Positions 1-64,000 of a stretch of DNA of 64,000 nucleotides are shown piece by piece (positions within the stretch are counted from its first letter, which is position 1; every line of letters starts with the position of its first letter). The notes under the pieces were generated by a model that was not told the origin of the DNA, searched no databases, and saw only the letters and a program-made list of their open reading frames with translations. The stretch is from the NCBI GenBank assembly GCA_963666565.1, contig OY762911.1:2368001-2432000 (forward strand), given 5' to 3'. Source of the stretch: Thermoanaerobaculia bacterium (GTDB lineage: Bacteria; Acidobacteriota; Thermoanaerobaculia; Multivoradales; Multivoraceae). The translations under genes and the position numbers were made by a program.

Positions 1-1810
1 CTGGAGGACCGCCCGCGCCGGCCAGCGAGCGGCGGGCGCTGGCCAGTCCGCCGCGGGCCGCGGCGTAGCGCTTGCCGAGGATGAGAGCCATCGCCCGGTC
101 CCGGTGCCAGCCGGCGTTGGCCGGGTCGCGGGCGAGGGCGCGGCCGAAGCGGCTGGCGGCCTCCGCGTACCGTTCGTCCCGCGCCAGCAGCCGGCCCAGG
201 AAGGCGTGGGCCTCGGCCAGGTCGGGGTCGAGTTCGATCGCGCGCCGGAGATGCTCGACGGCCTCGCCGCCAGGAGCGCCGCCGCCGGGAGGGCCGTCGC
301 CGCTCGCCCCGCCGCCGGGGGAGGCGTCACTGGTCGGGAAACCTGCGCCGCTCGCCGCGCCGTCGGTCGGGGATCCTGGCGTCAGGTTCGTCTGGGCGAG
401 CACCGCCAGCCGGTAGTGCGCCTCGGCGCGTTCGCCGGGCGCGCCGGGCGCGGCCTCGAGGACCTTGCCGAGGGCGGCGCGGGCCGGCCCGACGGCGCCG
501 GCGGCCTGATGGGCGGCGCCGAGGGCGAGCTGGGCCAGGGGCAGCGCCGCGTCGCTTGCCACGACGTCGCCGAGGAGCGCGACCGCCTCCTCCGGCCGCT
601 CGATCCGCGTGAGGATGTCGGCGTGCCGCACTCTCGCCTCGATGTCCTCGGGGTCGATCTCGGCCGCCCGGCGGAAGTGCCGTTCCGCTCCTTCCAGATC
701 GCCGCGTTCCGCCAGGATGAGCGCGAGGTTGTACTGGGGGTCGCGGTAGTTGTCGTTGATCGCGATGGACTCCCGCAGCCGGGCCTCCGCCTGTTCCTTC
801 TCGTCGAGCTCGATCAGGGCCATCGCGACGTTGAAGATGGTCAGCGGGTCGTCCGGGAGGGCCGCCAGGGCTTCGAGGAACGCCGCCAGCGCGGCCCGCG
901 GATGGCCCTGCCGCATCGCCGCCGTGCCGCGCTTGATGTGGGCCTCGCGGCTCACGTTCAGTCGCTGCAGGTCGGTGAAGAGCGGGTCGGGAAAGGTCAC
1001 GGTGAGCTGTTCGTTCAGCGCGAGTTGGGCGGCGGCGTCCTCGCGGCGGTCCAGGCGGCGAAGCGCTAGGCCGAGGTGGTGGTGCACCACGGATCCCTTC
1101 GGCTGGCCGGCCAGGGCGGCCTGGAAGAGACCCGCCGCCGACTCGTAGTCGCGCCGCTCGAAGGCGACGCGTCCCAGCCCGAGCCGGGCGGCCGACGAGT
1201 AGGCCGGGTCGCTTCCCAGCAGCCGGCGGTAGTCGGCGGCCGCTTCGTCGAGCAGCCCGAGCTCGAGGCGGATGTCGGCCCGGTGGGTCAGGGCGGCGAG
1301 GTCGGCCGGCCTGAGCGCCACGACCCGGTCGAGCGCCGAGACGGCCTCTTCGAGCGCGCCTTCGTACCGGTGGTGGATCGCCAGGTAGTAGGCCCAGCGC
1401 GGGTCGTCCGGCGCGAGCGCCTGGGCGTTGCGGAGCGCGGCCGCCGCGGGGGCCATGAAGTCGTAGAGCAGGTAGAGCTGGCCGAGCTGGCCGAACAGCG
1501 CGGCGAGGCGGGCCGGGTCCGTCCCGGGTTCGGCCAGGGCGCGGTCGAGCGCGCCCTGCGCGGCGGCCATCTGCGTCTGGGCGGCCGTCTCGTAGTGGTC
1601 CATCCGGGGCGGTTCGACCGGTTCCAGGGCGACCTGCGCCTGCGCCGTGACGACCGCCAAAAGAAGCAGCAGGGTTGCAACCGGAGCTGATCGCCTGCCT
1701 GCCTGGAGCCAGCCTGACGGCCGGCGCGCCTTTCTGGCCGCCTTCGGCGGCAGCGGGTCAGAAGACCCGCGCACCGACAGGCGGACAGTTCCTGGCGTCT
1801 CGCAGGTCAT
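1..1810 (-). CDS. Tetratricopeptide-repeat (TPR) protein, probably exported; 3' end runs off the window
   Basis: Not in the ORF track (no stop inside window). Manual translation from ATG 1810 (ATGA overlap with upstream stop 1807-1809) is open to the edge: hydrophobic VATLLLLLAVVTAQAQ, then many TPR-like helices (YNLALILAERGDLEGAERHFRRAAEIDP; EHLRRAIELDPDLAEAHAFLGRLL). Confidence 0.85.
   Translation of the reverse strand, partial: MTCETPGTVRLSVRGSSDPLPPKAARKARRPSGWLQAGRRSAPVATLLLLLAVVTAQAQVALEPVEPPRMDHYETAAQTQMAAAQGALDRALAEPGTDPARLAALFGQLGQLYLLYDFMAPAAAALRNAQALAPDDPRWAYYLAIHHRYEGALEEAVSALDRVVALRPADLAALTHRADIRLELGLLDEAAADYRRLLGSDPAYSSAARLGLGRVAFERRDYESAAGLFQAALAGQPKGSVVHHHLGLALRRLDRREDAAAQLALNEQLTVTFPDPLFTDLQRLNVSREAHIKRGTAAMRQGHPRAALAAFLEALAALPDDPLTIFNVAMALIELDEKEQAEARLRESIAINDNYRDPQYNLALILAERGDLEGAERHFRRAAEIDPEDIEARVRHADILTRIERPEEAVALLGDVVASDAALPLAQLALGAAHQAAGAVGPARAALGKVLEAAPGAPGERAEAHYRLAVLAQTNLTPGSPTDGAASGAGFPTSDASPGGGASGDGPPGGGAPGGEAVEHLRRAIELDPDLAEAHAFLGRLLARDERYAEAASRFGRALARDPANAGWHRDRAMALILGKRYAAARGGLASARRSLAGAGGPP
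1736..1775 (-). repeat. REP-like palindrome family 1 copy, in frame within the TPR gene 5' end
   Basis: Minus strand GGTGCGCGGGTCTTCTGACCCGCTGCCGCCGAAGGCGGCC; two hairpins GCGGGTC/GACCCGC and GCCGCC/GGCGGC. Confidence 0.9.
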
Positions 1811-3693
1811 GGCGCCGGGGGCCGTGCCGGCGCGGGCTGGCCGCTGCCGCGCAGGAGCGTGAAGTAGCGGCCGCGGCCCGGCAGCCGGAACGTCTCCCGC
1901 TCGCCGTCGGGCCAGGCGACGACGACGGCGGGCGGCCCGTCTTCGGCCGGGAACGCGATCCGCGGGTCGTTCGCGGCGGCGTAGGAACCGTCCGTGTGGA
2001 AGCGGCGCCAGCCGCGGACGGCCCCGTCGCCGCTCTTCGCGCCGACCCAGGCGCCGAGGGCGCGCCGCCCGGGCGCCGCCGCGTCTTCGCCGGGCAGCCG
2101 CAGGTCGACGCCGGCCCACTCCTCCGGCGCCGGCTCGCCCTCGTTCAGCAGGATGCGGACCGGCCCGTTGTTGTTCGCGATGACCAGGTCCCGGTCGCCG
2201 TCGTTGTCGAGATCGCCCGCCGCGAGCGCCCGGCTGACCTCGGCGACCGCGGGACTCCCGAACTCGGGAACCTCGGCGAAGCGGCCCTCGCCAAGGCCCC
2301 GGAACAACTGGTTCTTCTGGCGCAGGGGCAGCGGTTCGCCCGCCCGGAACTGCTCGTCGATTCGCTTGACCGCGCCGTTCGCCACCGCGATGTCGAGTTC
2401 GCCGTCCCGGTCGTAGTCGAGTACCGCCGTGCCGAAGCCCGTGTAGAGGAAGCTCGGTCGCCCCAGGCCGCTGGAGCGCGTGGCGTCGTCCCAGAGACCG
2501 TCGCCGAGGTTCACGTAGAGCGTGTTCGTCTCGCGGTGGAGATGGGTCATGAACAGGTCGACCAGTCCGTCGCCGTTCAGGTCCTCCGCCAGCACGCCCA
2601 TGCTCGCCTGGGGCTGGCCCGCGGCATCGACCGCGGCGCCGGCGAGCGCGGCGTCGTCGATGAAGCCGGTGCCGGCCCGGTTCAGCAGCAGCGCGTTGGC
2701 GTGCTGGTCGTTCGCGACGTAGATGTCGAGCAGGCCGTCGCCGTCGAAGTCGGCGGCGACGGTTCCCAGCGTCGGCCGCTTCAGGTCCGCGAGGCCGAGC
2801 CGGGCCGTCCAGTCCTCGAAGACGCCGCCGCCCAGGTTCCTGAGCATCCGGTTCGCCTCCGCCTGGTAGGCCTTCGGGCCGCAGTAGTCGAGCACGCCCT
2901 CCGCCGAGGCGCACTGCTTGTGGATGGCCACGCGAAACTCGACGTAGTTGCCGACGAACAGGTCGAGCAGTCCGTCGCCGTCGAAGTCGAGGAAGCTCGC
3001 GGCGGCGCTCCAGCGGGGATCGGCCGCGTTGCTGCCGGCGCCGATGTCGGTGAAGCGGATGGCGCCGGGTTTCGAGTCGTTGCGCCAGAGCTGGTTCGCG
3101 CCCAGGTTCAGGATGTAGAGGTCCGGGTCGCCGTCGTTGTCGATGTCGCCGGCGGCCGCGCCCATCGCGTAGCCGCGCGCGTCCAGGCCGCTCTCCCCGG
3201 TGACGTCGGTGAAGCGGAACTCGCCGGCATCGAGGTCGTTGCGGAAGAGGCGGTCCCGTACGACCGGCCCCGCGCCGCTCGCGGCGCCCTCGCCAGGCGG
3301 TGCCAGGAGATGTCCCTGCCCGAGATACAGGTCGAGGTCGCCGTCGCCGTCGAAGTCCGCCAGGGCGACGCCGCTGCCCATGTGCTCCGCGAAGTACAGC
3401 GCGCCGGTCATGCCGTTGAAGTGGGTGAAGTCGACGCCGAGTTCCGCCGCGCGGTCGACGAAGACGGGCTGGGAGTCGTCGGCCCGGGCGAGGCCGGCGG
3501 CCCCCGCAAGCGCCGCAGTCGCCGCGGCGGTCGCGAGCGCCAGGGAGCGGGAGATGGCGCCGCTTCCCGCGAGGCGAACCCGGCCGGCCTCGATCCGGTG
3601 CGAACGCGGGTGGGTCGCGGTCCGCAGAGGCTCGGCCACGGAACTCCCCGGCGGGCCGTCTTCGTCGCGCGAAAGCCTGTCGACGAGCGCCAT
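1807..3693 (-). CDS. CRTAC1 family protein (FG-GAP/VCBS repeats, C-terminal ASPIC/UnbV-like)
   Basis: Repeated DFDGDGxxDL / DLDNDGDRDL motifs, signal-like Ala-rich segment, C-terminal GSYAAANDPRIAF. Confidence 0.9.
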   Translation of the reverse strand: MALVDRLSRDEDGPPGSSVAEPLRTATHPRSHRIEAGRVRLAGSGAISRSLALATAAATAALAGAAGLARADDSQPVFVDRAAELGVDFTHFNGMTGALYFAEHMGSGVALADFDGDGDLDLYLGQGHLLAPPGEGAASGAGPVVRDRLFRNDLDAGEFRFTDVTGESGLDARGYAMGAAAGDIDNDGDPDLYILNLGANQLWRNDSKPGAIRFTDIGAGSNAADPRWSAAASFLDFDGDGLLDLFVGNYVEFRVAIHKQCASAEGVLDYCGPKAYQAEANRMLRNLGGGVFEDWTARLGLADLKRPTLGTVAADFDGDGLLDIYVANDQHANALLLNRAGTGFIDDAALAGAAVDAAGQPQASMGVLAEDLNGDGLVDLFMTHLHRETNTLYVNLGDGLWDDATRSSGLGRPSFLYTGFGTAVLDYDRDGELDIAVANGAVKRIDEQFRAGEPLPLRQKNQLFRGLGEGRFAEVPEFGSPAVAEVSRALAAGDLDNDGDRDLVIANNNGPVRILLNEGEPAPEEWAGVDLRLPGEDAAAPGRRALGAWVGAKSGDGAVRGWRRFHTDGSYAAANDPRIAFPAEDGPPAVVVAWPDGERETFRLPGRGRYFTLLRGSGQPAPARPPAP

Positions 3694-3697
3694 GCCG

Positions 3698-5332
3698 CTA
3701 GCCGGTCGAGATCGCGGCGGCGGTCCGCGGCGCCCGATCCGCCGGTCTTCTCCCGTAGCCCAGGTTCCGCAGCACGTCCTCCGTCGAGTGCGCCGGCAGG
3801 ACCTCGCACGAGAGGGTGCCGTCGTCGTCGCGGTCGATCAGGACCTCCGTCGCCTCGGGGAGGACGCAGTGCTTGCTGCCACGCACGCCGCCGAGCATCT
3901 CCTGGTAGGCGCCGACGGAGAAGAACCCGACGTGAAGCGGCTTCTCGGCCAGGTCGGCGGTAGTCGTGTGCGGGAGGAAGAGGGGCACGGCGCTGGCGCG
4001 GGGAGGGTACACGTCGTCCCGGTCGCAGGTGATCCCGCCCAGTCGAACCCGCCGGAAGGGCCGGTCGAGGTGGTTGAGCGGCAGGCAGATGAAGTGCTCG
4101 CCGAGGGCCCATGTGTCCGGGAAGGAGGTCATGATCGAGCCGTTGACGAGATGCCAGGGCAGCCGCGAGCCGTTCTCCTTGACGGCGATGACCCGGAACA
4201 TGTGTGCAGCGTGCTCGGACACGGTGTAGCGCCCGAACTCGCCGATCAGCGCCGGCGGTCGCGTACCGTGGCGGGCGCAGACGGCCAGCGCCTTCCTCAG
4301 CAGGAGGCGGGCGAATCGGTCGTGGTCGAACCCGTCGTCCAGCGTGGTTCGGCCGGGGACTCCGCCGCCGAAGTCGAAGTAGCGGAGGTGGGGATGCCGC
4401 CGGCCGAGCCGGGCGTAGAGGTCGAGTCCGGGTTCGAGAGCCTCGACGAACTCCTCTTCGTCGCAACTCGCGGATCCGAACATCGCGTGCAGGAGGACGA
4501 AGCGCGTGCCGGGCGCCCCGTCGACCTCGGCCGCCAGCCGCTCGACTTCGTCCGCCTCCAGTCCGAAGCGCGAGTCGTCCTCGGCGTCGGCCGCGCGAGC
4601 CGCCACTCCGTCGGGCCGCAACGCCGCGCCGGCCGGCGGACGGCGTTCCGCTGCGCCGGGTCGGGAGGCTGCGCCGGGTCGGGGGGCTGTGCCGGGCGCG
4701 GCGATCTGCCGCGGTCGTCGGAGACGAATGCCGAGTTCGAACTCCCGGCCGCCGCCCGCGAACCCGCTCAGTTCGGCCGCGTCCTCCAGGATCGGGATCG
4801 TCCGCCGGTGCTCGCGCCGCAGCGCCGCCAGGTTCCTCGCGTAGTCGCTGCCCGGCGCCTTGAACCCGTTCGCAAGCACCAGCCGGTCCTCCGGCAACAG
4901 GCCGCGGCGGATCATCCGCCGCGCGATCTCGACGTCGACGTTCGACGACATCTCGTGGTGCGCCCCGGCGGCAAGCGTCGAGCGGACGATCTCCTCGGCC
5001 GTGTTCGCTTTCGAGGCGTAGGCGAAGAGGAACGGAGCGGGGTAGCCGAGAGCGTCCGCCGCGCGGGCGAAACACGCCTCCATCGCCGCCACCTGCTCGC
5101 GGATGTTCGGCAGGAAGGCGACCTCCAGCGGGCTGGGCATCGCCTCCGCCGGCAGGCCGGCGGCGAGAGATCGCCCGGCCTCGAAGAACGCCGCGAGGTC
5201 CAGTCCGTGGGCCCGCAGCCTGCCTCCGGTCGCTTCGAGAAAGTCGTTGAACCGGTAGCTCTTGGGGACCGGTTTCGAGGACTGCCAGCCGATCCTGCAT
5301 GCTACGGAGGGCGGCGCGTGAGTGAAGTCCAT
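3698..5332 (-). CDS. speA: Type III PLP-dependent decarboxylase, arginine decarboxylase-like
   Basis: AYASKAN (PLP lysine), FDFGGG, EFGRYTV, GITCDRDDVY, GAYQEMLGG motifs; substrate is inferred. Confidence 0.7.
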   Translation of the reverse strand: MDFTHAPPSVACRIGWQSSKPVPKSYRFNDFLEATGGRLRAHGLDLAAFFEAGRSLAAGLPAEAMPSPLEVAFLPNIREQVAAMEACFARAADALGYPAPFLFAYASKANTAEEIVRSTLAAGAHHEMSSNVDVEIARRMIRRGLLPEDRLVLANGFKAPGSDYARNLAALRREHRRTIPILEDAAELSGFAGGGREFELGIRLRRPRQIAAPGTAPRPGAASRPGAAERRPPAGAALRPDGVAARAADAEDDSRFGLEADEVERLAAEVDGAPGTRFVLLHAMFGSASCDEEEFVEALEPGLDLYARLGRRHPHLRYFDFGGGVPGRTTLDDGFDHDRFARLLLRKALAVCARHGTRPPALIGEFGRYTVSEHAAHMFRVIAVKENGSRLPWHLVNGSIMTSFPDTWALGEHFICLPLNHLDRPFRRVRLGGITCDRDDVYPPRASAVPLFLPHTTTADLAEKPLHVGFFSVGAYQEMLGGVRGSKHCVLPEATEVLIDRDDDGTLSCEVLPAHSTEDVLRNLGYGRRPADRAPRTAAAISTG

Positions 5333-5390
5333 GAGTCCCTCGGGGCGGGCTGTTCCCGCCCGCTACGGATTGTACCGACAGCCCTGGCCG

Positions 5391-6074
5391 TCAGGAGGCC
5401 GTCAGTGCCGGAGTGTCGACGAGGTCGGGGAGGAAGGGCTCTCGCACGAGGGACTTCCAGAACGCGGGTTCCTCGTCGCAGGCGACGCGAAGCCAACTCT
5501 CGTCGGCCAACGCTTCCGCGAGATCGGACCAGTGGTCGGCCAGGAAGGTAAACGCGTTGGCTCGGGGATGCGACTTGCTGCCCGGCGACGAGACGCCGAA
5601 GTACGGCCCCATGGGCGCGACGCCGAAGGATGACGGCACTGTTTCGGGCCCAACCTCCAGTCGGCTTGCGATCCGCTCTGCTTCCGCCTCATCCGAATCC
5701 TCAAGCGCGGCAAGCAGATCGGCGTAGATGCCATCGGGCTGGTCTTCCGGCTGGGTGGGCGGGAAGCCCAGGAGATTCCGAGGCCGAGCGTAGTGCCGAG
5801 CGAGTGCCGCCCTGTCGGCCCAGCGTTGCCGGCAGGCAACGAAGTCCAGGCTCACGAAGCGGTTGCTTGCGCCGACATCGACGGTCACGAGGCCCCGGTC
5901 ACGGACGAATTTCAGCAGGATTCCCTCCGCCTCGAACACGACGAAGGCGTTGCCGAAGTTCGCTTCGTCGTAGTCGTCTCGGACGATCGTGAGATGCCCC
6001 AACTCAAGGTGGGAGAGCTGCTCGTAGAGCTCTGCCGCGAAGGGGCTCTTGGCCGTCATGGCTTGGTGGGCCAT
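5391..6074 (-). CDS. Hypothetical protein, possible polymorphic-toxin immunity-like protein
   Basis: 227-aa ORF with normal composition and RBS-like GAGG; N-terminal FGNAFVVF...LKFVRDRG motif; directly downstream of toxin-tip-like ORF. Confidence 0.55.
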   Translation of the reverse strand: MAHQAMTAKSPFAAELYEQLSHLELGHLTIVRDDYDEANFGNAFVVFEAEGILLKFVRDRGLVTVDVGASNRFVSLDFVACRQRWADRAALARHYARPRNLLGFPPTQPEDQPDGIYADLLAALEDSDEAEAERIASRLEVGPETVPSSFGVAPMGPYFGVSSPGSKSHPRANAFTFLADHWSDLAEALADESWLRVACDEEPAFWKSLVREPFLPDLVDTPALTAS

Positions 6075-6090
6075 CGGTTTGCCTCGGTTG

Positions 6091-6378
6091 TCAGGGGAGG
6101 AAAGCCGTCAGATCGGGAGCAACCCGTACTCCCCGGCTGAGGAGATACTCTAACTCCCCTTCGAAGAAGCTGTTGCGCCGAGCGTCTTGAGGCCGGTTCG
6201 AGAAGACGATCTGCGACCCGGCCTGGATCACTTGGGTCTCGAGAAACCTCCTGTTCAGCTCCCACCGCTGAACTGCCGAGAGGCGGTTCCAGATGCGCTC
6301 GGGCACGGAGAAGCAGGTGGCGTCCAGTCTTCCGGCCAGGTCGACGTACTCGGGGTGGTGTCCGAGAGCCACGTTCAT
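6091..6378 (-). CDS. Small protein resembling a stand-alone Rhs/polymorphic toxin C-terminal domain
   Basis: From ATG 6378: LGHHPEYVDLA...FSVPERIWNRL...WELNRRFL...IVFS...SFFEGELEYLLSRG; resembles C-terminal tips I recall from Rhs proteins (not verified). Confidence 0.55.
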   Translation of the reverse strand: MNVALGHHPEYVDLAGRLDATCFSVPERIWNRLSAVQRWELNRRFLETQVIQAGSQIVFSNRPQDARRNSFFEGELEYLLSRGVRVAPDLTAFLP

Positions 6379-6421
6379 GAAGCGGGCCTCATGAGCCCTT
6401 TTGGATTCGCGCCGGAGGTGC

Positions 6422-6853
6422 TCACCGCAGCCCCTCGTCCAGCCGGAAAGTGCGAATCGTGCCGGCTTCCACTTCGCGGAAGTGCGGGTGCCGGGGGTTG
6501 ATGACGATGTTCCTGTCGAGCGGATTGACCGCGCTGGGCACGGTGATTGCCAAGCCGCGCTCGAGCGCCTCGCCGCCAAGCCGCGAACAGTCCGTCTCGT
6601 CCGGCGCGACGTCGAGATACTCGATGCGTTCGTCCGGGACGACGAGGTCGACGATCCGGTACTCGGGGCGGTCCACTCCGAACGGCAGGCCGGCCAGGAT
6701 CTCCAGCAGCGCGAGGGAGGAGTTCTCGCTGCAGTAGACGGCGGGTACGCCCGGTGGATTCCAGCGGCCGCCTCTCTCGGCCGCGCCGGCGCCGCTCAGC
6801 ATGACCGCGAGGTCGCGTGCGTACCGGGCCTTGGCCAGGCGCCAGACTCTCAT
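6422..6853 (-). CDS. RES-domain toxin (NAD+-targeting, Xre-RES TA system)
   Basis: MRVWRL..., GAAERGGRWNPPG, VYCSENSSLALLE, VPSAVNP..NIVINPRHP: conserved R, E and S residues. Confidence 0.9.
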   Translation of the reverse strand: MRVWRLAKARYARDLAVMLSGAGAAERGGRWNPPGVPAVYCSENSSLALLEILAGLPFGVDRPEYRIVDLVVPDERIEYLDVAPDETDCSRLGGEALERGLAITVPSAVNPLDRNIVINPRHPHFREVEAGTIRTFRLDEGLR

Positions 6854-6929
6854 CGGCAATCCGCGCCGGGTTGCCGGCGCTCTCCGGCCGTTCCGGCCGG
6901 GCGACGCCGCCGAACGTGGCCAGGGGCTC

Positions 6930-7328
6930 TCACAGCGGAATCCCGTGGGCCAGCCGGTGCAGCACGGTGACGACCTCCTCGGCGCCTTGGTCGGTATCCG
7001 AGCGCTCCAGGGGCGTTTCCCCTTGCAGGGCCGGGTTGGCGTGCTTGAGCCAACGGACGGCGGCGTCGTGACGGTAGTCGTAGAACTCGAGAGCCGCGTT
7101 GTAAACCCTGGCCAGCCGCGCGGCGCGGTCGCTCTCGTGGCGAGTCAGCCGGCCCTGCTTGAACCGGCGGAGCAGCGTCTGGCGCGGGATCCCCACGACC
7201 GCGACGAGCTCAAGGTCCGAGATGGCGAGGCGCTGCTTCAGCTCCAACAGGATGGACGTGGAGGCGCCGCCCCTGATCTGCTCCATGTCGGGAAGGCTCA
7301 GTGGCTGGATTTCGTCTGGGTCGTTCAT
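6930..7328 (-). CDS. Xre/MbcA/ParS-family antitoxin
   Basis: HTH (GIPRQTLLRR), ESDRAARLARV, AVRWLKHANPALQGETPL...GAEEV; upstream of RES toxin; GAGGA RBS before ATG 7328. Confidence 0.9.
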   Translation of the reverse strand: MNDPDEIQPLSLPDMEQIRGGASTSILLELKQRLAISDLELVAVVGIPRQTLLRRFKQGRLTRHESDRAARLARVYNAALEFYDYRHDAAVRWLKHANPALQGETPLERSDTDQGAEEVVTVLHRLAHGIPL

Positions 7329-7420
7329 TCCTCGCTCCCGGGCAGGCGGCGTGCCATTTGGTGCGACGCAATGTACCACATGGAGGGAATGGTGCGGGCG
7401 CCGATCCGCACCTGGTTCCC

Positions 7421-7499
7421 TGGCCGCTTTCGGCGGCAGGCGGGTCAGAAGACCCGCGAACCCAGTGGGACGGATGCGGGTCGGAGGACCCGCGCATCC
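7421..7499 (-). repeat. Two tandem REP-like family 1 copies (degenerate)
   Basis: GCGGGTCAGAAGACCCGCGAACCC and GCGGGTCGGAGGACCCGCGCATCC in the xre/glycerate kinase intergenic region. Confidence 0.85.
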
Positions 7500-7528
7500 G
7501 GTGCCGGCGCGAGCCGTATTCTTGGCGT

Positions 7529-8842
7529 GTGGCGGACACGCTCAGACAGCGGGCGGAGGAGATCTTCCGCGCAGGCGTCGCCGCCGCCGACCCGCAGGCG
7601 GCCACCGCCGCGGCACTCGGCGAGCTCGACCTGCAAGCCGGGCCAGACGGCCGGACGGCGGCGTTCGCGGTGGGGAAGGCGGCGTTCGGCATGGCCGAAG
7701 CCGCCGCCGCGGCGCTCGGCGACCGCCTCCGGGCCGCCGACGCGCTGCTCGTCACGCATGACGAAGCGGTCCGCCTCGGCCGCTTCGAGGCCCTGCGTTC
7801 GGGACATCCGCTGCCGGACGAACGGGGCCTCGCCGCGGCCCGGGAAGTCGAACGGCGGGCCGCCGCGCTGGGCCGCGGCGACCTGGCCCTGGTCCTGATC
7901 TCGGGCGGCGCTTCCGCGCTGCTGCCGGCGCCGGTCCCGGGCATCGCTCTGGCCGACAAACTGGAGACCACCCGCCTGCTTATCCGCGGCGGCGCGACGA
8001 TCCACGAGTTGAACGCGGTGCGCAAGCACCTCTCGACGACCAAGGGCGGCGGGTTGCTGCGGCAGTTGCGCCCGGCGCGCGTCGTGACGCTCGCTCTGTC
8101 GGATGTCATCGACGACGATCCGTCGGCGATCGGCAGCGGTCCGACGGCGCCCGATCCGTCGACCTTCGAGGACGCCCTCGACGTGTTCGCCCGCCGCGGT
8201 GCGCTGGACACGTGCCCGGCGCCGGTGCGGGAACGGCTCGAGGCGGGCGGTCGCGGCGAGCTGGAGGAGACGCCGAAGCCGGGCGACTCCATCTTCGACG
8301 AGGCGGTCTACCGGATCGTCGGCGGCAACCGGACCAGCGTCGGGGCGATGGTCGCGGCCTGCGGCGACGGCGTCGAGGTGGAACCGGCACCGCTCGAAGG
8401 CGAGGCCCGCGACGTCGGCGCCAAGCTGGCGAGGCGGTTCGCCGGCGCGCCTCCGCCGGCCGCCTGGGTCGGCGGAGGCGAGACGACCGTCACGGTGCGC
8501 GGCGCGGGCAAGGGAGGCCGCAACCAGGAACTCGCCCTCGCCTTCGCGCTCGAAGCGGCGAAGGGCCCGCTCGGCGGCCAGCCCGGCTGGGCGTTCCTCG
8601 CCGCCGGCACGGACGGGCGCGACGGCCCCACGGACGCCGCGGGCGGCCTCGTCGACGCCTCGACGGTCGAGCGCATGCGGACCGCCGGCGTCGATCCGGT
8701 CGCCGCGCTCGCGGACAACGACTCCTACCGCGCCCTCGACGCCGCCAGCGCGCTGCTCCGCACGGGCGCGACCGGCACGAACGTTGCAGATATCTTCGTG
8801 TTCCTGTCCAGGACATTCGCGGGCAAGGGTGCGCGGGTCTGA
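7529..8842 (+). CDS. Glycerate 2-kinase / hydroxypyruvate reductase (DUF4147 + MOFRL)
   Basis: GHPLPDE, LISGGASAL, ELNAVRKHLS..KGG, SDV...IGSGPT, GGETTV, GGRNQE, GTDGRDG, TGTNVAD. GTG 7529 is the likely start; stop lies inside a degenerate REP half (8827-8842). Confidence 0.92.
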   Translation: MADTLRQRAEEIFRAGVAAADPQAATAAALGELDLQAGPDGRTAAFAVGKAAFGMAEAAAAALGDRLRAADALLVTHDEAVRLGRFEALRSGHPLPDERGLAAAREVERRAAALGRGDLALVLISGGASALLPAPVPGIALADKLETTRLLIRGGATIHELNAVRKHLSTTKGGGLLRQLRPARVVTLALSDVIDDDPSAIGSGPTAPDPSTFEDALDVFARRGALDTCPAPVRERLEAGGRGELEETPKPGDSIFDEAVYRIVGGNRTSVGAMVAACGDGVEVEPAPLEGEARDVGAKLARRFAGAPPPAAWVGGGETTVTVRGAGKGGRNQELALAFALEAAKGPLGGQPGWAFLAAGTDGRDGPTDAAGGLVDASTVERMRTAGVDPVAALADNDSYRALDAASALLRTGATGTNVADIFVFLSRTFAGKGARV

Positions 8843-8978
8843 GATCCGTCCGCCCGAGGACGGGCGCTCGGACTGTGACGCGACTGGCGCGGGGACGCGC
8901 CTACCGGGTTCCGACCCGCATAGGGTTTCTCGGGCGGCATTCGCCTGTATGGGAGGATTCGGAGTGAAGAGAGAGAGC

Positions 8979-11900
8979 ATGCATGCCCTGGCCGGCGCCG
9001 GTTCGGGTTTCCGTGGACCTGTCGCCATCCCGCGTCGCGCCGCGCTCGCGCTCGCCGGGCTGGCGCTCCTGCTCGCCGCGCCCGCCGCCGGCATCGTCTA
9101 CGTCGACCCGGGCGACGCCGTCATGGTGGATCGCGCGCCGATCGTCGTGTTCGGCGAGGTGCGGTCGGTGATGCCGGCGCCCGGCGCCCGCCACCCGTCC
9201 ACCGACGCCGTCTTCGAGGTCGCGCAGGTGCTGAAGGGGAGCGTGCCCGGCGGCGCCATCGTCGTCCGCCAGTTCGGGGGCCTGGGCGACGACGGCGTGT
9301 TCACAAGCATCCGGGGACTGCCGGCGATGGCGCCCGGCGACCGGATGCTGCTCTTCCTCGAGGAGATTCCGGACGCGCGCGACACCGTCGCGTACCGCAC
9401 GGTGGAACTGTCGCTGGGCATGTTCTTCGAGGCGCCGTCGGCCGCGGGCAGGCTGCTCGTGCGCGAGGCCGCCCTTCACGACGAGGCGCCGGCGCTCTCC
9501 GGCGGGGCGGAGGCCGGGCACGAGAGCCGGGGGCCCCGGATGAGCGAGAGTTTCCGCGGCTGGATCGCCGACCGCGCCCGTGGCGAGGAGCGGGAGGCGG
9601 ACTACTTCGCGGCGGCGCCGGCCGGCGAGCCGGTCTCCGTGGCTGCGCCCTACCGGCTGATCTCCTCGCCCTCGGGGTGCGCCGCGCCGGAGCTTCCCAT
9701 TCGCTGGCGGCAGTTCGACCGGGGACGGAGCGTCGGGTTCACGATTCAGGCCGACGGCCAGCCGGGCGTCCCCGGCGGCGGGATCGCGGAGGTGGTACGC
9801 GCGCTGCGGGCCTGGAACGAGGATCCGGAGAGCACCATCGACCTCGCGAACCGGGGCGTCACGAACAGGAAGGCCGAGGTCGTCCGGAGCGACGGCGTCA
9901 ACTCCGTCCTCTTCGAGGACCCGCACGACGTGATTCCGGGCTACTTCCAGGCCAGCACCGGCGGCATTCTGGCGATCGCTCTCGTCCGCTTTCGCTGCGC
10001 GGAGGAGAACCTCCACCGGATCCCCGGCAACAGGGCGCACGAGGCCGTTCCCATTGTCGAGGCCGACATCCTGACCCAGGACGGCTACGGCCGGAGCTGG
10101 GCGGCCCTGAGCCTGAGCCCCGGCAAGGTGCACGAGAGCGTGATGGCGCACGAACTGGGCCATGCGCTGGGGCTTGCCCACTCCTGCGCCCAGGGCTTCG
10201 CCGACACCTGCAGCGCGCTGACCGCCGATTCGCTGATGAAGGCGACCGCCCGCGGCAAGAGCATCTACAAGGGCGGTCAGCCGAACGCCGACGATCTGGC
10301 CGCGGTTCGGTTCCTCTATCCGGCGCACCGCGGTCCCGCGAGCCCCACCGACCTGAACGCCACGACGATCGACCGGCAGAGCATCGAGCTTGTGTGGCAG
10401 GACAACTCGGACGACGAGACGGCCTTCGACATCTTCGAGCGCGAGGTCCATCGGACGGACTTCACGCCGATCGCCAGCGTCGACGCGAACGCGACGTCCT
10501 TCGTCGTCGAGGGCCTGCCGCCCGCGACCTACCGGGCTTACCGGGTGGCGTCGCGGAACGCCGGCGGCCGATCCTCGGCTACCAGCGAAGCCAGCGCGGT
10601 CACGCACGGCGAGACGGGACCGTGCGTCGAGGACGGGCGGACTCTCTGCCTGAACGACGGCAGGTTCCGGGTGACGGCGGAGTGGGCCGCCGCGGACGGC
10701 GCCGGCGGCCAAGGCGGCTCGATGCCGCTGACGCCGGACACGGGCGCCTTCTGGTTCTTCGACTCGGCCAACGTCGAGATGGTGGTGAAGCTGCTCGACG
10801 GCTGCGGCCTGAACGAGCGCTTCTGGGTCTTCGCCGGCGGACTGACGGATACCGAGGTCCGGTTGACCGTGGTCGACACCCGGACCGGCATCGCCGGCAC
10901 CTGGTTCAATCCGGAGGGGACGCTCCTGTCTCCGATTCAGGACAACGAGGCGTTCGAGACCTGCGAACCGGCGACCGAGAACAGCGCGGCGGCGAGCCGT
11001 CCGGCGCCCGCGGAGCGTTCGCGCTCGGCCGGGCGCGCGTCCGATCCCGACCGGGAAGTCCAGCGCGCGCTGGAGCGGTTCCGCGCCGCTCGCGTGCCGG
11101 CGGCACAGGCCGCGCCGGGCGAGTGCGTTGCCGGCGACGAGACCCTCTGCCTGGAGAACGGCCGCTTCCGCGTCCGCCTGCACTGGGAGACCGAGGACGA
11201 GGAAGCGGGCCGCGGCATGGCCCTGCCGCTCAGCGGCGACACCGGGCTGTTCTGGTTCTTCGACGCCGCCAACATCGAGATCGTGATCAAGGTACTCGAT
11301 GGCTGCGCGGTGAACGGCGCCCGCTGGGTGTTCGCGGGAGGTCTGACCGACGTTGCCGTCGAGATGACGGTGGTGGACGTCCTCACCGGCGCCACGCGGA
11401 CCTACGGCAACGCTCTGGGCAGACCGTTTCGCGCCATCAAGGACACGAGGTTCTTCTCGTGTTCCGCCACGGACGATCACGGCGACGCCATCGCGGCGGC
11501 GACGGACATTCCCCTCGAGCGCTCCCTGGCCGGCCACCTGGGGCCCGGCGACAGCGACTTCTTCGTCTTCCGGGTTCCCCGCGCGGGCAGGGTGCAGCTC
11601 CGCACGACGGGCTCGACCGACACCGAGGGCGCGCTGCTGAACGCCGTCGGGGAGGTTCTGGCCAGCGACTCGGATTCGGGGGCCGACGCGAACTTCCGGC
11701 TCGCCGTCCGGGTGGGGCCGGGGACGTACTACGTCCGCGTCACCGGCAAGGACGGCGAAGCGACCGGCGCCTACGAGCTGCACACGGGCTTCTCGGCCAA
11801 CACCGTCATCTCCAAGCGGGACCGCAACGCGCTGATCGCGCTCTACCGGGCGACCGACGGTCCGAACTGGACCGAGAAGGAGAACTGGCTCAGCAACCGG

Positions 11901-12701
11901 CCTCTCGACGAGTGGTACGGCGTGACGACCAACTCGGCCGGGCGCGTGACCTGGCTCGAGCTGAGCTTCAACGGGCTGAAGGGGAGCATCCCGGCCGCGA
12001 TCGGCGACCTGGACCGCCTCCTTGTGCTGCTTCTCGCCGGAAACGAGTTGACGGGATCGATTCCCGGCGAGATCGGGAATCTCCGCGAACTCGTCTTCCT
12101 GTTCCTGCAGTCGAACGAGTTGACCGGGGAGATCCCGGCCGAACTGGGGAGGCTCCGCGACCTGCTTGCTCTGTATCTGCAATCCAACCGGTTGACCGGC
12201 GAGATTCCGCCGGAGTTGGGGCGTCTGCCCCGCCTCGGCTTCCTGGGGTTGGGTCTCAACGCGCTGACCGGCGAGATTCCCGCCTCGTTCCGCAACCTGT
12301 CCGGGCTGACGTACCTGGGGGCGCGGGAGAACGAACTGACCGGCGCGATTCCCGCCTGGCTGGGCGAACTGACGGAACTGACGTGGCTCCTGGTCGGCGA
12401 CAACGAACTCACCGGCGCGATACCGCCGGAACTCGGCAACCTGACGGCTCTCGAGTCGCTCCGCCTGTGGTCCAACCCTCTGACCGGTCCGGTACCGCCC
12501 GAGATCGGCCGCCTCACGGCGTTGACGGAGTTCTACATCCACGACACGGAGCTCTCCGGCGCGCTGCCGGACGAACTCCTCGACGTCGGCGGACTCCAGT
12601 CCTTCTGGTTCCACCTCAGCGAGCTCTGCGCTCCCTCCACCGCCGAGTTCGACGAGTGGCTCGGGGCCATCGAGAACTGGCAGGGGGACCGCTGCGACTG
12701 A
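8979..12701 (+). CDS. Large secreted multidomain protein: M10/matrixin-like metallopeptidase + FN3 + two Cys-bounded repeats + PPC-like domain + plant-type LRRs
   Basis: Signal peptide; HELGHALGLAH zinc motif plus Met-turn; FN3 (WQDNSDDET...YRVASRN); two CL(N/E)xGRFRV...FWFFD.AN.E.V.K.LDGC repeats; DDHGD...GSTDT.G.L; about nine 24-aa LxxLxLxxNxLTGxIPxExG repeats with an RNALIALYRATDGPNW cap. Confidence 0.88.
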   Translation: MHALAGAGSGFRGPVAIPRRAALALAGLALLLAAPAAGIVYVDPGDAVMVDRAPIVVFGEVRSVMPAPGARHPSTDAVFEVAQVLKGSVPGGAIVVRQFGGLGDDGVFTSIRGLPAMAPGDRMLLFLEEIPDARDTVAYRTVELSLGMFFEAPSAAGRLLVREAALHDEAPALSGGAEAGHESRGPRMSESFRGWIADRARGEEREADYFAAAPAGEPVSVAAPYRLISSPSGCAAPELPIRWRQFDRGRSVGFTIQADGQPGVPGGGIAEVVRALRAWNEDPESTIDLANRGVTNRKAEVVRSDGVNSVLFEDPHDVIPGYFQASTGGILAIALVRFRCAEENLHRIPGNRAHEAVPIVEADILTQDGYGRSWAALSLSPGKVHESVMAHELGHALGLAHSCAQGFADTCSALTADSLMKATARGKSIYKGGQPNADDLAAVRFLYPAHRGPASPTDLNATTIDRQSIELVWQDNSDDETAFDIFEREVHRTDFTPIASVDANATSFVVEGLPPATYRAYRVASRNAGGRSSATSEASAVTHGETGPCVEDGRTLCLNDGRFRVTAEWAAADGAGGQGGSMPLTPDTGAFWFFDSANVEMVVKLLDGCGLNERFWVFAGGLTDTEVRLTVVDTRTGIAGTWFNPEGTLLSPIQDNEAFETCEPATENSAAASRPAPAERSRSAGRASDPDREVQRALERFRAARVPAAQAAPGECVAGDETLCLENGRFRVRLHWETEDEEAGRGMALPLSGDTGLFWFFDAANIEIVIKVLDGCAVNGARWVFAGGLTDVAVEMTVVDVLTGATRTYGNALGRPFRAIKDTRFFSCSATDDHGDAIAAATDIPLERSLAGHLGPGDSDFFVFRVPRAGRVQLRTTGSTDTEGALLNAVGEVLASDSDSGADANFRLAVRVGPGTYYVRVTGKDGEATGAYELHTGFSANTVISKRDRNALIALYRATDGPNWTEKENWLSNRPLDEWYGVTTNSAGRVTWLELSFNGLKGSIPAAIGDLDRLLVLLLAGNELTGSIPGEIGNLRELVFLFLQSNELTGEIPAELGRLRDLLALYLQSNRLTGEIPPELGRLPRLGFLGLGLNALTGEIPASFRNLSGLTYLGARENELTGAIPAWLGELTELTWLLVGDNELTGAIPPELGNLTALESLRLWSNPLTGPVPPEIGRLTALTEFYIHDTELSGALPDELLDVGGLQSFWFHLSELCAPSTAEFDEWLGAIENWQGDRCD

Positions 12702-12710
12702 TTCCGACGC

Positions 12711-12752
12711 TGGGTGCGCGGGTCCTCTGACCCGCTGCCGCCGAAGGCGGCC
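12711..12752 (+). repeat. REP-like family 1 copy between convergent genes
   Basis: TGGGTGCGCGGGTCCTCTGACCCGCTGCCGCCGAAGGCGGCC. Confidence 0.9.
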
Positions 12753-12757
12753 AGGAA

Positions 12758-14161
<1,404 letters not shown>

Positions 14162-14208
14162 TCATTCTTGGCTGTAGGATGCGCCGGTTCCACCGGGAGG
14201 GAGTTCGG

Positions 14209-16242
14209 ATGTCGAGGATCGATCGTTGGGCTGCTCCGGGTCTTGCGCTGCTTCTGGCTGGCCTTGCCGCCGCCCCAGCCGCGGCGCAGCACGGCGCGCA
14301 AGACGGCGAGTGGCGCCACTTCGGCGGCGACAGCGGTTCCACCCGCTACTCGCCGCTCGACCGGATCGACCGGGACAACTTCGCCGACCTGGAGGTGGCC
14401 TGGCGTTGGGAGTCCGCCGACGTCCTGCTGAAGGACTTGACCGACAAGACGCCCGGGTCGTACCGGAGCATGCCGCTGATGATCGACGGCGCGGTCTACA
14501 TCGCGACCAACCTGGGCCAGGTCGCGGCGCTCGATCCGGCGACCGGCGAGGCGCTCTGGCTGCACGATCCGAGGGACTGGGAGATCGAGCAGCGGGGCTC
14601 CCTGGTCCAGATCCGCGGCATCGAGTCCTGGACCGACGGCGACGCCGAGCGCATCCTCATCGCGACTCGCGGCGGCCGGCTGGTGTCCATCGACGCGAAG
14701 ACCGGCAGGCCGGATCCGGAGTTCGGCGAGGAGGGCGTCGTCGACCTGATGCAGGGCCTCCTGCCGGGGCGGGCGAACCGGAACATGAACTGGACGGCGC
14801 CGGTCATCGTTGTGGCGGACACGATCGTCGTCGGCGCCACGGTCTTCGACTTTCCGCTCCGCAACAACAACCCGCCCGGCGACGTGCGCGGTTTCGACAT
14901 CCGCACGGGCAAACTGAAGTGGACGTTCCACGCCGTGCCGCGGGAGGGAGAGCCGTACCTCGACACGTGGGAGAACGAATCCTGGCGGAAGATGGGCAAC
15001 ACGAACGTCTGGTCGATGATGAGCGCCGACCGGGAACTCGGCTACGTCTACCTGCCGTTCGGAACGCCGACGAACGACTACTACGGCGGCGACCGGCACG
15101 GCGACAACGTCTACGCCGAGTCGGTCGTATGCCTCGACGCCCGCAACGGCGAGGTGGTCTGGCACTTCCAGACGATCCACCACGGCGTGTGGGACTACGA
15201 CCTGGCGTCGGCGCCGAACCTGATCGACATCACGGTCGACGGCCGCGAGATCGAGGCCGTGGCGGTGGTCTCGAAGGTGGCGATGACCTACGTGTTCGAC
15301 CGGGCGACCGGCGAGCCCGTATGGCCGATCGTGGAGGCGCCGGTCGACTACCACTCGCGGATTCCGGGCGAGAAGCTGTCGCGCACGCAGCCGTTCACGA
15401 CGCGCCCGCCGCCGTTCGAGACGCTCGGCATCGACTACGACGACCTGATCGACTTCACGCCGGAGCTGCGGGCCGAGGCGTTCCGGACGATCCGTGACTA
15501 CGTCATCGGCCCCGTCTTCACGCCGCCGATCGTCCACGGCGAGGACGGCAAGCAGGCCTACCTCCAGAACCCGGGCCCGGGCGGCGGCGCCAACTGGACC
15601 GGCGCCTCCTTCGATCCCGAGACGAACATCCTCTACGTCCCCTCTCTGACGCGCCCGGGCGCGATCTCGCTATCGGCCCCCGACCCGGCGCGCTCCGACT
15701 GGCGCTACTCGATCAACCGCCGGCCGATGCCCAAGGTCAAGGGCCTGCCCCTGCTCAAGCCGCCGTACCGGCGGATCACCGCGTTCGACATGAACCGCGG
15801 CGAGATGCTGTGGCAGGTCCCGCTGGGGGAGGGCCCCCGCAACCACCCGGAGATCGCGCACCTGAACCTCGGCCGGCTCGGCACGCCGCCGCAGGACGGC
15901 GTCGTCACGGAAGGCGGCGTCCTGGTGACGAAGACGCTGGTCGTCTCCATCGAGCCGATCGTCGATGAACTCGGCGACCGCTCGGCTAACGGCAGCTACC
16001 TGGTCGCCTTCGACAAGGCGACCGGCGAACTCCTCGCCCAGGTCCAGGTCGACCGCAGCCTCCACGGCGGCCCGATGACCTACATGCACGAAGGCCGCCA
16101 GTACATCCTCGTCGCCGGCGGCGGCGAACGCCCCGGTCCCGGCCGCTCCATCGCATCGACCGCCATCGCCGACGCACCGCCCCCGCCTCCGCGCCCACCC
16201 CCTCGCAAGTCCGAACTCCTCGCGTTCGCGTTGCCGCAGTAG
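14209..16242 (+). CDS. PQQ-dependent glucose/quinate dehydrogenase-like beta-propeller protein, secreted
   Basis: Signal peptide; WRHFGGD.GSTRYSPLDRI, L.VAWRW, PGDVRGFD.RTG, YYGGDRHGDN, WHFQTIHHGVWDYD, GGANWTG, KPPY, PMTY. Confidence 0.9.
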   Translation: MSRIDRWAAPGLALLLAGLAAAPAAAQHGAQDGEWRHFGGDSGSTRYSPLDRIDRDNFADLEVAWRWESADVLLKDLTDKTPGSYRSMPLMIDGAVYIATNLGQVAALDPATGEALWLHDPRDWEIEQRGSLVQIRGIESWTDGDAERILIATRGGRLVSIDAKTGRPDPEFGEEGVVDLMQGLLPGRANRNMNWTAPVIVVADTIVVGATVFDFPLRNNNPPGDVRGFDIRTGKLKWTFHAVPREGEPYLDTWENESWRKMGNTNVWSMMSADRELGYVYLPFGTPTNDYYGGDRHGDNVYAESVVCLDARNGEVVWHFQTIHHGVWDYDLASAPNLIDITVDGREIEAVAVVSKVAMTYVFDRATGEPVWPIVEAPVDYHSRIPGEKLSRTQPFTTRPPPFETLGIDYDDLIDFTPELRAEAFRTIRDYVIGPVFTPPIVHGEDGKQAYLQNPGPGGGANWTGASFDPETNILYVPSLTRPGAISLSAPDPARSDWRYSINRRPMPKVKGLPLLKPPYRRITAFDMNRGEMLWQVPLGEGPRNHPEIAHLNLGRLGTPPQDGVVTEGGVLVTKTLVVSIEPIVDELGDRSANGSYLVAFDKATGELLAQVQVDRSLHGGPMTYMHEGRQYILVAGGGERPGPGRSIASTAIADAPPPPPRPPPRKSELLAFALPQ

Positions 16243-16333
16243 GCCGTTGGCTGTACGGCGCCGGCTAGTGCCGCCTGCTCTTCGTTCGCTGTCTAGCTCC
16301 CGGCACGCTCGAGTTTGCCTCAGCCCAACGCCT

Positions 16334-16750
16334 CTAGCGGATGAGCTGCGCCGACCCCGCGAGGTGGGCTTCCGCCATGGCTTTGGCGAGCTTCTCGTCG
16401 GCGGTGGCCAGAGGACACGCGAGCTCTTGAGCCAACGCCGCGTAGACGGCGTCGTAGACCGTCAGGTCCAGAGCGAAGGCCAAGGTCCGGGCCGGCCGGA
16501 TGAGTTCGGCCAACGGCGTGAGCACGAGCGGTACCGCCGCCAGGGCCTGGAAGGCAGCGTCCGCCTCGGCTCGTGACAGAACCGCGCGACGAGCCTTCGC
16601 CCAGAGGACGTTTGCCGCCTCCAGCAGCATGAAGTCCGGTGCGTGGAGGACGTCCTTGTCCAGCAGTTCGTACGCGGCGTCGCTGCCTTCTTCGTCGAGC
16701 ACCCACTTGAGCGCGGCGCTCGCGTCGACGACGACTCGTTGAAGCGGCAC
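16334..16750 (-). CDS. vapC: VapC/FitB PIN-domain toxin
   Basis: VVVDASAALKW, E.ANVLW, LTVYDAVYAALA, LATADEKL. Confidence 0.92.
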   Translation of the reverse strand: MPLQRVVVDASAALKWVLDEEGSDAAYELLDKDVLHAPDFMLLEAANVLWAKARRAVLSRAEADAAFQALAAVPLVLTPLAELIRPARTLAFALDLTVYDAVYAALAQELACPLATADEKLAKAMAEAHLAGSAQLIR

Positions 16751-16756
16751 GGCGGA

Positions 16757-17008
16757 TCAGCCCGAGAGATCCCGGGTCCTTCCGTCCCGCAGCTTGCGCA
16801 CAAGTCGTTCGGCGCTTTCGTCCTCGCGTCCGGCGAGCGCCGCGCGAACCGCGTCGAGGCGGGTTCGCGTCGCCTCGCGGTCGACTCCTACGGCCATCGC
16901 CAGCGAACGCCGGGCCTCTTCCTCGGTCGACCGGCCCGCCGTCGCCGCGCGGCGCCGCAGCGCCTGTACGACGGCTTCGTCGACGTTGCGAATGGTGAGT
17001 TGGGCCAT
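16757..17008 (-). CDS. FitA/VapB-like ribbon-helix-helix antitoxin
   Basis: MAQLTIRNVDEAVVQALRRRAATAGRSTEEEARRSL; 6 bp upstream of the PIN toxin. Confidence 0.9.
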   Translation of the reverse strand: MAQLTIRNVDEAVVQALRRRAATAGRSTEEEARRSLAMAVGVDREATRTRLDAVRAALAGREDESAERLVRKLRDGRTRDLSG

Positions 17009-17024
17009 GACCGGAGAGCCTACG

Positions 17025-17050
17025 ATGAAAGCGCTGTCATTGCAATCATC
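17025..17050. promoter_or_regulatory. Candidate TA autoregulatory operator
   Basis: Near-palindrome ATGAAAGC|GCTGTCAT plus ATTGCAAT, 17-40 bp upstream of the antitoxin ATG; AT-rich against background. Confidence 0.45.
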
Positions 17051-17261
17051 TCCTCTCAGTGCGTCCGTTCGACGGCAGGCGGATGCTGCGATCGAGGTTC
17101 AGGGATCCGCCGCCGCGCCGCGCCCCAACCGCGTCCCGCGGTCGCGGCAGGAATCGGCGAACGTGCGGGCTAGGCTAGAGCTTCTCGCGGATCTGCTCCA
17201 GCAACTCAACGATCCGGTCTATCTCGCCTCAGACGAACCCGCCCGGACTCGGCGCGCAAGT

Positions 17262-18542
17262 TCAGGTCGCCGCGACCATGCGCTCGAACTCGCTCCGTCC
17301 GATGATCCTCTTGTTCACGAGTATCGTCTGGATCACCCTGAGCGGCACATGGAAGTAGCGAGCGGCGGCTTCCACGTCGTCGGCGTCGGGCTGGTCCGTG
17401 CGAAGGTACGCACGAAGGCTCTCAAGGGGACACAACAGGGCCTGGGCGAAAGCGCGCTGGAACTTCTGCCGCGCGGAGTTCGTGTCGGACAGGGGCCCTA
17501 GACGGTCTCCGCGGGACCAGAAGATGTCGCCAAGAGCTCGGCAGATCTCAAAACGGCGGGAAGGCGACCGGCTGGTTCTCAGCGACACGAGATGCCGGTT
17601 CTCGCCCGCATGGCGCAGGCGCAGGCCGTACTCCGCGTCGCGCGGCGCCAGTCGAATCTTCTTGGCCACGTCGAAGCCAACCACATCGCTCAGCAGGCGA
17701 TTGCGCAAGGGCTCCGTTGGACGCCCGATGTGGTCGCGCAGTTGTCGCGCGGCATTTTCCGCCAACCGCCACGGTTCGCGCCCGGACGCGACATCGACCC
17801 TTATCGCGGCTTCCGGTACCGGGCTCTCCAACCGGATTGCCGAGTTCCGAGCGACTTCGATCTCTCGTTGCAGCACGGCAGCCGCGTCGTCTCGTTGCGT
17901 AGCCAGTGCGGCTTCTTGTACACCGTCCAAGCCGTACTCGTCCGCCAACACGCCAAGCGCTGCCATCAGCTCGTCCGGTGCTTCGTCCTGATCGAAACCG
18001 AGCTGCGCCTCGAGTCTTCGCCAGGCGGCGGTCTCCGGGTCAGTTCGCTCGGCCACTAGACGCCGGAAACAGGCCCCCAGCGCGGTGCCGTCCGGCGTGT
18101 CCGACCGCAGGAGAAGCTTGACGAAGGAGTCCACGCCATCCTCGAAGCTCGTCGCTCGGATCAGGAAGTCGCCGTGAGATCGGTACCGTGGGGACGAGCC
18201 CGGCTTGTCTGCCCGCACCGCAACACCGACCCGGTCGCCCTCACTCCAGAGGGTAATGCGCGGCCAGCAGTAGCCGCCGCCGACTGACGAGATGTCGTGC
18301 GCCAGTCGCCACTCAGGAGTGAAGTCGATCAGGGGATCCGGTTCCCAACGAATTCGCCACCAGTTGTCGATCAGCCAGAACGCTAGCGCTTCCGCGGGAA
18401 CCTCCAGCCAGTCGTCCGGAGAGGAGTTGCCAGGTCTCTCGAGGCGCGTAAGGACTTGATCGCCCGCACTGATCCTGACGCGGCACAGGTCACCGTCGAT
18501 GCTGTTCCGCAGCGGGGTGGACTCAATCTGGAACTCAGGCAT
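17262..18542 (-). CDS. Hypothetical protein with C-terminal ImmA/IrrE-like region lacking canonical HExxH
   Basis: ATG 18542 overlaps upstream stop (ATGCCTGA); AFWLIDNWWRIRWEP, RRFEICRALGD, RQKFQRAFAQALLCP, AARYFHVP resemble ImmA/IrrE C-termini. Confidence 0.6.
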   Translation of the reverse strand: MPEFQIESTPLRNSIDGDLCRVRISAGDQVLTRLERPGNSSPDDWLEVPAEALAFWLIDNWWRIRWEPDPLIDFTPEWRLAHDISSVGGGYCWPRITLWSEGDRVGVAVRADKPGSSPRYRSHGDFLIRATSFEDGVDSFVKLLLRSDTPDGTALGACFRRLVAERTDPETAAWRRLEAQLGFDQDEAPDELMAALGVLADEYGLDGVQEAALATQRDDAAAVLQREIEVARNSAIRLESPVPEAAIRVDVASGREPWRLAENAARQLRDHIGRPTEPLRNRLLSDVVGFDVAKKIRLAPRDAEYGLRLRHAGENRHLVSLRTSRSPSRRFEICRALGDIFWSRGDRLGPLSDTNSARQKFQRAFAQALLCPLESLRAYLRTDQPDADDVEAAARYFHVPLRVIQTILVNKRIIGRSEFERMVAAT

Positions 18543-19047
18543 TGCGGAAACCGTACTGGAGCCGGCAGAACTCCGCTGCGTTTTGGTCGATCTGTGTTCC
18601 GTGTTCCTGCGCCCACGGTGCGAAGCGGTCAAAGATCTGGCTCGCGATGGCCTCCGTCTGGCGAAGTGGGTAGCCGTGGTACTCGCACAGCGTTGCGTTC
18701 GTCTGCCGGAGCTCGAACATCCAGCCGTCGTCCGCGACGGTCCAGATGATGCGGCCTTCTTTGTCGACCAGTCCAGCCTTGATGCCTCGACGAATCATCT
18801 TTGGGATAGTTCGCATGTCCTCGGGCTGAAAACCGGCATCCCGATCGCACAGCGTAGCGTCCCCCCTGGAGCCGGTGAGCTGCGGGAGGTTGTACAGGTG
18901 CGGGTGGCTTTTGTGTTTTGGACTCCCCTTGTACGTCGCTGCGGCGCGGAGGTGGTCCAGCAGTGCTGACGGAGGATCCGCCGCCAGCCTGCGCTTGTCG
19001 TTGTTGGACCGGCGTGGCGGCAGGTCGCTTGGCTGTGGTCGTCGCAT
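18535..19047 (-). CDS. Hypothetical protein, possible nuclease-like toxin
   Basis: 170 aa, lower GC than flanks; YKGSPKHK, ATLCD, IWTV..GWMFE, EYHGYPL; coupled to the downstream gene. Confidence 0.6.
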   Translation of the reverse strand: MRRPQPSDLPPRRSNNDKRRLAADPPSALLDHLRAAATYKGSPKHKSHPHLYNLPQLTGSRGDATLCDRDAGFQPEDMRTIPKMIRRGIKAGLVDKEGRIIWTVADDGWMFELRQTNATLCEYHGYPLRQTEAIASQIFDRFAPWAQEHGTQIDQNAAEFCRLQYGFRNA

Positions 19048-19103
19048 CGTTGAACCCGGCTCTGTCTTGGCACCGCTACATGCGAGGCGGGCGACGGCGG
19101 ACT

Positions 19104-19337
19104 CTACTGCATCGGACTCTGCTTTCGGGCCGAAGGGGTCTGGCCCTGGTCAGACTGCCCGAAGAGCAGTTTCGTCGGAGTCAGGATCGCGCGGGGGACT
19201 TCGTAGGACGTTGCGGCGATCCGGCGCCGCTCCTCCGTTTCGGCCTTCTTGGGCTGGTAGGTCGGCGACCGCAGCTTCAGCGTCAGCGGTTCCGTCAGTG
19301 CGGCCTTGGGACGCCGGACCTTGCTCTTCCGCCTCAT
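19104..19337 (-). CDS. Small basic hypothetical protein, possibly an IS-associated ORF remnant
   Basis: GGAGG RBS before ATG 19337; LRSPTYQPKKAETEE..IAATSYEVPRAIL. Confidence 0.4.
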   Translation of the reverse strand: MRRKSKVRRPKAALTEPLTLKLRSPTYQPKKAETEERRRIAATSYEVPRAILTPTKLLFGQSDQGQTPSARKQSPMQ

Positions 19338-19467
19338 CGACCGTCCTCCCGGACCGATGATAGCCGAACGGCTACGTTGATCCTGCTCCCACAGGGCGCG
19401 TCCGTCCGGCGCTCCGTCGAAGGCGGCTACAACCACCGCCGCCACGCCACGCCGCGGCGTGCCGGCG

Positions 19468-20871
19468 TTACGCCCGCAGGCCCGGCAGCGGGCCGGCGAG
19501 GGAGATGTAGTCGCCGCGTTGGCCGTAGGCGTGGGGGAGGCCGACGTGGTTGACGTCGAGGCCCATGGCCTGGGCGACGGAGACGAGGAGGTGCTGGTGG
19601 GGGACGCCGGCGAACTGCGTGAGGCCGCCGGGGGCGAGTTGCGCCGGGACCCGCATCTGGGCGGGGGTCTCGTGGGGCCAGTACAGGTAGCGGCCGGTGT
19701 CGAAGGCCCAGGAACCGCCGATGAGGACGGGGCAGTAGTTGCGGTAGCCGTGCCAGCCGTCGCCGAGTTCGGAGCCCCAGACGATCAGGGTGTTGTCCAT
19801 CAGCGAGCCGCCGCCAGCGTCCGGGATCGACTCCAGGGTGCTGACGAGACGGGCGACCTGCTGGCCGTGGTATGCCGCGTAATGCGTCATCGCGTCGTGC
19901 TTGCGGATGTCCTCGTGGATGTAGTGGGCGATGCCCTTGTGTACCTTGTCGCTGATGTGGTCGGCGCCGAACTCCGCCGTCGGCATCTCGCCGAGGGAGA
20001 ACGAGACGACCCGCGTGATGTCGCAACTGAAGGCGGCGCCGATGATGTCGGCGAAGGCGTCGAACTGCAGGTCGTAGCGGTCGAACGAGGCGGCGGGCTG
20101 CGGGGGCGCGTCGCAGGAGAGGGTCGCCAGGCCCTCGAGCCGGTGGCCCAGCCGGTCGACCAGGCCGAAGTGGGACTCGAGTCGGGCGCGGTCGTTCGCG
20201 TCGAAACGCGCGGCGACCGCCCGGTACTCCCGGTACGCGAAGTCGAGGGTGCTGCGCCGGTACGCGCCGACCGTGTCGCCGGAGGATGCCGGTCCGAAGA
20301 CCCGGTTCCAGGCCCGCAGCGGCGTGTTCTCGGCCGGCAGCCGTACGCCGCCGCCGTTGTAGCTGATCGGACGGCCGGCTTCGAGCGCCGCGTCGACCGA
20401 GACTTCCAGCGACGGCAGCCGGTCCGGCCGGGCCACGTGCGCGGCGACGAGCTGGTCGAGGGAGGCCGAGGTCGAGCGGGTGTCGCGGCCGGCGAAGTCC
20501 GCGTTGGCGCCGGTCCAGGCGTGGACCCAGCCGCGGTCGTGCCGGTTGCCGCCGGCGTCGAGTTCGGCGGTGGCCAGGGACAGGCCGTCCAGGGCGAGGA
20601 TGCGGCGGCGATGTTCGTGGAGCGGCGCCAGCGGCGTGCTGAACGCCGACTTCGGGAGCTGCTCCAGATCGACCGACCAGGGTTCGCTCTCGGAGACGCC
20701 CTCCGGGCGCATCTTCCAGGTGGCGTAGGGCCAGCCGTGGCAGTGGCTGATCAGGATCAGACGGCGGACCTGCGCGGGGCTCTGGGCGAGTGCGCGCAGG
20801 GCGCCGCCCGGCCAGCCGGCGCCGAGCGCGGCGAGTCCGCCGAGTTGCAGCAGGTGGCGTCTGGAGATCAT
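19468..20871 (-). CDS. DUF1552-family protein with Tat-like signal
   Basis: MISRRHLLQLGG (RR motif), LAPL, SLDQLVA, P.EN.PLRAW.RVFG, AFSCDITRV, GGSLMDNTLIVWGSELGDG..H; ATGA-coupled to DUF1592 gene. Confidence 0.85.
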   Translation of the reverse strand: MISRRHLLQLGGLAALGAGWPGGALRALAQSPAQVRRLILISHCHGWPYATWKMRPEGVSESEPWSVDLEQLPKSAFSTPLAPLHEHRRRILALDGLSLATAELDAGGNRHDRGWVHAWTGANADFAGRDTRSTSASLDQLVAAHVARPDRLPSLEVSVDAALEAGRPISYNGGGVRLPAENTPLRAWNRVFGPASSGDTVGAYRRSTLDFAYREYRAVAARFDANDRARLESHFGLVDRLGHRLEGLATLSCDAPPQPAASFDRYDLQFDAFADIIGAAFSCDITRVVSFSLGEMPTAEFGADHISDKVHKGIAHYIHEDIRKHDAMTHYAAYHGQQVARLVSTLESIPDAGGGSLMDNTLIVWGSELGDGWHGYRNYCPVLIGGSWAFDTGRYLYWPHETPAQMRVPAQLAPGGLTQFAGVPHQHLLVSVAQAMGLDVNHVGLPHAYGQRGDYISLAGPLPGLRA

Positions 20872-22673
20872 GGGTGCGCTCCTGAGCGGAAGAGGTCGCT
20901 GGTGGCGATCGACACGAGGAGCTCCTTGACCGAGTCGTTCTCGCGGAAGCCCTCCTGGATCGGTTCGAGGCCGGGCGCGTTCCTCTCCATGTGCCTGCCC
21001 AGGGCGTAGCGAGTCCAGTGCAGGGCGTAGCAGTCCCGTGCCCGGCGGCTCGCGGCCAGTTTGTGCGCGAACTCGACGCCATCGGCGAACTCAAGCAGTT
21101 CGGCGCCGGGCAGACGAAGCGAGCCGCCGGCGTCGACCGGCTGGCCGTTGTCCTCGGCGCGCCAGGCGCCCATCGCGTCGTAGTGCTCGAAGGCGAAGCC
21201 GGCCGGGTTGATCCGGCGGTGGCACGTGTTGCACTCGCTCGGCATTGTGGCGGCGGTGGTCCGCTCGCGGTTCGTGGCTTCGGCGTCGAGAGTGTCCGGC
21301 GGAAGCGACGTCTCGGCACCCTCGATCGGCTCGCCCAGTTCCATGCAGGCGATGCGTTCCAGGATGCGCACGCCGCGGGGGATCGGGCCGGGCTGCACGG
21401 CGTAGGCGCCGATGGCGAGGACGGACGGCAGCGTCAGCACGCCGGCCCGCTGCGCGGCGTCCAGCACGACCGGATCGAGGGTGAGCGGCTTCTTGCGTCC
21501 GATCGACGCGGTCACGTACTCGATCGGCCGGGTCACGGCGGCGCGCCCTTCGTCCGCGGTGGTCGTGGCGCCGTAGATCGGCGCGGTGCTGCGGGATACA
21601 TAGCCGTGGTTTCCGGTCATCAGCTCGGTGAACGTTCCCGCGCGGTCGAAGATGGCCTCCTCGACGAACAGCTCTGTCTCGAGCTTCATCGAGTGCCGGA
21701 TCGGCCCCACGATCGACGGCCACTTCGTGTCGTCGTCGCGCACCTTGCCCAGGCGAGGGCTGAGGCCGAAGCGGGGCCCGAAAGCGCGGCGCGCGGGCGC
21801 GATCAGGAGAACCTGGTCGGTGCCGAGCCACTGGTGGTGGAAGTGGACGACGGCGGAGCGGGCCTTCGGGTCGTCGAGCATCCGGCGGGCCTGCCGTTCG
21901 ACGCCTTCCGCGGTCGCGAGTTCGCCGGCGCCTGCCGCCCGGAAGAGATCGTCGTCCGGCATCGAGTCCCAGAGGAAGTAGGAGAGGCGCGAGGCAAGTT
22001 CCCAGGAGTCCAGCGCCGTGGCGTCCGGCGCCAGCTTGAAGTGGAACGCGGGCGCCTGCAGGATGCCGGCGACGGTGAGCGCTACCGCCTCGTCGAGGGG
22101 TTCGGCTGCGGCCTGCGTCCGCCAGAACGCCTCGATCCGGTCGCGCTCCCCGTCGTGCAGCGGCCGGCGGTACGCGCGTTCGGCGAAGCGGAGGATGCTC
22201 TCTTCGGCGCACGCTTCCCGGTCGGCGGCCGGCAGCCCGGACCAGTCCGAACAGGCGAAGAAGGTCGGCGAGAGCAGGGCGAACGAGCCGAAGTGCATCG
22301 CGGCGAGGTGGAGTTCCTCGACCTGATAGGACGACGGGCTCTGGCCCTCGGCGATGCCCTCGAAGCCGTCGGCGCCGGGCTCGGCCGGGAACGGCCACGG
22401 CCACGGGTCGGGCGGGGGCGGCGGCGCGAAGACGCCCTTGCTCGCCGCGCGCCGCGGGCTGATCCGGTCGGCGACGGCCGGGCGCTTCGGCCACCGCTCG
22501 CCGTCCCGGGGAAAGCCGAGCAGGTCGGCGACCGTGTTGTTGTACTCGGTCGGCGTGAGCGCCAGCGGCGCCGGTTGGTTTGCTTCGCCGGGTTCAGGCG
22601 AAGCGGCCGCCGCCGGCAGCGCGAGGGCTGCGGCGCAAAGGAGCGCCGGCACCGTTCTGAGATCGAGCTTCAT
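20868..22673 (-). CDS. DUF1592/DUF1588/DUF1595/DUF1585 (PSD/PSCyt) domain protein
   Basis: LTPTEYNNTVADLLG, FAERAYRRPL, ELASRLSYFLWDSMPDD, RAGVLT, PIPRG, CNTCH, GFAFEHYDAMG.WR. Confidence 0.9.
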   Translation of the reverse strand: MKLDLRTVPALLCAAALALPAAAASPEPGEANQPAPLALTPTEYNNTVADLLGFPRDGERWPKRPAVADRISPRRAASKGVFAPPPPPDPWPWPFPAEPGADGFEGIAEGQSPSSYQVEELHLAAMHFGSFALLSPTFFACSDWSGLPAADREACAEESILRFAERAYRRPLHDGERDRIEAFWRTQAAAEPLDEAVALTVAGILQAPAFHFKLAPDATALDSWELASRLSYFLWDSMPDDDLFRAAGAGELATAEGVERQARRMLDDPKARSAVVHFHHQWLGTDQVLLIAPARRAFGPRFGLSPRLGKVRDDDTKWPSIVGPIRHSMKLETELFVEEAIFDRAGTFTELMTGNHGYVSRSTAPIYGATTTADEGRAAVTRPIEYVTASIGRKKPLTLDPVVLDAAQRAGVLTLPSVLAIGAYAVQPGPIPRGVRILERIACMELGEPIEGAETSLPPDTLDAEATNRERTTAATMPSECNTCHRRINPAGFAFEHYDAMGAWRAEDNGQPVDAGGSLRLPGAELLEFADGVEFAHKLAASRRARDCYALHWTRYALGRHMERNAPGLEPIQEGFRENDSVKELLVSIATSDLFRSGAHP

Positions 22674-22758
22674 GGCGGATGGCACGGGCTAAGGCTCCGG
22701 TGCGGATGAACCTGTAACACTGTATCAGTCCCGATTTGTTCCCCGGGCAACAGAGTGT

Positions 22759-22897
22759 CGGTGCGCGGGTCTTCCGACCCGCCCACGGGCGGAGCCGCTT
22801 GGCGGCGAAGCCCGGACAATAGAGCCGCCGGCCGAGGGCCGGCGACGACGCCCACCAGCCGCCCGCGGCGGCAGCGGGTCGGAAGACCCGCGCACCC
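22759..22897. mobile_element. REPIN/MITE-like element: inverted family 1 REPs around a conserved spacer
   Basis: Ends GGTGCGCGGGTCTTCCGACCCGC and GCGGGTCGGAAGACCCGCGCACCC; interior clearly similar to 53238-53375. Confidence 0.75.
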
Positions 22898-22905
22898 GGC
22901 GGGGC

Positions 22906-24483
22906 CTACTCGGCGTCTTGCCCGGCGCCGCCCGAGGTGCGCAGGATGAACTCGTCGAGCGTCTCCTTCCACTGCGGGAGCAGCGACTGTTCCACGTACA
23001 TCATGTGCCCGGCGGCGAAGTCCTCGCGCTGGATGTTCGCTCTGAGTTCCGGCGGCAGGCCCATGTGGTCCATCGTCCAGACCGCCGCGAAGTAGGGCGT
23101 CGCCAGGTCGTACAGGCCGTTGATCAGCAGCACTTCGAGCGCCGGATTCCTGCGCATGGCGGCGGCCAGGTCGGGGGCGACGTTGGGCGTGCCGTCGCCG
23201 CGCGAGAAGCGTCCCGCGTTCACCCGCCCCCAGTTCCAGTCGCGGACGGCGCCGCTCGGGACGTACTCCCGGTCGCCGTCGTAGCCGAGCTCGCTCCGCA
23301 GGTAGCCGTTGAACGCCGACGTGTAGGCCGAGCTGATCGCCGTCGACTGCGGATCGTGGGACGGCCGCGTCCCCAGCGCGTCTCCGGCCGGGCCGGTGAA
23401 GCGGGCGTCCAGTCGGCCGACGATCTTCCCTTCGTCGCGCAGCAGCTCGGCCTCGAAGGCTGGCGCGGTCACCCGCAGGTCCGACTTGTCGATGAAGTCG
23501 CGCGAGAGCCCGGTGTAGCGGTGCATGCGGTCGACCACCCGGGCGCGGGTGTCCGCGTCGAGCGTGCTGCCCCGAAGCAGGGCGGTGGCGTACTCGGTGA
23601 GCGCCCATTCCTCCACCTCGGCCATCAGGGTTTCGAGGTCCGCCGGGTTGCCCGCCGGCAGCGCGTCCAGGTAGCGGGCGGCGACGGCGTAGGACGGCAG
23701 GTTGACGATGTAGGCGACGTCGTCGCCGGGCGCGAACTGGATCGTGTTGAACTGCAGGACCGACGAGACGAGGACGATGCCGTTCAGGTCGATGTTGGCG
23801 CGCTGCAGGCGGCCGGCGAGCACCGCCGACCGGGTCGTGCCGTAGCTCTCGCCGAGCAGGTAGCGCGGCGAGTTCCAGCGGTCGTGCTTGCTGAGGAACC
23901 GCCGGACGAACTGGGCGAGCGACTTCGCGTCCTCGTCGATGCCCCAGTAGTCGGAACCCGGCGTCTCGCCCAGGGTGTGGCTGAAGCCGGTGCCTACGGG
24001 ATCGACCATCACGATGTCGGCGATGTCGAGGATGGTCCAGGCGTTGTCCTCCAGCGGGTAGGGCGGCGCCCCCTGCGGGCCGACGTCCGGGGTCACGACG
24101 CGCCGCGGCCCCATGATCCCCATGTGCAGCCAGAAGGACGCCGAGCCGGGGCCGCCGTTGTAGGAGAACACCAGGGGGCGCGTCCCCGCCGGCGCGCCGT
24201 TCGTGCGGAAGTACGCCGTGTACCAGAGTTGCGCGGCCGGGGCGCCGTCGTCGTTGTCGAGCTGGATGCCGGTGACGACGGCGTCGTACTCGACCGTCTC
24301 GCCGCCGACGTCGATCGAGTGGCTGGTCTCCCAGCGGCCGGGCGGAGGAGGCGCCTTGGCGGCGGCCGGAGCGCCGTCGCCCTCCTCGGCGCGGGTCGGG
24401 GCAGCCGCGGCCAGGGCGACGAGGCAGGTCAGGACGAGGGCCGGTCTGGCGGCGGCAAGTGGCGGAAAGGCGGAGAACTTCAT
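22906..24483 (-). CDS. Peptidase S10 serine carboxypeptidase, secreted
   Basis: Signal peptide; YNGGPGSAS, DPVGTGFS, GESYGT, NGLYDLATPY, AGHMMY. Confidence 0.92.
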   Translation of the reverse strand: MKFSAFPPLAAARPALVLTCLVALAAAAPTRAEEGDGAPAAAKAPPPPGRWETSHSIDVGGETVEYDAVVTGIQLDNDDGAPAAQLWYTAYFRTNGAPAGTRPLVFSYNGGPGSASFWLHMGIMGPRRVVTPDVGPQGAPPYPLEDNAWTILDIADIVMVDPVGTGFSHTLGETPGSDYWGIDEDAKSLAQFVRRFLSKHDRWNSPRYLLGESYGTTRSAVLAGRLQRANIDLNGIVLVSSVLQFNTIQFAPGDDVAYIVNLPSYAVAARYLDALPAGNPADLETLMAEVEEWALTEYATALLRGSTLDADTRARVVDRMHRYTGLSRDFIDKSDLRVTAPAFEAELLRDEGKIVGRLDARFTGPAGDALGTRPSHDPQSTAISSAYTSAFNGYLRSELGYDGDREYVPSGAVRDWNWGRVNAGRFSRGDGTPNVAPDLAAAMRRNPALEVLLINGLYDLATPYFAAVWTMDHMGLPPELRANIQREDFAAGHMMYVEQSLLPQWKETLDEFILRTSGGAGQDAE

Positions 24484-24550
24484 CGCGCTATTGTAGACAG
24501 CGAGCTACGGCAGGCGCCGCCGGCGGGCGGCGGACCACGAGGGAGGATCC

Positions 24551-25576
24551 ATGAGAGACGCTCTTCGACTGACGATTCGTTCCGCGCTCGCCGCGGCCAC
24601 CGTGTTCGCGGCGGCTTCGCTTCCGGCGCAGGACTGGACCGTCACGACCGACACCCACCGGTTCATGCAGGTCCGCAACGGCATCTGGCTGACCCAGACG
24701 ACGGCCCAGGTGTTCAACAGCAACGCGCTCGTCATCGTCAACTACGAGGACGTCGTCGTCGTGGATTCCCACGTGACGCCGGCCAAGGCGCGCGACCTGA
24801 TCGCCTCGATTCCGGCGATCACGAACAAGCCGGTGACCGCCGTCGTCAACTCGCACTTCCACTGGGATCACGCGCACGGCAACCAGGAGTTCGCGGACGT
24901 GCCGATCATCGGCCACGAGTACACGCGGATGAAAATGGCGACGGCGCCGCTCGACGAGCCGACCTACGTGCAGGGGACGACCGGCAACGCGGCGACGCTG
25001 GAGCGGCTCGCCGAACAGATCGAGGCGGCCGAGGACGACGAGGAGCGCGAGGGGCTCGAAACGTACCGCGCGATGTTCGCCGTCCACGCCGCGGACTTCG
25101 ACGAGATCGACCCGCTGCCGCCCGACGTGACGATGAACGAGAAGATGATCCTGTTCCGGGGCGGCCGGGAGATCCGGATCGTCTTCGTGGGCCGCGCCCA
25201 CACCGGCGGCGACGTCGTCGTCCACTTCCCGCAGGACAGGCTCGTCTTCACCGGCGACATCCTCTTCGGCGGTCCGTCGTTCATGGGCGACGGCTACGTC
25301 GACGAGTGGGCCGAGACGCTGGAAAACCTGAAGGCGCTCGACTTCGACATCGTCGTGCCCGGGCACGGCCCGCCGTTGACCGACCTGAGCGCCATCGAGA
25401 AGTCGCAGGAGTACTACCGCGTCCTGTGGGAGCGGACGGCGGAAATGCGCGCGGCCGGGACGCCCGCCGAGGAGGTGTCCGGCACGCTCGACCTTTCCGA
25501 CACGGCGTTTCCGCAACGGCAGCCCTCCGAAGTGGAGGTGCGGCGGATGTACCACCGCATGGAGAACCCGGACTGA
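24551..25576 (+). CDS. Metallo-beta-lactamase-fold hydrolase (cyclase-like), secreted
   Basis: Signal peptide; NSHFHWDHAHGN, AHTGGD, FTGD, VPGHG. Confidence 0.88.
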   Translation: MRDALRLTIRSALAAATVFAAASLPAQDWTVTTDTHRFMQVRNGIWLTQTTAQVFNSNALVIVNYEDVVVVDSHVTPAKARDLIASIPAITNKPVTAVVNSHFHWDHAHGNQEFADVPIIGHEYTRMKMATAPLDEPTYVQGTTGNAATLERLAEQIEAAEDDEEREGLETYRAMFAVHAADFDEIDPLPPDVTMNEKMILFRGGREIRIVFVGRAHTGGDVVVHFPQDRLVFTGDILFGGPSFMGDGYVDEWAETLENLKALDFDIVVPGHGPPLTDLSAIEKSQEYYRVLWERTAEMRAAGTPAEEVSGTLDLSDTAFPQRQPSEVEVRRMYHRMENPD

Positions 25577-25629
25577 AACCGCCACGCCATCCCCGTTTCC
25601 TGCCGCGCACCCGCGACGGCTGGATCGCC

Positions 25630-25800
25630 ATGATCGCCTTCGGGGCGATCTTCCTCCTCGCGGTGCCGCCCGTGTCCCACACGCTGCTGAACCGGATCGA
25701 GCCGAGCGTCCTCGGCCTGCCGTTCCTCTACCTGGCCCTCTTCGCCGTCTACGTTGCGCTGATCGCGGTGCTGATCTGGGCGTATCGCCGCGGCGTATGA
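25630..25800 (+). CDS. Small two-helix membrane protein (DUF3311-like SSS partner); start could be as early as 25573
   Basis: NRIEPSVLGLPFLY between two hydrophobic stretches, immediately upstream of an SSS gene. Confidence 0.7.
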   Translation: MIAFGAIFLLAVPPVSHTLLNRIEPSVLGLPFLYLALFAVYVALIAVLIWAYRRGV

Positions 25801-25841
25801 CGCCGTTTCCCTCGTTCGTCTCCCCAATCTGAGGATCGCCG

Positions 25842-27353
25842 ATGGAAACCTGGGTCGTCGCCACGAGCCTGATCGGCATCTACCTGCTGATCACCCTCGG
25901 CGTAGCCGTCGTCGCCAACCGTCACATGACGGTCGACATGGAGGACTTCCTCCTGTGCGGGCGGCGCACCGGCTTCGTCGTTCTCTACCTGACCGTCGTC
26001 GCCACCTACCATTCCGCGTTCGCGTTCCTGGGCTCCGGCGGCTTCTTCTTCACCCACGGCGTCGGTTTCTGGGCGGCGGGCGTGTGGACGCTGCTGGTCG
26101 GCGCCGCAACCTACGTCATCGGGACCCGCATCTGGGCGCTGGGCAAGGCGTTCGGCTACATCACGCCGGCCGACCTGCTGGCCGACTTCTACGAGTCCGA
26201 GGCGGTGCGAGCCGCGGTCGCGGTCGTCTCCGTGCTGTTCACGATCCTCTACATCCAGGTCCAGGCGCTTGCCCTCGGCTACATCATGGACGTGGCGACG
26301 GACGGCCGCATCCGTTTCGAGGTCGGCGTGCTGATCATGCTGACGGTCGCCGTCGTCCACCTGATGGTCGGCGGCCTGCGCGCCGTCTACTGGACGGACG
26401 TGTTCCAGGGCGCGTGGATGTACGTCGCGATCTGGGCCGGCGCGCTCGTTCTCTCGTTCGAGCTCTTCGGCGGCCCGGTCGAACTCTGGCAGCGGGTGAC
26501 GAGCGAGCGGCCCGACATGCTGACCCTGCCCGGTCCCGAGGGCTTCTTCACGCCCGGCATGTGGGTCGGGATGGTCCTCACGCTGTCGTTCGGGATCATC
26601 TTCCAGCCCCACATGATGATCCGCTACTACACGGCGGTGGACGGCAAGACGCTCAAGCTGCTCGGCGCGACGACGCCGATCTACCTGATGACGCTGTACA
26701 TCCCGGCGGCGCTGGTCGGCTTGGGCGGAGCGCTGGTCATGCCGGAGCTGGAGCGCGCGGACCGCATCTTCCCCGAGCTGCTCTTCCAGTACGCGCCGGC
26801 GTGGCTGACGGGCATCATCCTGGCCGGCGCCGCGGCGGCCGCCATGTCCACTCTGGACTCCATCCTGCACGCGAACATGACCGTGCTCACCCGCGACGTG
26901 TACCAGCGTCACATCGCGCGCGGGAAGAGCCAGGCGCACTACGTGTTCGTCGGTCGCGCGATCGTCTTCGCGCTGCTGGGGGTGGCCTTCGCGCTCTCGA
27001 TCACGGAGAGCGACCTGCTGGTGGCGATCGTCACGCTGTCCGGGGCGGGGGCGCTGCAGCTCATGCCGGCGATCGTCGGGGTCTGTTTCCCGGGCCGGCG
27101 CTCGCTCAGCCGGGCGGGAGTCCTCGCCGGCCTGGGCGCCGGGTTGTTCGTTCTGGCGCTGACGCTGCCGCTGAACCTGGGCTTCGCCCTGCCCTGGGGC
27201 GCCCATCCGCTGGGCATGCACGGCGGCGTCTGGGGGCTCCTGGCCAACACGCTGGTCGCCCTTGCCGTGTCCGCCTTCACGCCCGGCCCCTCCCGCGAGA
27301 CGGTGGCCCGCGTCCACGGCGAAGTCGAGCGCTTCGTCTACGGCAAGGAGTAA
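25842..27353 (+). CDS. Sodium:solute symporter (SSS) family transporter
   Basis: Many TM helices; EDFLLCGR, SAFAFLG, GGLRAVYWTDVFQ, AAAMSTLDSILH. Confidence 0.93.
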   Translation: METWVVATSLIGIYLLITLGVAVVANRHMTVDMEDFLLCGRRTGFVVLYLTVVATYHSAFAFLGSGGFFFTHGVGFWAAGVWTLLVGAATYVIGTRIWALGKAFGYITPADLLADFYESEAVRAAVAVVSVLFTILYIQVQALALGYIMDVATDGRIRFEVGVLIMLTVAVVHLMVGGLRAVYWTDVFQGAWMYVAIWAGALVLSFELFGGPVELWQRVTSERPDMLTLPGPEGFFTPGMWVGMVLTLSFGIIFQPHMMIRYYTAVDGKTLKLLGATTPIYLMTLYIPAALVGLGGALVMPELERADRIFPELLFQYAPAWLTGIILAGAAAAAMSTLDSILHANMTVLTRDVYQRHIARGKSQAHYVFVGRAIVFALLGVAFALSITESDLLVAIVTLSGAGALQLMPAIVGVCFPGRRSLSRAGVLAGLGAGLFVLALTLPLNLGFALPWGAHPLGMHGGVWGLLANTLVALAVSAFTPGPSRETVARVHGEVERFVYGKE

Positions 27354-27363
27354 TCGACCCGCC

Positions 27364-27410
27364 GGGTGCGCGGGTCTTTCTGACCCGCTGCCGCCGAAGG
27401 CGGCCAGGAA
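27364..27410 (+). repeat. REP-like family 1 copy
   Basis: GGGTGCGCGGGTCTTTCTGACCCGCTGCCGCCGAAGGCGGCC. Confidence 0.9.
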
Positions 27411-27500
27411 GCGCGCCGGCCTTGGGCCGGCGACCTTCACGCGCCCGCCGCCCTGCAAGCTGGACGGAAGTCGCCCCCCTGTGCGATTCTCCGCAGTCCA

Positions 27501-28583
27501 ATGAAGCGCATCGGCATCAGCACCGGCGGCGGCGACGCGCCCGGCCTCAACGCGGTCATCCGTGCCGTCACCCTCGCCTCCATTCGCCGCGGCTGGGAAG
27601 TCGTCGGCCTCCTGCGCGGTTACGGCGCCTTCTTCGACCCCGGCCAGGTCCGCATCCTCGACCGGGACGCCGTCCGCGGCACGACCCACCTCGGCGGCAC
27701 GATCCTCGGCACCCGCAGCGGCGCCAACCCCTTCGAGCGAAAGGTCGAGCAGGAGGACGGCTCGGTCGTGGTCGAGGACCTGATGGAAGAAGCCGTGGAG
27801 GGGTTCCACCGGCTCGGACTCGATGCACTCGTGTCGGTGGGCGGCGACGGCTCCATGCGGCTCGCGCTCAAGCTGCACAAGCACGGCATACCCGTGGTCG
27901 GCGTGCCGAAGACGATCGACAACGACCTCGCCGGCACGAACGTCACGTTCGGCTTCCACACCGCCGTCGACGTCGCCACGGCGGCCATCGAGCGGCTGCA
28001 CTCCACCGCGGACGCGCACGACCGCATCTTCGTCGTCGAGCTGATGGGCCGTTACGCCGGCTGGATCGCCCTGTTCGCCGGCGTCGCGGCGACGGCCCAG
28101 GTCATCCTGATCCCGGAGATTCCGTACGACATCGAGCACGTTTGCGACCACCTGATGGCGCGAGAGCGCCGGGGCAGGCACTCGGCGGTCGTCGTGGCCG
28201 CCGAGGGCGCCCGGCCGGTCGGCGGCGACTTCACCTGGGCCAAGGGCGCCGGCGGCAGCGCCGGCGAGCGCCTGGGCGGTGTCGCCGAGCGCGTGGCGAC
28301 CCAGATCCACGAGCGGACCGTCAAGGAAACCCGCACCGTCACCCTGGGCCACCTCCAGCGCGGCGGCCAGCCGATCCCCTACGACCGCCTGATCGCCCTG
28401 CGCTTCGGTGCCGCCGCCGTCCGCCAGATCGAAGTCGGCGAGTTCGGCGTCATGGTGTCGCTCGACCCGCCGAACGTCCGCGCCGTGCCGCTGGAACTCG
28501 CCGTCAGCCGGATGAAGAGCGTCCCCCTCGAAGCCGACGTCGTCGCCACCGCCCGCGACCTCGGCATCTGCCTCGGCGAGTAG
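27501..28583 (+). CDS. pfkA: 6-phosphofructokinase (PfkA family)
   Basis: TGGGDAPGLNAVIR, GGTILGT, GGDGS, PKTIDNDL, VELMGRYAGWIA, LGHLQRGG. Confidence 0.96.
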   Translation: MKRIGISTGGGDAPGLNAVIRAVTLASIRRGWEVVGLLRGYGAFFDPGQVRILDRDAVRGTTHLGGTILGTRSGANPFERKVEQEDGSVVVEDLMEEAVEGFHRLGLDALVSVGGDGSMRLALKLHKHGIPVVGVPKTIDNDLAGTNVTFGFHTAVDVATAAIERLHSTADAHDRIFVVELMGRYAGWIALFAGVAATAQVILIPEIPYDIEHVCDHLMARERRGRHSAVVVAAEGARPVGGDFTWAKGAGGSAGERLGGVAERVATQIHERTVKETRTVTLGHLQRGGQPIPYDRLIALRFGAAAVRQIEVGEFGVMVSLDPPNVRAVPLELAVSRMKSVPLEADVVATARDLGICLGE

Positions 28584-28628
28584 ACACCAGGAAATCTCGA
28601 CGGCTGTCGACGAGATTTCCTGGTATCT
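28582..28628. terminator. Long stem-loop right after pfkA (terminator or RNA-stabilising hairpin)
   Basis: AGACACCAGGAAATCTCG ... CGAGATTTCCTGGTATCT, 18-bp stem with one mismatch; no clear U-tract. Confidence 0.5.
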
Positions 28629-28693
28629 GCCCGTTCCCGGCGCCAGAGAACATGGGCGCCGTGGCGGTCCGACTCCGGTAGCGTAGCCGCGTC

Positions 28694-28923
28694 ATGACGA
28701 CCGCGACCTTCGATACCTTGGCCACGGCCCGCAAGCTCGAAGACGCGGGCCTGAACACCGTTCAAGCCGAGGCGGTCACCGAGGCTATCCGTGCAACCGT
28801 AACGGAGGGCATCGCGACGAAGGCGGACCTGGAGCACTGCGCGCAGACCTCACCTGGCGCATGGTCCTGATCGTCGGTGCGTTGTTGACTCTGGCGACCG
28901 CGCTCGACCGCCTGCTCGGTTGA
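28694..28923 (+). pseudogene. Frameshifted DUF1640/CCDC90-like coiled-coil membrane-anchored protein
   Basis: MTTATFDTLATARKLEDAGL...ATKADLE, then a single-base loss near 28835 gives a stop at 28868-28870; the shifted frame reads LRADLTWRMVLIVGALLTLATALDRLLG*, matching the C-terminus of 62410-62739. Confidence 0.75.
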
Positions 28924-29002
28924 GCCGCCGGTCGACAGTACGCGCGTTCGGAGAGCGTCCCCATGGCGGTCGCGTTCCCCAGCGGTGGCGGGATACCCAT
29001 CT

Positions 29003-30477
<1,475 letters not shown>

Positions 30478-30481
<4 letters not shown>

Positions 30482-30792
30482 GATGCGGCCTCGCCGTCCG
30501 CGCCTGCCTTCGGCTCCTGCTTCTTGAACATCCGCAGCATGCGGTCCGTGATCCAGAAGCCGCCGACGACGTTGATTGTCGCGCACAGCACGGCGATCGC
30601 GCCGAGCACGGTGCTCACGTCGTTGTAGTGCGCGCCGGCCGCGACCAGCGAGCCGACCAGCGAGATGCCGGAAATGGCGTTCGTGAAGGCCATCAGCGGG
30701 GTGTGGAGCAGGGCGGGCACACCCTTGATCACGCCGTAGCCGACGAACGCGGCGAGCATGAAGATGTACAGCCCCAGGAAGATCTCAAGCAT
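30478..30792 (-). CDS. pntA: NAD(P) transhydrogenase alpha subunit part 2
   Basis: VPALLHTPLMAFTNAISG, INVVGGFWITDRMLRMFK. Confidence 0.96.
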
Positions 30793-30934
30793 CTGGACTC
30801 TCCTCCCGGCGCGAACTGCGCCGGGGATCTGCGGCGCCGAACCGGGCGGTGCGAGTTCGGCGGCGCTGCTTCATGGGTGGGGTGGGGATGGCCGACTCCA
30901 CAACCGCGAGAAGCCTGACGTTCTGCCGGCCGGG

Positions 30935-32062
30935 TCAGGCGATGGCTTCGGCGACCTGTTCGTCGACGATCTCGCCGTCGTGGGTTACCACGCAACCCTT
31001 GACGATCTCGTTTTCGAAGTCGAAGCTCAACTCGCCGTCGACGAGCAGGTAGAGCACGAGCTTCTCGGCGTTGCGCGAGAACATGCGGCTGGCGTCGGCG
31101 GCGAGGTCGCTGGCCAGGTTGAGCGGGCCGAGGATCGTGACGCCGCTCACGTTGACCTCCTCCCCTGGCTTCGTCAGTTCGCAGTTGCCGCCTTGTTCGG
31201 CGGCCAGATCGACGATCAGCGAACCGTGCGGCATGCCCTCGACCATCCCGGCGGTGATCAGCCTGGGCGCCGGGCGACCCGGGATCAGCGCCGTGGTGAT
31301 GCAGGCGTCGGTCGAGCGCAGCCGCTCGGCGATCGCTTCGTTCGCCCGCCGCTGACTCTCCTCCGAGACCTCGCGGGCGTAGCCGCCCTCGGTCTCGGCG
31401 TCCTCGATCGCCGGCACCTCGACGAAGGAGGCGCCCAGGCTCTCGACCTGCTCCTTGACCACGGCGCGCACGTCGTAGGCCTCGACCACCGCGCCCAGCC
31501 GGTGCGCCGTGGCGATGGCCTGCAGTCCGGCGACGCCGGCGCCGAGCACCAGGATCCGGGCCGGGTCGATGCGCCCGGCGGCGGTCATCAGCAGCGGGAA
31601 GAACTGCGGCAGGCGGTAGGCGGCGAGCACCGCGGCGCGGTAGCCGGCGACGGTGCTCTGGGAACTCAGGACGTCCATCGACTGCGCGAGCGTGACGCGG
31701 GGAATCCGGTCGAGGGCGATCGCGGTGAGCCGCGCGGAACGGAGCTGCCGCACCATCGCCGCCGCGGTCAGCGGAAAGAGCAGGCCGACGACCGCCGCTC
31801 CCGCCTTCGACGCCTCGATCTCCGTGGCATCCGGCGCCTGGACGCGGACCACGAGATCGGCCGACGAGAGCACGTCCCCCGCCGTCGCGGCGATCTCGGC
31901 GCCGGCTTCGCGGTACGCGTCGTCGCTGAAACCGGCTGCCGCGCCGGCGCCCGCTTCGATCAGGAAGTCGACGCCCCTGGCGTGAATTCGGGCGACGCTC
32001 TCGGGAACCAGGGCGACCCGGCGCTCTCCCGGGTGCGTCTCGCGTACGACTCCGGCTCTCAT
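30935..32062 (-). CDS. pntA: NAD(P) transhydrogenase alpha subunit part 1
   Basis: ERRVALVPE, AQSMDVLSSQ, GAGVAGLQAIATA, GGYA, TTALIPGRPAP, DLAAEQGGNC. Confidence 0.96.
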   Translation of the reverse strand: MRAGVVRETHPGERRVALVPESVARIHARGVDFLIEAGAGAAAGFSDDAYREAGAEIAATAGDVLSSADLVVRVQAPDATEIEASKAGAAVVGLLFPLTAAAMVRQLRSARLTAIALDRIPRVTLAQSMDVLSSQSTVAGYRAAVLAAYRLPQFFPLLMTAAGRIDPARILVLGAGVAGLQAIATAHRLGAVVEAYDVRAVVKEQVESLGASFVEVPAIEDAETEGGYAREVSEESQRRANEAIAERLRSTDACITTALIPGRPAPRLITAGMVEGMPHGSLIVDLAAEQGGNCELTKPGEEVNVSGVTILGPLNLASDLAADASRMFSRNAEKLVLYLLVDGELSFDFENEIVKGCVVTHDGEIVDEQVAEAIA

Positions 32063-32135
32063 GTTCGCGCGCGAAGGTTATGTCCGGGAGGCGTCGCGTG
32101 CAAACGGGAGGGGAAGCTCGAACGCGCCGGAGGGC

Positions 32136-33392
32136 TCAGGGGGTTCCGAAGCCCGCGTCCTGGACGGCCGCCCTGAGGGCCGCGGCGGGCGCCGCGCCCC
32201 AGACCGTCGCCGTGCCGCCGGATAGGTCGACGCGGGCGGCCTCCACCCCCGGCGAGGCGAGCAGCGCGGACTCGACGGTCTCCACGCAGTGGCCGCAGGT
32301 CATGCCGGTCACCGCGATCTCCACCGCCCGGCCGCCCGGCTCGCCGGCGGCGACCTGCTCGGCGGCCCAGCGGTCCGCCCGCGCGTTCCGCCGCCAGCGG
32401 CCGAACTCCTGGGCGGCGAACCAGGCGAAGAGCGCGACGAGCAGGACGGCGGAGAGCGTGGCCCACCAGGCGTCCCCGTGTTCGTGCGTGCCGCTTCCCC
32501 CGAGCGTCGCGCCGCCGATCAGCCACTCGAAGAGCAGCGCGAAAAGGATGCTGCCGAGGATGACCGTCGAGAGATAGACCGCCGTCGTCTTGCGGCCGAA
32601 CGCCCGGTAGACGGCGCCGACGGTGGCGACGTTCGTCGCCGGGCCGGCCATCAGGAAGACGAGGGCGGCGCCCAGGGGCAGCCCGTTCGCGACGAGCGCG
32701 GCGGCGATGGGGACCGAGGCGGTCGCGCAGACGTAGAGCGGCAGGGACACGACGAGCGCGGCCGTGGCGGCGCCGAGCGTTCCCAGGGCGGCGAGATCGA
32801 GCCATGCCTGCTGCGGCAGGAGCATCTCGATGGCCGCCGAGACGAGCACGCCGACCGCCAGCCACCGCCAGATGCTCTGCAGCAGCTCGGTGCCGTGGGC
32901 GGTCATGTCCGAGATCTTCCGCAGGATCGGGTTGCCGGACCCGCCGTCGTCCTCGGCGTCGTCGTCGGCGGCGTCCGCTTCCTCCGCCGGGACCTCGTCC
33001 TTCATGCGCTCGACCCACCAGCCGCCGGCCACGCCGGTGACCGCCGCCGCGGCCACCTTGAACAGGGCGAACGGCCAGCCGAGGAAGGTCGCGCTGACCA
33101 GGATCGAGTCGACGCCCGTCTGCGGCGTGCTGATGAGGAAGCCCATCGCGGCGCCGTTGCTGGCGCCCGTGCGCTTCAGGCCGATTCCGGCCGGGATCAC
33201 GCCGCAGGAGCAGAGCGGCAGCGGCACGCCGAGAACGACCGCCTTCAGCGTCCCGCCGTAGCCGCTGAGCTGGCGGCGGATCAGGTTCTTCGGCAGGAGG
33301 ACGTGGAGGAGGGCGGCGAGCAGCGTGCCGAACAGGAGCCAGGGCGCAAGCTCGATGAGCACGTCCCACGTCGCGTGTCCGAAGTTCAGCAT
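32136..33392 (-). CDS. ArsP/DUF318-type (SO_0444-like) metal permease with C-terminal HMA domain
   Basis: GVPLPLCSCGVIP, FLISTPQTGVDS, PLYVCATASVP, FLMAGPATN; C-terminal GMTCGHC. Confidence 0.9.
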   Translation of the reverse strand: MLNFGHATWDVLIELAPWLLFGTLLAALLHVLLPKNLIRRQLSGYGGTLKAVVLGVPLPLCSCGVIPAGIGLKRTGASNGAAMGFLISTPQTGVDSILVSATFLGWPFALFKVAAAAVTGVAGGWWVERMKDEVPAEEADAADDDAEDDGGSGNPILRKISDMTAHGTELLQSIWRWLAVGVLVSAAIEMLLPQQAWLDLAALGTLGAATAALVVSLPLYVCATASVPIAAALVANGLPLGAALVFLMAGPATNVATVGAVYRAFGRKTTAVYLSTVILGSILFALLFEWLIGGATLGGSGTHEHGDAWWATLSAVLLVALFAWFAAQEFGRWRRNARADRWAAEQVAAGEPGGRAVEIAVTGMTCGHCVETVESALLASPGVEAARVDLSGGTATVWGAAPAAALRAAVQDAGFGTP

Positions 33393-33430
33393 GGTTCCGA
33401 TACCTTATCGCCACTTGGTTGCGCCGATTC

Positions 33431-33444
33431 TTAGTGTAGACTAA
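33431..33444. promoter_or_regulatory. Candidate DtxR/MntR-family operator in divergent promoter
   Basis: AT-rich palindrome TTAGT-GTAG-ACTAA between the permease and the DtxR-like gene. Confidence 0.6.
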
Positions 33445-33500
33445 AACTCTGATTCGCGGCGGCGAATGCCCGATCCGCCGTCCGCGCCCGTCGAAGCGAC

Positions 33501-34547
33501 ATGAACCCCCTGCTCGCCCTCCTCGTCCTGGCCGCGGTCGTCGCGCTGGCCGTCCTCGTGGCGCGGCCCGACGACGGCTGGCTCTGGCGCTGGCGCCTCG
33601 GCTGGCGGACGCTCCAGCGCGCCCGCACCGAGGACGCCCTGAAGCACCTCTTCGACTGCGAGTACCAGGGGCGGCTGGCGACGCACCAGAGCCTCGTCGG
33701 CGTGCTGCGGCTGGGCGGCCGGCGCGGCGCCGAGCTGATCGCCCGCATGGAGGCGCTGGGGCTCCTGGTGTCGGCCGAGGGGGGCTTCCGTCTGACCGAC
33801 GAGGGCCGCGGCGAGGCGTTGCGGGTCATCCGCATCCACCGGCTGTGGGAACGCTACTTCGCCGACGAGACGGGGCTCGAACCGCGGCGCTGGCACCCGG
33901 AGGCCGAGCGCCGCGAGCACCTGACCTCGCCCGCCCAGGCGGACGATCTGTCCGTGCGCCTCGGCCATCCCCGCTTCGACCCGCACGGCGACCCGATTCC
34001 CACGCCGGAGGGCGAGCTGCCGCCGCCGGCCGGACGAGCCTTGACGGACTTCGCGGCGGGCGACGAAGTCGAGGTGGTCCACGTCGAGGACGAACCGGAC
34101 GCGGTCTACGCCCAACTCGTCGCCGAGGGGATTCACCCCGGCATGAGGCTGCGGGTCGTTTCGGTGGCGCCGGAGCGCATCCGCTTCGTGGCGGACTTCG
34201 ACGAGGTGGTGCTGGCCCCGGTCATTGCGGCCAACGTCTTCGGGGCGCCGGTCGCGGAGGCGGCGGACGACGAGGCGACGCGGGACGAAGTCGGCGCGGT
34301 TCCGCTCTCGAGCGTCGGCGTCGGCGAGCGGGCGCAGGTGCTCGGCTTCTCGCGCTTCTGCCGCGGTATGGAGCGCCGCCGGCTGCTCGATCTGGGCCTG
34401 CTTCCGGGCACGCTGGTGGAGGCGAAGATGACCAGCCCGTCGGGCGATCCGATCGCCTACCGGGTGCGCGGCGCAGTGATCGCCCTGCGCCGTTCGCAGG
34501 CCGAGCAGATCCGCGTCGAACAGGTTGCCCAGGAGGTTACGGCATGA
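33501..34547 (+). CDS. DtxR/MntR-like metalloregulator with N-terminal TM helix and two FeoA domains
   Basis: [42 protein letters not shown]; two FeoA-like domains ([11 protein letters not shown]...[17 protein letters not shown]). Confidence 0.88.
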
Positions 34548-36994
34548 CCCAGCCCGCGCTTGCCCACGACTGCTCCAACTGCCCGGCGCACCATTCCGGC
34601 AACCTCGTCCGGCTCGGCGTCGACATGAGCGACTGGGACTACGTCGTCGCGCTGGCCGGCAATCCGAACACCGGCAAGAGCACGGTGTTCAACGCGCTGA
34701 CCGGCCTGCGCCAGCACACCGGCAACTGGCCCGGCAAGACGGTGACCCGCGCCGAGGGCGGCTTCGAGGTCGGCGGCGACCGCTTCAAGCTGGTCGACCT
34801 GCCGGGCACCTACTCGCTGCTCTCGTCCAGCCTCGACGAGGAGACGGCGCGCGACTTCATCCTCTTCGGACGGCCGGACGTGACTGTGATCGTCGTCGAC
34901 GCGACGCGGCTGGAGCGGAACCTGAACCTGGCGCTCCAGGTGCTGGAGATCACGGACCGGGCCGTCGTCTGCCTCAACCTGATGGACGAGGCGCGGCGCC
35001 AGGGCCTGGACGTCGACGCGCGGCGTCTGGCGCGGGATCTGGGCGTGCCGGTGGTGGCGACGGCGGCCCGCTCGGGCGAGGGGCTGGACGAGCTGAACCG
35101 GACGATCGCCGAAGTCGCTTCCGGCGCCTACCGCTGCCGGCCGCGGCGGGTCGGCGGCCGGTCGCCGGCGCTGCGCGAAGCGACCCGCAGCCTGTCGGGC
35201 GCGATCCAGGACGCGTTTCCGACGCTGCCGAACCCGCAGTGGGTGGCGCTTCGGCTGCTGGACGGGGACCCGACCTTGGCCGCGGCCGTGGAGAGCGGTT
35301 CGCTCGCCGAACTCGTCGATCCGGAAGTGCCGGAGGATGCGGGCGGCGAGGCGATCCCGGTTGGTGGCGACCCGCTCCTGGCTGCCGGCGAGGCGTTCCG
35401 GGCTGGCGGGAAGGGGCTCTCGGAAGGCGGCGAGGTGTTCCGGCCCGGTGGCGAGGCGTTCCCGGTTGATGGGGAGGCGCTAACGACCGGTGGCGAGGCC
35501 GCCGCTCGCTCGGTTACGGAACCGCGGGCGACCCGGGCGGCCGCCATCGAGATCGCCGAGTCGCAAGCCGCAGCGGATCCCGCGGCTCGCGCCGCGGTGC
35601 TCGAACTGGCCGGCCAGCTCCGCTGGCGGGTGGGCCGCAACTTCCACCAGGCGCTGACCGAGGCCGTCTTCGCCGAGGCAGCCCGCATCGCCGACCGCGC
35701 CGTGACGCGGGACGGCGAGCGCGGCCGCTTCGACTTCGACGCCCGGCTCGACCGGCTCGTGACGAGCCGCGTGTTCGGCTTCCCGCTCATGCTGCTCATG
35801 CTGACCGTCGTCTTCTGGCTCACGATCGCCGGTGCCAACGTGCCGTCGTCGATGCTCGCGACGCTCCTGATCGACACCGTGCATCCGCTGCTCAAGCAGG
35901 TGGCTTCCGCCTTCGGCCTGGTCTGGTGGCTCGACGGATTGCTGATCGACGGCGTGTACCTGGCCACTGCCTGGGTCGTGGCGGTGATGCTGCCGCCGAT
36001 GGCCATCTTCTTCCCGCTGTTCACGCTGCTGGAGGACTTCGGCTACCTGCCGCGGGTGGCGTTCAACCTCGACCGGATGTTCCACCGCGTCGGCGCCCAC
36101 GGCAAGCAGGCGCTGACGATGGCGATGGGCTGGGGCTGCAACGCGGCGGCGATCGTCTCGACCCGGATCATCGACAGCCCGCGCGAGCGCCTGATCGCGA
36201 TCGTCACGAACAACTTCTCGCTCTGCAACGGCCGCTGGCCGACGCAGATCCTGATCGCCTCCATCTTCATCGGCGGCCTCGTGCCGGCCCACCTCGCCGG
36301 CGCCGTCTCGGCCCTGTCGGTCGTGGGCGTCGCGGTGCTCGGCGTGTTCCTGACCTTCGCCGTGTCCTGGCTGCTGTCGCGCACCGTCCTGCGCGGCGAG
36401 GCGTCCGCGTTCTCGCTGGAACTGCCGCCCTACCGCCCGCCGCGGGTGCTGCAGACGATCTACACCTCGATCATCGACCGGACGCTGATCGTCCTCTGGC
36501 GCGCCGTCATCTTCGCGGCGCCGGCCGGGGCGGTCATCTGGCTGCTCAGCAACATCCAGGCGGGCGACGGATCCTTGGCTGCGTGGCTGATCGGCGCTCT
36601 CGACCCGTTCGGTTTCGCCCTCGGCCTGTCCGGGATCATCCTCGTCGCCTACATCATCGCCGTGCCGGCGAACGAGATCGTCATCCCGACGATCCTCATG
36701 CTGACCGTGCTGGTGGCCGGGGTGCCCGGCGTCGGCGCCGGGGCCGGCGTGATGTTCGAGCTGGACTCCGAGGTCGCCACCGCCCGCGTGCTGGAGGCCG
36801 GCGGCTTCACCCTGCTCACCGCCGTCTGCCTGATGCTCTTCTCCCTCGTCCACAACCCCTGCTCGACGACGCTGTACACGATCTGGAAGGAGACCCGCAG
36901 CGTCCGCTGGACCGCGGTCTCGGCCCTGCTGCCGGTGGCGATGGGCCTGCTGCTCTGCTTCGTCGTGGCGCAGGTCTGGAGAGCGCTGAGCTAG
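34544..36994 (+). CDS. feoB: Ferrous iron transporter FeoB
   Basis: [58 protein letters not shown]; ATGA-coupled to the regulator. Confidence 0.95.
35342..35509 (+). repeat. Degenerate 21-bp (7-aa) tandem repeat x8 inside feoB
   Basis: [56 protein letters not shown]. Confidence 0.8.
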
Positions 36995-37125
36995 CGGCGG
37001 AACGCTGGAGCCGCCAACCTGTCGCAGGCCTCGTTCTGCCAGGGTGCCGACGTCCAGCCCTGACCCAAGACGGGCGGGTGCGTCCGACGCCGCTTCGACG
37101 CGGTCGGAGCCCTGCGGGACGAGCG

Positions 37126-37368
37126 CTACTTGCGGCCGTACCGGCGCTGGAACTTCTCGATCTGGCCGGCGCTGTCGACGAAGTGCTGGCGGCCCGTGTA
37201 GAACGGGTGCGACGCCGACGAGATCTCGAGCCGGATCTCGTAGTGCTCGACGCCGTCGATGTCCCGGGTCTTGTCGCTCGTCATCGTCGACTGGGAGATG
37301 AACTCCGCGTTGGCCGACGGATCGATGAACACGACCGGGTGGAGCTCGGGGTGCATGTCGCTCTTCAT
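37126..37368 (-). CDS. rpmE2: 50S ribosomal protein L31 type B (zinc-free)
   Basis: [16 protein letters not shown]...[27 protein letters not shown]; no cysteines. Confidence 0.95.
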
Positions 37369-37455
37369 GGTGGTCTCGCTGGTGTTGGGCTCGGAGGGCG
37401 GATGCGGTTCTACGCCGCCGAGGGCGGGCGATGATAACCGACTTCTCGTCTGGCT

Positions 37456-37650
37456 GGGTGCGCGGGCCTTCCGACCCGCCGGGTGCGCGGGTCTTCCGAC
37501 CCGCCGGGTGCGCGGGTCTTCCGACCCGCCGGGTGCGCGGGTCTTCCGACCCGCCGGGTGCGCGGGTCTTCCGACCCGCCGGGTGCGCGGGTCTTCTGAC
37601 CCGCTGCCGGCGCAGCCGGCCTGAAAACGCGCCGGCCGTCAGGCCGGCTC
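37456..37650 (+). repeat. Six head-to-tail 25-bp REP-like units plus extended tail
   Basis: (GGGTGCGCGGGTCTTCCGACCCGCC)x6 at 37456-37605, no spacers; tail GCCGGCGCAGCCGGCC...GCCGTCAGGCCGGCTCC also seen near 55620 and 58105. Confidence 0.95.
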
Positions 37651-37653
37651 CGT

Positions 37654-40329
37654 TCACACCACGATGTTCACCAGCCTCCCCGGCACCACGATCACCTTGC
37701 GCGGTTCCTTGCCGTCCATGAAGCGCCGCGCGTTCCCGGACGCCAGGGCCAGCTCCTCCAGGGTCTCCCGGTCCGCGTCGGCCGCGACCTGAAGCACGTC
37801 CCGCTTCTTGCCCATCACCTGAACCACGACGTTGATCGTCTCGTCGACCACCAGGGCCGGGTCGTAGGCGGGCCACTCCTGGTGGCAGACGAGGCCCTCG
37901 CCGCCGAGACGGGACCACAGTTCCTCGGCGAGGTGCGGCGCGAACGGCGACAGGATGCGCAGGAACGCGTCGAGCGACCGGCGCGGCACGCTCTCGGCGG
38001 CGGTCGCCGCGTTGACCCAGATCATCATCTGCGAGATGGCGGTGTTCATGTCGAGCGAGTCGATGTCCTCGCCGACCTTGCGGATCGTCTTGTGGAGCAG
38101 GCGGTCCAGCTCGCTTGCGGGCGCCGGCTCGTCGCCGCCGGTCCGCTCCCGGCCGTCCTCGGCCTGCTGGCTGCCCGTCCGCTCGCCGCTGCCTTGGGTG
38201 CCGCCGCCCGTGCGCTCGTCCGCGACCTTTCCGGCGACGCCGCCGGTCCGCTCGTCGACCACAAGGCGCCAGGTCCGGCTCAGGAACCGGTGGACGCCGT
38301 CGACGTCCTTCGTCTGCCACGGCTTCTGCTGGTGGAGCGGCCCCATGAACAGCTCGTGCAGGCGCAGCGAGTCGGCGCCCCAGCGTTCGATGATGTCGTC
38401 CGGGTTGGCGACGTTCAGCTTCGACTTGGACATCTTCTCGACCCGCGCTTCGAGCGGCTCGTCGCTGCCGGCGAGGAACGCCCGGTCGCCGCGCCAGTCC
38501 ACGCTGTCGGGGTGGTGGTACTTGCCGCCCCGGTCGCGGTAGCTGTAGGCCAGGATCATCCCCTGGTTGAACAGGCGGGCGAACGGCTCGGAGGTCGAGA
38601 CCAGGCCCGCGTCGTACAGCACCTTCTGCCAGAAGCGCGCGTAGAGCAGGTGCAGCACCGCGTGCTCGACGCCGCCGATGTAGAGGTCCACCGGCATCCA
38701 GTAGCGCTCCAGCTCCGGCGACCACGGCGCCTCCGCGTTCTTCGGGTCGATGTAGCGCAGGAAGTACCAGCAGGAGCCGGCCCACTGGGGCATCGTGTTC
38801 GTCTCGCGCCGCGCCTTGCGGCCGTCCGGCAGGCTGACGACGAGCCAGTCGTCGCCGGCGCGGGCGAGCGGCGGCCGGCCGTCGGCGGTGGGCTTGAACT
38901 CGTCGACCTCGGGCAGCGCGACCGGCAGGTCCTCGCGCGGCACCGGCAGGATCTCGCCGGTCGGCTCGCCGTCGTCGTCGAGCACGTGGAGCACCGGGAA
39001 GGGCTCGCCCCAGTAGCGCTGGCGTGAGAACAGCCAGTCCCGCAGCCGGTACTCGACCCGGCGGTCGCCGTGGCCGGTCTCGACCAGCCACTCGATCATC
39101 CGCTCCTTCGCGTCGGCGACGCCGAGGCCGTTGAGGAAGCCGCTGTTGATCGCGGGGCCGTCCTCCAGGTACGCGTCGCCCTCCCAGCCGTCCGGCGGCG
39201 CCACCGTGCGGACGATCGGCAGCCCGAACTCCACGGCGAAGTCCCAGTCGCGCTGGTCCTGGCCGGGGACGCCCATGATCGCGCCCGAGCCGTAGCTCAT
39301 CAGCACGTAGTCGGCGACCCAGATCGGGATCGGCTCGCCGGTGGCCGGGTTCGTGGCGTGGGCGCCGGTGAACACGCCGGTCTTGCTCTTGGCCAGGTCG
39401 GTCCGCTGCAGTTCGCTCTTGTTGACCGCTTCCTGGACGTAGGCGTCTACCGCGTCGCGCTGCGCGGCGGTGGTGATCGCCGCAACGAGCGGATGCTCCG
39501 GCGCCAGCACGCAGTAGGTCGCCCCGAACAGCGTGTCGGGCCGCGTCGTGAACACGGGGAAGCTCTCGTCCGCGCCGGCAATGGGCATCCGGATCTCGGC
39601 GCCGTGGGACTTGCCGATCCAGTTGCGCTGCATCTCCTTGACGTACTCCGGCCAGTCGACTTGGTCGAGGTCGTCGAGCAGGCGCTCGGCGTAGGCGGTG
39701 ATCCGGAGCATCCACTGCCGCATCGTCCGCCGCTCGACCGCGTCGCCGGTGTCGACGTAGGCGCCGTCCTTGACCTCCTCGTTGGCCAGCACCGTGCCCA
39801 GCGCCGGGCACCACCACACCGGAACGTCCTCCAGGTAGGCGAGGCCGCGCCGGTGGAGCTCGAGGAAGATCCACTGCGTCCAGCGGTAGTAGTCCGCCGA
39901 CGACGTGTCGACCTCGCGCTCCCAGTCGTACGAGAAGCCGAGGCGCTCGATCTGGCGGCGGAAGTTGGCGATGTTGCGCCGCGTGATGAGCCGCGGATGC
40001 TGGTTCTCGCGCACCGCCGCGCGCTCGGCCGGCAGGCCGAAGGCGTCCCAGCCCATCGGGTGGAGCACGTTGTAGCCCTCCATCCGCCGCTTGCGCGCCA
40101 CCACGTCGGTCGCCGTGTACCCCTCCGGGTGGCCGATGTGCAGCCCCGCGCCCGACGGGTACGGGAACATGTCGAGGACGTAGTACTTCGGCCGGCTCTT
40201 CAGGAGTTCCGGGTCGTCCGGCGTGCGGAAAGCGGTCCTCTCGCGCCAGATCCGCTGCCATTTCGGCTCGATCTCGGCGGCGTCGTAGAGGTGCCTGCGG
40301 GGCCTGGATGGCTGGTCGTTCGTCGTCAT
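37654..40329 (-). CDS. leuS: Leucine--tRNA ligase
   Basis: MFPYPSGAGLHIGH, GWDAFGLPAE, FTTRPDT editing domain, SRQRYWGEP, GGVEHAVLHLLYARF, KMSKS; likely start ATG 40329. Confidence 0.98.
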   Translation of the reverse strand: MTTNDQPSRPRRHLYDAAEIEPKWQRIWRERTAFRTPDDPELLKSRPKYYVLDMFPYPSGAGLHIGHPEGYTATDVVARKRRMEGYNVLHPMGWDAFGLPAERAAVRENQHPRLITRRNIANFRRQIERLGFSYDWEREVDTSSADYYRWTQWIFLELHRRGLAYLEDVPVWWCPALGTVLANEEVKDGAYVDTGDAVERRTMRQWMLRITAYAERLLDDLDQVDWPEYVKEMQRNWIGKSHGAEIRMPIAGADESFPVFTTRPDTLFGATYCVLAPEHPLVAAITTAAQRDAVDAYVQEAVNKSELQRTDLAKSKTGVFTGAHATNPATGEPIPIWVADYVLMSYGSGAIMGVPGQDQRDWDFAVEFGLPIVRTVAPPDGWEGDAYLEDGPAINSGFLNGLGVADAKERMIEWLVETGHGDRRVEYRLRDWLFSRQRYWGEPFPVLHVLDDDGEPTGEILPVPREDLPVALPEVDEFKPTADGRPPLARAGDDWLVVSLPDGRKARRETNTMPQWAGSCWYFLRYIDPKNAEAPWSPELERYWMPVDLYIGGVEHAVLHLLYARFWQKVLYDAGLVSTSEPFARLFNQGMILAYSYRDRGGKYHHPDSVDWRGDRAFLAGSDEPLEARVEKMSKSKLNVANPDDIIERWGADSLRLHELFMGPLHQQKPWQTKDVDGVHRFLSRTWRLVVDERTGGVAGKVADERTGGGTQGSGERTGSQQAEDGRERTGGDEPAPASELDRLLHKTIRKVGEDIDSLDMNTAISQMMIWVNAATAAESVPRRSLDAFLRILSPFAPHLAEELWSRLGGEGLVCHQEWPAYDPALVVDETINVVVQVMGKKRDVLQVAADADRETLEELALASGNARRFMDGKEPRKVIVVPGRLVNIVV

Positions 40330-40389
40330 CGTCGTTACCGCCGCACGGCAGCAAAGTGTACCGGCTGCTTCCGCTACCATCCCTGGGCG

Positions 40390-41526
40390 ATGGATTCGCT
40401 GCACGAACAGATGACCTCCTGGCGCCGGGACCTCCACCGCCACCCGGAACTCGCCTTCGAGGAGAAGGAGACGAGCCGCAAGGTGGCCGCGCTGCTCGAG
40501 TCCTTCGGCGGCATCGAGGTTCACCGCGGCCTCGCCGGCACCGGGGTCGTCGGCGTGCTGAAGTCCGGCTCGTCGGACCGCAGCATCGCGCTCCGCGCGG
40601 ACATGGACGCGCTGCCGATCGAGGAGGAGAACGAGTTCGAGCACCGCTCGCAAAACCCCGGCAAGATGCACGCCTGCGGCCACGACGGCCACACGGCGAT
40701 GCTGCTGGGCGCCGCGAAGCACCTCACCGAGAACCGCTCCTTCGACGGCACGGTCTACTTCTTCTTCCAGCCGGCGGAGGAGAAAGACGGCGGCGCCCGC
40801 GTGATGATCGAGGAAGGGCTGTTCGAGCAGTTCCCCGCCGGGGAGGTCTACGGCGTCCACAACTATCCGGGGATGGAAGTGGGCAACTTCGGCCTCTGCG
40901 CCGGCCCGATGATGGCCGCCATCGACGTCTTCGAGTTCGCCGTCACCAGTGCCGGCGGCCACGCCGCGTTCCCTCACGGCACGGTGGATCCCATCCCGAT
41001 CGGCGCCGAGATCGTCCTCGCCCTGCAGACGATCGTGGCCCGCAACGTGGACCCGCTCCACAGCGCGGTGATCACGGTGGCCCGCGTCCACGGCGGCCAC
41101 GCGGACAACGTGATCCCGAGCCGCGTCGTCCACGGCGGTTGCGTCCGGGCGTTCCTGCCCGAGGTGCAGAAGCTCGTCGAACGACGGATGCGCCAGATCG
41201 GCCGCGGCATCTGCACCGCCCACGGCGCCGGCTTCGAGTTCCAGTATCGCCACTACTACCCGGCTACCGTCAACCACGCCGAGCAGACCGAGAAGGCCGC
41301 CAACGCCGCCCGCGAAGTCGGCCGGGAAGTCACCACCAGCCTCGCCCCCGTGATGGGCTCCGAAGACTTCGCCTACATGCTCCAGGAACGCCCCGGCGCC
41401 TTCATGTTCCTCGGCAACGGCGACAGCGCCGGCCTCCACACCCCCCGCTACGACTTCAACGACGACATCCTGCCCGTCGGCATGCGCTACTGGACCACGC
41501 TGGTCGAGACGCAGTTGTGGGCGTAG
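40390..41526 (+). CDS. M20 amidohydrolase (hippurate hydrolase/aminoacylase-like)
   Basis: RRDLHRHPELAFEE, LRADMDALP, MHACGHDGH, FQPAEE, GSEDFAY, LHTPRYDFND. Confidence 0.95.
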   Translation: MDSLHEQMTSWRRDLHRHPELAFEEKETSRKVAALLESFGGIEVHRGLAGTGVVGVLKSGSSDRSIALRADMDALPIEEENEFEHRSQNPGKMHACGHDGHTAMLLGAAKHLTENRSFDGTVYFFFQPAEEKDGGARVMIEEGLFEQFPAGEVYGVHNYPGMEVGNFGLCAGPMMAAIDVFEFAVTSAGGHAAFPHGTVDPIPIGAEIVLALQTIVARNVDPLHSAVITVARVHGGHADNVIPSRVVHGGCVRAFLPEVQKLVERRMRQIGRGICTAHGAGFEFQYRHYYPATVNHAEQTEKAANAAREVGREVTTSLAPVMGSEDFAYMLQERPGAFMFLGNGDSAGLHTPRYDFNDDILPVGMRYWTTLVETQLWA

Positions 41527-42016
41527 CGACGTCGGTATCACCCGCCCGGCTTGGGGCCGCAGGGGAGGGGTTCCCAGCGGCCGCTCGCGTTCTCTCGGAG
41601 GAGGGGAAGCTGACGCTCGCTTCACTCCGCTCGCTTCGGATGGTCGGTGCGTGCGGTCAGGTCGTCGGGAGTCGCTCGCTTCGAGCCCGCGGGGAACCCC
41701 TCCCCTGCGGCCCCGCAACGGGCTAGACCTCGTCGGACCTCGCGGAACCTGAACACTGGTCGATCCCGCGCGGTACGTTCTCCCGACGACGACCAGACTG
41801 TGGTGGAGTCCGGGGAGAGGGTCCCTGGGGGCTGGAGGCAAGTGACTCCCGACAACGTTGCCGGAACCGATGCCGACGTGAAACGCAGCCGACCGAAGCG
41901 AGCGCTCACTTCTCATTCATCGGGAAAGCGCGAGCGGCCCCAGGGACCCTCTCCCCGGACTCCGCCGCAGGCGGGTGTACCCGCAGCGCTCCGCTGCGCC
42001 GCCGACGTCGCTACGC
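41521..42016. mobile_element. Nested inverted-repeat (MITE-like) structure
   Basis: Perfect IRs: 15 bp 41521-41535/42002-42016; 23 bp 41553-41575/41692-41714; 26 bp 41805-41830/41938-41963. Confidence 0.7.
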
Positions 42017-42916
42017 GCAGTTGCAGAGTTCGATGAAGAAGGCGCGGACGGTGTCGGTGAACTCCGGATTCGTCAGGGTGTTCATGTGGTTCGCGCCTTC
42101 GATGACGTGGAGGCGGTGCTCCTTCATGACGCCGACCAAGGCGTCGGCGTTGGGCTTGAGGGGATCGTCGCTGCCTATGATGTTGAGGGTCGGCACCTTG
42201 TTGACGCGGAGGAGTTCGGCGCTCACGTCGAGGCCGGCCATGCCGCGGACGACGGCGGCCAGGGCCTTCTGGTCGTTCGAGGCGACCATCGCCTGGCCGA
42301 TCGGCTGAACCTGTTCGGGCGTCGGCGGGTCGTCGCCGGGCCAGAGGAACTCGACGAGGGGGCCGCCGCCCTTGCCCGCTTCGAGGGAGGCGGCGAGCGC
42401 GTCGAACATCGCTTCGTCGCGCAGTTCGGGGCTCGGCCAGCCGGCGCCGCCGATCACGGCGGACATCAGCCGGTCGGGCGCCAGGGCGATGAGCTTCATC
42501 GCGATGAAGCCGCCCATCGAGTAGCCGACCACGTTCGCCTGCTGCAGCCGCAGATGATCCAGCAGGTCGACGACGTCGAGGGCCATGCGCTCGCCGTAGC
42601 TCTCGGCGTCGTGCGGCTTGCCGCTCTTGCCGTGGCCGCGCTGGTCGACGGCGATGACCTGGAACTCCTCGGCCAGGCGGCCGACGATGCCCGCCGCGCC
42701 CCAGTTCGAGGCGGCGGTGCCGGTGATGCCGTGGAGCAGCACGACCGGGTCGCCGCGGCCTTCGACCTGGTAGTGGATCTCGACGCCGTCGGTGGCCGTG
42801 AAGGACCGGGTTGCGGCTTCGCCCTGGGCCCAGGCGCCGGCGAAGGCGGCGAGCGCGAGCAGAGCCGTCAGGACGGCCCGGAACATCGGTCGTCGACACG
42901 TCGTACTTGTTCTCAT
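42011..42916 (-). CDS. Secreted alpha/beta hydrolase
   Basis: Signal peptide; LLHG, DQRGHGKS, GYSMGG, GSDD, GANH. Confidence 0.92.
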   Translation of the reverse strand: MRTSTTCRRPMFRAVLTALLALAAFAGAWAQGEAATRSFTATDGVEIHYQVEGRGDPVVLLHGITGTAASNWGAAGIVGRLAEEFQVIAVDQRGHGKSGKPHDAESYGERMALDVVDLLDHLRLQQANVVGYSMGGFIAMKLIALAPDRLMSAVIGGAGWPSPELRDEAMFDALAASLEAGKGGGPLVEFLWPGDDPPTPEQVQPIGQAMVASNDQKALAAVVRGMAGLDVSAELLRVNKVPTLNIIGSDDPLKPNADALVGVMKEHRLHVIEGANHMNTLTNPEFTDTVRAFFIELCNCA

Positions 42917-43091
42917 GGGGTTCCTTCGCAGGGAGCGAGGCTGGCGCCTCGGAGGTTGTCGTCCACAGGCCGGAAGACTCGCGGCTGCGGGTCGGCGAAG
43001 GCTACCAACCCGACTTGCGCCGGCCGGCGCGACCCGGCCGCTTTGCTACGCTGCCCCGCGTCGCCGATCGGATCACTGCCCGGACAAGACC

Positions 43092-43871
43092 ATGGACATC
43101 GAGAGCGCAGCACGCCGCGTCCGCGAGGACGGCTACACCGTCGAACCCGACTTCCTGGGCGAAGAGACTCTGGAGCGCCTGCGCCGCGACCTCGCCCCGG
43201 TCTTCGACGCCATCGGCAGCCGGATGACCGACGACTACGGCCAGCAGACGATCCACACGCACAACCTGCTGGCCAAGACGCGGGCCGTCGACGAACTCCT
43301 CATGGACGACCGCCTCCTGGGCCTGGTGGAGGCGGTGCTCGGCCCGGACTTCCAGGTCTCCGGCGTCGCCGCGATGCGGCCGGGACCGGGCGACCGTCAC
43401 CAGCGGATGCACCAGGACGACGGCCACTATCCGCTTCCGCGCCCGCACGTTCCGCTGATCGCCAATACGCTGGTCGCGCTGGATCCGTTCACGGCGGAGA
43501 ACGGGGCGACCGAGATCGTTCCCGGCAGCCACCGCTCGGCCGATCCGGTCGATCCCGATGTCCCCACCAGGACGGTGGAGATGCCGGCCGGGGCGCTCTT
43601 CCTGTGGGACGGCGCCGTCTGGCACCGCGGCGGCGGCAACTCGACGGAGAGCGGCTACCGCCGCTCCCTCAACTTCAACTTCAACCTGGCATGGCTCAAG
43701 CAGCGGGAGAACCAGTTCGTCGGTGTGCCGTGGGAAGTCGTGGTGGGAATGCCCGAGAAGCTGCAGGCGTTGATCGGTTACAAGCTGACGAACCGCGGCC
43801 TCGGCACGGTGGACTACCGCAATCCCATCGAGACCGTGAAGCGGCGGGTCGCCGGGGCCGGGGGTTCCTGA
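43092..43871 (+). CDS. Phytanoyl-CoA dioxygenase family (Fe/2OG) protein
   Basis: EDGY, HQDD, ALDPFTAENGATEIVPGSH, WHRGGGN, R..L; likely start ATG 43092. Confidence 0.9.
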   Translation: MDIESAARRVREDGYTVEPDFLGEETLERLRRDLAPVFDAIGSRMTDDYGQQTIHTHNLLAKTRAVDELLMDDRLLGLVEAVLGPDFQVSGVAAMRPGPGDRHQRMHQDDGHYPLPRPHVPLIANTLVALDPFTAENGATEIVPGSHRSADPVDPDVPTRTVEMPAGALFLWDGAVWHRGGGNSTESGYRRSLNFNFNLAWLKQRENQFVGVPWEVVVGMPEKLQALIGYKLTNRGLGTVDYRNPIETVKRRVAGAGGS

Positions 43872-43923
43872 CGCGACCGCGGACCGCGCCGCGCGAAGAC
43901 GCAAAGACAAGGGGAGAATCCAG

Positions 43924-44391
43924 ATGACGGCAGCATCCGCGGCGGAAACCGGGAACAGCGACGCAAGAGCGCGGTCGGCGGTGGAATCCGCCGTCGACAA
44001 GGCCCACAAGGTGGCGCTTGCCGGAGTCGGCGCGGCGAGCGAGGCGGCCGATGCTGGGGCCAAGGTCTTCGACCGGCTGGTCGCGCGCGGCGAGAAGGTG
44101 GAGAGCCAGGGCCGGGAGTCCCTGAGCGGCTGGCGGGACAAGGCCGAGGAGAAGGTCCAGCAGGTGCGAGCCGCGGCCGGGAAGGGCTTCGTGCAGACCC
44201 GGGCCAAGGCGCAGGCCGGGATCGACGGCGAGCTGGAACGGCGGCTGGAGCGGCTGGGAGTGCTTGGCAAGGCGGACCTGGAGGCCGTGATCGAACGGTT
44301 GAGCGCGATCGAGGCGCGGCTCGAGGCGCTGGAGAAGCCGAAGCCGCCGCGCCGGCGCACGGCCAGGAAGGCGTCACCGAAGGCCGGCTAG
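43924..44391 (+). CDS. Phasin family (PHA-granule associated) protein
   Basis: KVALAGVGA, KVFDRLVARGEKVE, LERLGV..KADLE, basic tail. Confidence 0.75.
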   Translation: MTAASAAETGNSDARARSAVESAVDKAHKVALAGVGAASEAADAGAKVFDRLVARGEKVESQGRESLSGWRDKAEEKVQQVRAAAGKGFVQTRAKAQAGIDGELERRLERLGVLGKADLEAVIERLSAIEARLEALEKPKPPRRRTARKASPKAG

Positions 44392-44466
44392 CGCGGCAGA
44401 AGGCCCGGAAGCCGGCGCTTCGCGCCGGATGCCGGCGCACCCGGTTGCTGCCGCGCAGGCTCCTGG

Positions 44467-47379
44467 TTAGGCCGAGCGTCGGCGTCTCGCTCGTCGTTCC
44501 GTCCTGACGGCGCGCAGGCACTCGCGCACCGTAGCTGGCCGGGCGCCCTCTCGAATGCGCTCGTCCGCCAGTTCGAAGGCCATCCGCCACTGTCGCCGCA
44601 GGATCGTGTGGGCGGCGAAGAAGCCGTAGCGGGGGTCGTACATGTGGGTCGCCTCCGATGTCACGCCGTTCACTTCCAGCACTCGGAGACCTTCGCCGCA
44701 CTGGAGCGCCTCGGCGCTCGGGACACGCACGTCGAAGCGGCCGAAGTCGAAGCCGTCGTACGTGGCGCAGATCGCGTTCATAGCCCGTTCCAGTTCGGGC
44801 GTGTGCAGCTCGTTCGCGTCGAGGAAGATCGTCCCGCGGGAGTGCGCGCCGACTTCGGTCAGCTCGACTTCTTCGCCGCCGGCGGGGACGCGCGTCGCCG
44901 CCTCGGGGTGTTCCCGCCGGTAGGTGTGCGCGATGGCGACCGCGCGCGGGTCGTCCAGGATCAACCGTTCGAGGGTGCTGGTTCCGTCGCCGGTCACGAT
45001 CGGCCGGACCTTGTGCGCGATCGAGAAGACGTGCCCGTCGCGTCGGCCCGGATGGCGGGCCCAGAACACGCCGTACTCCTCGCCGTCGACGTACTCCTGC
45101 GCGAGCGCGGCCCCGGGGGTCGCCTCGAAGAACGCCGCCGCGTCCGCCTCGGAGCGCGCGACGGCGACGCCGCGGCCGCGCTCGCCGGTGTTCGGCTTGA
45201 GCACGACCGGCCAGTCCAGTTTCTCCTCTTCCAGGAGTCGCCGCAGCACCGCCACGCGTTCCTCGGGGCCGCCCGGCGGCAGCCGCCGCCACGCCGGCAG
45301 CGCCTCGCCGATGCCGGCCAGCCCTTCCAGGATGTCGCTCTTGGACTCGCCCACCAGGCCGCCGAGCGGCATGGCGGGGTTGATCGCGGTGAACGCCGTC
45401 AGGCTGCCGCGCCGCAGGCCCTGCCAGAGGATGTAGAGCGCGAGCGGCGGGTAGAACGCCCACATCGGCCAGAACTCCCAGCGGCGGACCCGCAGCACCC
45501 GGCCGCGCCAAGCCCGGCGGCCCCGCCAGGTGAACAGCGGTACGACGACGGTGCGGACGGCGACGATCGCGAGCGCCAGCGCCAGCACGGCGCCGGGAAG
45601 GCCGCCCGGCAGGCGGCCGCCGAAGCGCTCGACCGCCTCGCGCCCGACGAGCGCGTTGACGCCGACGAACAGGGGAGTCCAGATCGCCGCGGCGACGGCG
45701 AAACAGAAGGTGAACTTGAGCAGGCTGGTGCGGAGGATGCCGGCGGCGAGGCACGTCGCCAGGCGCGTTCCGGGCAGGAAGCGGCTGACCAGGACGACGA
45801 CCAGCGCCCGCCGCCGCAGCCACGCGGACGCCTCCTCGACCGCGGCCTCCTTGACCCACCACCTGAAGGGCGGAATGCGCAGTGCCGGCCGTCCCAGGAC
45901 GCGGGCGAGCCAGGCGATGAACACATCGCCGCTCAGCAGGCCGACGTAGCAGGCGGCGACGGCGACGGTGAAGTCGAGGCGGCCCTGGGCCACGAGCAGG
46001 CCGGCCGTGACGCAGGTCAGATCCTCGGTGACGTACGCCGCGAACACGAGGAGCAGGAAGACGATCAGCAACGCGGGCCCGACAAACGGCGGCAGGTCCA
46101 TGTCGTCGAACGGCAGCGCGGCGCGCGGCCGGCGTTCCGGCTCGGCGTCGCCGCGGCGGACGGCGGTTCCGTTCTCGACCCGGCTCAGGAAGTCGTCGAT
46201 GCGAGCGGCGAGGTCGGGCCTCGGAGGTTCGTTCCCCGCGTCCCGCGTCGAGTATGCGGTTTCGCCGCCGCCGAAGATGAAGAAGTGGCTGTCCGGCCGC
46301 ATCCACAACTCGCTGTGGGGCACGATCCGGTGGTGCTCGAGCGCCGCCGCCGCCGGCACCAGCGGATCCCGCTCCCCGTGGATGATGAACACGGGCGCTT
46401 CGAGCGCCTCCAGGATGCCGCGCAAGGGCCGCTGGTCCGTGTCGTAGAAGTTGCGGGCGTAGGAGCGGGCGGAAGAGCTGTCGAACAGGCCGAAGTGGGG
46501 AACCAGGTTCCGCATCGTCCAGAGCAGGCCGAGCTGCAGTCCATGCAGGGCGTGGTTCACCGTGTAGTCCCCGAGCAGTTCGAGCTCCTGCACGCCGACC
46601 GACGACACCAGGACGACGGATGCGACTCGGTCGGGCGCGTGGTCCACGAGATGCAGGGCGACCGCGCCGCCCATGCTGAAACCGAGGACGTGGAACCGGT
46701 CGACGGCCAGCCGGTCGAGCAGCTTCAGCGTCGAGTCCGCGTGGCCGCGGGCCGAGTAGTCGGCGACCCCGCGCTCCGAGGCGCCGAAACCCGGCAGGTC
46801 GGGCGCGATGGTCCGCCGTTCGCGGTCAGGGACTCTGAGGTAGAGGCGAACGTCGCTTCGTCGTTCGTCGGCGTCGTCCGGCTGGAGTCGCTGTGCCGCC
46901 AGGGACTCGAGCCGGCGGCTCATGGGCGATCCCTCGAAGACGATCGCGTCGCCGGGGGATCGGCCGTCGACCCGCGCGTCGGGCGCCGCGGGACGTGGGT
47001 CTCGTCCGGCGCCGCTGTCCGCCTGACCGCTCTGGAGCTCGTTGCCAGCCTGCTCGACGAATGCTCGAAGCGTCCAGGCGGCCTGTAGCCGGTTGAAGTT
47101 GTCGGCGGTGCCGGGAGAACCGTGGAGCAACACGAGCGGCAACCTGGCCTCCTCGGTTCCCTGCGTCTCCTTCCACGCGATGCGGAGCGTGCCGTCTCCG
47201 CTCGGCGTCGGGATCTCCATCGTTTGCCGGTTGGGCGGAAGCGGGGCCTCGGGCGCGGCGATCCGCGCCGCCGTCGAGACGACGAGCGCGGAGGCGTAGA
47301 CGGCGAGCAGGACGCGCAGCCAGCGGCGGCCGTGGGACGCGGCCGGTTGGAGCGGTTCCGAAGCGGCCCGTTCAGCCAC
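44467..47379 (-). CDS. Triple fusion: alpha/beta hydrolase + DedA/VTT membrane domain + ATP-grasp ligase
   Basis: LLHGSPG, PDLPGFG, GFSMGG, HGERD; EDLTCVTAGLL...SRFLPGTR; VLKPNTGERGRGV, QEYV, FGRFDVR, LEVNG. Confidence 0.85.
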   Translation of the reverse strand: MAERAASEPLQPAASHGRRWLRVLLAVYASALVVSTAARIAAPEAPLPPNRQTMEIPTPSGDGTLRIAWKETQGTEEARLPLVLLHGSPGTADNFNRLQAAWTLRAFVEQAGNELQSGQADSGAGRDPRPAAPDARVDGRSPGDAIVFEGSPMSRRLESLAAQRLQPDDADERRSDVRLYLRVPDRERRTIAPDLPGFGASERGVADYSARGHADSTLKLLDRLAVDRFHVLGFSMGGAVALHLVDHAPDRVASVVLVSSVGVQELELLGDYTVNHALHGLQLGLLWTMRNLVPHFGLFDSSSARSYARNFYDTDQRPLRGILEALEAPVFIIHGERDPLVPAAAALEHHRIVPHSELWMRPDSHFFIFGGGETAYSTRDAGNEPPRPDLAARIDDFLSRVENGTAVRRGDAEPERRPRAALPFDDMDLPPFVGPALLIVFLLLVFAAYVTEDLTCVTAGLLVAQGRLDFTVAVAACYVGLLSGDVFIAWLARVLGRPALRIPPFRWWVKEAAVEEASAWLRRRALVVVLVSRFLPGTRLATCLAAGILRTSLLKFTFCFAVAAAIWTPLFVGVNALVGREAVERFGGRLPGGLPGAVLALALAIVAVRTVVVPLFTWRGRRAWRGRVLRVRRWEFWPMWAFYPPLALYILWQGLRRGSLTAFTAINPAMPLGGLVGESKSDILEGLAGIGEALPAWRRLPPGGPEERVAVLRRLLEEEKLDWPVVLKPNTGERGRGVAVARSEADAAAFFEATPGAALAQEYVDGEEYGVFWARHPGRRDGHVFSIAHKVRPIVTGDGTSTLERLILDDPRAVAIAHTYRREHPEAATRVPAGGEEVELTEVGAHSRGTIFLDANELHTPELERAMNAICATYDGFDFGRFDVRVPSAEALQCGEGLRVLEVNGVTSEATHMYDPRYGFFAAHTILRRQWRMAFELADERIREGARPATVRECLRAVRTERRARRRRSA

Positions 47380-47478
47380 CGACGCCCTCGACGGTTCGGG
47401 CGGGCGGGCCGGTTGCCGGCCGTGCGACGTCGCCCGCCGCGGGTCCGCTGCGCGATGGCTGCCGCATCGTTCCGGGGA

Positions 47479-48324
47479 TCAGTCGCGCGGGATCTCGGCG
47501 CGGCCGTACGCGTCGCCGACGGCCGCAAGTTCTTCGCTCGTCACCATAGGCCGGAAGGCGTCCGTCATCCGCTCGTGCAGGCGCCGGGCGAGGTCCTTAC
47601 GGTCGGCGCCGCGGAGCGGTTCGCTCCCGAAGGCGATCTCGGCGTCGATGCGGCGAAGTTGGAGCAGTTCGGGGGCGTGGGGCGTCAGCGCCATGTTGCC
47701 CCACCAGGCGATGCTGAGGAAGGCGGGCCGTTCGTCCTCCGGCGTCTCGTACCGGAGCACGGCCCAGTCGACCGGGACGCCGGCTGCGGCGGCCGGCGCC
47801 AGCAGCGACGGCTTGAGCGTCGCCACGGCGTCGCCGGGCGTCGACGTGCCCTCGGGGAACAGGATCACGGAGTCGCCGCCCGCGAGCGCCTCGGCGATCT
47901 GGCTTCCTACCCGGGTCACATCGCGGCGTCGGCCCCGGTCGACGAAGATGATGTCCACGGTACGGCACATCGCGCCGGCCAGCGGCCAGTCCCGGATCTC
48001 CGCCTTCGAGACGAAGCGCCCCGGAGCGAACGCGGAGAGCAGGAGAATGTCGACGTAGGAGAGGTGGTTCGAGACCAGCAGGAACGGCCCGCTCGGCGGT
48101 GCGCCGCGCACCGTCGCCCGGCAGCCGAGGATGGCGAGACTGGCGCGGCCCCAGCGCCGCAGTACCGCGCGCCGGAACCTCCGCCAGGCCCCGGGCGATC
48201 GGCGGAGCAGGAAGGGACGGAGGATCAGCAGGGGGAACCAGGCGGCCAGCGCCGCCAGCAGCAGCGCCGTTGCCCGCCAGATCATCCGGCCGAGCCGGAC
48301 GGTCCTGCTGCCTCGAGGCGTCAT
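47479..48324 (-). CDS. Lysophospholipid/lyso-aminolipid O-acyltransferase (PlsC/OlsA-like)
   Basis: SNHLSYVD, FVSKAEI, FVDR, LFPEGTS; ATGA-coupled to the GNAT gene. Confidence 0.92.
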   Translation of the reverse strand: MTPRGSRTVRLGRMIWRATALLLAALAAWFPLLILRPFLLRRSPGAWRRFRRAVLRRWGRASLAILGCRATVRGAPPSGPFLLVSNHLSYVDILLLSAFAPGRFVSKAEIRDWPLAGAMCRTVDIIFVDRGRRRDVTRVGSQIAEALAGGDSVILFPEGTSTPGDAVATLKPSLLAPAAAAGVPVDWAVLRYETPEDERPAFLSIAWWGNMALTPHAPELLQLRRIDAEIAFGSEPLRGADRKDLARRLHERMTDAFRPMVTSEELAAVGDAYGRAEIPRD

Positions 48325-49346
48325 CCTCGGCGCGGCGCCGCGGCCTCGCTCACGGCTGCCGCCGTCCGGTTCGCGTCCGCGGGCTTCGTGGCCTTGCCTG
48401 CCGGCACCGCCGCTTCGTCAGCCGGCCCGGCCGTTCGCGCCGGCGGTTCGTGCGCCGTCGCTCCGTCGTCCAGGCCGAAGATCAACCGGGTCCTGCGGCT
48501 GAGAGTGGCCGTGTCCATCAGCACCAGGTAGTCGATCGTCTTGAAGTCGCGGTCGATCGCCGGCTGGCTGCAGACGAGGGCGCCGTAGCGGAGGTAGGTC
48601 GCGAACAGCGGCGGAATTTCTACCTTGGGACCGCCGTAGGCCAGATCCGACCCGCACTGGGTGCGCGGGTCTTCCGACCCGCTGCCGCCGAAGGCGGCCT
48701 CCGGCTCTGGCGGCACCTCGCAGCGGGCGTGCTCAAGGACCGGCACGTCGAGATCCGGGCGGACCTTGCCAGCCTCGACGAGTTGCCGGTAGAGGCGGAC
48801 GCCCGCCGCTTGGTCCTGGCTGGTCAGCGAGCAGCAGCCGAACAGATAGCGGAGCCGGTTGTGGACCACGTAGCGGGCCAGGCCCTGCCAGAGCAGGAAG
48901 AGGACCGTCCGCTTCCGGTGCCGGCGATGGATGCAGGCGCGGCCGATCTCGACCGACCGGTCGAGTACGCCGCGCGGCAGGGCGTCCAGGTCGTACTCGA
49001 TGGCCGAGTAGAAGCCGGCGCCGCGCACCGCCATCGCGGCCGTCTGCATCCGGTAGGTGCCGATCGTCGTGCCGTCCGTCCGCTCGACCAGCATGTGGTG
49101 GCAGCTTGCGTCGAACTCGTCCGTGTCGCGGCCGGCTTCCCAGGACTCGTCAAGTCCCTCGCCCAGCTCGCGATTGAAGACCTCGAAGCGGAGCTGGAGC
49201 AGCCGGTCGATGTCGGCGGCGGTGCGGGCGAAGCGGAGCCGGTAGCTGCCGGCCTGGATCCGGCCTTCGGGCAGGCACTCGGGGCTGGGGATGGCGTGGC
49301 CGCTCAGACCGGCTGCCGCCGCGTTGTCGCGCACTGGCTCAGTCAT
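48321..49346 (-). CDS. OlsB-like GNAT N-acyltransferase (amino-lipid synthesis)
   Basis: LRFEVFNRE, DEFDASCHHMLV, GTYRM, GFYS..EYD, EIGRACI, YLFGCCS, IPPLF.TYLR.GA, PAIDRDF. Confidence 0.88.
   Translation of the reverse strand: MTEPVRDNAAAAGLSGHAIPSPECLPEGRIQAGSYRLRFARTAADIDRLLQLRFEVFNRELGEGLDESWEAGRDTDEFDASCHHMLVERTDGTTIGTYRMQTAAMAVRGAGFYSAIEYDLDALPRGVLDRSVEIGRACIHRRHRKRTVLFLLWQGLARYVVHNRLRYLFGCCSLTSQDQAAGVRLYRQLVEAGKVRPDLDVPVLEHARCEVPPEPEAAFGGSGSEDPRTQCGSDLAYGGPKVEIPPLFATYLRYGALVCSQPAIDRDFKTIDYLVLMDTATLSRRTRLIFGLDDGATAHEPPARTAGPADEAAVPAGKATKPADANRTAAAVSEAAAPRRG
48658..48699 (+). repeat. REP-like family 1 copy in frame inside the GNAT coding sequence
   Basis: TGGGTGCGCGGGTCTTCCGACCCGCTGCCGCCGAAGGCGGCC, encoding [14 protein letters not shown] on the minus strand. 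Confidence 0.93.
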
Positions 49347-50301
49347 TGCCACTCGCAGCCGTGGACGGATTCGCTGGATTGGAGACGATGAAGGATGGGG
49401 ACGTGGCGCGTGTCGGCTTGATGAGGAACGTCCGCAGGAAGAGGCGATTGTCGCGTCGCCTCAGGTTTCCCCACACTTCGATCGGTTCGCCCACCCACTC
49501 GAGAACCTCGTGTCCCAAGGGTTGCCCCTGCAGATTCAGTAGATGAACCAGGCTTCGCTCACCGCTTTCCGTCCCCACCAGGAGCGCGGCCGGAATGCCG
49601 CCGCGGATGCAGAGCGAGGCGCAGTCCCGGTGGGGCTTGCCGCGGCCCGGCTTCATGGCGCCGAGATAGCACTTCGTGTCGACGATTTCACCCACAAGCC
49701 TGTGTCCGCTCATGCGAATGACGTTGGTTGCCGCGCCGGGCAGGGGATTCGCTTCGGACCCGGCACCGACGTTCTCGTCGTCGAGGGGCGGCGCCCAGGT
49801 CGCCGGGCCGGCCGGAGCATCCGGCTCGACGGCGGGTCCAGGTTCGGCGGCTCCTTCGGGAAGCTCAAGGGAATGCACTTCGAGCATGGCCGCTTCCGGG
49901 TTCCGGATCGACGTGCCTGAGAGCGCGGTCTCTCTGGACGGCGACGGCGTCCAGGGCGGGCTGGACTCGCTCCGGACGTCGAGTCCGTGCTTGCCGGTGC
50001 CGACCAGCAGATAGCCCTCGGCCGGTCCGTCCGCCGTGATCAGCCGGGGATGGGGATCGACGAGCAGTTCGCCTTCGTAGTCCCGTACGGTTCCGTACTC
50101 GAACACGCCCTCGTCGAACCGCTCCAGTAGCAGGGCCAAGCCGAGGCCGACCGCCGCCGCCAGGACCACTAGGCCGACGGCCGGCCGGCGTACGAACCGG
50201 CGGATGCCAGGGGCCGTCTCGTCGACGTAGCCGACGTAGAAGTCGTGTGGCGCGTTTCGCGCCACACGCGACCCGGTCCGTGTGCGAGTCAGCGAGCGCA
50301 C
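49339..50301 (-). CDS. Membrane-anchored hypothetical protein with Cys/His motif
   Basis: DFYVGY, one TM helix, GEIVDTKCYLGAMKPG.GKPHRDCASLCIRGGIP; stop overlaps GNAT start; start uncertain. Confidence 0.75.
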   Translation of the reverse strand: MRSLTRTRTGSRVARNAPHDFYVGYVDETAPGIRRFVRRPAVGLVVLAAAVGLGLALLLERFDEGVFEYGTVRDYEGELLVDPHPRLITADGPAEGYLLVGTGKHGLDVRSESSPPWTPSPSRETALSGTSIRNPEAAMLEVHSLELPEGAAEPGPAVEPDAPAGPATWAPPLDDENVGAGSEANPLPGAATNVIRMSGHRLVGEIVDTKCYLGAMKPGRGKPHRDCASLCIRGGIPAALLVGTESGERSLVHLLNLQGQPLGHEVLEWVGEPIEVWGNLRRRDNRLFLRTFLIKPTRATSPSFIVSNPANPSTAASGND

Positions 50302-50329
50302 GGATCACACTCGTCCTGGCGGCCGCCAG

Positions 50330-51394
50330 TCACGAAGGCTCCTCGGCGGCGGCGGCGGCGGCGGCGGCGGCGTCGACGCGGGCCGGCTCGGCGGGGGTTC
50401 CCGGCGGATTGGGCCGCGGATCGACCAGCACCCGGCCGTCCGCGACGCGTACGTTGAAGGTTGGAATCGTCTCGGTGAAGGGCGGCGGCGAGCAGCCGTC
50501 CTCGGGACGGTACTGGTAGCCGTGCCACGGGCAGGTGATGCAGCCGTCGATGACCCGGCCTTCCCCCAGCGGGCCGTTCTGGTGCTGGCAGACGTTGGAG
50601 ACGGCCGCGATCCTCTCGCTGTCCTCGGTCCGGTAGCGGAAGACGGCCACGCGTTCGCCGCCCAGCACGAAGATGCGGGCGCGGTCGAGCGGGATGTCCG
50701 CGGCCGCGCAGACGAAGACGGCGGCGGCCTCCGGGGCGCGTTCGCGCCAGCCGGCCAGGAGGTGCAACGAGGAGATGCCGGCGAAGCCGATGCCCAGCAG
50801 AACGGCGAGCGCCGGCGGTCGCTCCGGGGCCTGCAGGCTGCCCAGCGCAACGTGCACGAGGATCAGTCCGTACGCGACGTAGACCAGCATGTGGAGCGAC
50901 TTCCAGACCGGCGCAGTGAGGTTCGCCAACCAGAAGTCGTGCGAGGTCGCCGCCATCAGGAACAGGATGACCAGCGCCGCGAGGCCGAGCGCCTGGAAGG
51001 GAAACTGCGACAGGCTGTCGTAGTTCCCGTTGCTCGCCAGCACGCTGACCAGGGGGTTCAGGACCCCGAGGCCGTGGAACTGGACGATCGCGAAGCCGCC
51101 GTGCGCGAGCGCCAGCAGGAACGTGCAGACGCCGAGGTGGCGGCGGTTGTAGAGCAAGGGAAGGAAGCGCCGGTCCAGCCGGCAGAGCGGTCCGATGGCG
51201 AGTACGACGTGGAGCAGCAACAGGGCGGCCGCGCCAAAGCCGCGGATCAGCAGCGTCTCGATCGTCGCCTGGGGCCGGGTCGCCATCCCGACGGCGACGA
51301 AGAGGCCGAGGAACGCCAGGACGCCGGCCGCGACCGTCAGGTCGTACAGCTTCTTGTTGCGGTTCCAGAGGACCGCCTGGTAGCCGGCGCTCAT
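50330..51394 (-). CDS. Ferric-reductase-like (MsrQ-type) transmembrane domain fused to Rieske 2Fe-2S domain
   Basis: LYNRRHLGV, MAATSHD, WKSLHMLVY..H heme ligands; CQHQNGPL...CPWHG Rieske motifs; C-terminal 9-Ala run. Confidence 0.9.
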   Translation of the reverse strand: MSAGYQAVLWNRNKKLYDLTVAAGVLAFLGLFVAVGMATRPQATIETLLIRGFGAAALLLLHVVLAIGPLCRLDRRFLPLLYNRRHLGVCTFLLALAHGGFAIVQFHGLGVLNPLVSVLASNGNYDSLSQFPFQALGLAALVILFLMAATSHDFWLANLTAPVWKSLHMLVYVAYGLILVHVALGSLQAPERPPALAVLLGIGFAGISSLHLLAGWRERAPEAAAVFVCAAADIPLDRARIFVLGGERVAVFRYRTEDSERIAAVSNVCQHQNGPLGEGRVIDGCITCPWHGYQYRPEDGCSPPPFTETIPTFNVRVADGRVLVDPRPNPPGTPAEPARVDAAAAAAAAAEEPS

Positions 51395-51654
51395 GGATCG
51401 GCGCGTTCCTGGCCGGTTTCGGCGTCTCTGGCGGCGTCTGAAGGGGGCGGTGCTCCGGACCCTCGCGCTTCGTTCCGCGGCGGCTGATCGTCGGGATCGT
51501 TGGCCGGCGTCTCCGCGGCTCTGCGTGGCTCGGGCAACTCGTCCATGAGCGGCGGCTCGGGCCTGGACAGCAGGGCGAGCGCCAGCAGGATCGCCACGAT
51601 CGGAGACAGCACCGCCCACGCGAGGCGGTGGCGGCGCCGCAGACGGCGGATCAC
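51391..51654 (-). CDS. Small single-TM hypothetical protein
   Basis: RRLRRRHRLAWAVLSPIVAILLALALL; GTGA and ATGA overlaps on both sides. Confidence 0.7.
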   Translation of the reverse strand: MIRRLRRRHRLAWAVLSPIVAILLALALLSRPEPPLMDELPEPRRAAETPANDPDDQPPRNEARGSGAPPPSDAARDAETGQERADP

Positions 51655-51929
51655 CCGGAACTCCGTTCGGCGCCGCCGCCGGCCGCGTCGCGATGCGCGT
51701 TGCGCTCCACCGGCGGCGGGCGGCCGGCGATCCACCGCCGCAGCAGCACGGGCCACAACGCCGCGACGCCGGGAAGAACGATCAGCCGGAAGCCCCATCC
51801 GGCCGATCGCGCGGCGGGATCGACCCGGCCGGCGCCGCGCCAGACGAAGAAGAGCGAGAAGGCCAGCCCGCAGGCGATGTACACGGTGCAGAGCAGCACG
51901 ACGACCTCGGCGGCGCGCACGATGGACAT
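51651..51929 (-). CDS. Small two-TM hypothetical protein
   Basis: YIACGLAFSLFFV...VDPAA...GFRLIVLPGVAALWPVLLRRW. Confidence 0.72.
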   Translation of the reverse strand: MSIVRAAEVVVLLCTVYIACGLAFSLFFVWRGAGRVDPAARSAGWGFRLIVLPGVAALWPVLLRRWIAGRPPPVERNAHRDAAGGGAERSSG

Positions 51930-51974
51930 CGCCGCGAGTATACGCGGGCATCGCGCCGGGTCGTCGTCGCGGAC

Positions 51975-51999
51975 TGGGTGCGCGGGTCTTCCGACCCGC
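51975..51999 (+). repeat. REP-like family 1 copy in divergent promoter region
   Basis: TGGGTGCGCGGGTCTTCCGACCCGC. Confidence 0.9.
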
Positions 52000-52065
52000 T
52001 CTGCCGTAGACTCCGCATCCGTGCGCATCTCCGACGATGTACGACTGGACCCCGAGGACGACGAC

Positions 52066-53232
52066 ATGCCCAGACCGATTCACGCTACGGCGACGACGCG
52101 CGAAGGAGCGCCGGGTTTGCCGCTGCTTCGCTGCGACTGGATCGCCGCACTCGCCACCCTGACGTTGGCCTTCGCGCTGCCGGCGGCCGGCCAGGACGCG
52201 GAGAACATGACCGTCGAGGCCTACGAGCCGCGCTCGACGCTCAAGGTGCCGGGCGGCCCGGTGACGCGCGCGAAGTTCCCCTTCGTCGACGCTCACGGCC
52301 ACATGCGCGGCAGCGACCCGGCCCGGGTCGACCGGATGGTCCAGGTCATGGACGAGCTGAACATGGCCGTGTTCGTCAACCTGAGCGGCGGCTCGGGCGA
52401 GCGTCTCAAGGCGAACATCGCGGCGACGAACGGCCGGTATCCGGGACGGTTCGTCGTCTACGCGAACGTCGACTTTTCGGGCATCGGCCAACCCGGCTGG
52501 GGTAAGAAGGCGGCGGCGCAGCTCGAAGCCGACGTTGCGGCCGGCGCGCAGGGCCTCAAGATCTACAAGAACCTCAGCATGTTCCAGACCGACAGCGCGG
52601 GGAAGAGGGTGGCGGCGGACGACCCACGGATCGCGCCGGTGTGGGAGAAGGCGGGCGAACTGGGAATTCCGGTGCTCATTCACGTCGGCGAACCGTCGGC
52701 GTTCTGGGACCCGTGGGACGAGCGCAACGAGCGCTGGCTCGAACTCAAGATGTTCCCGAACCGCCGCCGCGACGACCCCAAGCGCTTCGCATCGTTCGAG
52801 CAGACGATGGGCGAGCAGCACAACCTGTTCCGCAACCACCCGAACACGACGTTCATCAACGCCCACCTCGGCTGGTTCGGCAACGACCTGGCGCGGCTGG
52901 GCAAACTGCTCGACGAGCTGCCGAACGTCTACACCGAACTCGGCGCCGTCCTCGCCGAACTGGGCCGGCAGCCGATCACGGGCGCCGCCTTCCTGGAGAA
53001 GTACCAGGACCGCGTCCTGATGGGGAAGGACTCATGGGATCCGATCGAGGGCTACCACGTCTACTTCCGGGTGCTCGAGACGCGGGACGAGTACTTCGAC
53101 TACTACCGCAAGCGCCACGCCCACTGGAAGATGTACGGGCTCGGCGTGTCCGACGAGGCGCTCGAGAAGATCTACTTCCGCAACGCGCTGAAGATCATCC
53201 CCGGCCTCGACCGGAGCCTCTTCCCGGAGTAG
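52066..53232 (+). CDS. Secreted amidohydrolase (Amidohydro_2 family)
   Basis: Signal peptide; DAHGH, GLKIYK, PVLIHVG, HPNTTFINAH, DRVLMGKD, KIYFRNA. Confidence 0.88.
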   Translation: MPRPIHATATTREGAPGLPLLRCDWIAALATLTLAFALPAAGQDAENMTVEAYEPRSTLKVPGGPVTRAKFPFVDAHGHMRGSDPARVDRMVQVMDELNMAVFVNLSGGSGERLKANIAATNGRYPGRFVVYANVDFSGIGQPGWGKKAAAQLEADVAAGAQGLKIYKNLSMFQTDSAGKRVAADDPRIAPVWEKAGELGIPVLIHVGEPSAFWDPWDERNERWLELKMFPNRRRDDPKRFASFEQTMGEQHNLFRNHPNTTFINAHLGWFGNDLARLGKLLDELPNVYTELGAVLAELGRQPITGAAFLEKYQDRVLMGKDSWDPIEGYHVYFRVLETRDEYFDYYRKRHAHWKMYGLGVSDEALEKIYFRNALKIIPGLDRSLFPE

Positions 53233-53237
53233 CAACT

Positions 53238-53375
53238 GGGTGCGCGGGTCTTCCGACCCGCTCACGGGCGTAGCCGCGAAGCGGTGAAGCCCGGACAAGA
53301 GGGCCGCCGGCCGAAGGCCGGCGACAATGCTGGAGGCCGCCTTTGGCGGCAGCGGGTCGGAAGACCCGCGCACCC
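53238..53375. mobile_element. REPIN/MITE-like element, paralog of 22759-22897
   Basis: Inverted 24-bp REP ends; shared interior motifs CACGGGCG.AGCCGC, GAAGCCCGGACAA, GCCGCCGGCCGA.GGCCGGCGAC. Confidence 0.75.
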
Positions 53376-53391
53376 GGCGGTCGGCCGGTCG

Positions 53392-54588
53392 TCAGGGCCC
53401 GGTCGCTTCGCCGGCCTCCGCGGCTTCCGGCTCCGGCGAACCGGTGCATTCGCCGCAGTGGACGTCTGCGACCGCTTCGCCGGCGGCGAGCTGTGCCACC
53501 CAGTCGCGGATCTTCACCCCGTCCGACTCGTACGTGTAGAACTGGGGCCGCAGCATGATCGTGTGCAGCTCGCCCGCCGCGATGTAGCTCCGGTAGTTGT
53601 CCTGGCCTTCGAGCGCGGCGTCGATGTCCGCCTCGTTCGCGTCGAGCAGCGGCTGCAGGCCGCCGCTGACGTCGGTGCCGGCGATCTCCAGGAACTGAAT
53701 CTGGACGTCGTCCTCCGCGGTGTCGTAGCGCGTGAACGTCGCCTCGGGGTGGGCCTTGGCGGCCTGGACGTACAGCGCCTCGAACGAGAAGTTGTCGCCG
53801 TCCACTTCGTTCATGTTCTCGAAGTGCGAGAGAGCGGCCAGCGTTCCCCAGGAGTCGTGCGGCCGGCTGTCGGTGAGGTTGCGGTAACCGCCGGCGCCGT
53901 CGCCGAGGGCGGTGACGCGCGCGGCCGGGTAGTTCTCGGCGAAGTGCCGGGCGTAGACCGGCGATGGGATCGAGCCGGCGCTCGAACCGGTGACGAACAC
54001 CGCCTTCGGGCCGAGGAAGTGCTCGTAGGTCCAGTCGAGAGCCGCCCGGCCGTTCGTGTAGCCGCGGTGGTGGATGGTGAACTCGCGCGCCGGCGCATCC
54101 TCGGTGGCCGCCGCCTCGTAGACCGCGTCGCGGTCGCCGATGTGGACGTCGCCCGTGCAGTAGGGCACGAAGACGAAGCTGTGATCGGCGAACGGGTTCT
54201 CGGGATGGTTGAAGGCGGCGATGCCGTGGGCCGCACCTTCTTCGGGTTCCGTGCCGCTCGGAGAGCGCATCTCCTCGATCGCGGTCGTCGTGTAGGTCGG
54301 CCGTCCCCGCGGGTCGCAGGTCTCGGCGGTCCAGCAGCCGCCTCCGCCCTGGAGGTAGAAGACGAGTTGCGTCGGATCGGCCTTGCGGACGAAGAACCGG
54401 AACGGCGAGCCGTCCGAGCAGGTCGTGCTGCCGCCCGGCTCGATCGTGTTCCAGCCTTCCGCGAGGTCGGCGAGGGGCGCCTCGAGGTCGACCGGTTCCG
54501 GGGCTTCCTCGGCGGGAGTGCAGGCGAACGCCGCCAGAGCGGCAAGGGCCGCGACGGCGGCGAGACGGTGGGGATGTCGGTTCTTCAT
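53392..54588 (-). CDS. Pectinacetylesterase/Notum-family hydrolase lipoprotein
   Basis: Lipobox LAAFAC; CSDGS, LQGGGGCW...C, PYCTGDVH.G, TGSSAG. Confidence 0.85.
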   Translation of the reverse strand: MKNRHPHRLAAVAALAALAAFACTPAEEAPEPVDLEAPLADLAEGWNTIEPGGSTTCSDGSPFRFFVRKADPTQLVFYLQGGGGCWTAETCDPRGRPTYTTTAIEEMRSPSGTEPEEGAAHGIAAFNHPENPFADHSFVFVPYCTGDVHIGDRDAVYEAAATEDAPAREFTIHHRGYTNGRAALDWTYEHFLGPKAVFVTGSSAGSIPSPVYARHFAENYPAARVTALGDGAGGYRNLTDSRPHDSWGTLAALSHFENMNEVDGDNFSFEALYVQAAKAHPEATFTRYDTAEDDVQIQFLEIAGTDVSGGLQPLLDANEADIDAALEGQDNYRSYIAAGELHTIMLRPQFYTYESDGVKIRDWVAQLAAGEAVADVHCGECTGSPEPEAAEAGEATGP

Positions 54589-54616
54589 GTCGTTCTCCTT
54601 CGTGCGATTGCCGGCG

Positions 54617-55510
54617 TCAGCGCCCCGGGGCGAGGGTCGCGAGCGCGTCGACGTCGGCGCCCGGCTTGCCGTCGGGCCGGAACGCCTGGATGCAGACGTG
54701 GTCGGCGCCGGCGTCCCAGTGGGCCTGGATCCGCTCGCGGACCTGGTCCTCCGTGCCCCAGGCGACCAGGGCGTCGACCAGCCGGTCGCTGGCCTGGAAC
54801 TCCTCCCAGTCGTCCTCGTCGTAGCCCAGTTCCAGGAGGCTGTTCTGGTAGTTCGGGGCGCGCAGGTAGACGTAGAGGTTGGCGCGGCCGATCTTGCGGG
54901 CCGCCTCGGCGTCCGTGGTCAGGACGACCTTCTGTTCAGGGCAGAGCAGCGGACCTTCGCCCATGATCTCGCGCGCCCGCCGCGTGTGCTCGGGCGTCAC
55001 CAGGTAGGGATGAGCGCCGTCGGCGCCGGTCGCGGCGAGTTTCAGCATGAGCGGCCGCAGCGCGGCGATCACGATCGGCGCTTCCCGCTCGGGCTCGGGG
55101 CCGCGGTAGAACGCCTTGCCGACCGCCTCCAGGTACTCGCGCATCTTCGGCACGGGCGGCTTGTACTCGTGCCCGCGCAGGTGGGTGACGAGATGCGGAT
55201 GGGAGACCCCGAGGCCGAGGACGAACCGGCCCGGCAGCATCTCGGACAGCGTCTTGTGGACCGCCTTCGTCGTCATCGCGTCGCGGGCGTAGATGTTCGC
55301 GATGCCGGTCGCGTGAACGATGCGCTCGGTGCGCGCGCCGAGATAGGCGACGAGCGCGAACGGGTCCCGGCCGATCGCCTCCGGCGTCCACAGCGCGCCG
55401 TAGCCCTGGGCCTCGATCACGCGGGCGAACTCGGCCGCCTGCGGCGCCGAGAGGCCGTCGAGGCCGGCCCAGACGCCCAGCCGGCCGAGGTTGTGTGCCG
55501 AGTCCGTCAT
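54617..55510 (-). CDS. LLM-class (probably F420-dependent) oxidoreductase
   Basis: GYGALWTPE, ATGIANIYAR, GRFVLGLGVSH, AALRPLM, GAHPYLVTPEHT, AGADHVCIQ. Confidence 0.88.
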   Translation of the reverse strand: MTDSAHNLGRLGVWAGLDGLSAPQAAEFARVIEAQGYGALWTPEAIGRDPFALVAYLGARTERIVHATGIANIYARDAMTTKAVHKTLSEMLPGRFVLGLGVSHPHLVTHLRGHEYKPPVPKMREYLEAVGKAFYRGPEPEREAPIVIAALRPLMLKLAATGADGAHPYLVTPEHTRRAREIMGEGPLLCPEQKVVLTTDAEAARKIGRANLYVYLRAPNYQNSLLELGYDEDDWEEFQASDRLVDALVAWGTEDQVRERIQAHWDAGADHVCIQAFRPDGKPGADVDALATLAPGR

Positions 55511-55619
55511 CTTCGCCAAGGCTCCTCCGTCGCTGAAACGAGCGCCGACCGTATCAATTGCGCGGATCAATTGCGCGGAGCGCCGCCGCCTCAGCGCGTC
55601 GCCATGAAGGCGGCGACAG

Positions 55620-55684
55620 CCTGAGGGCCGGCGCGGTTCCAGGCCGGCTGCGCCGGCAAGCGGGTCGGAAGACCGCGCACCCAG
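55620..55684 (-). repeat. REP-like family 1 copy with extended tail
   Basis: Plus strand ...CCAGGCCGGCTGCGCCGGCAAGCGGGTCGGAAGACCGCGCACCCA (1-nt deletion). Confidence 0.8.
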
Positions 55685-55686
55685 CC

Positions 55687-55956
55687 TCAGTTCGGGATGA
55701 AGGTCCTGATCAGAGCGGCCAGGATCGAGATGCCGGCGCCGGCGATGACGCCTATCAGCCAGCGCGCCGTCCTGGCTTCCCGTTCAGCGATCGCCGTCAT
55801 GACCTTCTGGATGTCCTCCTTGGTCGCGAGACTCTCGAATCGCGCCTCAAGGGCCGCCAAACGCCCCTCGACCCCGCGCAGCCGCGAGTCGATATCGCCG
55901 GGACCGCCATCGCTCGGACCCTGAACGGCTTTCGGGAAGCGTCTCCCGTTACTCAT
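55687..55956 (-). CDS. Small coiled-coil protein with C-terminal TM anchor (DUF1640/CCDC90-like)
   Basis: RLRGVEGRLAALE..LATKEDI...WLIGVIAGAGISILAAL. Confidence 0.65.
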   Translation of the reverse strand: MSNGRRFPKAVQGPSDGGPGDIDSRLRGVEGRLAALEARFESLATKEDIQKVMTAIAEREARTARWLIGVIAGAGISILAALIRTFIPN

Positions 55957-56230
55957 CCTTGGCCCTGGCCCAATCGTCCAGCTTCTCCCACAGCTCCCCG
56001 TCTTCGTAACCGCTGTAGGCCCCGACCCGGACCACGACCCCGGCGCGCTCCGCGCCTCCCCGCGGCCCTATTCCGACCGCCTCGCAGACCTCGTTGCAGG
56101 TCTTGTGGTCGCCGGCTACGAACCAGACGCGCTCCGGGACGACCTCGATGTGCCGATCCGGAAACGCCATCGGCACGGCCGTCGGTGGCAGATCGCTGTC
56201 CGGCGTCCTGACAATGACGAAACGTCTCAC
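55949..56230 (-). CDS. Small hypothetical protein
   Basis: 93 aa, stop overlaps next start; VWFV...VVVRVGAYSGY...LWEKL. Confidence 0.55.
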   Translation of the reverse strand: MRRFVIVRTPDSDLPPTAVPMAFPDRHIEVVPERVWFVAGDHKTCNEVCEAVGIGPRGGAERAGVVVRVGAYSGYEDGELWEKLDDWARAKDE

Positions 56231-56399
56231 GGGCGAAGTCTCCGGTCCAGAGCGGGCGAGTGCGTCATGCTCTCGATACTAGCCACCGAAGCCCGCCGTT
56301 GGGAAGGAGACGAGGCACGTCGACTAGCCGGCATGTCTCGCCGCGGTCCGTGACGAGGCCGGCGCCGCCTTGAACCAGCGGTGCTAACGTCCCCGGCCA

Positions 56400-57146
56400 A
56401 TGAGAACCGCCGACCGATCCCCCACGACTCGGGCAGCCGCGCTTTCTCCAGCGCCACCGGGAACCTGGGCCTGGGAACACTGGTTCGGCCTCGCCGGCCT
56501 CGTCCTGCTCGTGGCGGGCGTCTACGTCGGCCTGTTCGTGGCGCCCACCGAGCGCTTCATGGGCGAGGTCTACCGCATCCTCTACGTCCACGTGCCGCTG
56601 CAGTGGAACGCACTGCTCTGCTTCTTCGGCGCCGGCTTTGTGGGCGCCGCGTCGCTGTGGAAGCGCAAGGACTGGATCGACGGCATGCTCGTCGGCGTGA
56701 TCGAGGTCGGCGTCGTGCTGGAGACGGCGGGGCTGCTCTCCGGCATCGTCTGGGCCAAGCCGACCTGGGGCGTCTACTGGGCTTGGGACCCGCGCCTGAC
56801 CTTCACCTTCGTCATGTGGCTTACGTTCCTCGGCGTGCTGGCGCTGCGGCGGCTCGCCGAAGAGCACCGGCGGGCGCCCTGGACGGCGGCGGCGAGCATC
56901 GTCGCCTCGGTCAACGCGCCGCTCGTCTACTACTCCGTGAACTGGTGGCGGAGCATCCACCAGATGCAGTCGTCGCCCGAGACGGTCCATACGACGATGA
57001 TCCTGCCGCTCCGCATGAACGCGATCGCCCTGCTGCTCGTCTGCGTCTGGTTCGTGGCGCGCCGCGCCCGGATCTCGCTGGCGCGGCGGGAGGCCGAGGC
57101 GATCCCGGCGCCGGCGCGCATCGCGCCGGTTCTGGAGGGCGCTTGA
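56400..57146 (+). CDS. ccmC: Cytochrome c biogenesis heme exporter CcmC
   Basis: YRILYVHVP, WAKPTWGVYWAWDPRLT (WWD motif), SVNWWRSIHQ. Confidence 0.9.
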   Translation: MRTADRSPTTRAAALSPAPPGTWAWEHWFGLAGLVLLVAGVYVGLFVAPTERFMGEVYRILYVHVPLQWNALLCFFGAGFVGAASLWKRKDWIDGMLVGVIEVGVVLETAGLLSGIVWAKPTWGVYWAWDPRLTFTFVMWLTFLGVLALRRLAEEHRRAPWTAAASIVASVNAPLVYYSVNWWRSIHQMQSSPETVHTTMILPLRMNAIALLLVCVWFVARRARISLARREAEAIPAPARIAPVLEGA

Positions 57147-57180
57147 GCGTTCCCGGAGCGCCGCATTCCACTACAAGCCC

Positions 57181-57241
57181 GACCGCACGAACCTGACTTC
57201 ACGAACCGGCTTCACGAGCCAGACTGCACGAACCTGACTGC
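57181..57241 (+). repeat. Degenerate 14-bp tandem repeat, about 4.4 copies
   Basis: GACCGCACGAACCT GACTTCACGAACC GGCTTCACGAGCCA GACTGCACGAACCT GACTGC. Confidence 0.8.
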
Positions 57242-57260
57242 CAGATCGAGGAGACCGTCC

Positions 57261-58037
57261 ATGACCGCCCCGAACTACGAGCAGATCCTGGTCGAGGACC
57301 GGGACGGTACCCGCATCCTCACTCTGAACCGGCCGGACAAGCTGAACGCCTGGACCCGGCAGATGAACTTCGAGCTGGTGGACGCGATCGAAGCCGCCAA
57401 CGCGGACCCCGGGCTGTCGGCCATCGTCGTCACCGGGGCGGGACGCGGGTTCTGCGCCGGCGCCGACATCGGGGCCCAGTTCAAGGCCCGGCTCGACGGC
57501 GGCGAGGCCGGAGCGGAGGCCGACCGCACGCCCCCGCGCCCGTGGGTGGAACTGGTGCGGGAGTCGAAGCCGATGATCGCCGCGATCAACGGCGTCGCCG
57601 TGGGCGTCGGGATCACGCTGGCCCTGCCTTTCGACGTCATCGTGCTCTCGGAACGCGCCCGCGTCGGCATGTTCTTCGTGCGGATGGGGCTGGTGCCTGA
57701 ACTCTGCTCCTCCCACTTCCTCGTGCAGCGCGTCGGCTGGGCGAAGGCGAGCGAGATGTGCCTGACCGGAGCCCTCTACGACGCCGCCGAACTCGAGGCG
57801 ATGGGCTTCGCGAACGCCGTCGTGCCGCACGACGAGACGCTGGGTCGCGCGCTCGAACTCGCGGCCCGGATCGGCAAGAACGCCGACAGTTCCCTGCGCG
57901 CCGTCAAGCGGCTGCTGACGAAGAACGGCTCATCGCACGATCTCGGCGAGGTCCACCGCCGCGAATCGGAGGAACTCCGGGCGGCCTACCAGAGCGACGC
58001 TCACCGCGAAGCCGTCGCCGCCTTCATGAAGCGCTGA
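57261..58037 (+). CDS. Enoyl-CoA hydratase/isomerase family protein
   Basis: LTLNRPDKLNA, TGAGRGFCAGAD, KPMIAAINGVAVGVG, F.RMGLVPE; GAGGAG RBS. Confidence 0.93.
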   Translation: MTAPNYEQILVEDRDGTRILTLNRPDKLNAWTRQMNFELVDAIEAANADPGLSAIVVTGAGRGFCAGADIGAQFKARLDGGEAGAEADRTPPRPWVELVRESKPMIAAINGVAVGVGITLALPFDVIVLSERARVGMFFVRMGLVPELCSSHFLVQRVGWAKASEMCLTGALYDAAELEAMGFANAVVPHDETLGRALELAARIGKNADSSLRAVKRLLTKNGSSHDLGEVHRRESEELRAAYQSDAHREAVAAFMKR

Positions 58038-58050
58038 CCCGCTGGCTGGC

Positions 58051-58152
58051 TGGGTGCGCGGGTCTCCCGACCCGCCTGCTGGGTGCGCGGGTCTTCTGAC
58101 CCGCTTGCCGGCGTAGCTGGCCAGAAACCGCGCCGGCCGTCAGGCCGGCTCC
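58051..58152 (+). repeat. Two direct REP-like family 1 copies plus tail
   Basis: GGGTGCGCGGGTCTCCCGACCCGC and GGGTGCGCGGGTCTTCTGACCCGC...GCGCCGGCCGTCAGGCCGGCTCC. Confidence 0.9.
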
Positions 58153-58953
58153 CTACCCGTCATGCACCGTCAGCCTGCAAAGCAGCGTGTTCTGCGTCTC
58201 CAGGTCCGCCGACCAGATCAGGCGCGCTCCGCCCCGCCAGTCGATCGCGTCGTAGCCGCCCTTCGGCCTGACCGCCGCCGAGCTGTGCTCGACCGCCGCC
58301 GGCCACTCGCTGTCGTCGAATCCGGGCGCCCGCCAGCCTTCGGGCTCCGCCGTTGCCGTGAACCCGCACGGGCCGACGCCGGCCTCCGGATCGGCCTCGT
58401 CCTCGCAGGCGCGGTCGAGCGGCGCCTCGTGGATCACGAGGCAACGCCAGTCGTCGTTCGTCACGGCGACCGTCTCGCCAGTGGCGGCGTCGGTGAACTG
58501 CGCGATGAGTCCGCCGTCGCCCATCTGCTGGTTGCCGCGGCCGATGTACTCGAGGCCCGTGTCGTTCTCCTTGAAGTCCTTGGCGACGAAGTTCAGTTGC
58601 AGCGGGTAGTCCGCGTTGAAGACGAAGGCCTCGGCGTTGAACGACCGTTCCGTCCCGATCGACACGGAGTCTTCGATGATCGGGCGGTCGCCCAAGTAGA
58701 AGGCGAACCAGTTGTCGGCCCAGACCTCGCCCCTGATGGACGAGGCGCCCGGTCCCTCGACGACGATGGTCTCGGGCGGCGCGCCGCCGCCGCCTCCGCC
58801 GCAACCGAGAAGGAGCGCGGCCAGGATCGCCACGCCGAACGTCGCGATTCGCGTAGCGACGTACTCTGGGGTTGGGAGTTCGGGCTCGCGGCTTCGCGGC
58901 TTCGCGCCCGGTGCCGGCCTGAAGGCCGGCGCACCGACATTGGGGCTCTTCAT
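58153..58953 (-). CDS. Putative lipoprotein with lectin-like beta-sandwich domain
   Basis: Lipobox-like LLLGC; WADNWFAFY, GDGGLIAQF, FDDSEWP, A.LIWS.DL; fold is inferred. Confidence 0.7.
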   Translation of the reverse strand: MKSPNVGAPAFRPAPGAKPRSREPELPTPEYVATRIATFGVAILAALLLGCGGGGGGAPPETIVVEGPGASSIRGEVWADNWFAFYLGDRPIIEDSVSIGTERSFNAEAFVFNADYPLQLNFVAKDFKENDTGLEYIGRGNQQMGDGGLIAQFTDAATGETVAVTNDDWRCLVIHEAPLDRACEDEADPEAGVGPCGFTATAEPEGWRAPGFDDSEWPAAVEHSSAAVRPKGGYDAIDWRGGARLIWSADLETQNTLLCRLTVHDG

Positions 58954-59028
58954 GGCGTGCCTTTCGTACAGTCTGGTGGCCGTTGGGTTCGGTTTCCGCG
59001 AGTCAGAACGCCGACGCCGGCCGGAAGG

Positions 59029-61095
59029 TTACGGCAGCGCGAAAGCGAGCAGTTCCGGCACGCCGTCCGTCTCGCGCCTACCGGCGACGGTCAGGGCGAT
59101 GTACTGCCGGCCCTCCCAGAGGTAGGTCATCGGCGTGCCGAGGCCGCGCGCCGGCAGCGGCACCTCGGCGATCACGTCGCCGGTCCGCTTGTTCCGCGCC
59201 ACCAGCCGGTTGCCGCCGTCGTCGTCCGGGGCGTGCTGGCCGTGGATCAGCAGCGTCTTCGTCAGCAGCGGCCCGGTGTAGGTGTCGCCGCCAAGCGGCG
59301 GCAGGTCGAGGTGCGCGAGGCGCGGGTGGTTGCGGAGCGTGTCGTTGTTGCCCAGCGGCTTCATCCACACGTGCTCGCCGGTGACGAGATCGATCGCGGT
59401 CATCCGCGTGTACGGCGGCTTGAACAGCGGCAGGCCCTCCGGCATCTCGGGCCGCCGGCCGCGGCCGCCGTGGGTGTAGCGGAGCGTGCCGCCTTCCAGC
59501 GGATCCGGCGTGTAGAACGTGACCATGCTGAACGCGTTGCGCGACGGCACGTAGAGCCAGCCGGTCTCCGGATCGACCGCGGCGCCGTACCAGTTCGCGC
59601 CGCCCCCGGCCGACGGCCGGAAGATCGTCCCCCGCTTGCCGCCGGGTTCGGGCAGGGACGGCGGCGTGTAGAGCGGGCCGATCCGGTAGTCCTTGACGAC
59701 GTCGAGCGCCATCTGCCTGATCTCGGGCGTGAAGTCGGCCAGGTCGTCTTCGGCGACGCCCTGGTACTCGAAGGGCGCCGGCTTCGTCGGGAACGGCTGG
59801 GTCGGCGCCGCGGTGTCGCCGGGCATCGTCGCCGGCGGCACCGGCCGGTCCTCGATCGGCCAGACCGGCTGGCCCGTCACGCGGTCGAAGACGTAGAGGA
59901 ACCCCTGCTTGCTGACCTGGGCGACGATTTGCCGGGGTTCGCCGCCGTCGCCGCCCGGCAGATCGATCAGCGTCGGCGCGGCGGGGAAGTCGTAGTCCCA
60001 GAGGCCGTGGCGGACGGCCTGGAAGTGCCAGAGCTTCTCGCCGGTCTCGACGTCCACCGCCACGAGGCTCTCGGAGTACAGGTTGTCGCCCGGCCGGTGT
60101 CCGCCGTAGAAGTCGTTGGTCGCCGTACCGATCGGCAGGTAGACGATGCCGTGCTCGTTGTCGCCCGACAGCATCGTCCAGACGTTCGCGTTGCCCGAGT
60201 AGCGCCACGACTCGTCCTCCCAGGTCTCGACCCCTTCGTCCCCTTCCCGGGGCACCGTGCGAAAGACCCAGCGGAGCTCGCCCGTGCGCGCGTCCCAGCC
60301 GCGTACCCAGCCCGGGATGGACTCCTTCGTGATCCGCCGGTCGGCGATCGAGGCGCCGGTGACGACCACGTCCCGGACCACGACCGGCGGCGACTGCATC
60401 GAGTAGAGCAGCGCGTTCAGGTAGTCCCGCTCGCCGCGGTTGGCGCGCGGCAGGCCCTCCATCAGGTCGACCCGGCCGCCGTCGCCGAAGTCCTCGTTCG
60501 GGCGGCCCGTGCGGGCGTCCACCGAGAGCAGGTAGCCGTCGCCGGTGCCCCAGTAGACGCGGCTGTCGGCGTCGCCGCCCTCCTCGCCGTTCGTCCAGTA
60601 CGCGACCCCGCGCTGGTTCCAGACGACTGTCATCGTCGTCGTGCCGCTTTCGTAGCTCTTCGGGTTGTACGCCCAGACCGTCCGGCCGGTGCCGGGGTCG
60701 ATCGCGGCTCCGATCGAGATCGGCGTGTTCAGGAACAGCAGGCCCTCCTGCATCAGCGGCGTCGCCTTCAGGTTGCGGATGAAGGGAGCGCGGCCGGCGC
60801 GCCAGAGCAGCGGATCGTCGTCCTTCAGCCGGCGGAAGACGACGTCGCGGTCGGCGTACCACTCGCCGCCCGCCTCCGACTTGCTTAGGAAGCCGTCCAC
60901 CGACCGCCAGCGCCAGGCGACCTCGAGGTCGCCGAAGTTGCCGGCGTCGATCCGGTCGAGCGGCGAGTACTTGGTCGAACCGACGTCGCCGCCGTAGCTC
61001 GGCCACTCGCCGGCCGGGGCGCCGCGCTGGGCGATCGCGGGCGCAGCGAGCAGCAGGGCGACCAGGCCGCCGGCGGCAATCGTCGTTCTGGGCAT
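59029..61095 (-). CDS. PQQ-dependent dehydrogenase-like protein (paralog of 14209-16242)
   Basis: Signal peptide; WPSYGGD.GSTKYSPLDRI, PGWVRGWDARTG, FYGGHRPGDNLY, WHFQAVRHGLWDYD, GGANWYG, PMTY. Confidence 0.9.
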   Translation of the reverse strand: MPRTTIAAGGLVALLLAAPAIAQRGAPAGEWPSYGGDVGSTKYSPLDRIDAGNFGDLEVAWRWRSVDGFLSKSEAGGEWYADRDVVFRRLKDDDPLLWRAGRAPFIRNLKATPLMQEGLLFLNTPISIGAAIDPGTGRTVWAYNPKSYESGTTTMTVVWNQRGVAYWTNGEEGGDADSRVYWGTGDGYLLSVDARTGRPNEDFGDGGRVDLMEGLPRANRGERDYLNALLYSMQSPPVVVRDVVVTGASIADRRITKESIPGWVRGWDARTGELRWVFRTVPREGDEGVETWEDESWRYSGNANVWTMLSGDNEHGIVYLPIGTATNDFYGGHRPGDNLYSESLVAVDVETGEKLWHFQAVRHGLWDYDFPAAPTLIDLPGGDGGEPRQIVAQVSKQGFLYVFDRVTGQPVWPIEDRPVPPATMPGDTAAPTQPFPTKPAPFEYQGVAEDDLADFTPEIRQMALDVVKDYRIGPLYTPPSLPEPGGKRGTIFRPSAGGGANWYGAAVDPETGWLYVPSRNAFSMVTFYTPDPLEGGTLRYTHGGRGRRPEMPEGLPLFKPPYTRMTAIDLVTGEHVWMKPLGNNDTLRNHPRLAHLDLPPLGGDTYTGPLLTKTLLIHGQHAPDDDGGNRLVARNKRTGDVIAEVPLPARGLGTPMTYLWEGRQYIALTVAGRRETDGVPELLAFALP

Positions 61096-61205
61096 GTCGG
61101 CCGCCAATCGTACCCGTCGATCCAGTCGGTGCGCCGGCCTCCTGGCCGGCATCCGCCGCAGGCGGAATCGGGAGCGCGACCAGGCGGCTATGCTCCCGCG
61201 AATCG

Positions 61206-62399
61206 ATGGGGACGTCGAAGCAGTTGCGCGTAGGCATCGTCGGCGCGGGATTCCTCGCGGAAACCAGGGCGCGCTGCTGGAGACAGGTCGTCTCGGCCCA
61301 GGTCGCCGGCGTCGCGTCGCGCCGGCGCGAGCGGGCGGAGGAGTACGCACGGAGCTTCGGCGTGCCGGCCGTGTTCGACGACCTCGACGCCATGCTGGCG
61401 AGCCCCGACATCGACGTCGTCGACCTCTGTGTCCCGAACAGCCTCCATCGGGAGATGACCGAAGCCGCGGCCGCGGCCGGCAAGCACGTCATCTGCACGA
61501 AGCCCCTGACCGCGTACACCGGCCAGGATCTGCCGGCGGACGCGAGCGACGGGGAGGTCGCGGCTCGCGACCGTCGCGAGATGCTGCGGGTCGCCGAGGC
61601 CGACGCACGGGCCATGGTCGTCGCCGCCGCACGCGCCGGCGTACAACTTCTCTACGGCGAGAACTGGATTTACGCCCCGGCCTTTCGCCGCGCCCTCGGC
61701 CTGCTCGAGAAGGCCGACGCCGTGCTGCTCGAGATGCGCGGCGGCGAGTGCCACAGCGGCTCGCACTCGCCGTACTCGCGGGTCTGGCGGCATACCGGCG
61801 GCGGCGCCCTGATCCGGCTCGCGGCGCACCCGGTCGGCGCCATGCTGCACCTGAAGCGCGCCGAGGGCCTCCGCCGCACCGGCGCGCCGGTCCGCCCGGC
61901 CTGGGTCAGCGCCGACACCGCCGACCTGAGCGCCGTCGCCGGCGTGCCGGCGGACGAACTCCGCATCGCCGGGGAATGGGGCGAGGTCGAGAACTGGGGC
62001 TGCCTCACGATCGGCTTCGACGACGGTTCCCGCGCCGTCGCCTGGGGCGGCGACCACGTCCTCGGCGGCATGGAGAGCAGCCTCGACCTGTTCGCCAGCA
62101 ACTGCCGCTTGCGCCTCTCCCTGAGCCCGAACGACATGCTCCGCGCCTACGCCCCCGACGGCGGCGTCTTCGGCGACGCCTACATCATGGAGAAGATCGA
62201 CTCCGGCGCCGGCTGGACGACTCCGATGCCGGACGAGGACTGGACCTCGGGCCAACTCGGCATGTGCCAGGCGTTCGCGGCGAACCTGCTTGGCGGCGAG
62301 ACGGCCGAGTCGGACGGAGAACTCGGCCTGGAGGTCGTGCGGGCGCTGTACGGCGCCTACGTCGCGGCGGCGGAGGGCGGGAGGTTCCCGCTGGCTTGA
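61206..62399 (+). CDS. Gfo/Idh/MocA family oxidoreductase
   Basis: VGIVGAGF, PNSLH, GKHVICTKPL, GGGALI...H. Confidence 0.9.
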   Translation: MGTSKQLRVGIVGAGFLAETRARCWRQVVSAQVAGVASRRRERAEEYARSFGVPAVFDDLDAMLASPDIDVVDLCVPNSLHREMTEAAAAAGKHVICTKPLTAYTGQDLPADASDGEVAARDRREMLRVAEADARAMVVAAARAGVQLLYGENWIYAPAFRRALGLLEKADAVLLEMRGGECHSGSHSPYSRVWRHTGGGALIRLAAHPVGAMLHLKRAEGLRRTGAPVRPAWVSADTADLSAVAGVPADELRIAGEWGEVENWGCLTIGFDDGSRAVAWGGDHVLGGMESSLDLFASNCRLRLSLSPNDMLRAYAPDGGVFGDAYIMEKIDSGAGWTTPMPDEDWTSGQLGMCQAFAANLLGGETAESDGELGLEVVRALYGAYVAAAEGGRFPLA

Positions 62400-62409
62400 C
62401 CCGTGGGGG

Positions 62410-62739
62410 CTACGCCAGCAGCAGCCGGTCCAGCGCCGTCGCGGCAGCCAACAAGGCGCCCACCACCAGCAGCATGCGCCAGGTCAGGTCCGCGCGGAGC
62501 TTCTCCATGTCGGCGCGAATCTCGCCGCGGAGTTCGCCCATCTCGGCGCGCAGGTCGCCGCGCAGCTCGCCCATCTCGGCGCGCAGGTCGCCGCGCAGTT
62601 CGCTCATCTCGGCGCGCAGTTCGGCGTGGTCCCGCGCGCGCTCGGCGCGCATCTCGCGCCGGATCGCTTCGAGCCGCACTGCTGCGTCCGATTCGGTCAA
62701 GAAAGAGGTGCTCCCGGTCTTCGATTCCGTTGCCGTCAT
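62410..62739 (-). CDS. Coiled-coil protein with 11-aa repeats and C-terminal TM anchor (DUF1640/CCDC90-like)
   Basis: ELRAEMS ELRGDLRAEMG ELRGDLRAEMG ELRGEIRADME KLRADLTWRMLLVVGALL; 33-bp DNA repeat. Confidence 0.75.
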   Translation of the reverse strand: MTATESKTGSTSFLTESDAAVRLEAIRREMRAERARDHAELRAEMSELRGDLRAEMGELRGDLRAEMGELRGEIRADMEKLRADLTWRMLLVVGALLAAATALDRLLLA

Positions 62740-62966
62740 TCCGTTTCTCCCGTCGGTGATCGCCCCGCGCAGCGAAACCGCGGCAACGGGGCGATGGTAC
62801 ATGAGACACCGGCCGCGCGGCGTCGCGCGGACCGTCGCGAGCCGACCATTCGGCTCTATGGATCAAGACGGATTCCGGCCGAGTTCCCCGGCGACACGAG
62901 GGCGACGCCGTTGTCGCGTTGCGCCGGAGTCCGCTCGGCGGTCGTCGAAAGACGGTTCCGTCTGGC

Positions 62967-63003
62967 TTGACCCCGTCGGGAACCTAGCCATAGTCTTGGC
63001 TAG
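62967..63003 (+). promoter_or_regulatory. Candidate sigma70 promoter with overlapping palindromic operator for phd-vapC
   Basis: TTGACC (62967) 18 bp from TAGTCT (62991); perfect IR CTAGCCA-N6-TGGCTAG (62984-63003) spans the -10. Confidence 0.6.
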
Positions 63004-63104
63004 ATCGACACGGTGCGGTTCGGCGCATGCCGCTCTCCGCAACGCCTGCCGCGCTGCGCTCGACCGAGTTCGCCGTCGAGTCGAACTCGCTGGAGGGTGC
63101 TCGA

Positions 63105-63335
63105 ATGACAGTCGTCAACGTTCATGAAGCCAAGACCCAACTCTCGCGGCTGCTGGCTCAGGTCGAGGCCGGGGAGGACGTCGTGATTGCGCGCCGCGGC
63201 GAACCTGTCGTGCGTCTCGTCCGTTGCCGGCCCAAGGTGCGGCGTCAGCCCGACACTCTCAAGGGCCGGGTCGTCGTTCCGGACAGCTTCTTCGATCCTC
63301 TGCCGGACGAAGAGCTTTCCGCCTGGGAACGGTAG
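63105..63335 (+). CDS. Phd/YefM family antitoxin
   Basis: MTVVNVHEAKTQLSRLL..VEAGEDVVIARRGEPVVRLV; GGAGG RBS. Confidence 0.93.
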   Translation: MTVVNVHEAKTQLSRLLAQVEAGEDVVIARRGEPVVRLVRCRPKVRRQPDTLKGRVVVPDSFFDPLPDEELSAWER

Positions 63336-63341
63336 GTCGGC

Positions 63342-63728
63342 GTGAGGGCGCTGCTGGACACCCACGCGCTTCTCTGGTGGGTGGCGGACAGCGCGCGTCT
63401 CTCGGAGACCGCTCGCGGCCTGATTGCCGACGACTCGAACGAGATCCTGGTCAGTGCGGCCTCGGCCTGGGAGATCGCGACGAAGTACCGGCTGGGCAAG
63501 TTGCCGGGAGGCGAAACCGTGGCGGCCGATGTCGTAGGCAGCATCCGGGCACAGGGGTTCACGGAACTCCAGATAAGCGTCGCCGATGCCGAACGCGCCG
63601 GACGCTTGCCCGGGCCGCACCGGGACCCGTTCGACCGGATGCTCATCGCGCAAGCCCTGGCGCGGGACCTGCCGGTCGTGTCGGTGGACGCGATGTTCGA
63701 CCGCTACGCCGTCAACCGGGTTTGGTGA
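63342..63728 (+). CDS. vapC: VapC PIN-domain toxin
   Basis: LLDTHALLWW, VSAASAWEIATK, HRDPFDRMLIAQA, VSVD. Confidence 0.95.
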   Translation: MRALLDTHALLWWVADSARLSETARGLIADDSNEILVSAASAWEIATKYRLGKLPGGETVAADVVGSIRAQGFTELQISVADAERAGRLPGPHRDPFDRMLIAQALARDLPVVSVDAMFDRYAVNRVW

Positions 63729-63736
63729 GTGTCGGC

Positions 63737-63827
63737 CGGTTCATCCCCGCGTGTGCGGGGAAATGCGGGAGGGCAGAGAGGCAGCTTGTTCCGCGAGCGG
63801 ATCATGACCGTGCCGTTGCGGGGGCGG
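63737..63827 (-). CRISPR. Minimal type I-E-like CRISPR unit: near-intact repeat, 32-nt spacer, degenerate repeat
   Basis: Plus strand CGGTTCATCCCCGCGTGTGCGGGGAAATG (63737-63765) matches the I-E repeat family; CGGATCATGACCGTGCCGTTGCGGGGGCGG starts exactly 61 nt later (63798). Confidence 0.65.
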
Positions 63828-64000
63828 TTCGATGCGTTTGGAGTTGGGCCGTCGTTGCGCCTCGTGCGGTTGCTCGCGAGCGCCGCGCCTGCGCCAAGTC
63901 GTAGCTGGCCTGCATCCGCATCCAATGAACGGCGGTTCCCCAACCGATGTCCTCCAGCGCCAGCGCCATCTTCGCGGAGACGCCGGCCCTGCCGTTCAAC
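63802..64000 (-). CDS. higA: HigA-family addiction-module antitoxin (5' end beyond window)
   Basis: LNGRAGVSAKMALALE..GWGTA.HWMRMQASYDLAQAR. Confidence 0.88.
   Translation of the reverse strand, partial: LNGRAGVSAKMALALEDIGWGTAVHWMRMQASYDLAQARRSRATARGATTAQLQTHRTAPATARS

Follow-up and report, generated by a model that had tools for sequence, protein, structure and literature searches.

A candidate aminolipid-processing module: OlsB/OlsA-like acyltransferase genes linked to a hydrolase–DedA–ATP-grasp fusion

In the window (the whole 64,000-nt stretch of DNA that was analysed), two overlapping genes resembling those of the ornithine-lipid acyltransferases OlsB and OlsA are followed by a single gene for a large protein that combines a hydrolase, a DedA-type membrane domain and an ATP-grasp ligase. 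A previous sequence-only reading had proposed that the three genes make an acylated amino-acid lipid, extend its head group by ligation, flip it and remodel it. Taken as a whole, that interpretation is partly supported by the analysis reported here.

Gene organization of the locus

The region is best explained as a unit of five co-oriented genes, the core of which consists of the OlsB-like, OlsA-like and fusion genes. These three were as previously described, but the two co-oriented genes upstream had been missed, and the operon is longer than proposed:

50330..51394, minus strand: Rieske/MsrQ-like gene, first in the co-oriented run (Pfam, NCBIfam, tblastn)
49339..50301, minus strand: conserved gene of unknown family, 320 aa (translation, tblastn)
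48321..49352, minus strand: OlsB-like N-acyltransferase (GNAT, PF13444; Pfam, NCBIfam)
47479..48324, minus strand: OlsA-like O-acyltransferase of the PlsC/LPLAT family, putatively acting on a lyso-aminolipid, 281 aa (Pfam, NCBIfam, motifs)
44467..47379, minus strand: 970-aa fusion of an N-terminal anchor helix, an alpha/beta serine hydrolase, a DedA/VTT domain and an ATP-grasp domain

The TGA stop codon of the OlsB-like gene and the ATG start codon of the OlsA-like gene share the sequence ATGA, and the fusion frame begins 99 nt beyond the OlsA-like gene; both the overlap and the spacing of about 100 bp had been read correctly. The end formerly assigned to the OlsB-like gene, 49346, does correspond to an in-frame ATG (341 aa), but a GTG start is found two codons earlier, at 49352 (343 aa). 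The stop of the 320-aa gene overlaps this start. GC3 is 0.86–0.90 across the three core ORFs.

The first gene of the run encodes an MsrQ/ferric-reductase-like haem-b membrane domain joined to a Rieske [2Fe-2S] ferredoxin-type domain (Pfam Rieske, 1.1e-14; Ferric_reduct, 8.5e-14). Among the NCBIfam models, MsrQ (1.3e-10) and Rieske ferredoxins are matched too, all below cut-off. Its open frame reaches 51619; homologues can be aligned no further upstream than Met76 (coordinate 51394), tblastn matches beginning at about residues 73–76. The 320-aa protein has a single hydrophobic helix at its N-terminal end, low-complexity sequence in the middle and a Cys-containing C-terminal domain, and searches of Pfam, NCBIfam and the PDB gave no match to it. 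By tblastn, its identity is 54–72% with close relatives and 29–40% with proteins of other phyla, and in the tblastn and locus survey its gene was always found with the Rieske gene. Of the 60 loci for which 6 kb or more of upstream DNA is available, 28 have this pair upstream of OlsB.

The OlsB-like protein, which ends in an Ala/Pro-rich tail, matches PF13444 at 97.2 bits (cut-off 22.4; 1e-27) and is the single match to this family in the 4.79-Mb genome. The OlsA-like protein matches PF01553 at 74.4 bits (cut-off 23; 9.7e-21), and the motifs HX4D (H87–D92) and PEGT (157) can be read in its sequence. Both proteins stay well under the NCBIfam equivalog cut-offs: 126.5 and 123.4 bits for the OlsB models (cut-offs 350 and 320), 66.8 bits for OlsF (cut-off 620), and 136.9 and 117.6 bits for the OlsA models (cut-off 300). 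As the OlsB and OlsA scores amount to about 40% of these cut-offs, ornithine is no more than the default guess for the amino acid of the lipid. In a tree of 79 OlsB-like rows, which contains no characterised reference, fusion-linked and unlinked proteins do not form separate clades, and the linkage label needs six changes.

Domains and predicted topology of the fusion protein

The claim that a GxSxG hydrolase, a DedA/VTT domain and an ATP-grasp ligase with intact motifs are joined in one protein held up. The domain limits and topology listed here are sequence-based predictions, the topology being consistent:

47251..47322, minus strand: anchor helix TM0, aa 20–43, predicted N-in (hydropathy, charge)
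46120..47232, minus strand: alpha/beta hydrolase domain, aa ~50–420, PlaF-like (profile versus PDB)
46825–47091, minus strand: lineage-specific low-complexity insert in the hydrolase, aa ~97–185, ~89 aa (alignment)
45481..46107, minus strand: DedA/VTT domain, aa 425–633 (PF09335, YqjA alignment, hydropathy)
44470..45480, minus strand: ATP-grasp ligase domain, aa 634–970 (profile versus PDB)

Pfam recognizes Abhydrolase_1 (84.3 bits) and VTT_dom (PF09335; 47.2 bits, cut-off 33.9). Across 20 homologues, the invariant residues include H86 (in HGSPG), S235 (in GFSMGG), D338 and H365 in the hydrolase, E452, D453, R533 and R539 in the DedA domain, and K728, E902 and N904 in the ATP-grasp domain, a conservation far beyond chance.

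In the hydrolase, S235, D338 and H365 form the putative triad and HGSPG the oxyanion motif. When its profile was compared with the PDB, PlaF (6i8w, 6.7e-24) was matched over profile positions 49–307 and chain residues 41–315, the GNSMGG, GDRD and CGH motifs of PlaF aligning with the Ser, Asp and His of the fusion family; the match to PHB depolymerase (8ynv, 3.4e-25) covers the N-terminal half. Only 3 of the 20 aligned sequences carry the insert. Many relatives of the fusion have no hydrolase domain, which therefore appears dispensable for the module.

In the DedA domain, a re-entrant hairpin (E452/D453) is linked by one membrane-spanning helix and a basic cytoplasmic loop to a second hairpin (R533/R539), after which come two further membrane-spanning helices. 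Its best-scoring NCBIfam models are those of the UptA undecaprenyl-phosphate transporters (61.4 bits; cut-off 250). Alignment with E. coli YqjA by hhalign (probability 91%) places D51 on D453 and R130 on R533; R136 of YqjA adjoins R539, the 6-residue spacing being the same, and A20 falls on D428, just ahead of the DedA core. To our knowledge, no DedA protein is known as an aminolipid mover.

The C-terminal domain is confirmed by its sequence profile as a divergent ATP-grasp. Pfam matches are weak (RimK, 19.1 bits with the whole protein and 21.1 with the domain alone; cut-off 21), and the NCBIfam cyanophycin synthetase model is matched at 3.1e-9, far below its cut-off. A 30-sequence profile of the domain retrieved from the PDB 7ta5 (1.4e-9), GshAB 3ln6 (2.2e-7), cyanophycin synthases (3.4e-7), 8fxh (4.4e-7) and D-Ala-D-Ala ligases (about 1e-4 to 1e-6). 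Of these nearest solved relatives, cyanophycin synthetase, GshAB and D-Ala-D-Ala ligase are enzymes for which the activated carboxylate is that of a peptide or an amino acid. A strongly basic stretch precedes the aromatic WEFWP...YPP start of the domain, and stand-alone ATP-grasp relatives retain both the basic stretch and WEFWP at the N-terminus.

Because of the charge distribution and the homology to YqjA and PlaF, the hydrolase is predicted to be periplasmic and the ligase cytoplasmic. Mean net charge in the 20 homologues is +2.5 at the N-terminus before TM0 and −0.8 after it; net charge is +4.6 in the loop 493–524 and +7.0 past the last helix. PlaF has an N-terminal anchor and a catalytic domain exposed to the periplasm; in YqjA, A20 is periplasmic by cysteine accessibility and the C-terminus cytoplasmic.

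Linkage and co-occurrence across phyla

The fusion family comprises 1,675 representative clusters at E<=1e-30, bearing automatic names only, and more than 1,000 database proteins share the three-domain architecture. Where 3.5 kb or more of upstream DNA was available (65 loci), OlsB and OlsA lie upstream of the fusion and on the same strand in 47, OlsB alone lies upstream in 5 and is otherwise arranged in 4; an OlsB-like gene is thus present within 7 kb in 56, and neither OlsB nor OlsA was found within that distance in 9. The gene triad is therefore syntenic elsewhere. When five genomes with a fusion that does not adjoin OlsBA were checked, PF13444 was found elsewhere in all of them, in four within OlsF-sized frames of about 620 aa.

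The same association is apparent at the genome level. PF13444 occurs in 24 of 25 sampled Acidobacteriota genomes with the ATP-grasp versus 25 of 176 without it, and in 16 of 16 versus 16 of 135 sampled Gemmatimonadota genomes; pooled, the counts, which include related genomes and are not independent samples, are 40/41 versus 41/311. A search for PF13444 in one ATP-grasp-bearing genome (G073), reported as 100% complete, gave no match. The ATP-grasp still adjoins OlsB/OlsA or DinB/TANGO2-like genes in shorter relatives that have no hydrolase, or neither hydrolase nor DedA domain. Such DinB-like and TANGO2-like genes are common companions of the module in other phyla; the window has neither. The recurrent pairing of aminolipid genes with the fusion across many environmental bacterial phyla suggests an undescribed lipid modification.

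Proposed pathway and known systems

We give about an even chance to a pathway in which the core would make, and then process, an acyloxyacyl amino-acid lipid. From family membership, the OlsB-like GNAT would attach a 3-hydroxyacyl chain to the nitrogen of an amino acid, and O-acylation of the product by the OlsA-like enzyme would follow. The roles of the fusion domains we infer from family resemblance and predicted topology. The cytoplasmic ATP-grasp, tethered to the membrane through the DedA domain and its own basic/aromatic N-terminal segment, would phosphorylate a carboxylate to form an amide, the likeliest substrates being the free head-group carboxylate and an amine or amino acid, as in cerilipin taurine transfer, and less likely an amino-acid carboxylate and a head-group amine. 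The DedA domain may then shift the lipid between leaflets, and the periplasm-facing PlaF-like hydrolase may remove an acyl chain or the added group, or transfer an acyl chain, in the outer leaflet.

A competing and unlikely reading is acyl-chain recycling analogous to the Lands cycle, in which the hydrolase would cleave an ester-linked fatty acid from an aminolipid or phospholipid, DedA would bring the lyso-lipid or the released fatty acid back to the inner leaflet, and the ATP-grasp would re-activate the fatty acid as an acyl-phosphate for re-acylation. The full-length match to phospholipase A1 PlaF, a membrane-lipid remodeller, fits such a cycle, and ATP-grasp enzymes are able to turn fatty acids into activated acyl-phosphates, e.g., in acyl-histidine formation (available part of a 2024 review, PMC11631085). 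Nevertheless, the ATP-grasp stays beside OlsB/OlsA in relatives without the hydrolase, and its nearest solved relatives are named amino-acid or peptide ligases, not fatty-acid activators.

These same relatives include ligases of soluble amino acids and peptides (D-Ala-D-Ala ligase, GshAB), which would suit an ATP-grasp acting before acylation: a head-group precursor, dipeptide or modified amino acid, would be made at the membrane and then N-acylated by the OlsB-like enzyme. The latter might use an unusual acceptor, since its scores fall far short of the equivalog cut-offs for ornithine-specific enzymes. Membrane tethering conserved even in stand-alone ATP-grasps argues against this order of events, a soluble substrate is hard to square with fusion to a lipid-transporter domain, and the OlsB-like proteins in the tree do not sort by whether their genomes carry the fusion; we hold it to be rather improbable.

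It is very unlikely that the fusion serves another envelope process, e.g., recycling or modification of a polyprenyl-phosphate-linked intermediate, and that joint control of envelope remodelling alone accounts for its position beside olsBA. The UptA matches, the nine loci lacking OlsB/OlsA and the Verrucomicrobiota fusion loci, which adjoin sugar-nucleotide genes, point that way; the UptA scores are, however, far below cut-off, co-occurrence with PF13444 is near-complete, and all five unlinked genomes checked have an OlsB/OlsF-type gene. Equally improbable is a variant of the main pathway in which the alpha/beta-hydrolase domain would be an acyltransferase adding or swapping an ester-linked chain, like OlsI (Sinac_1601) of planctomycete ornithine-lipid synthesis, a member of the same superfamily that O-acylates lyso-ornithine lipid (available part of PMC12493201) and is likened here by description only: OlsB lacks a detectable OlsA upstream of the fusion in 6 of 80 loci, but an OlsA-like enzyme is already encoded in the window and in most loci, and no acyl-ACP or acyl-CoA donor is expected at the predicted periplasmic site.

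Literature searches found no paper on the hydrolase–DedA–ATP-grasp architecture, in agreement with the earlier statement that no characterised pathway displaying it was known to that reader, and no accessory protein of the fusion type was found in the available parts of two aminolipid reviews (PMC11631085, PMC12971839). The aminolipid-processing pathway can nevertheless be compared with several known systems. In the OlsB/OlsA ornithine-lipid pathway, and its GluB and GlsB variants, a PF13444 N-acyltransferase and a PF01553 O-acyltransferase are likewise adjacent and translationally coupled, and OlsB and OlsA models are the best curated matches of the window pair; the pair differs in being joined to a large accessory protein, the fusion. 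Taurine transfer to the carboxyl group of ornithine lipid, yielding cerilipin in Gluconobacter cerinus, is ATP-dependent, and its gene is still unknown according to the available part of a 2026 review (PMC12971839). An ATP-requiring amide on an aminolipid head group is the chemistry expected of an olsBA-linked ATP-grasp; the likeness is one of chemistry alone, the cerilipin gene being without sequence and the window organism an acidobacterium.

With cyanophycin synthetase, GshAB and RimK-type ligases the fusion shares the ATP-grasp core, the conserved Lys and the E-x-N metal site aligning. Unlike them, its domain is very divergent (E 1e-9 at best), membrane-tethered and in no curated family, and has its own conserved N-terminal segment, WEFWP...NP...GESK. 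The equivalents of YqjA D51, R130 and R136 are invariant, and an N-out/C-in core of the DedA family (YqjA, UptA) suits the flanking domains; the fusion is not an UptA equivalog and differs in its large insertion on the periplasmic side and in the enzyme domain at its C-terminus. Like PlaF, the membrane-bound phospholipase A1 of Pseudomonas aeruginosa, it has an N-terminal anchor followed by an alpha/beta hydrolase, matched over its full length, but here the hydrolase lies between the anchor helix and the DedA core, and the window lineage adds the insert.

MprF is a tRNA-dependent aminoacyl-phosphatidylglycerol synthase-flippase, partnered by periplasmic hydrolases such as AcvB/PA0919. The proposed pathway shares this logic, a cytoplasmic head-group modifier being fused to a lipid translocator and accompanied by a periplasmic trimming hydrolase. 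There is no relationship in fold or chemistry (MprF modifies phosphatidylglycerol by a tRNA-dependent transfer, the fusion by predicted ATP-grasp ligation and with a DedA domain), and the fusion holds all three predicted activities in one chain.

The gene run and its neighbourhood

The window, with a G+C content of about 70%, derives from a source of 97% completeness that consists of a single 4.79-Mb contig (positions 2368001-2432000). GC3 and homology single out five genes in a row, all of them on the minus strand.

Genes of the minus-strand run (window coordinates)
50330-51394, minus strand: Rieske/MsrQ-like membrane protein (frame open to 51619; homologues begin at Met76)
49339-50301, minus strand: conserved 320-aa protein of no known family
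48321-49352, minus strand: OlsB-like GNAT protein (PF13444)
47479-48324, minus strand: OlsA-like acyltransferase (PF01553)
44467-47379, minus strand: 970-aa fusion protein

The stop of the gene for the 320-aa protein overlaps the start of the olsB-like gene. As the sequence-only reading had stated, the OlsB-like frame ends and the OlsA-like frame begins within a shared ATGA, and the spacing of about 100 bp that it gave between acyltransferase and fusion is 99 nt from the OlsA-like stop to the fusion start. Scanning of nucleotides 43800-51900 for promoters and terminators returned no promoter-like site and one terminator-like site (2.2 expected), and an Rfam scan of 41000-53000 gave no match. 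The genes encoding the Rieske/MsrQ-like and the 320-aa proteins (49339-51394, minus strand) form an inseparable pair, found in several phyla and in 28 of the 60 loci with enough upstream DNA.

Genes downstream of the fusion (window coordinates)
43924-44391, plus strand: phasin, convergent with the fusion
42792-43871, plus strand: PhyH-family dioxygenase, convergent with the fusion
42011-42916, minus strand: second alpha/beta hydrolase, beyond the phasin and PhyH genes
37654-41916, minus strand: LeuRS in a 1,420-aa open frame, with Pfam matches starting at residue ~553

The long N-terminal part of the LeuRS frame is probably a high-GC open frame lying outside the real protein. The phasin, PhyH and second hydrolase genes (41913-44391) are kept in close relatives only (loci L006-L016).

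Predicted domains and topology of the fusion

Parts of the fusion protein
aa 20-43: N-terminal hydrophobic helix
aa ~50-420: alpha/beta hydrolase
aa ~425-633: DedA/VTT domain
aa ~634-970: C-terminal domain, barely seen as ATP-grasp by Pfam

That a hydrolase, a DedA/VTT domain and an ATP-grasp ligase with intact motifs are joined in one protein was borne out both by domain matches and by an alignment of 20 homologues (45-82% identity to the window's fusion), in which no substitution occurs in the catalytic triad or oxyanion motif of the hydrolase, at the acidic and basic residues of DedA, or at the Lys, Glu and Asn of the ATP-grasp. In the hydrolase, the invariant residues are S235, D338, H365 and H86-G87, which align to the matching motifs of PlaF; a profile of this domain gives a full-length match to PlaF (6i8w) in the PDB, in which the triad residues pair up. 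After the HGSPG strand of the hydrolase and before its next conserved strand, 3 of the 20 sequences, all from close relatives of the window, carry a charged insert of low complexity (~89 aa; fusion aa ~97-185; window 46825-47091, minus strand). A polyhydroxyalkanoate role for the hydrolase, suggested by the downstream phasin and by a PHB depolymerase having the top PDB score, was discarded: the depolymerase match is largely confined to the N-terminal half of the fold, the PlaF match is full-length, and only close relatives share the neighbouring genes for the phasin, PhyH and the second hydrolase. [quoted passage not shown]

The DedA domain scores 47.2 with PF09335 (cut-off 33.9). When aligned by hhalign, residues 12-178 of E. 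coli YqjA correspond to fusion residues 420-581 with a probability of 91%, pairing D51 with D453 and R130 with R533; R136 of YqjA lies beside R539, with equal spacing. D453, R533 and R539 are all invariant. The equivalent of YqjA E39 falls in an alignment gap, and E452 of the fusion is invariant. An unrelated polyprenyl-phosphate role is a rival explanation for a protein with such a domain; the scores with the UptA NCBIfam equivalog models are 61.4 and 33, against cut-offs of 250 and 300.

For the topology, both charge and homology were considered. Mean net charge over the 20 sequences is +2.5 before TM0, -0.8 after TM0, -0.3 before the DedA core and +7.0 past the last helix; loops 493-524 and 579-595 have +4.6 and +0.3, respectively. 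For YqjA, a preprint (bioRxiv 10.1101/2021.10.18.464800) gives an N-out/C-in consensus topology, with cysteine accessibility placing A20, S52, V59 and V180 in the periplasm and V99, L117 and G217 in the cytoplasm. The EVfold section of that preprint mentions a 'cytoplasmic N-terminus', which contradicts its own consensus and accessibility data; we have followed the data. As A20 of YqjA aligns to D428 of the fusion, the hydrolase, which precedes the DedA core, should be periplasmic and the ATP-grasp domain, which follows it, cytoplasmic, an assignment drawn from charge and homology only. A cytoplasmic location fits the need of the ATP-grasp domain for ATP. PlaF, a phospholipase A1, is described as having an N-terminal helix anchor and a catalytic domain exposed to the periplasm (PMC9132575).

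Within the C-terminal domain, K728, E902 and N904 are invariant and correspond to the ATP-binding Lys and the E-x-N metal ligands. A 30-sequence profile matched PDB entry 7ta5 (1.4e-9), GshAB (2.2e-7), cyanophycin synthases (3.4e-7) and 8fxh (4.4e-7), as well as D-Ala-D-Ala ligases, and in the alignments to solved ATP-grasp ligases the Lys strand VVLKP and the E-x-N site ELNG were matched up. The Pfam RimK score is borderline, as the isolated domain reaches 21.1 and the complete protein 19.1 (cut-off 21), and the curated cut-offs for cyanophycin synthetase (35.4 against 850), the RimK family (19.6 against 143.4) and GshAB (14.4 against 425) are far from being reached. Judged by these matches, the domain belongs to the ATP-grasp superfamily and lies outside the specific cyanophycin synthetase, RimK and GshB families.

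Family spread and linkage to aminolipid genes

The OlsB-like protein is the sole PF13444 match in the window's genome (97.2 bits; cut-off 22.4). The OlsA-like protein, whose gene adjoins it, scores 74.4 bits with PF01553 and carries an HX4D motif (H87-D92) and PEGT at 157. Ornithine-lipid equivalog models are the top NCBIfam matches of both, with scores below the cut-offs (OlsB-like, 126.5 against 350 and 123.4 against 320; OlsA-like, 136.9 and 117.6 against 300). On this sequence evidence both proteins are assigned to the OlsB and OlsA kind, with no amino acid that can be named. The idea that fusion-linked OlsB-like proteins are a clade of their own, a pattern that might have pointed to a novel head group, was rejected, as linked and unlinked proteins are mixed in a tree that took in no characterised reference. 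In loci from fusion-less Acidobacteriota genomes (L106, L107 and L109), OlsA-like genes lie on either side of the OlsB-like gene, so that the aminolipid genes have another local layout.

A word-indexed search in which 8,000 candidates were scored retrieved 1,174 proteins related to the fusion at E<=0.001. Among the 120 matches listed, lengths are 707-996 aa, names are automatic only (e.g., 'alpha/beta fold hydrolase') and nearly all proteins have hydrolase and VTT Pfam domains (3 have VTT alone and 1 hydrolase families alone). The ESM Atlas lacks the window's fusion; a homologue stored there leads only to clusters that share its architecture and bear automatic names. An exhaustive search with the ATP-grasp domain profile yielded 5,208 representatives at E<=0.001 and 1,675 at E<=1e-30, the latter figure counting representative clusters formed at 50% identity. 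Of the 150 best-scoring matches, 54 carry 440 or more residues ahead of WEFWP (hydrolase and DedA) and 43 carry 170-439 (DedA alone); in 11 this stretch is shorter than 170 (stand-alone, with a basic stretch and WEFWP at the start), and 42 do not show the exact motif pattern.

We compared gene order in 80 loci from Acidobacteriota, Gemmatimonadota, Planctomycetota, Verrucomicrobiota, Kiritimatiellia, Rhodothermia, KSB1, Myxococcota and Chloroflexota. Every locus comes from a metagenome-assembled genome, the nearest being 'Candidatus Multivorans' and Thermoanaerobaculia. The window's proteins were searched against the loci by tblastn; in 65 of them the sequence reaches 3.5 kb or more beyond the fusion on its upstream side.

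OlsB-like and OlsA-like genes at fusion loci (the 65 loci with 3.5 kb or more upstream; all 80 loci)
Both upstream, same strand: 47/65; 52/80
OlsB-like only, upstream: 5/65; 6/80
OlsB-like only, other arrangement: 3/65; 4/80
Both genes, other arrangement: 1/65; 1/80
OlsA-like only: 2/80 overall
Neither gene: 9/65; 15/80

The synteny with the acyltransferases that the sequence-only reading proposed to check recurs in 47 of the 65 loci, and genetic linkage of the fusion to these genes is strongly supported. Where the fusion is unlinked, PF13444 was found elsewhere in all five genomes checked, in four of them within frames of ~620 aa, the size of OlsF. Co-occurrence was also analyzed in genome samples, taking as carriers those genomes with an ATP-grasp match at E<=1e-20. 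In Acidobacteriota (201 genomes, 25 with the ATP-grasp and 49 with PF13444), PF13444 is present in 24/25 carriers and 25/176 of the rest; in Gemmatimonadota (151 genomes, 16 and 32, respectively), it is present in 16/16 carriers and 16/135 of the rest, many of the matches in these non-carriers being weak and partial. A single carrier across both samples, genome G073, gave no PF13444 match. No P-value is given, since kin genomes are non-independent samples.

Eleven shorter relatives were inspected as well. None has a hydrolase match; DedA lies directly upstream of the ATP-grasp in seven and the ATP-grasp is alone in four, with an OlsB-like gene adjoining in four and DinB- or TANGO2-like genes in seven. 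From this make-up it follows that the ATP-grasp domain is the steady companion of the aminolipid genes and that the hydrolase was added later.

In other phyla, a DinB_2-like gene lies directly upstream of the fusion in 46/80 loci and a TANGO2-like gene in 33/80. These genes sit between the OlsA-like gene and the fusion in loci L015, L022, L030 (L030:5524-6021 and L030:6022-6753), L073 and others, and the association persists without OlsBA, e.g., in Verrucomicrobiota. The TANGO2-like proteins have an invariant Met-Cys-Thr start and NRDE, fitting a Cys N-terminal-nucleophile hydrolase. When the L030 proteins were used as queries, neither partner was found in the window's genome.

Proposed role and known aminolipid pathways

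Aminolipids stand in for phospholipids in many environmental bacteria, and an ATP-dependent head-group ligase activity in the synthesis of cerilipin, a taurine-bearing ornithine lipid, has been on record since the 1970s. In the mechanism that we propose, the OlsB-like and OlsA-like enzymes would build an acyloxyacyl amino-acid lipid, the membrane-held ATP-grasp would form an amide on its head group, DedA would translocate the lipid and the periplasmic hydrolase would deacylate or trim it. Such a sequence of ligation, translocation and trimming is plausible from the predicted domains; head-group precursor synthesis and acyl-chain recycling are rival roles that the same domains might serve. Going further, the C-terminal domain might be the missing class of ATP-dependent aminolipid head-group ligases, of cerilipin type, and the fusion a complete unit in which the lipid is modified on the inner side, flipped and then trimmed on the outer side, giving dipeptide-type or amidated aminolipids in environmental phyla such as Acidobacteriota, Gemmatimonadota, Planctomycetota and Verrucomicrobiota; we put this forward tentatively, considering the chances to be somewhat against it. 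To our knowledge, lipids of these types have never been sought in those phyla.

The statement that no characterised pathway has this architecture agrees with our full-text literature search, which found no description of it; the search covered article texts, and gene neighbourhoods with a bearing on novelty may be given in the supplementary files of PMC12493201 and PMC12971839. In sections 4 and 5 of a 2024 review (PMC11631085), only OlsB/A, OlsF, GluB, GlsB and SalA are presented, and ATP-grasp enzymes are named there solely as possible fatty-acid activators. In a term search of a 2026 review (PMC12971839), the words 'ATP-grasp', 'DedA' and 'flippase' do not occur. The predicted pathway would be a new form of aminolipid synthesis, built around a large uncharacterised protein family. 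The family is very large, bears automatic names only and is tied to aminolipid synthases by both gene order and genome co-occurrence. Should the ATP-grasp modify the head group, its products would form a new class of lipids in phyla that dominate soil, sediment and wastewater, the DedA domain of the fusion would be the first to be assigned to an aminolipid, and a candidate enzyme type would be at hand for an old open question. Five aminolipid modifications are known according to the 2026 review, with taurine addition among them as one lacking a gene. This reaction, an ATP-dependent transfer of taurine to the head-group carboxyl of ornithine lipid whose gene is still unknown (PMC12971839), lends the strongest outside support to the proposed mechanism.

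What the first reader, a model, noticed from the sequence alone, without database searches (positions are those of the whole stretch)
63737..63827. Solitary type I-E CRISPR repeat-spacer-degenerate repeat between vapC and higA
Seen: a 29-nt I-E-like repeat 8 bp after the vapC stop, a 32-nt spacer (CGGGAGGGCAGAGAGGCAGCTTGTTCCGCGAG) and a degenerate repeat at the canonical 61-nt period overlapping the higA stop. In I-E orientation it reads on the minus strand, co-directional with higA and antisense to vapC; the degenerate repeat keeps a handle-like ATGATCCG. No cas genes in the window and no target found by eye. Known: CreTA/CreR mini-arrays use degenerate repeats to guide Cascade to repress toxin or cas promoters, and solitary repeats can act as RNA anti-CRISPRs. 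Inference: a crRNA-like regulator coupling protein TA modules to CRISPR-Cas, or a relic array end.
Basis: partly seen in the sequence, partly recalled or inferred. Interest (0 to 1): 0.75.

Follow-up and report, generated by a model that had tools for sequence, protein, structure and literature searches.

The report
Leftover end of a replaced CRISPR array
One CRISPR repeat and one spacer next to a toxin-antitoxin gene are most likely the scar of an older CRISPR array that was swapped for the working CRISPR-Cas system lying just beyond the window, so the feature is real but ordinary.

Summary
The 29-nt I-E repeat (63737-63765) and the 32-nt spacer (63766-63797) are real and unique in the genome. 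The "degenerate second repeat" is not a repeat. Only its first 8 nt (CGGATCAT, 7/8) look like one; the other 21 nt are the higA C-terminal coding sequence, also present in a CRISPR-free paralogous higA locus.

The unit is not isolated. A complete I-E system (cas3 to cas2, leader, 43 repeats) starts 2.4 kb past the window end, in the same orientation. The solitary repeat matches that array's repeat ("type A") at only 22/29. It matches at 27/29 a second I-E repeat ("type B") that forms arrays of 20-82 repeats in seven other genomes of the genus. Those arrays have their own divergent cas operon (29-34% protein identity), which this genome lacks.

In G044 and G011, a type-B array ends next to vapBC homologues downstream of the same core oxidoreductase gene. 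G044 shows the mirror image: an A-like relic and a hybrid terminal repeat.

No target was found for the spacer, the unit is not conserved, and the intact repeat lies on the wrong side of the spacer for a crRNA-like regulator.

Verdict: scar of a replaced type-B array. Low interest.

The parts
63105..63335 (+). vapB-like antitoxin gene (Phd/YefM family). It is part of the conserved flank that borders the CRISPR site.
   Evidence: PF02604 at E 1.9e-10 and TIGR01552. Orthologues of 75-88% aa identity lie next to I-E arrays in G013, G004, G009, G044 and G023.
63342..63728 (+). vapC-like PIN-domain toxin gene. Its stop codon lies 8 nt before the solitary repeat.
   Evidence: PF01850 at E 6.7e-18. 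Orthologues of 79-93% aa identity are found in relatives.
63737..63765 (-). Intact type I-E CRISPR repeat of the genus's 'type B' variant. It is the trailer-most repeat of a lost array.
   Evidence: 27/29 to the type-B consensus and 22/29 to the resident type-A repeat. 7-bp hairpin of -14.3 kcal/mol. Unique in the genome.
63766..63797 (-). 32-nt spacer, the last spacer of the lost type-B array.
   Evidence: The length fits the 61-nt period of type-B arrays. There was no match at up to 3 mismatches in 42 genus genomes other than itself, and no exact match in viral contigs. The best own-genome match was 23/32, within the 22-25 range of shuffled spacers.
63798..63805 (-). Stub of the next repeat (CGGATCAT on the + strand, 7/8 to the repeat's first 8 nt). 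It marks the breakpoint where the type-B array was cut and joined to the higA 3' end.
   Evidence: Homology to the CRISPR-free paralogous higA locus starts at 63802. First 8 nt score 7/8 and the last 21 nt score 8/21, against 7/21 in the paralogue. G023 shares the ...CGAG|CGGA junction followed by a higA-tail remnant.
63802..64000 (-). 3' part of higA (115 aa; it runs to 64149, beyond the window). It is an orphan antitoxin gene: an IS copy sits upstream of it, and of higB only about the last 17 codons remain.
   Evidence: TIGR02607 HigA at 66 bits. It is 89% identical in DNA to a paralogue at 4.55 Mb that has an intact higB. The IS and the higB remnant are shown.

Best explanation
The unit is a non-functional scar: the trailer-most repeat, the last spacer and a 4-8-nt stub of the next repeat of a former 'type B' I-E CRISPR array.

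Two divergent I-E cassettes exist in this genus. Type A has the repeat GGGTCTATCCCCGCGGGTGCGGGGGAACC. Type B has CGGTTCATCCCCGCGTGTGCGGGGAACGG. Their Cas1, Cas7 and Cas3 are only 29-34% identical. Both types occupy the same chromosomal neighbourhood in different species: downstream of a core Gfo/Idh/MocA oxidoreductase gene, and in several species next to vapBC.

An ancestor of this genome carried a type-B array whose trailer end abutted vapC, as G044 and G011 still show. Recombination then cut that array inside its second-to-last repeat. In its place now lie a higBA module, later hit by an IS and by a higB deletion, and the resident type-A array and cas operon.

Shown: the identity of the repeat, its position, the absence of type-B cas genes, the alternative occupancy of the site, the breakpoint, and the lack of any target.

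Inferred: the order of events, and that the unit has no present function. It probably lies in the 3' untranslated tail of the higA transcript, and the resident Cas6e might cut at its hairpin. Neither point was tested.
For: (1) Repeat type. The repeat is 27/29 to type B and 22/29 to the resident type A. At up to 3 mismatches, type B occurs in 12 of 42 genus genomes, G000 included. It forms arrays of 20-82 repeats in 7 of them.

(2) Cas genes. G000 has one Cas7e locus and one Cas6e locus, both in the type-A operon. Type-B arrays have their own operon: Cas1 is 33-34% identical to ours, Cas7 32% and Cas3 29%. G004 carries both systems.

(3) Position. The unit lies 2.65 kb beyond the trailer end of the 43-repeat type-A array, in the same orientation.

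(4) Same site, other cassette.
- G044: oxidoreductase (89% aa), vapB (76%), vapC (79%), 0.8 kb, then a B-like array of 82 repeats.
- G011: oxidoreductase (88%), vapB/vapC fragments, then a type-B array with its trailer toward vapC, then type-B cas genes.
- G002: oxidoreductase, 5.5 kb, then a type-B array.
- Type A sits near the same oxidoreductase in G000, G013, G045 and G053.
- The oxidoreductase is present in 41 of 42 genomes, mostly as one match.

(5) Mirror-image scar. G044 has a degenerate A-like solitary repeat 290 nt beyond its B-like array, and a hybrid terminal repeat with an A-type start and a B-type end.

(6) Relics of 1-4 repeats are common in the genus.
- Type B: G019 (1), G020 (2) and G045 (2). 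In G019 and G020 the relic is fused to a truncated DEDDh exonuclease gene that normally lies beyond cas3.
- Type A: G023 (1), G055 (1) and G050 (4).

(7) The surroundings are decayed: higB is reduced to about 17 codons, and an IS present in 6 copies at 99% identity sits between it and higA.

(8) There is no target and no conservation.
Against: - The repeat is remarkably intact: hairpin and 3' handle are perfect, and only 2 changes lie at its spacer-side end. Yet the junction seems shared with G023, whose vapBC is only 83% identical in DNA and whose corresponding stretch looks decayed. That could hint at selection on the repeat in G000. However, the homology of G023's 44 nt to the repeat is uncertain.
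- Five relatives with orthologous vapBC (G004, G013, G009, G020, G005) show no repeat after vapC. The type-B stage is therefore inferred from only two genomes (G044, G011) plus the scar itself.
- Expression and Cas6e processing were not tested, so lack of function is an inference.
Confidence: 0.85

Rival explanations
1. It is a regulatory crRNA-like element (of the CreA, crlRNA or mini-array kind). Transcribed with higA on the minus strand, it would be loaded into the resident Cascade and repress a TA or cas promoter through partial complementarity.
For: A complete I-E system lies 2.65 kb away in the same orientation. The stem of the solitary repeat (CCCCGC/GCGGGG) is identical to that of the resident repeat. 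Two TA modules flank the unit. Mini-arrays with one degraded repeat and nearby TA cargo are described for I-E loci (passages of PMC10120712; passages of bioRxiv 10.1101/2024.12.27.630466).
Against: - In the described mini-arrays, the well-kept repeat lies upstream of the spacer and supplies the hairpin and 5' handle. Here the intact repeat is downstream, and the upstream 'repeat' is an 8-nt stub without a hairpin, inside higA coding sequence.
- The repeat is type B, not the resident type A. Four of the 8 handle bases differ (ATGAACCG against ATAGACCC).
- No target was found. The best genome match is 23/32, the same as shuffled spacers. Local 10-nt seed hits (11 non-self hits in 29 kb; shuffles give a mean of 4.2 and a maximum of 48) never exceed 15/32, and none follows AAG or ATG.
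- Treating the 32 nt 3' of the intact repeat as the guide also gave nothing.
- The spacer is absent from 41 of 41 other genus genomes.
- No promoter-like site was found in L001 1000-4500.
Confidence: 0.05
2. It is a solitary-repeat decoy or an RNA 3'-end element. The hairpin, in the 3' tail of higA mRNA (or as its complement in the vapBC mRNA), would bind Cas6e or stabilise the convergent transcripts. That would link TA expression to Cas6e levels, or titrate Cas6e as RNA anti-CRISPRs do.
For: The hairpin is strong and intact (-14.3 kcal/mol). It sits 8 nt after the vapC stop and 36 nt after the higA stop, between convergent genes. RNA anti-CRISPRs that mimic repeats are known (PMC10651486; listing and start of abstract only).
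Against: - It is chromosomal and not in a recognisable phage or plasmid.
- It mimics the absent type-B repeat better than the resident one.
- No T-tract follows the hairpin on either strand, and the terminator scan did not call it.
- It is not conserved next to vapC in 5 of 5 relatives with orthologous vapBC that were read.
Confidence: 0.05
3. It is a new mini-CRISPR made by off-site spacer integration by Cas1-Cas2 at a repeat-like sequence after vapC.
For: The spacing is exactly 61 nt and the spacer is 32 nt. Cas1-Cas2 is present nearby.
Against: - Off-site integration duplicates the local pseudo-repeat, so both copies should be alike. Here they share 15/29, and 21 nt of the second copy are pre-existing higA sequence.
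- The first copy is a near-perfect repeat of a foreign (type-B) system rather than a local pseudo-repeat.
Confidence: 0.03
4. It is a chance GC-rich palindrome, not CRISPR-derived.
For: The genome is 70% G+C and rich in hairpins. Four other isolated CCCCGC-N(3-6)-GCGGGG cores exist in the genome.
Against: 27 of 29 positions match a repeat that forms arrays in 7 relatives. No other genomic site comes within 7 substitutions. The other isolated cores share no flanking similarity.
Confidence: 0.01

Closest known systems
Orphan or relic CRISPR repeats left after loss or replacement of a CRISPR-Cas module. Examples recalled, not read here: residual repeats and one-spacer arrays at the E. coli I-E loci.
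   Same: One to a few repeats without their own cas genes, at the trailer side of a CRISPR site. No detectable target. A breakpoint lies inside a repeat. The neighbouring genes are decayed.
   Different: The relic belongs to a different I-E variant from the working system beside it. It therefore documents a swap between two I-E cassettes at one site rather than a simple loss.
Regulatory mini-arrays and crRNA-like RNAs: CreA of CreTA (recalled), crlRNAs (bioRxiv 10.1101/2024.12.27.630466, passages read), and I-E mini-arrays of Shmakov et al. (PMC10120712, passages read).
   Same: A repeat, a spacer-length gap and a degraded repeat close to a type I cas locus, with toxin-antitoxin genes nearby.
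   Different: The good repeat is on the 3' side of the spacer, whereas the described elements keep the 5' one. The repeat type is not that of the resident array. There is no PAM-flanked partial target, no positional conservation and no promoter of its own.
Solitary repeat units acting as RNA anti-CRISPRs (Racrs; PMC10651486, listing and start of abstract only).
   Same: A single repeat with an intact hairpin outside an array.
   Different: Racrs lie in viruses or other mobile elements and mimic the host's own repeat. This unit is chromosomal and mimics an absent system better than the resident one.

Membership tests
Type I-E CRISPR repeat (type-B variant of this genus) | 29 nt with a CCCCGC-N4-GCGGGG stem-loop and an ATGAACCG-like 3' handle, near-identical to repeats that form arrays with a 61-nt period. 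| tested here: met
   27/29 to the repeat of arrays in G011, G004, G048, G002, G054 and G050. Hairpin of -14.3 kcal/mol.
Functional CRISPR array | At least two full repeats flanking each spacer. | tested here: not met
   The second copy is an 8-nt stub. Its other 21 nt score 8/21, against 7/21 in a CRISPR-free paralogue.
Functional CRISPR array | Cognate cas genes in the genome. | tested here: not met
   Only one Cas7e locus and one Cas6e locus exist, both of the type-A operon. Type-B Cas proteins are 29-34% identical to these.
Functional CRISPR array | A leader upstream of the first repeat. | tested here: not met
   Upstream on the minus strand is the higA coding sequence, whose stop codon lies inside the stub.
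Regulatory mini-array / crlRNA / CreA | The upstream (5') repeat is well kept and has a hairpin that yields the 5' handle. | tested here: not met
   The upstream copy has no repeat hairpin (-5.6 kcal/mol in a different fold). The intact repeat is 3' of the spacer. The criterion comes from passages.
Regulatory mini-array / crlRNA / CreA | The spacer shows seed-anchored partial complementarity (about 10-16 nt) to a nearby promoter, next to a PAM. | tested here: not met
   No hit scored above shuffled controls and none was preceded by AAG or ATG. The PAM of this system is not known, and short targets elsewhere cannot be excluded.
Regulatory mini-array / crlRNA / CreA | Position and sequence conserved in related CRISPR-cas loci. 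| tested here: not met
   The spacer is in 0 of 41 other genus genomes. No repeat follows vapC in G004, G013, G009, G020 or G005.
Regulatory mini-array / crlRNA / CreA | A Cascade-dependent small RNA is produced. | not testable with these tools
   No RNA run was listed.
RNA anti-CRISPR (Racr) solitary repeat unit | Encoded on a phage, plasmid or other mobile element, and mimics the resident repeat. | tested here: not met
   It lies between chromosomal TA genes and is flanked by a core oxidoreductase gene found in 41 of 42 genomes. It is 22/29 to the resident repeat and 27/29 to the absent type.
Neo-CRISPR from off-site spacer integration | Two near-identical copies of the local pseudo-repeat flank the new spacer. 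| tested here: not met
   The copies share 15/29, and the second is pre-existing higA sequence.

The most novel reading that the evidence does not exclude
The type-B scar may have been kept because the resident type-A Cas6e still recognises its intact hairpin. Cutting or binding at the 3' tail of the orphan higA transcript, or pairing of the complementary vapBC 3' tail with pre-crRNA repeats, would then make antitoxin or toxin mRNA stability depend on Cas6e. That would tie TA modules to the CRISPR-Cas locus without any DNA target.
Probability: 0.05. Interest if true: 0.6.

Novelty: new member of a known kind. Interest (0 to 1): 0.15.

Why it matters
As a feature it is ordinary: a decayed end of a CRISPR array. 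It does mark clearly that two strongly diverged I-E cassettes have replaced one another at one chromosomal site in this genus. There are reciprocal scars (a B relic beside an A system here, an A-like relic and a hybrid terminal repeat beside a B-like system in G044). This fits recombination within or near the repeats, which share 21 of 29 bases. It also warns against reading 'mini-arrays' near TA genes as regulators without checking repeat type, orientation, conservation and targets.

Tried and rejected
- Spacer target searches found nothing beyond chance. These covered the genus genomes at up to 3 mismatches, viral contigs for an exact match, the own genome ungapped against shuffled spacers, and local seed searches for both possible guides.
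- An Rfam scan of L001 1000-4700 at E up to 1 gave only two sub-threshold, unrelated hits and no CRISPR family.
- The promoter scan found 0 sigma-70-like sites. The terminator scan did not call the repeat hairpin.
- The look-up of sequencing runs listed no RNA holder, so expression is untested.
- Read laying on four contig-type runs of one study showed contigs bridging the unit. Its 'joints' 1760->4415 are cross-mapping of CRISPR repeats. Its joint 822->1802 is the paralogous locus at 4.55 Mb. Neither is a variant of this locus.
- I first took the gene beyond cas3 (L001 16216-16887) as an independent chromosomal flank shared with G011. Searches showed that it is a DEDDh/RNase_T exonuclease gene travelling with both cassette types. 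I dropped it as a flank marker and used the oxidoreductase and vapBC instead.
- Pfam and NCBIfam gave no family for the 573-aa IS ORF (only a weak AbiEi_4 hit of 18.6 bits, below cut-off), nor for the small ORF next to the array.
- Whether G023's 44 nt after vapC are a decayed copy of the repeat remained inconclusive.
- Structure prediction, complex prediction, the search for homologous proteins and the atlas were not used, because no open question needed them.

Full report
**Coordinates**

The window is G000:C1:2368001-2432000. Locus L001 is G000:C1:2430001-2449000, so an L001 position equals the window position minus 62000.

**Observation**

The window's last 300 nt contain the following:
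- a PIN-domain gene ending at 63728, preceded by a Phd/YefM antitoxin gene;
- 8 nt of gap;
- the 29-mer CGGTTCATCCCCGCGTGTGCGGGGAAATG at 63737-63765;
- 32 nt (63766-63797);
- the 29-mer CGGATCATGACCGTGCCGTTGCGGGGGCG at 63798-63826;
- a HigA gene on the minus strand (TIGR02607), whose stop codon is at 63802-63804.

The first 29-mer occurs once in the window, against 0 in shuffles. It is unique in the genome at up to 7 substitutions, apart from the array described below. Read on the minus strand it has the canonical I-E form, with a 7-bp hairpin of -14.3 kcal/mol. Contigs from four public runs of one study bridge vapC, repeat, spacer and higA with 0-4 differences. The arrangement is therefore present in those assemblies too, although the runs may be the source of this assembly.

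**The second 'repeat'**

It matches the first at 15/29 at exactly the 61-nt offset. Only 0.4% of genomic 29-mers reach that score. The signal is not spread evenly, however: the first 8 nt score 7/8 and the other 21 nt score 8/21.

A paralogous locus at 4.55 Mb carries a coiled-coil gene directly abutting a higA copy that is 89% identical. The homology to that copy begins at window 63802, the higA stop codon. The paralogue has no CRISPR context, yet the same 21 nt there score 7/21 against the repeat. The second copy also has no repeat hairpin.

The 'degenerate repeat' is therefore a stub of 4-8 nt (CGGA, or CGGATCAT if the TCAT shared with the higA stop region is counted) fused to the higA 3' end. 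In other words, it is a breakpoint.

**What lies beyond the window**

From genome position 2434415, which is 2,415 nt past the window end, runs an array of 43 repeats of GGGTCTATCCCCGCGGGTGCGGGGGAACC with a 61-nt period. On the minus strand there follow a leader and then cas2, cas1, cas6e, cas5, cas7, cse2, cse1 and cas3. The leader is at the high-coordinate end. The solitary unit therefore lies 2.65 kb beyond the array's trailer end, in the same orientation.

Between the unit and the array lie:
- higA;
- a 1.87-kb insertion sequence, present in six copies at 99% identity;
- about the last 17 codons of higB;
- a small ORF.

Family searches find only this one I-E system in the genome.

**Two repeat types**

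The solitary repeat matches the resident ('type A') repeat at 22/29. It matches CGGTTCATCCCCGCGTGTGCGGGGAACGG ('type B') at 27/29.

At up to 3 mismatches, type B occurs in 12 of 42 genus genomes, G000 included:

| Genome | Type-B repeats |
|---|---|
| G044 | 82 (a GGGT-loop variant) |
| G002 | 55 |
| G048 | 53 |
| G054 | 36 |
| G004 | 30 |
| G050 | 26 |
| G011 | 20 |
| G018 | 3 (at a contig edge) |
| G020 | 2 |
| G045 | 2 |
| G019 | 1 |
| G000 | 1 |

Type A occurs in 11 of 42 genomes.

Type-B arrays have their own cas operon. Its Cas1 is 33-34% identical to ours, Cas7 32% and Cas3 29%. G004 carries both systems, with two Cas7e loci; G048, G002, G054 and G050 have one each. G000 lacks the type-B operon.

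**Same site, alternative cassettes**

The Gfo/Idh/MocA oxidoreductase gene at window 61206-62399 is a core gene, present in 41 of 42 genomes at E below 1e-80. Its neighbourhood in other genomes is as follows.

- G044: the order is oxidoreductase (89% aa), about 6 kb, vapB (76%), vapC (79%), 0.8 kb, then the trailer end of the 82-repeat B-like array.
- G011: contig C125 reads oxidoreductase (88%), vapB/vapC fragments, a type-B array with its trailer toward vapC, then type-B cas1, cas7 and cas3.
- G002: the type-B array starts 5.5 kb after the oxidoreductase.
- G019 and G020: relics of 1 and 2 type-B repeats lie 12-15 kb from it.
- Type-A systems lie within about 4-15 kb of the same gene in G000, G013, G045 and G053.
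- Orthologous vapBC is followed by a type-A array in G013, G004 and G009.

In several other genomes the CRISPR locus and the oxidoreductase gene are far apart (G048, G050, G054, G009, G047). The association is therefore frequent but not universal.

I first counted the gene beyond cas3 as a second shared flank. It turned out to be a DEDDh/RNase_T exonuclease gene that accompanies both cassette types, so it is not independent evidence.

**Reciprocal scars and other relics**

G044 has a degenerate A-like solitary repeat, TCATCCATCCCAGCGGGTGCGGGGGAACA, about 290 nt beyond the trailer of its B-like array. Its terminal repeat is a hybrid with an A-type start (AGGTCTAT) and a B-type end.

G019 and G020 share a site where 1 or 2 type-B repeats are fused to a DEDDh gene truncated at about residue 85. 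This means that a deletion removed the cas operon. G045 has 2 type-B repeats near a cas3 fragment. G023 and G055 each have one perfect type-A repeat about 175 nt from a higA homologue. Relic repeats are thus common in this genus.

**History inferred**

A type-B array once ended next to vapC, as in G044 and G011. It was cut within its second-to-last repeat, and the higBA module plus the type-A system now occupy its place.

G023 is the closest relative at vapBC (VapC 93% aa). After vapC it has 44 nt of uncertain relation to the repeat, then ...CGAG|CGGA and a 65-nt remnant of the same higA tail, then an unrelated gene. This suggests that the junction predates the split of the two species.

Five relatives with orthologous vapBC (G004, G013, G009, G020, G005) have no repeat after vapC. 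In G005, G009 and G020 the higA stop lies about 12 nt from the vapC stop.

**Tests of the regulator reading**

- The spacer has no match at up to 3 mismatches in the 41 other genus genomes, and no exact match in viral contigs.
- Its best ungapped match in the own genome is 23/32. Twenty shuffled spacers gave maxima of 22-25.
- Within 29 kb around the locus, 10-nt seed matches (up to 1 mismatch; 11 non-self hits; shuffles give a mean of 4.2 and a maximum of 48) extend to at most 15/32. None follows AAG or ATG.
- Taking the 32 nt 3' of the intact repeat as the guide gave no better result.
- The described regulatory mini-arrays keep the upstream repeat, place the seed next to it, match the resident repeat and are conserved in position (passages read). 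None of these holds here.
- No promoter-like site was found.
- No RNA data were available.

**Verdict**

The repeat and spacer are genuine CRISPR material, but they are a scar of cassette replacement, not a solitary regulator. What remains open is whether the resident Cas6e still binds the intact hairpin in the higA 3' tail.

Noticed in passing
L001 2164-4035 (window-equivalent 64164-66035); other copies at G000:C1 130132, 2129449, 2194481, 3152978 and 4483696: A 1.87-kb insertion sequence is present in six copies at 99% identity. Its ends are CTAGACTCC... and ...CGTTAG. This copy sits exactly at the higB stop codon, between the higB remnant and higA. Its 573-aa ORF has no Pfam or NCBIfam family (only a sub-threshold AbiEi_4 hit). 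G023 and G034 carry relatives.
   Followed up: partly
L001 4027-4100, and G000:C1:4549001-4552000 (L014): Only about 17 C-terminal codons of higB remain (...RFEDAVDVDLIDYH*), so higA here is an orphan antitoxin gene. An intact higBA pair lies at 4.55 Mb; its higA is 89% identical to this one, and it sits next to a paralogue of the coiled-coil gene at window 62410-62802.
   Followed up: partly
L001 16216-16887 (+), divergent from cas3: A DEDDh/RNase_T exonuclease gene (PF00929) accompanies both type-A and type-B I-E cassettes (found in 23 of 42 genus genomes, with two copies in G004). Truncated copies are fused to relic repeats in G019 and G020. A fragment lies between the oxidoreductase and vapBC in G046, which has no array.
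   Followed up: partly
L042 (G044:C12:20801-30200, reverse strand), positions 8579-8607 and 8868-8896: There is a degenerate A-like solitary repeat beyond a B-like array. The terminal repeat is a hybrid of an A-type start and a B-type end. Together these suggest recombination between the two repeat types.
   Followed up: partly
L039 (G023) and L040 (G055) around position 1501; flanks of type-B arrays in L024, L028, L032 and L034: Perfect solitary type-A repeats in G023 and G055 are followed by gtcaatggcaacc(a/g)aaaa. This is the reverse complement of the motif (ttttcggttgccattgac) that flanks the trailer of type-B arrays in G004, G019, G020 and G048. It may be a shared recombination or mobile-element end.
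   Followed up: no
L001 4361-4405 (window-equivalent 66361-66405): Two direct copies of C(A/T)(C/G)TTTCTGAGCGA lie about 10 nt from the trailer-most repeat of the resident array. The first forms a hairpin that the terminator scan called. Their function is unknown.
   Followed up: no
window 62410-62802 (-), against its paralogue in L014: The coiled-coil ORF has degenerate tandem repeats of about 24 nt (EMGELRGDLRA-like peptide units). It differs from its paralogue by two 12-nt indels.
   Followed up: no
L016 (G013), trailer end of the array, about position 2589: The trailer-most repeat of G013's type-A array is degenerate (AGGTCTATCTCCGCGTGTGCGGGGAACCA) and has the GTGT loop of type B. In contrast, G000's trailer-most type-A repeat is perfect, which suggests that G000's array was truncated at its trailer end.
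   Followed up: no
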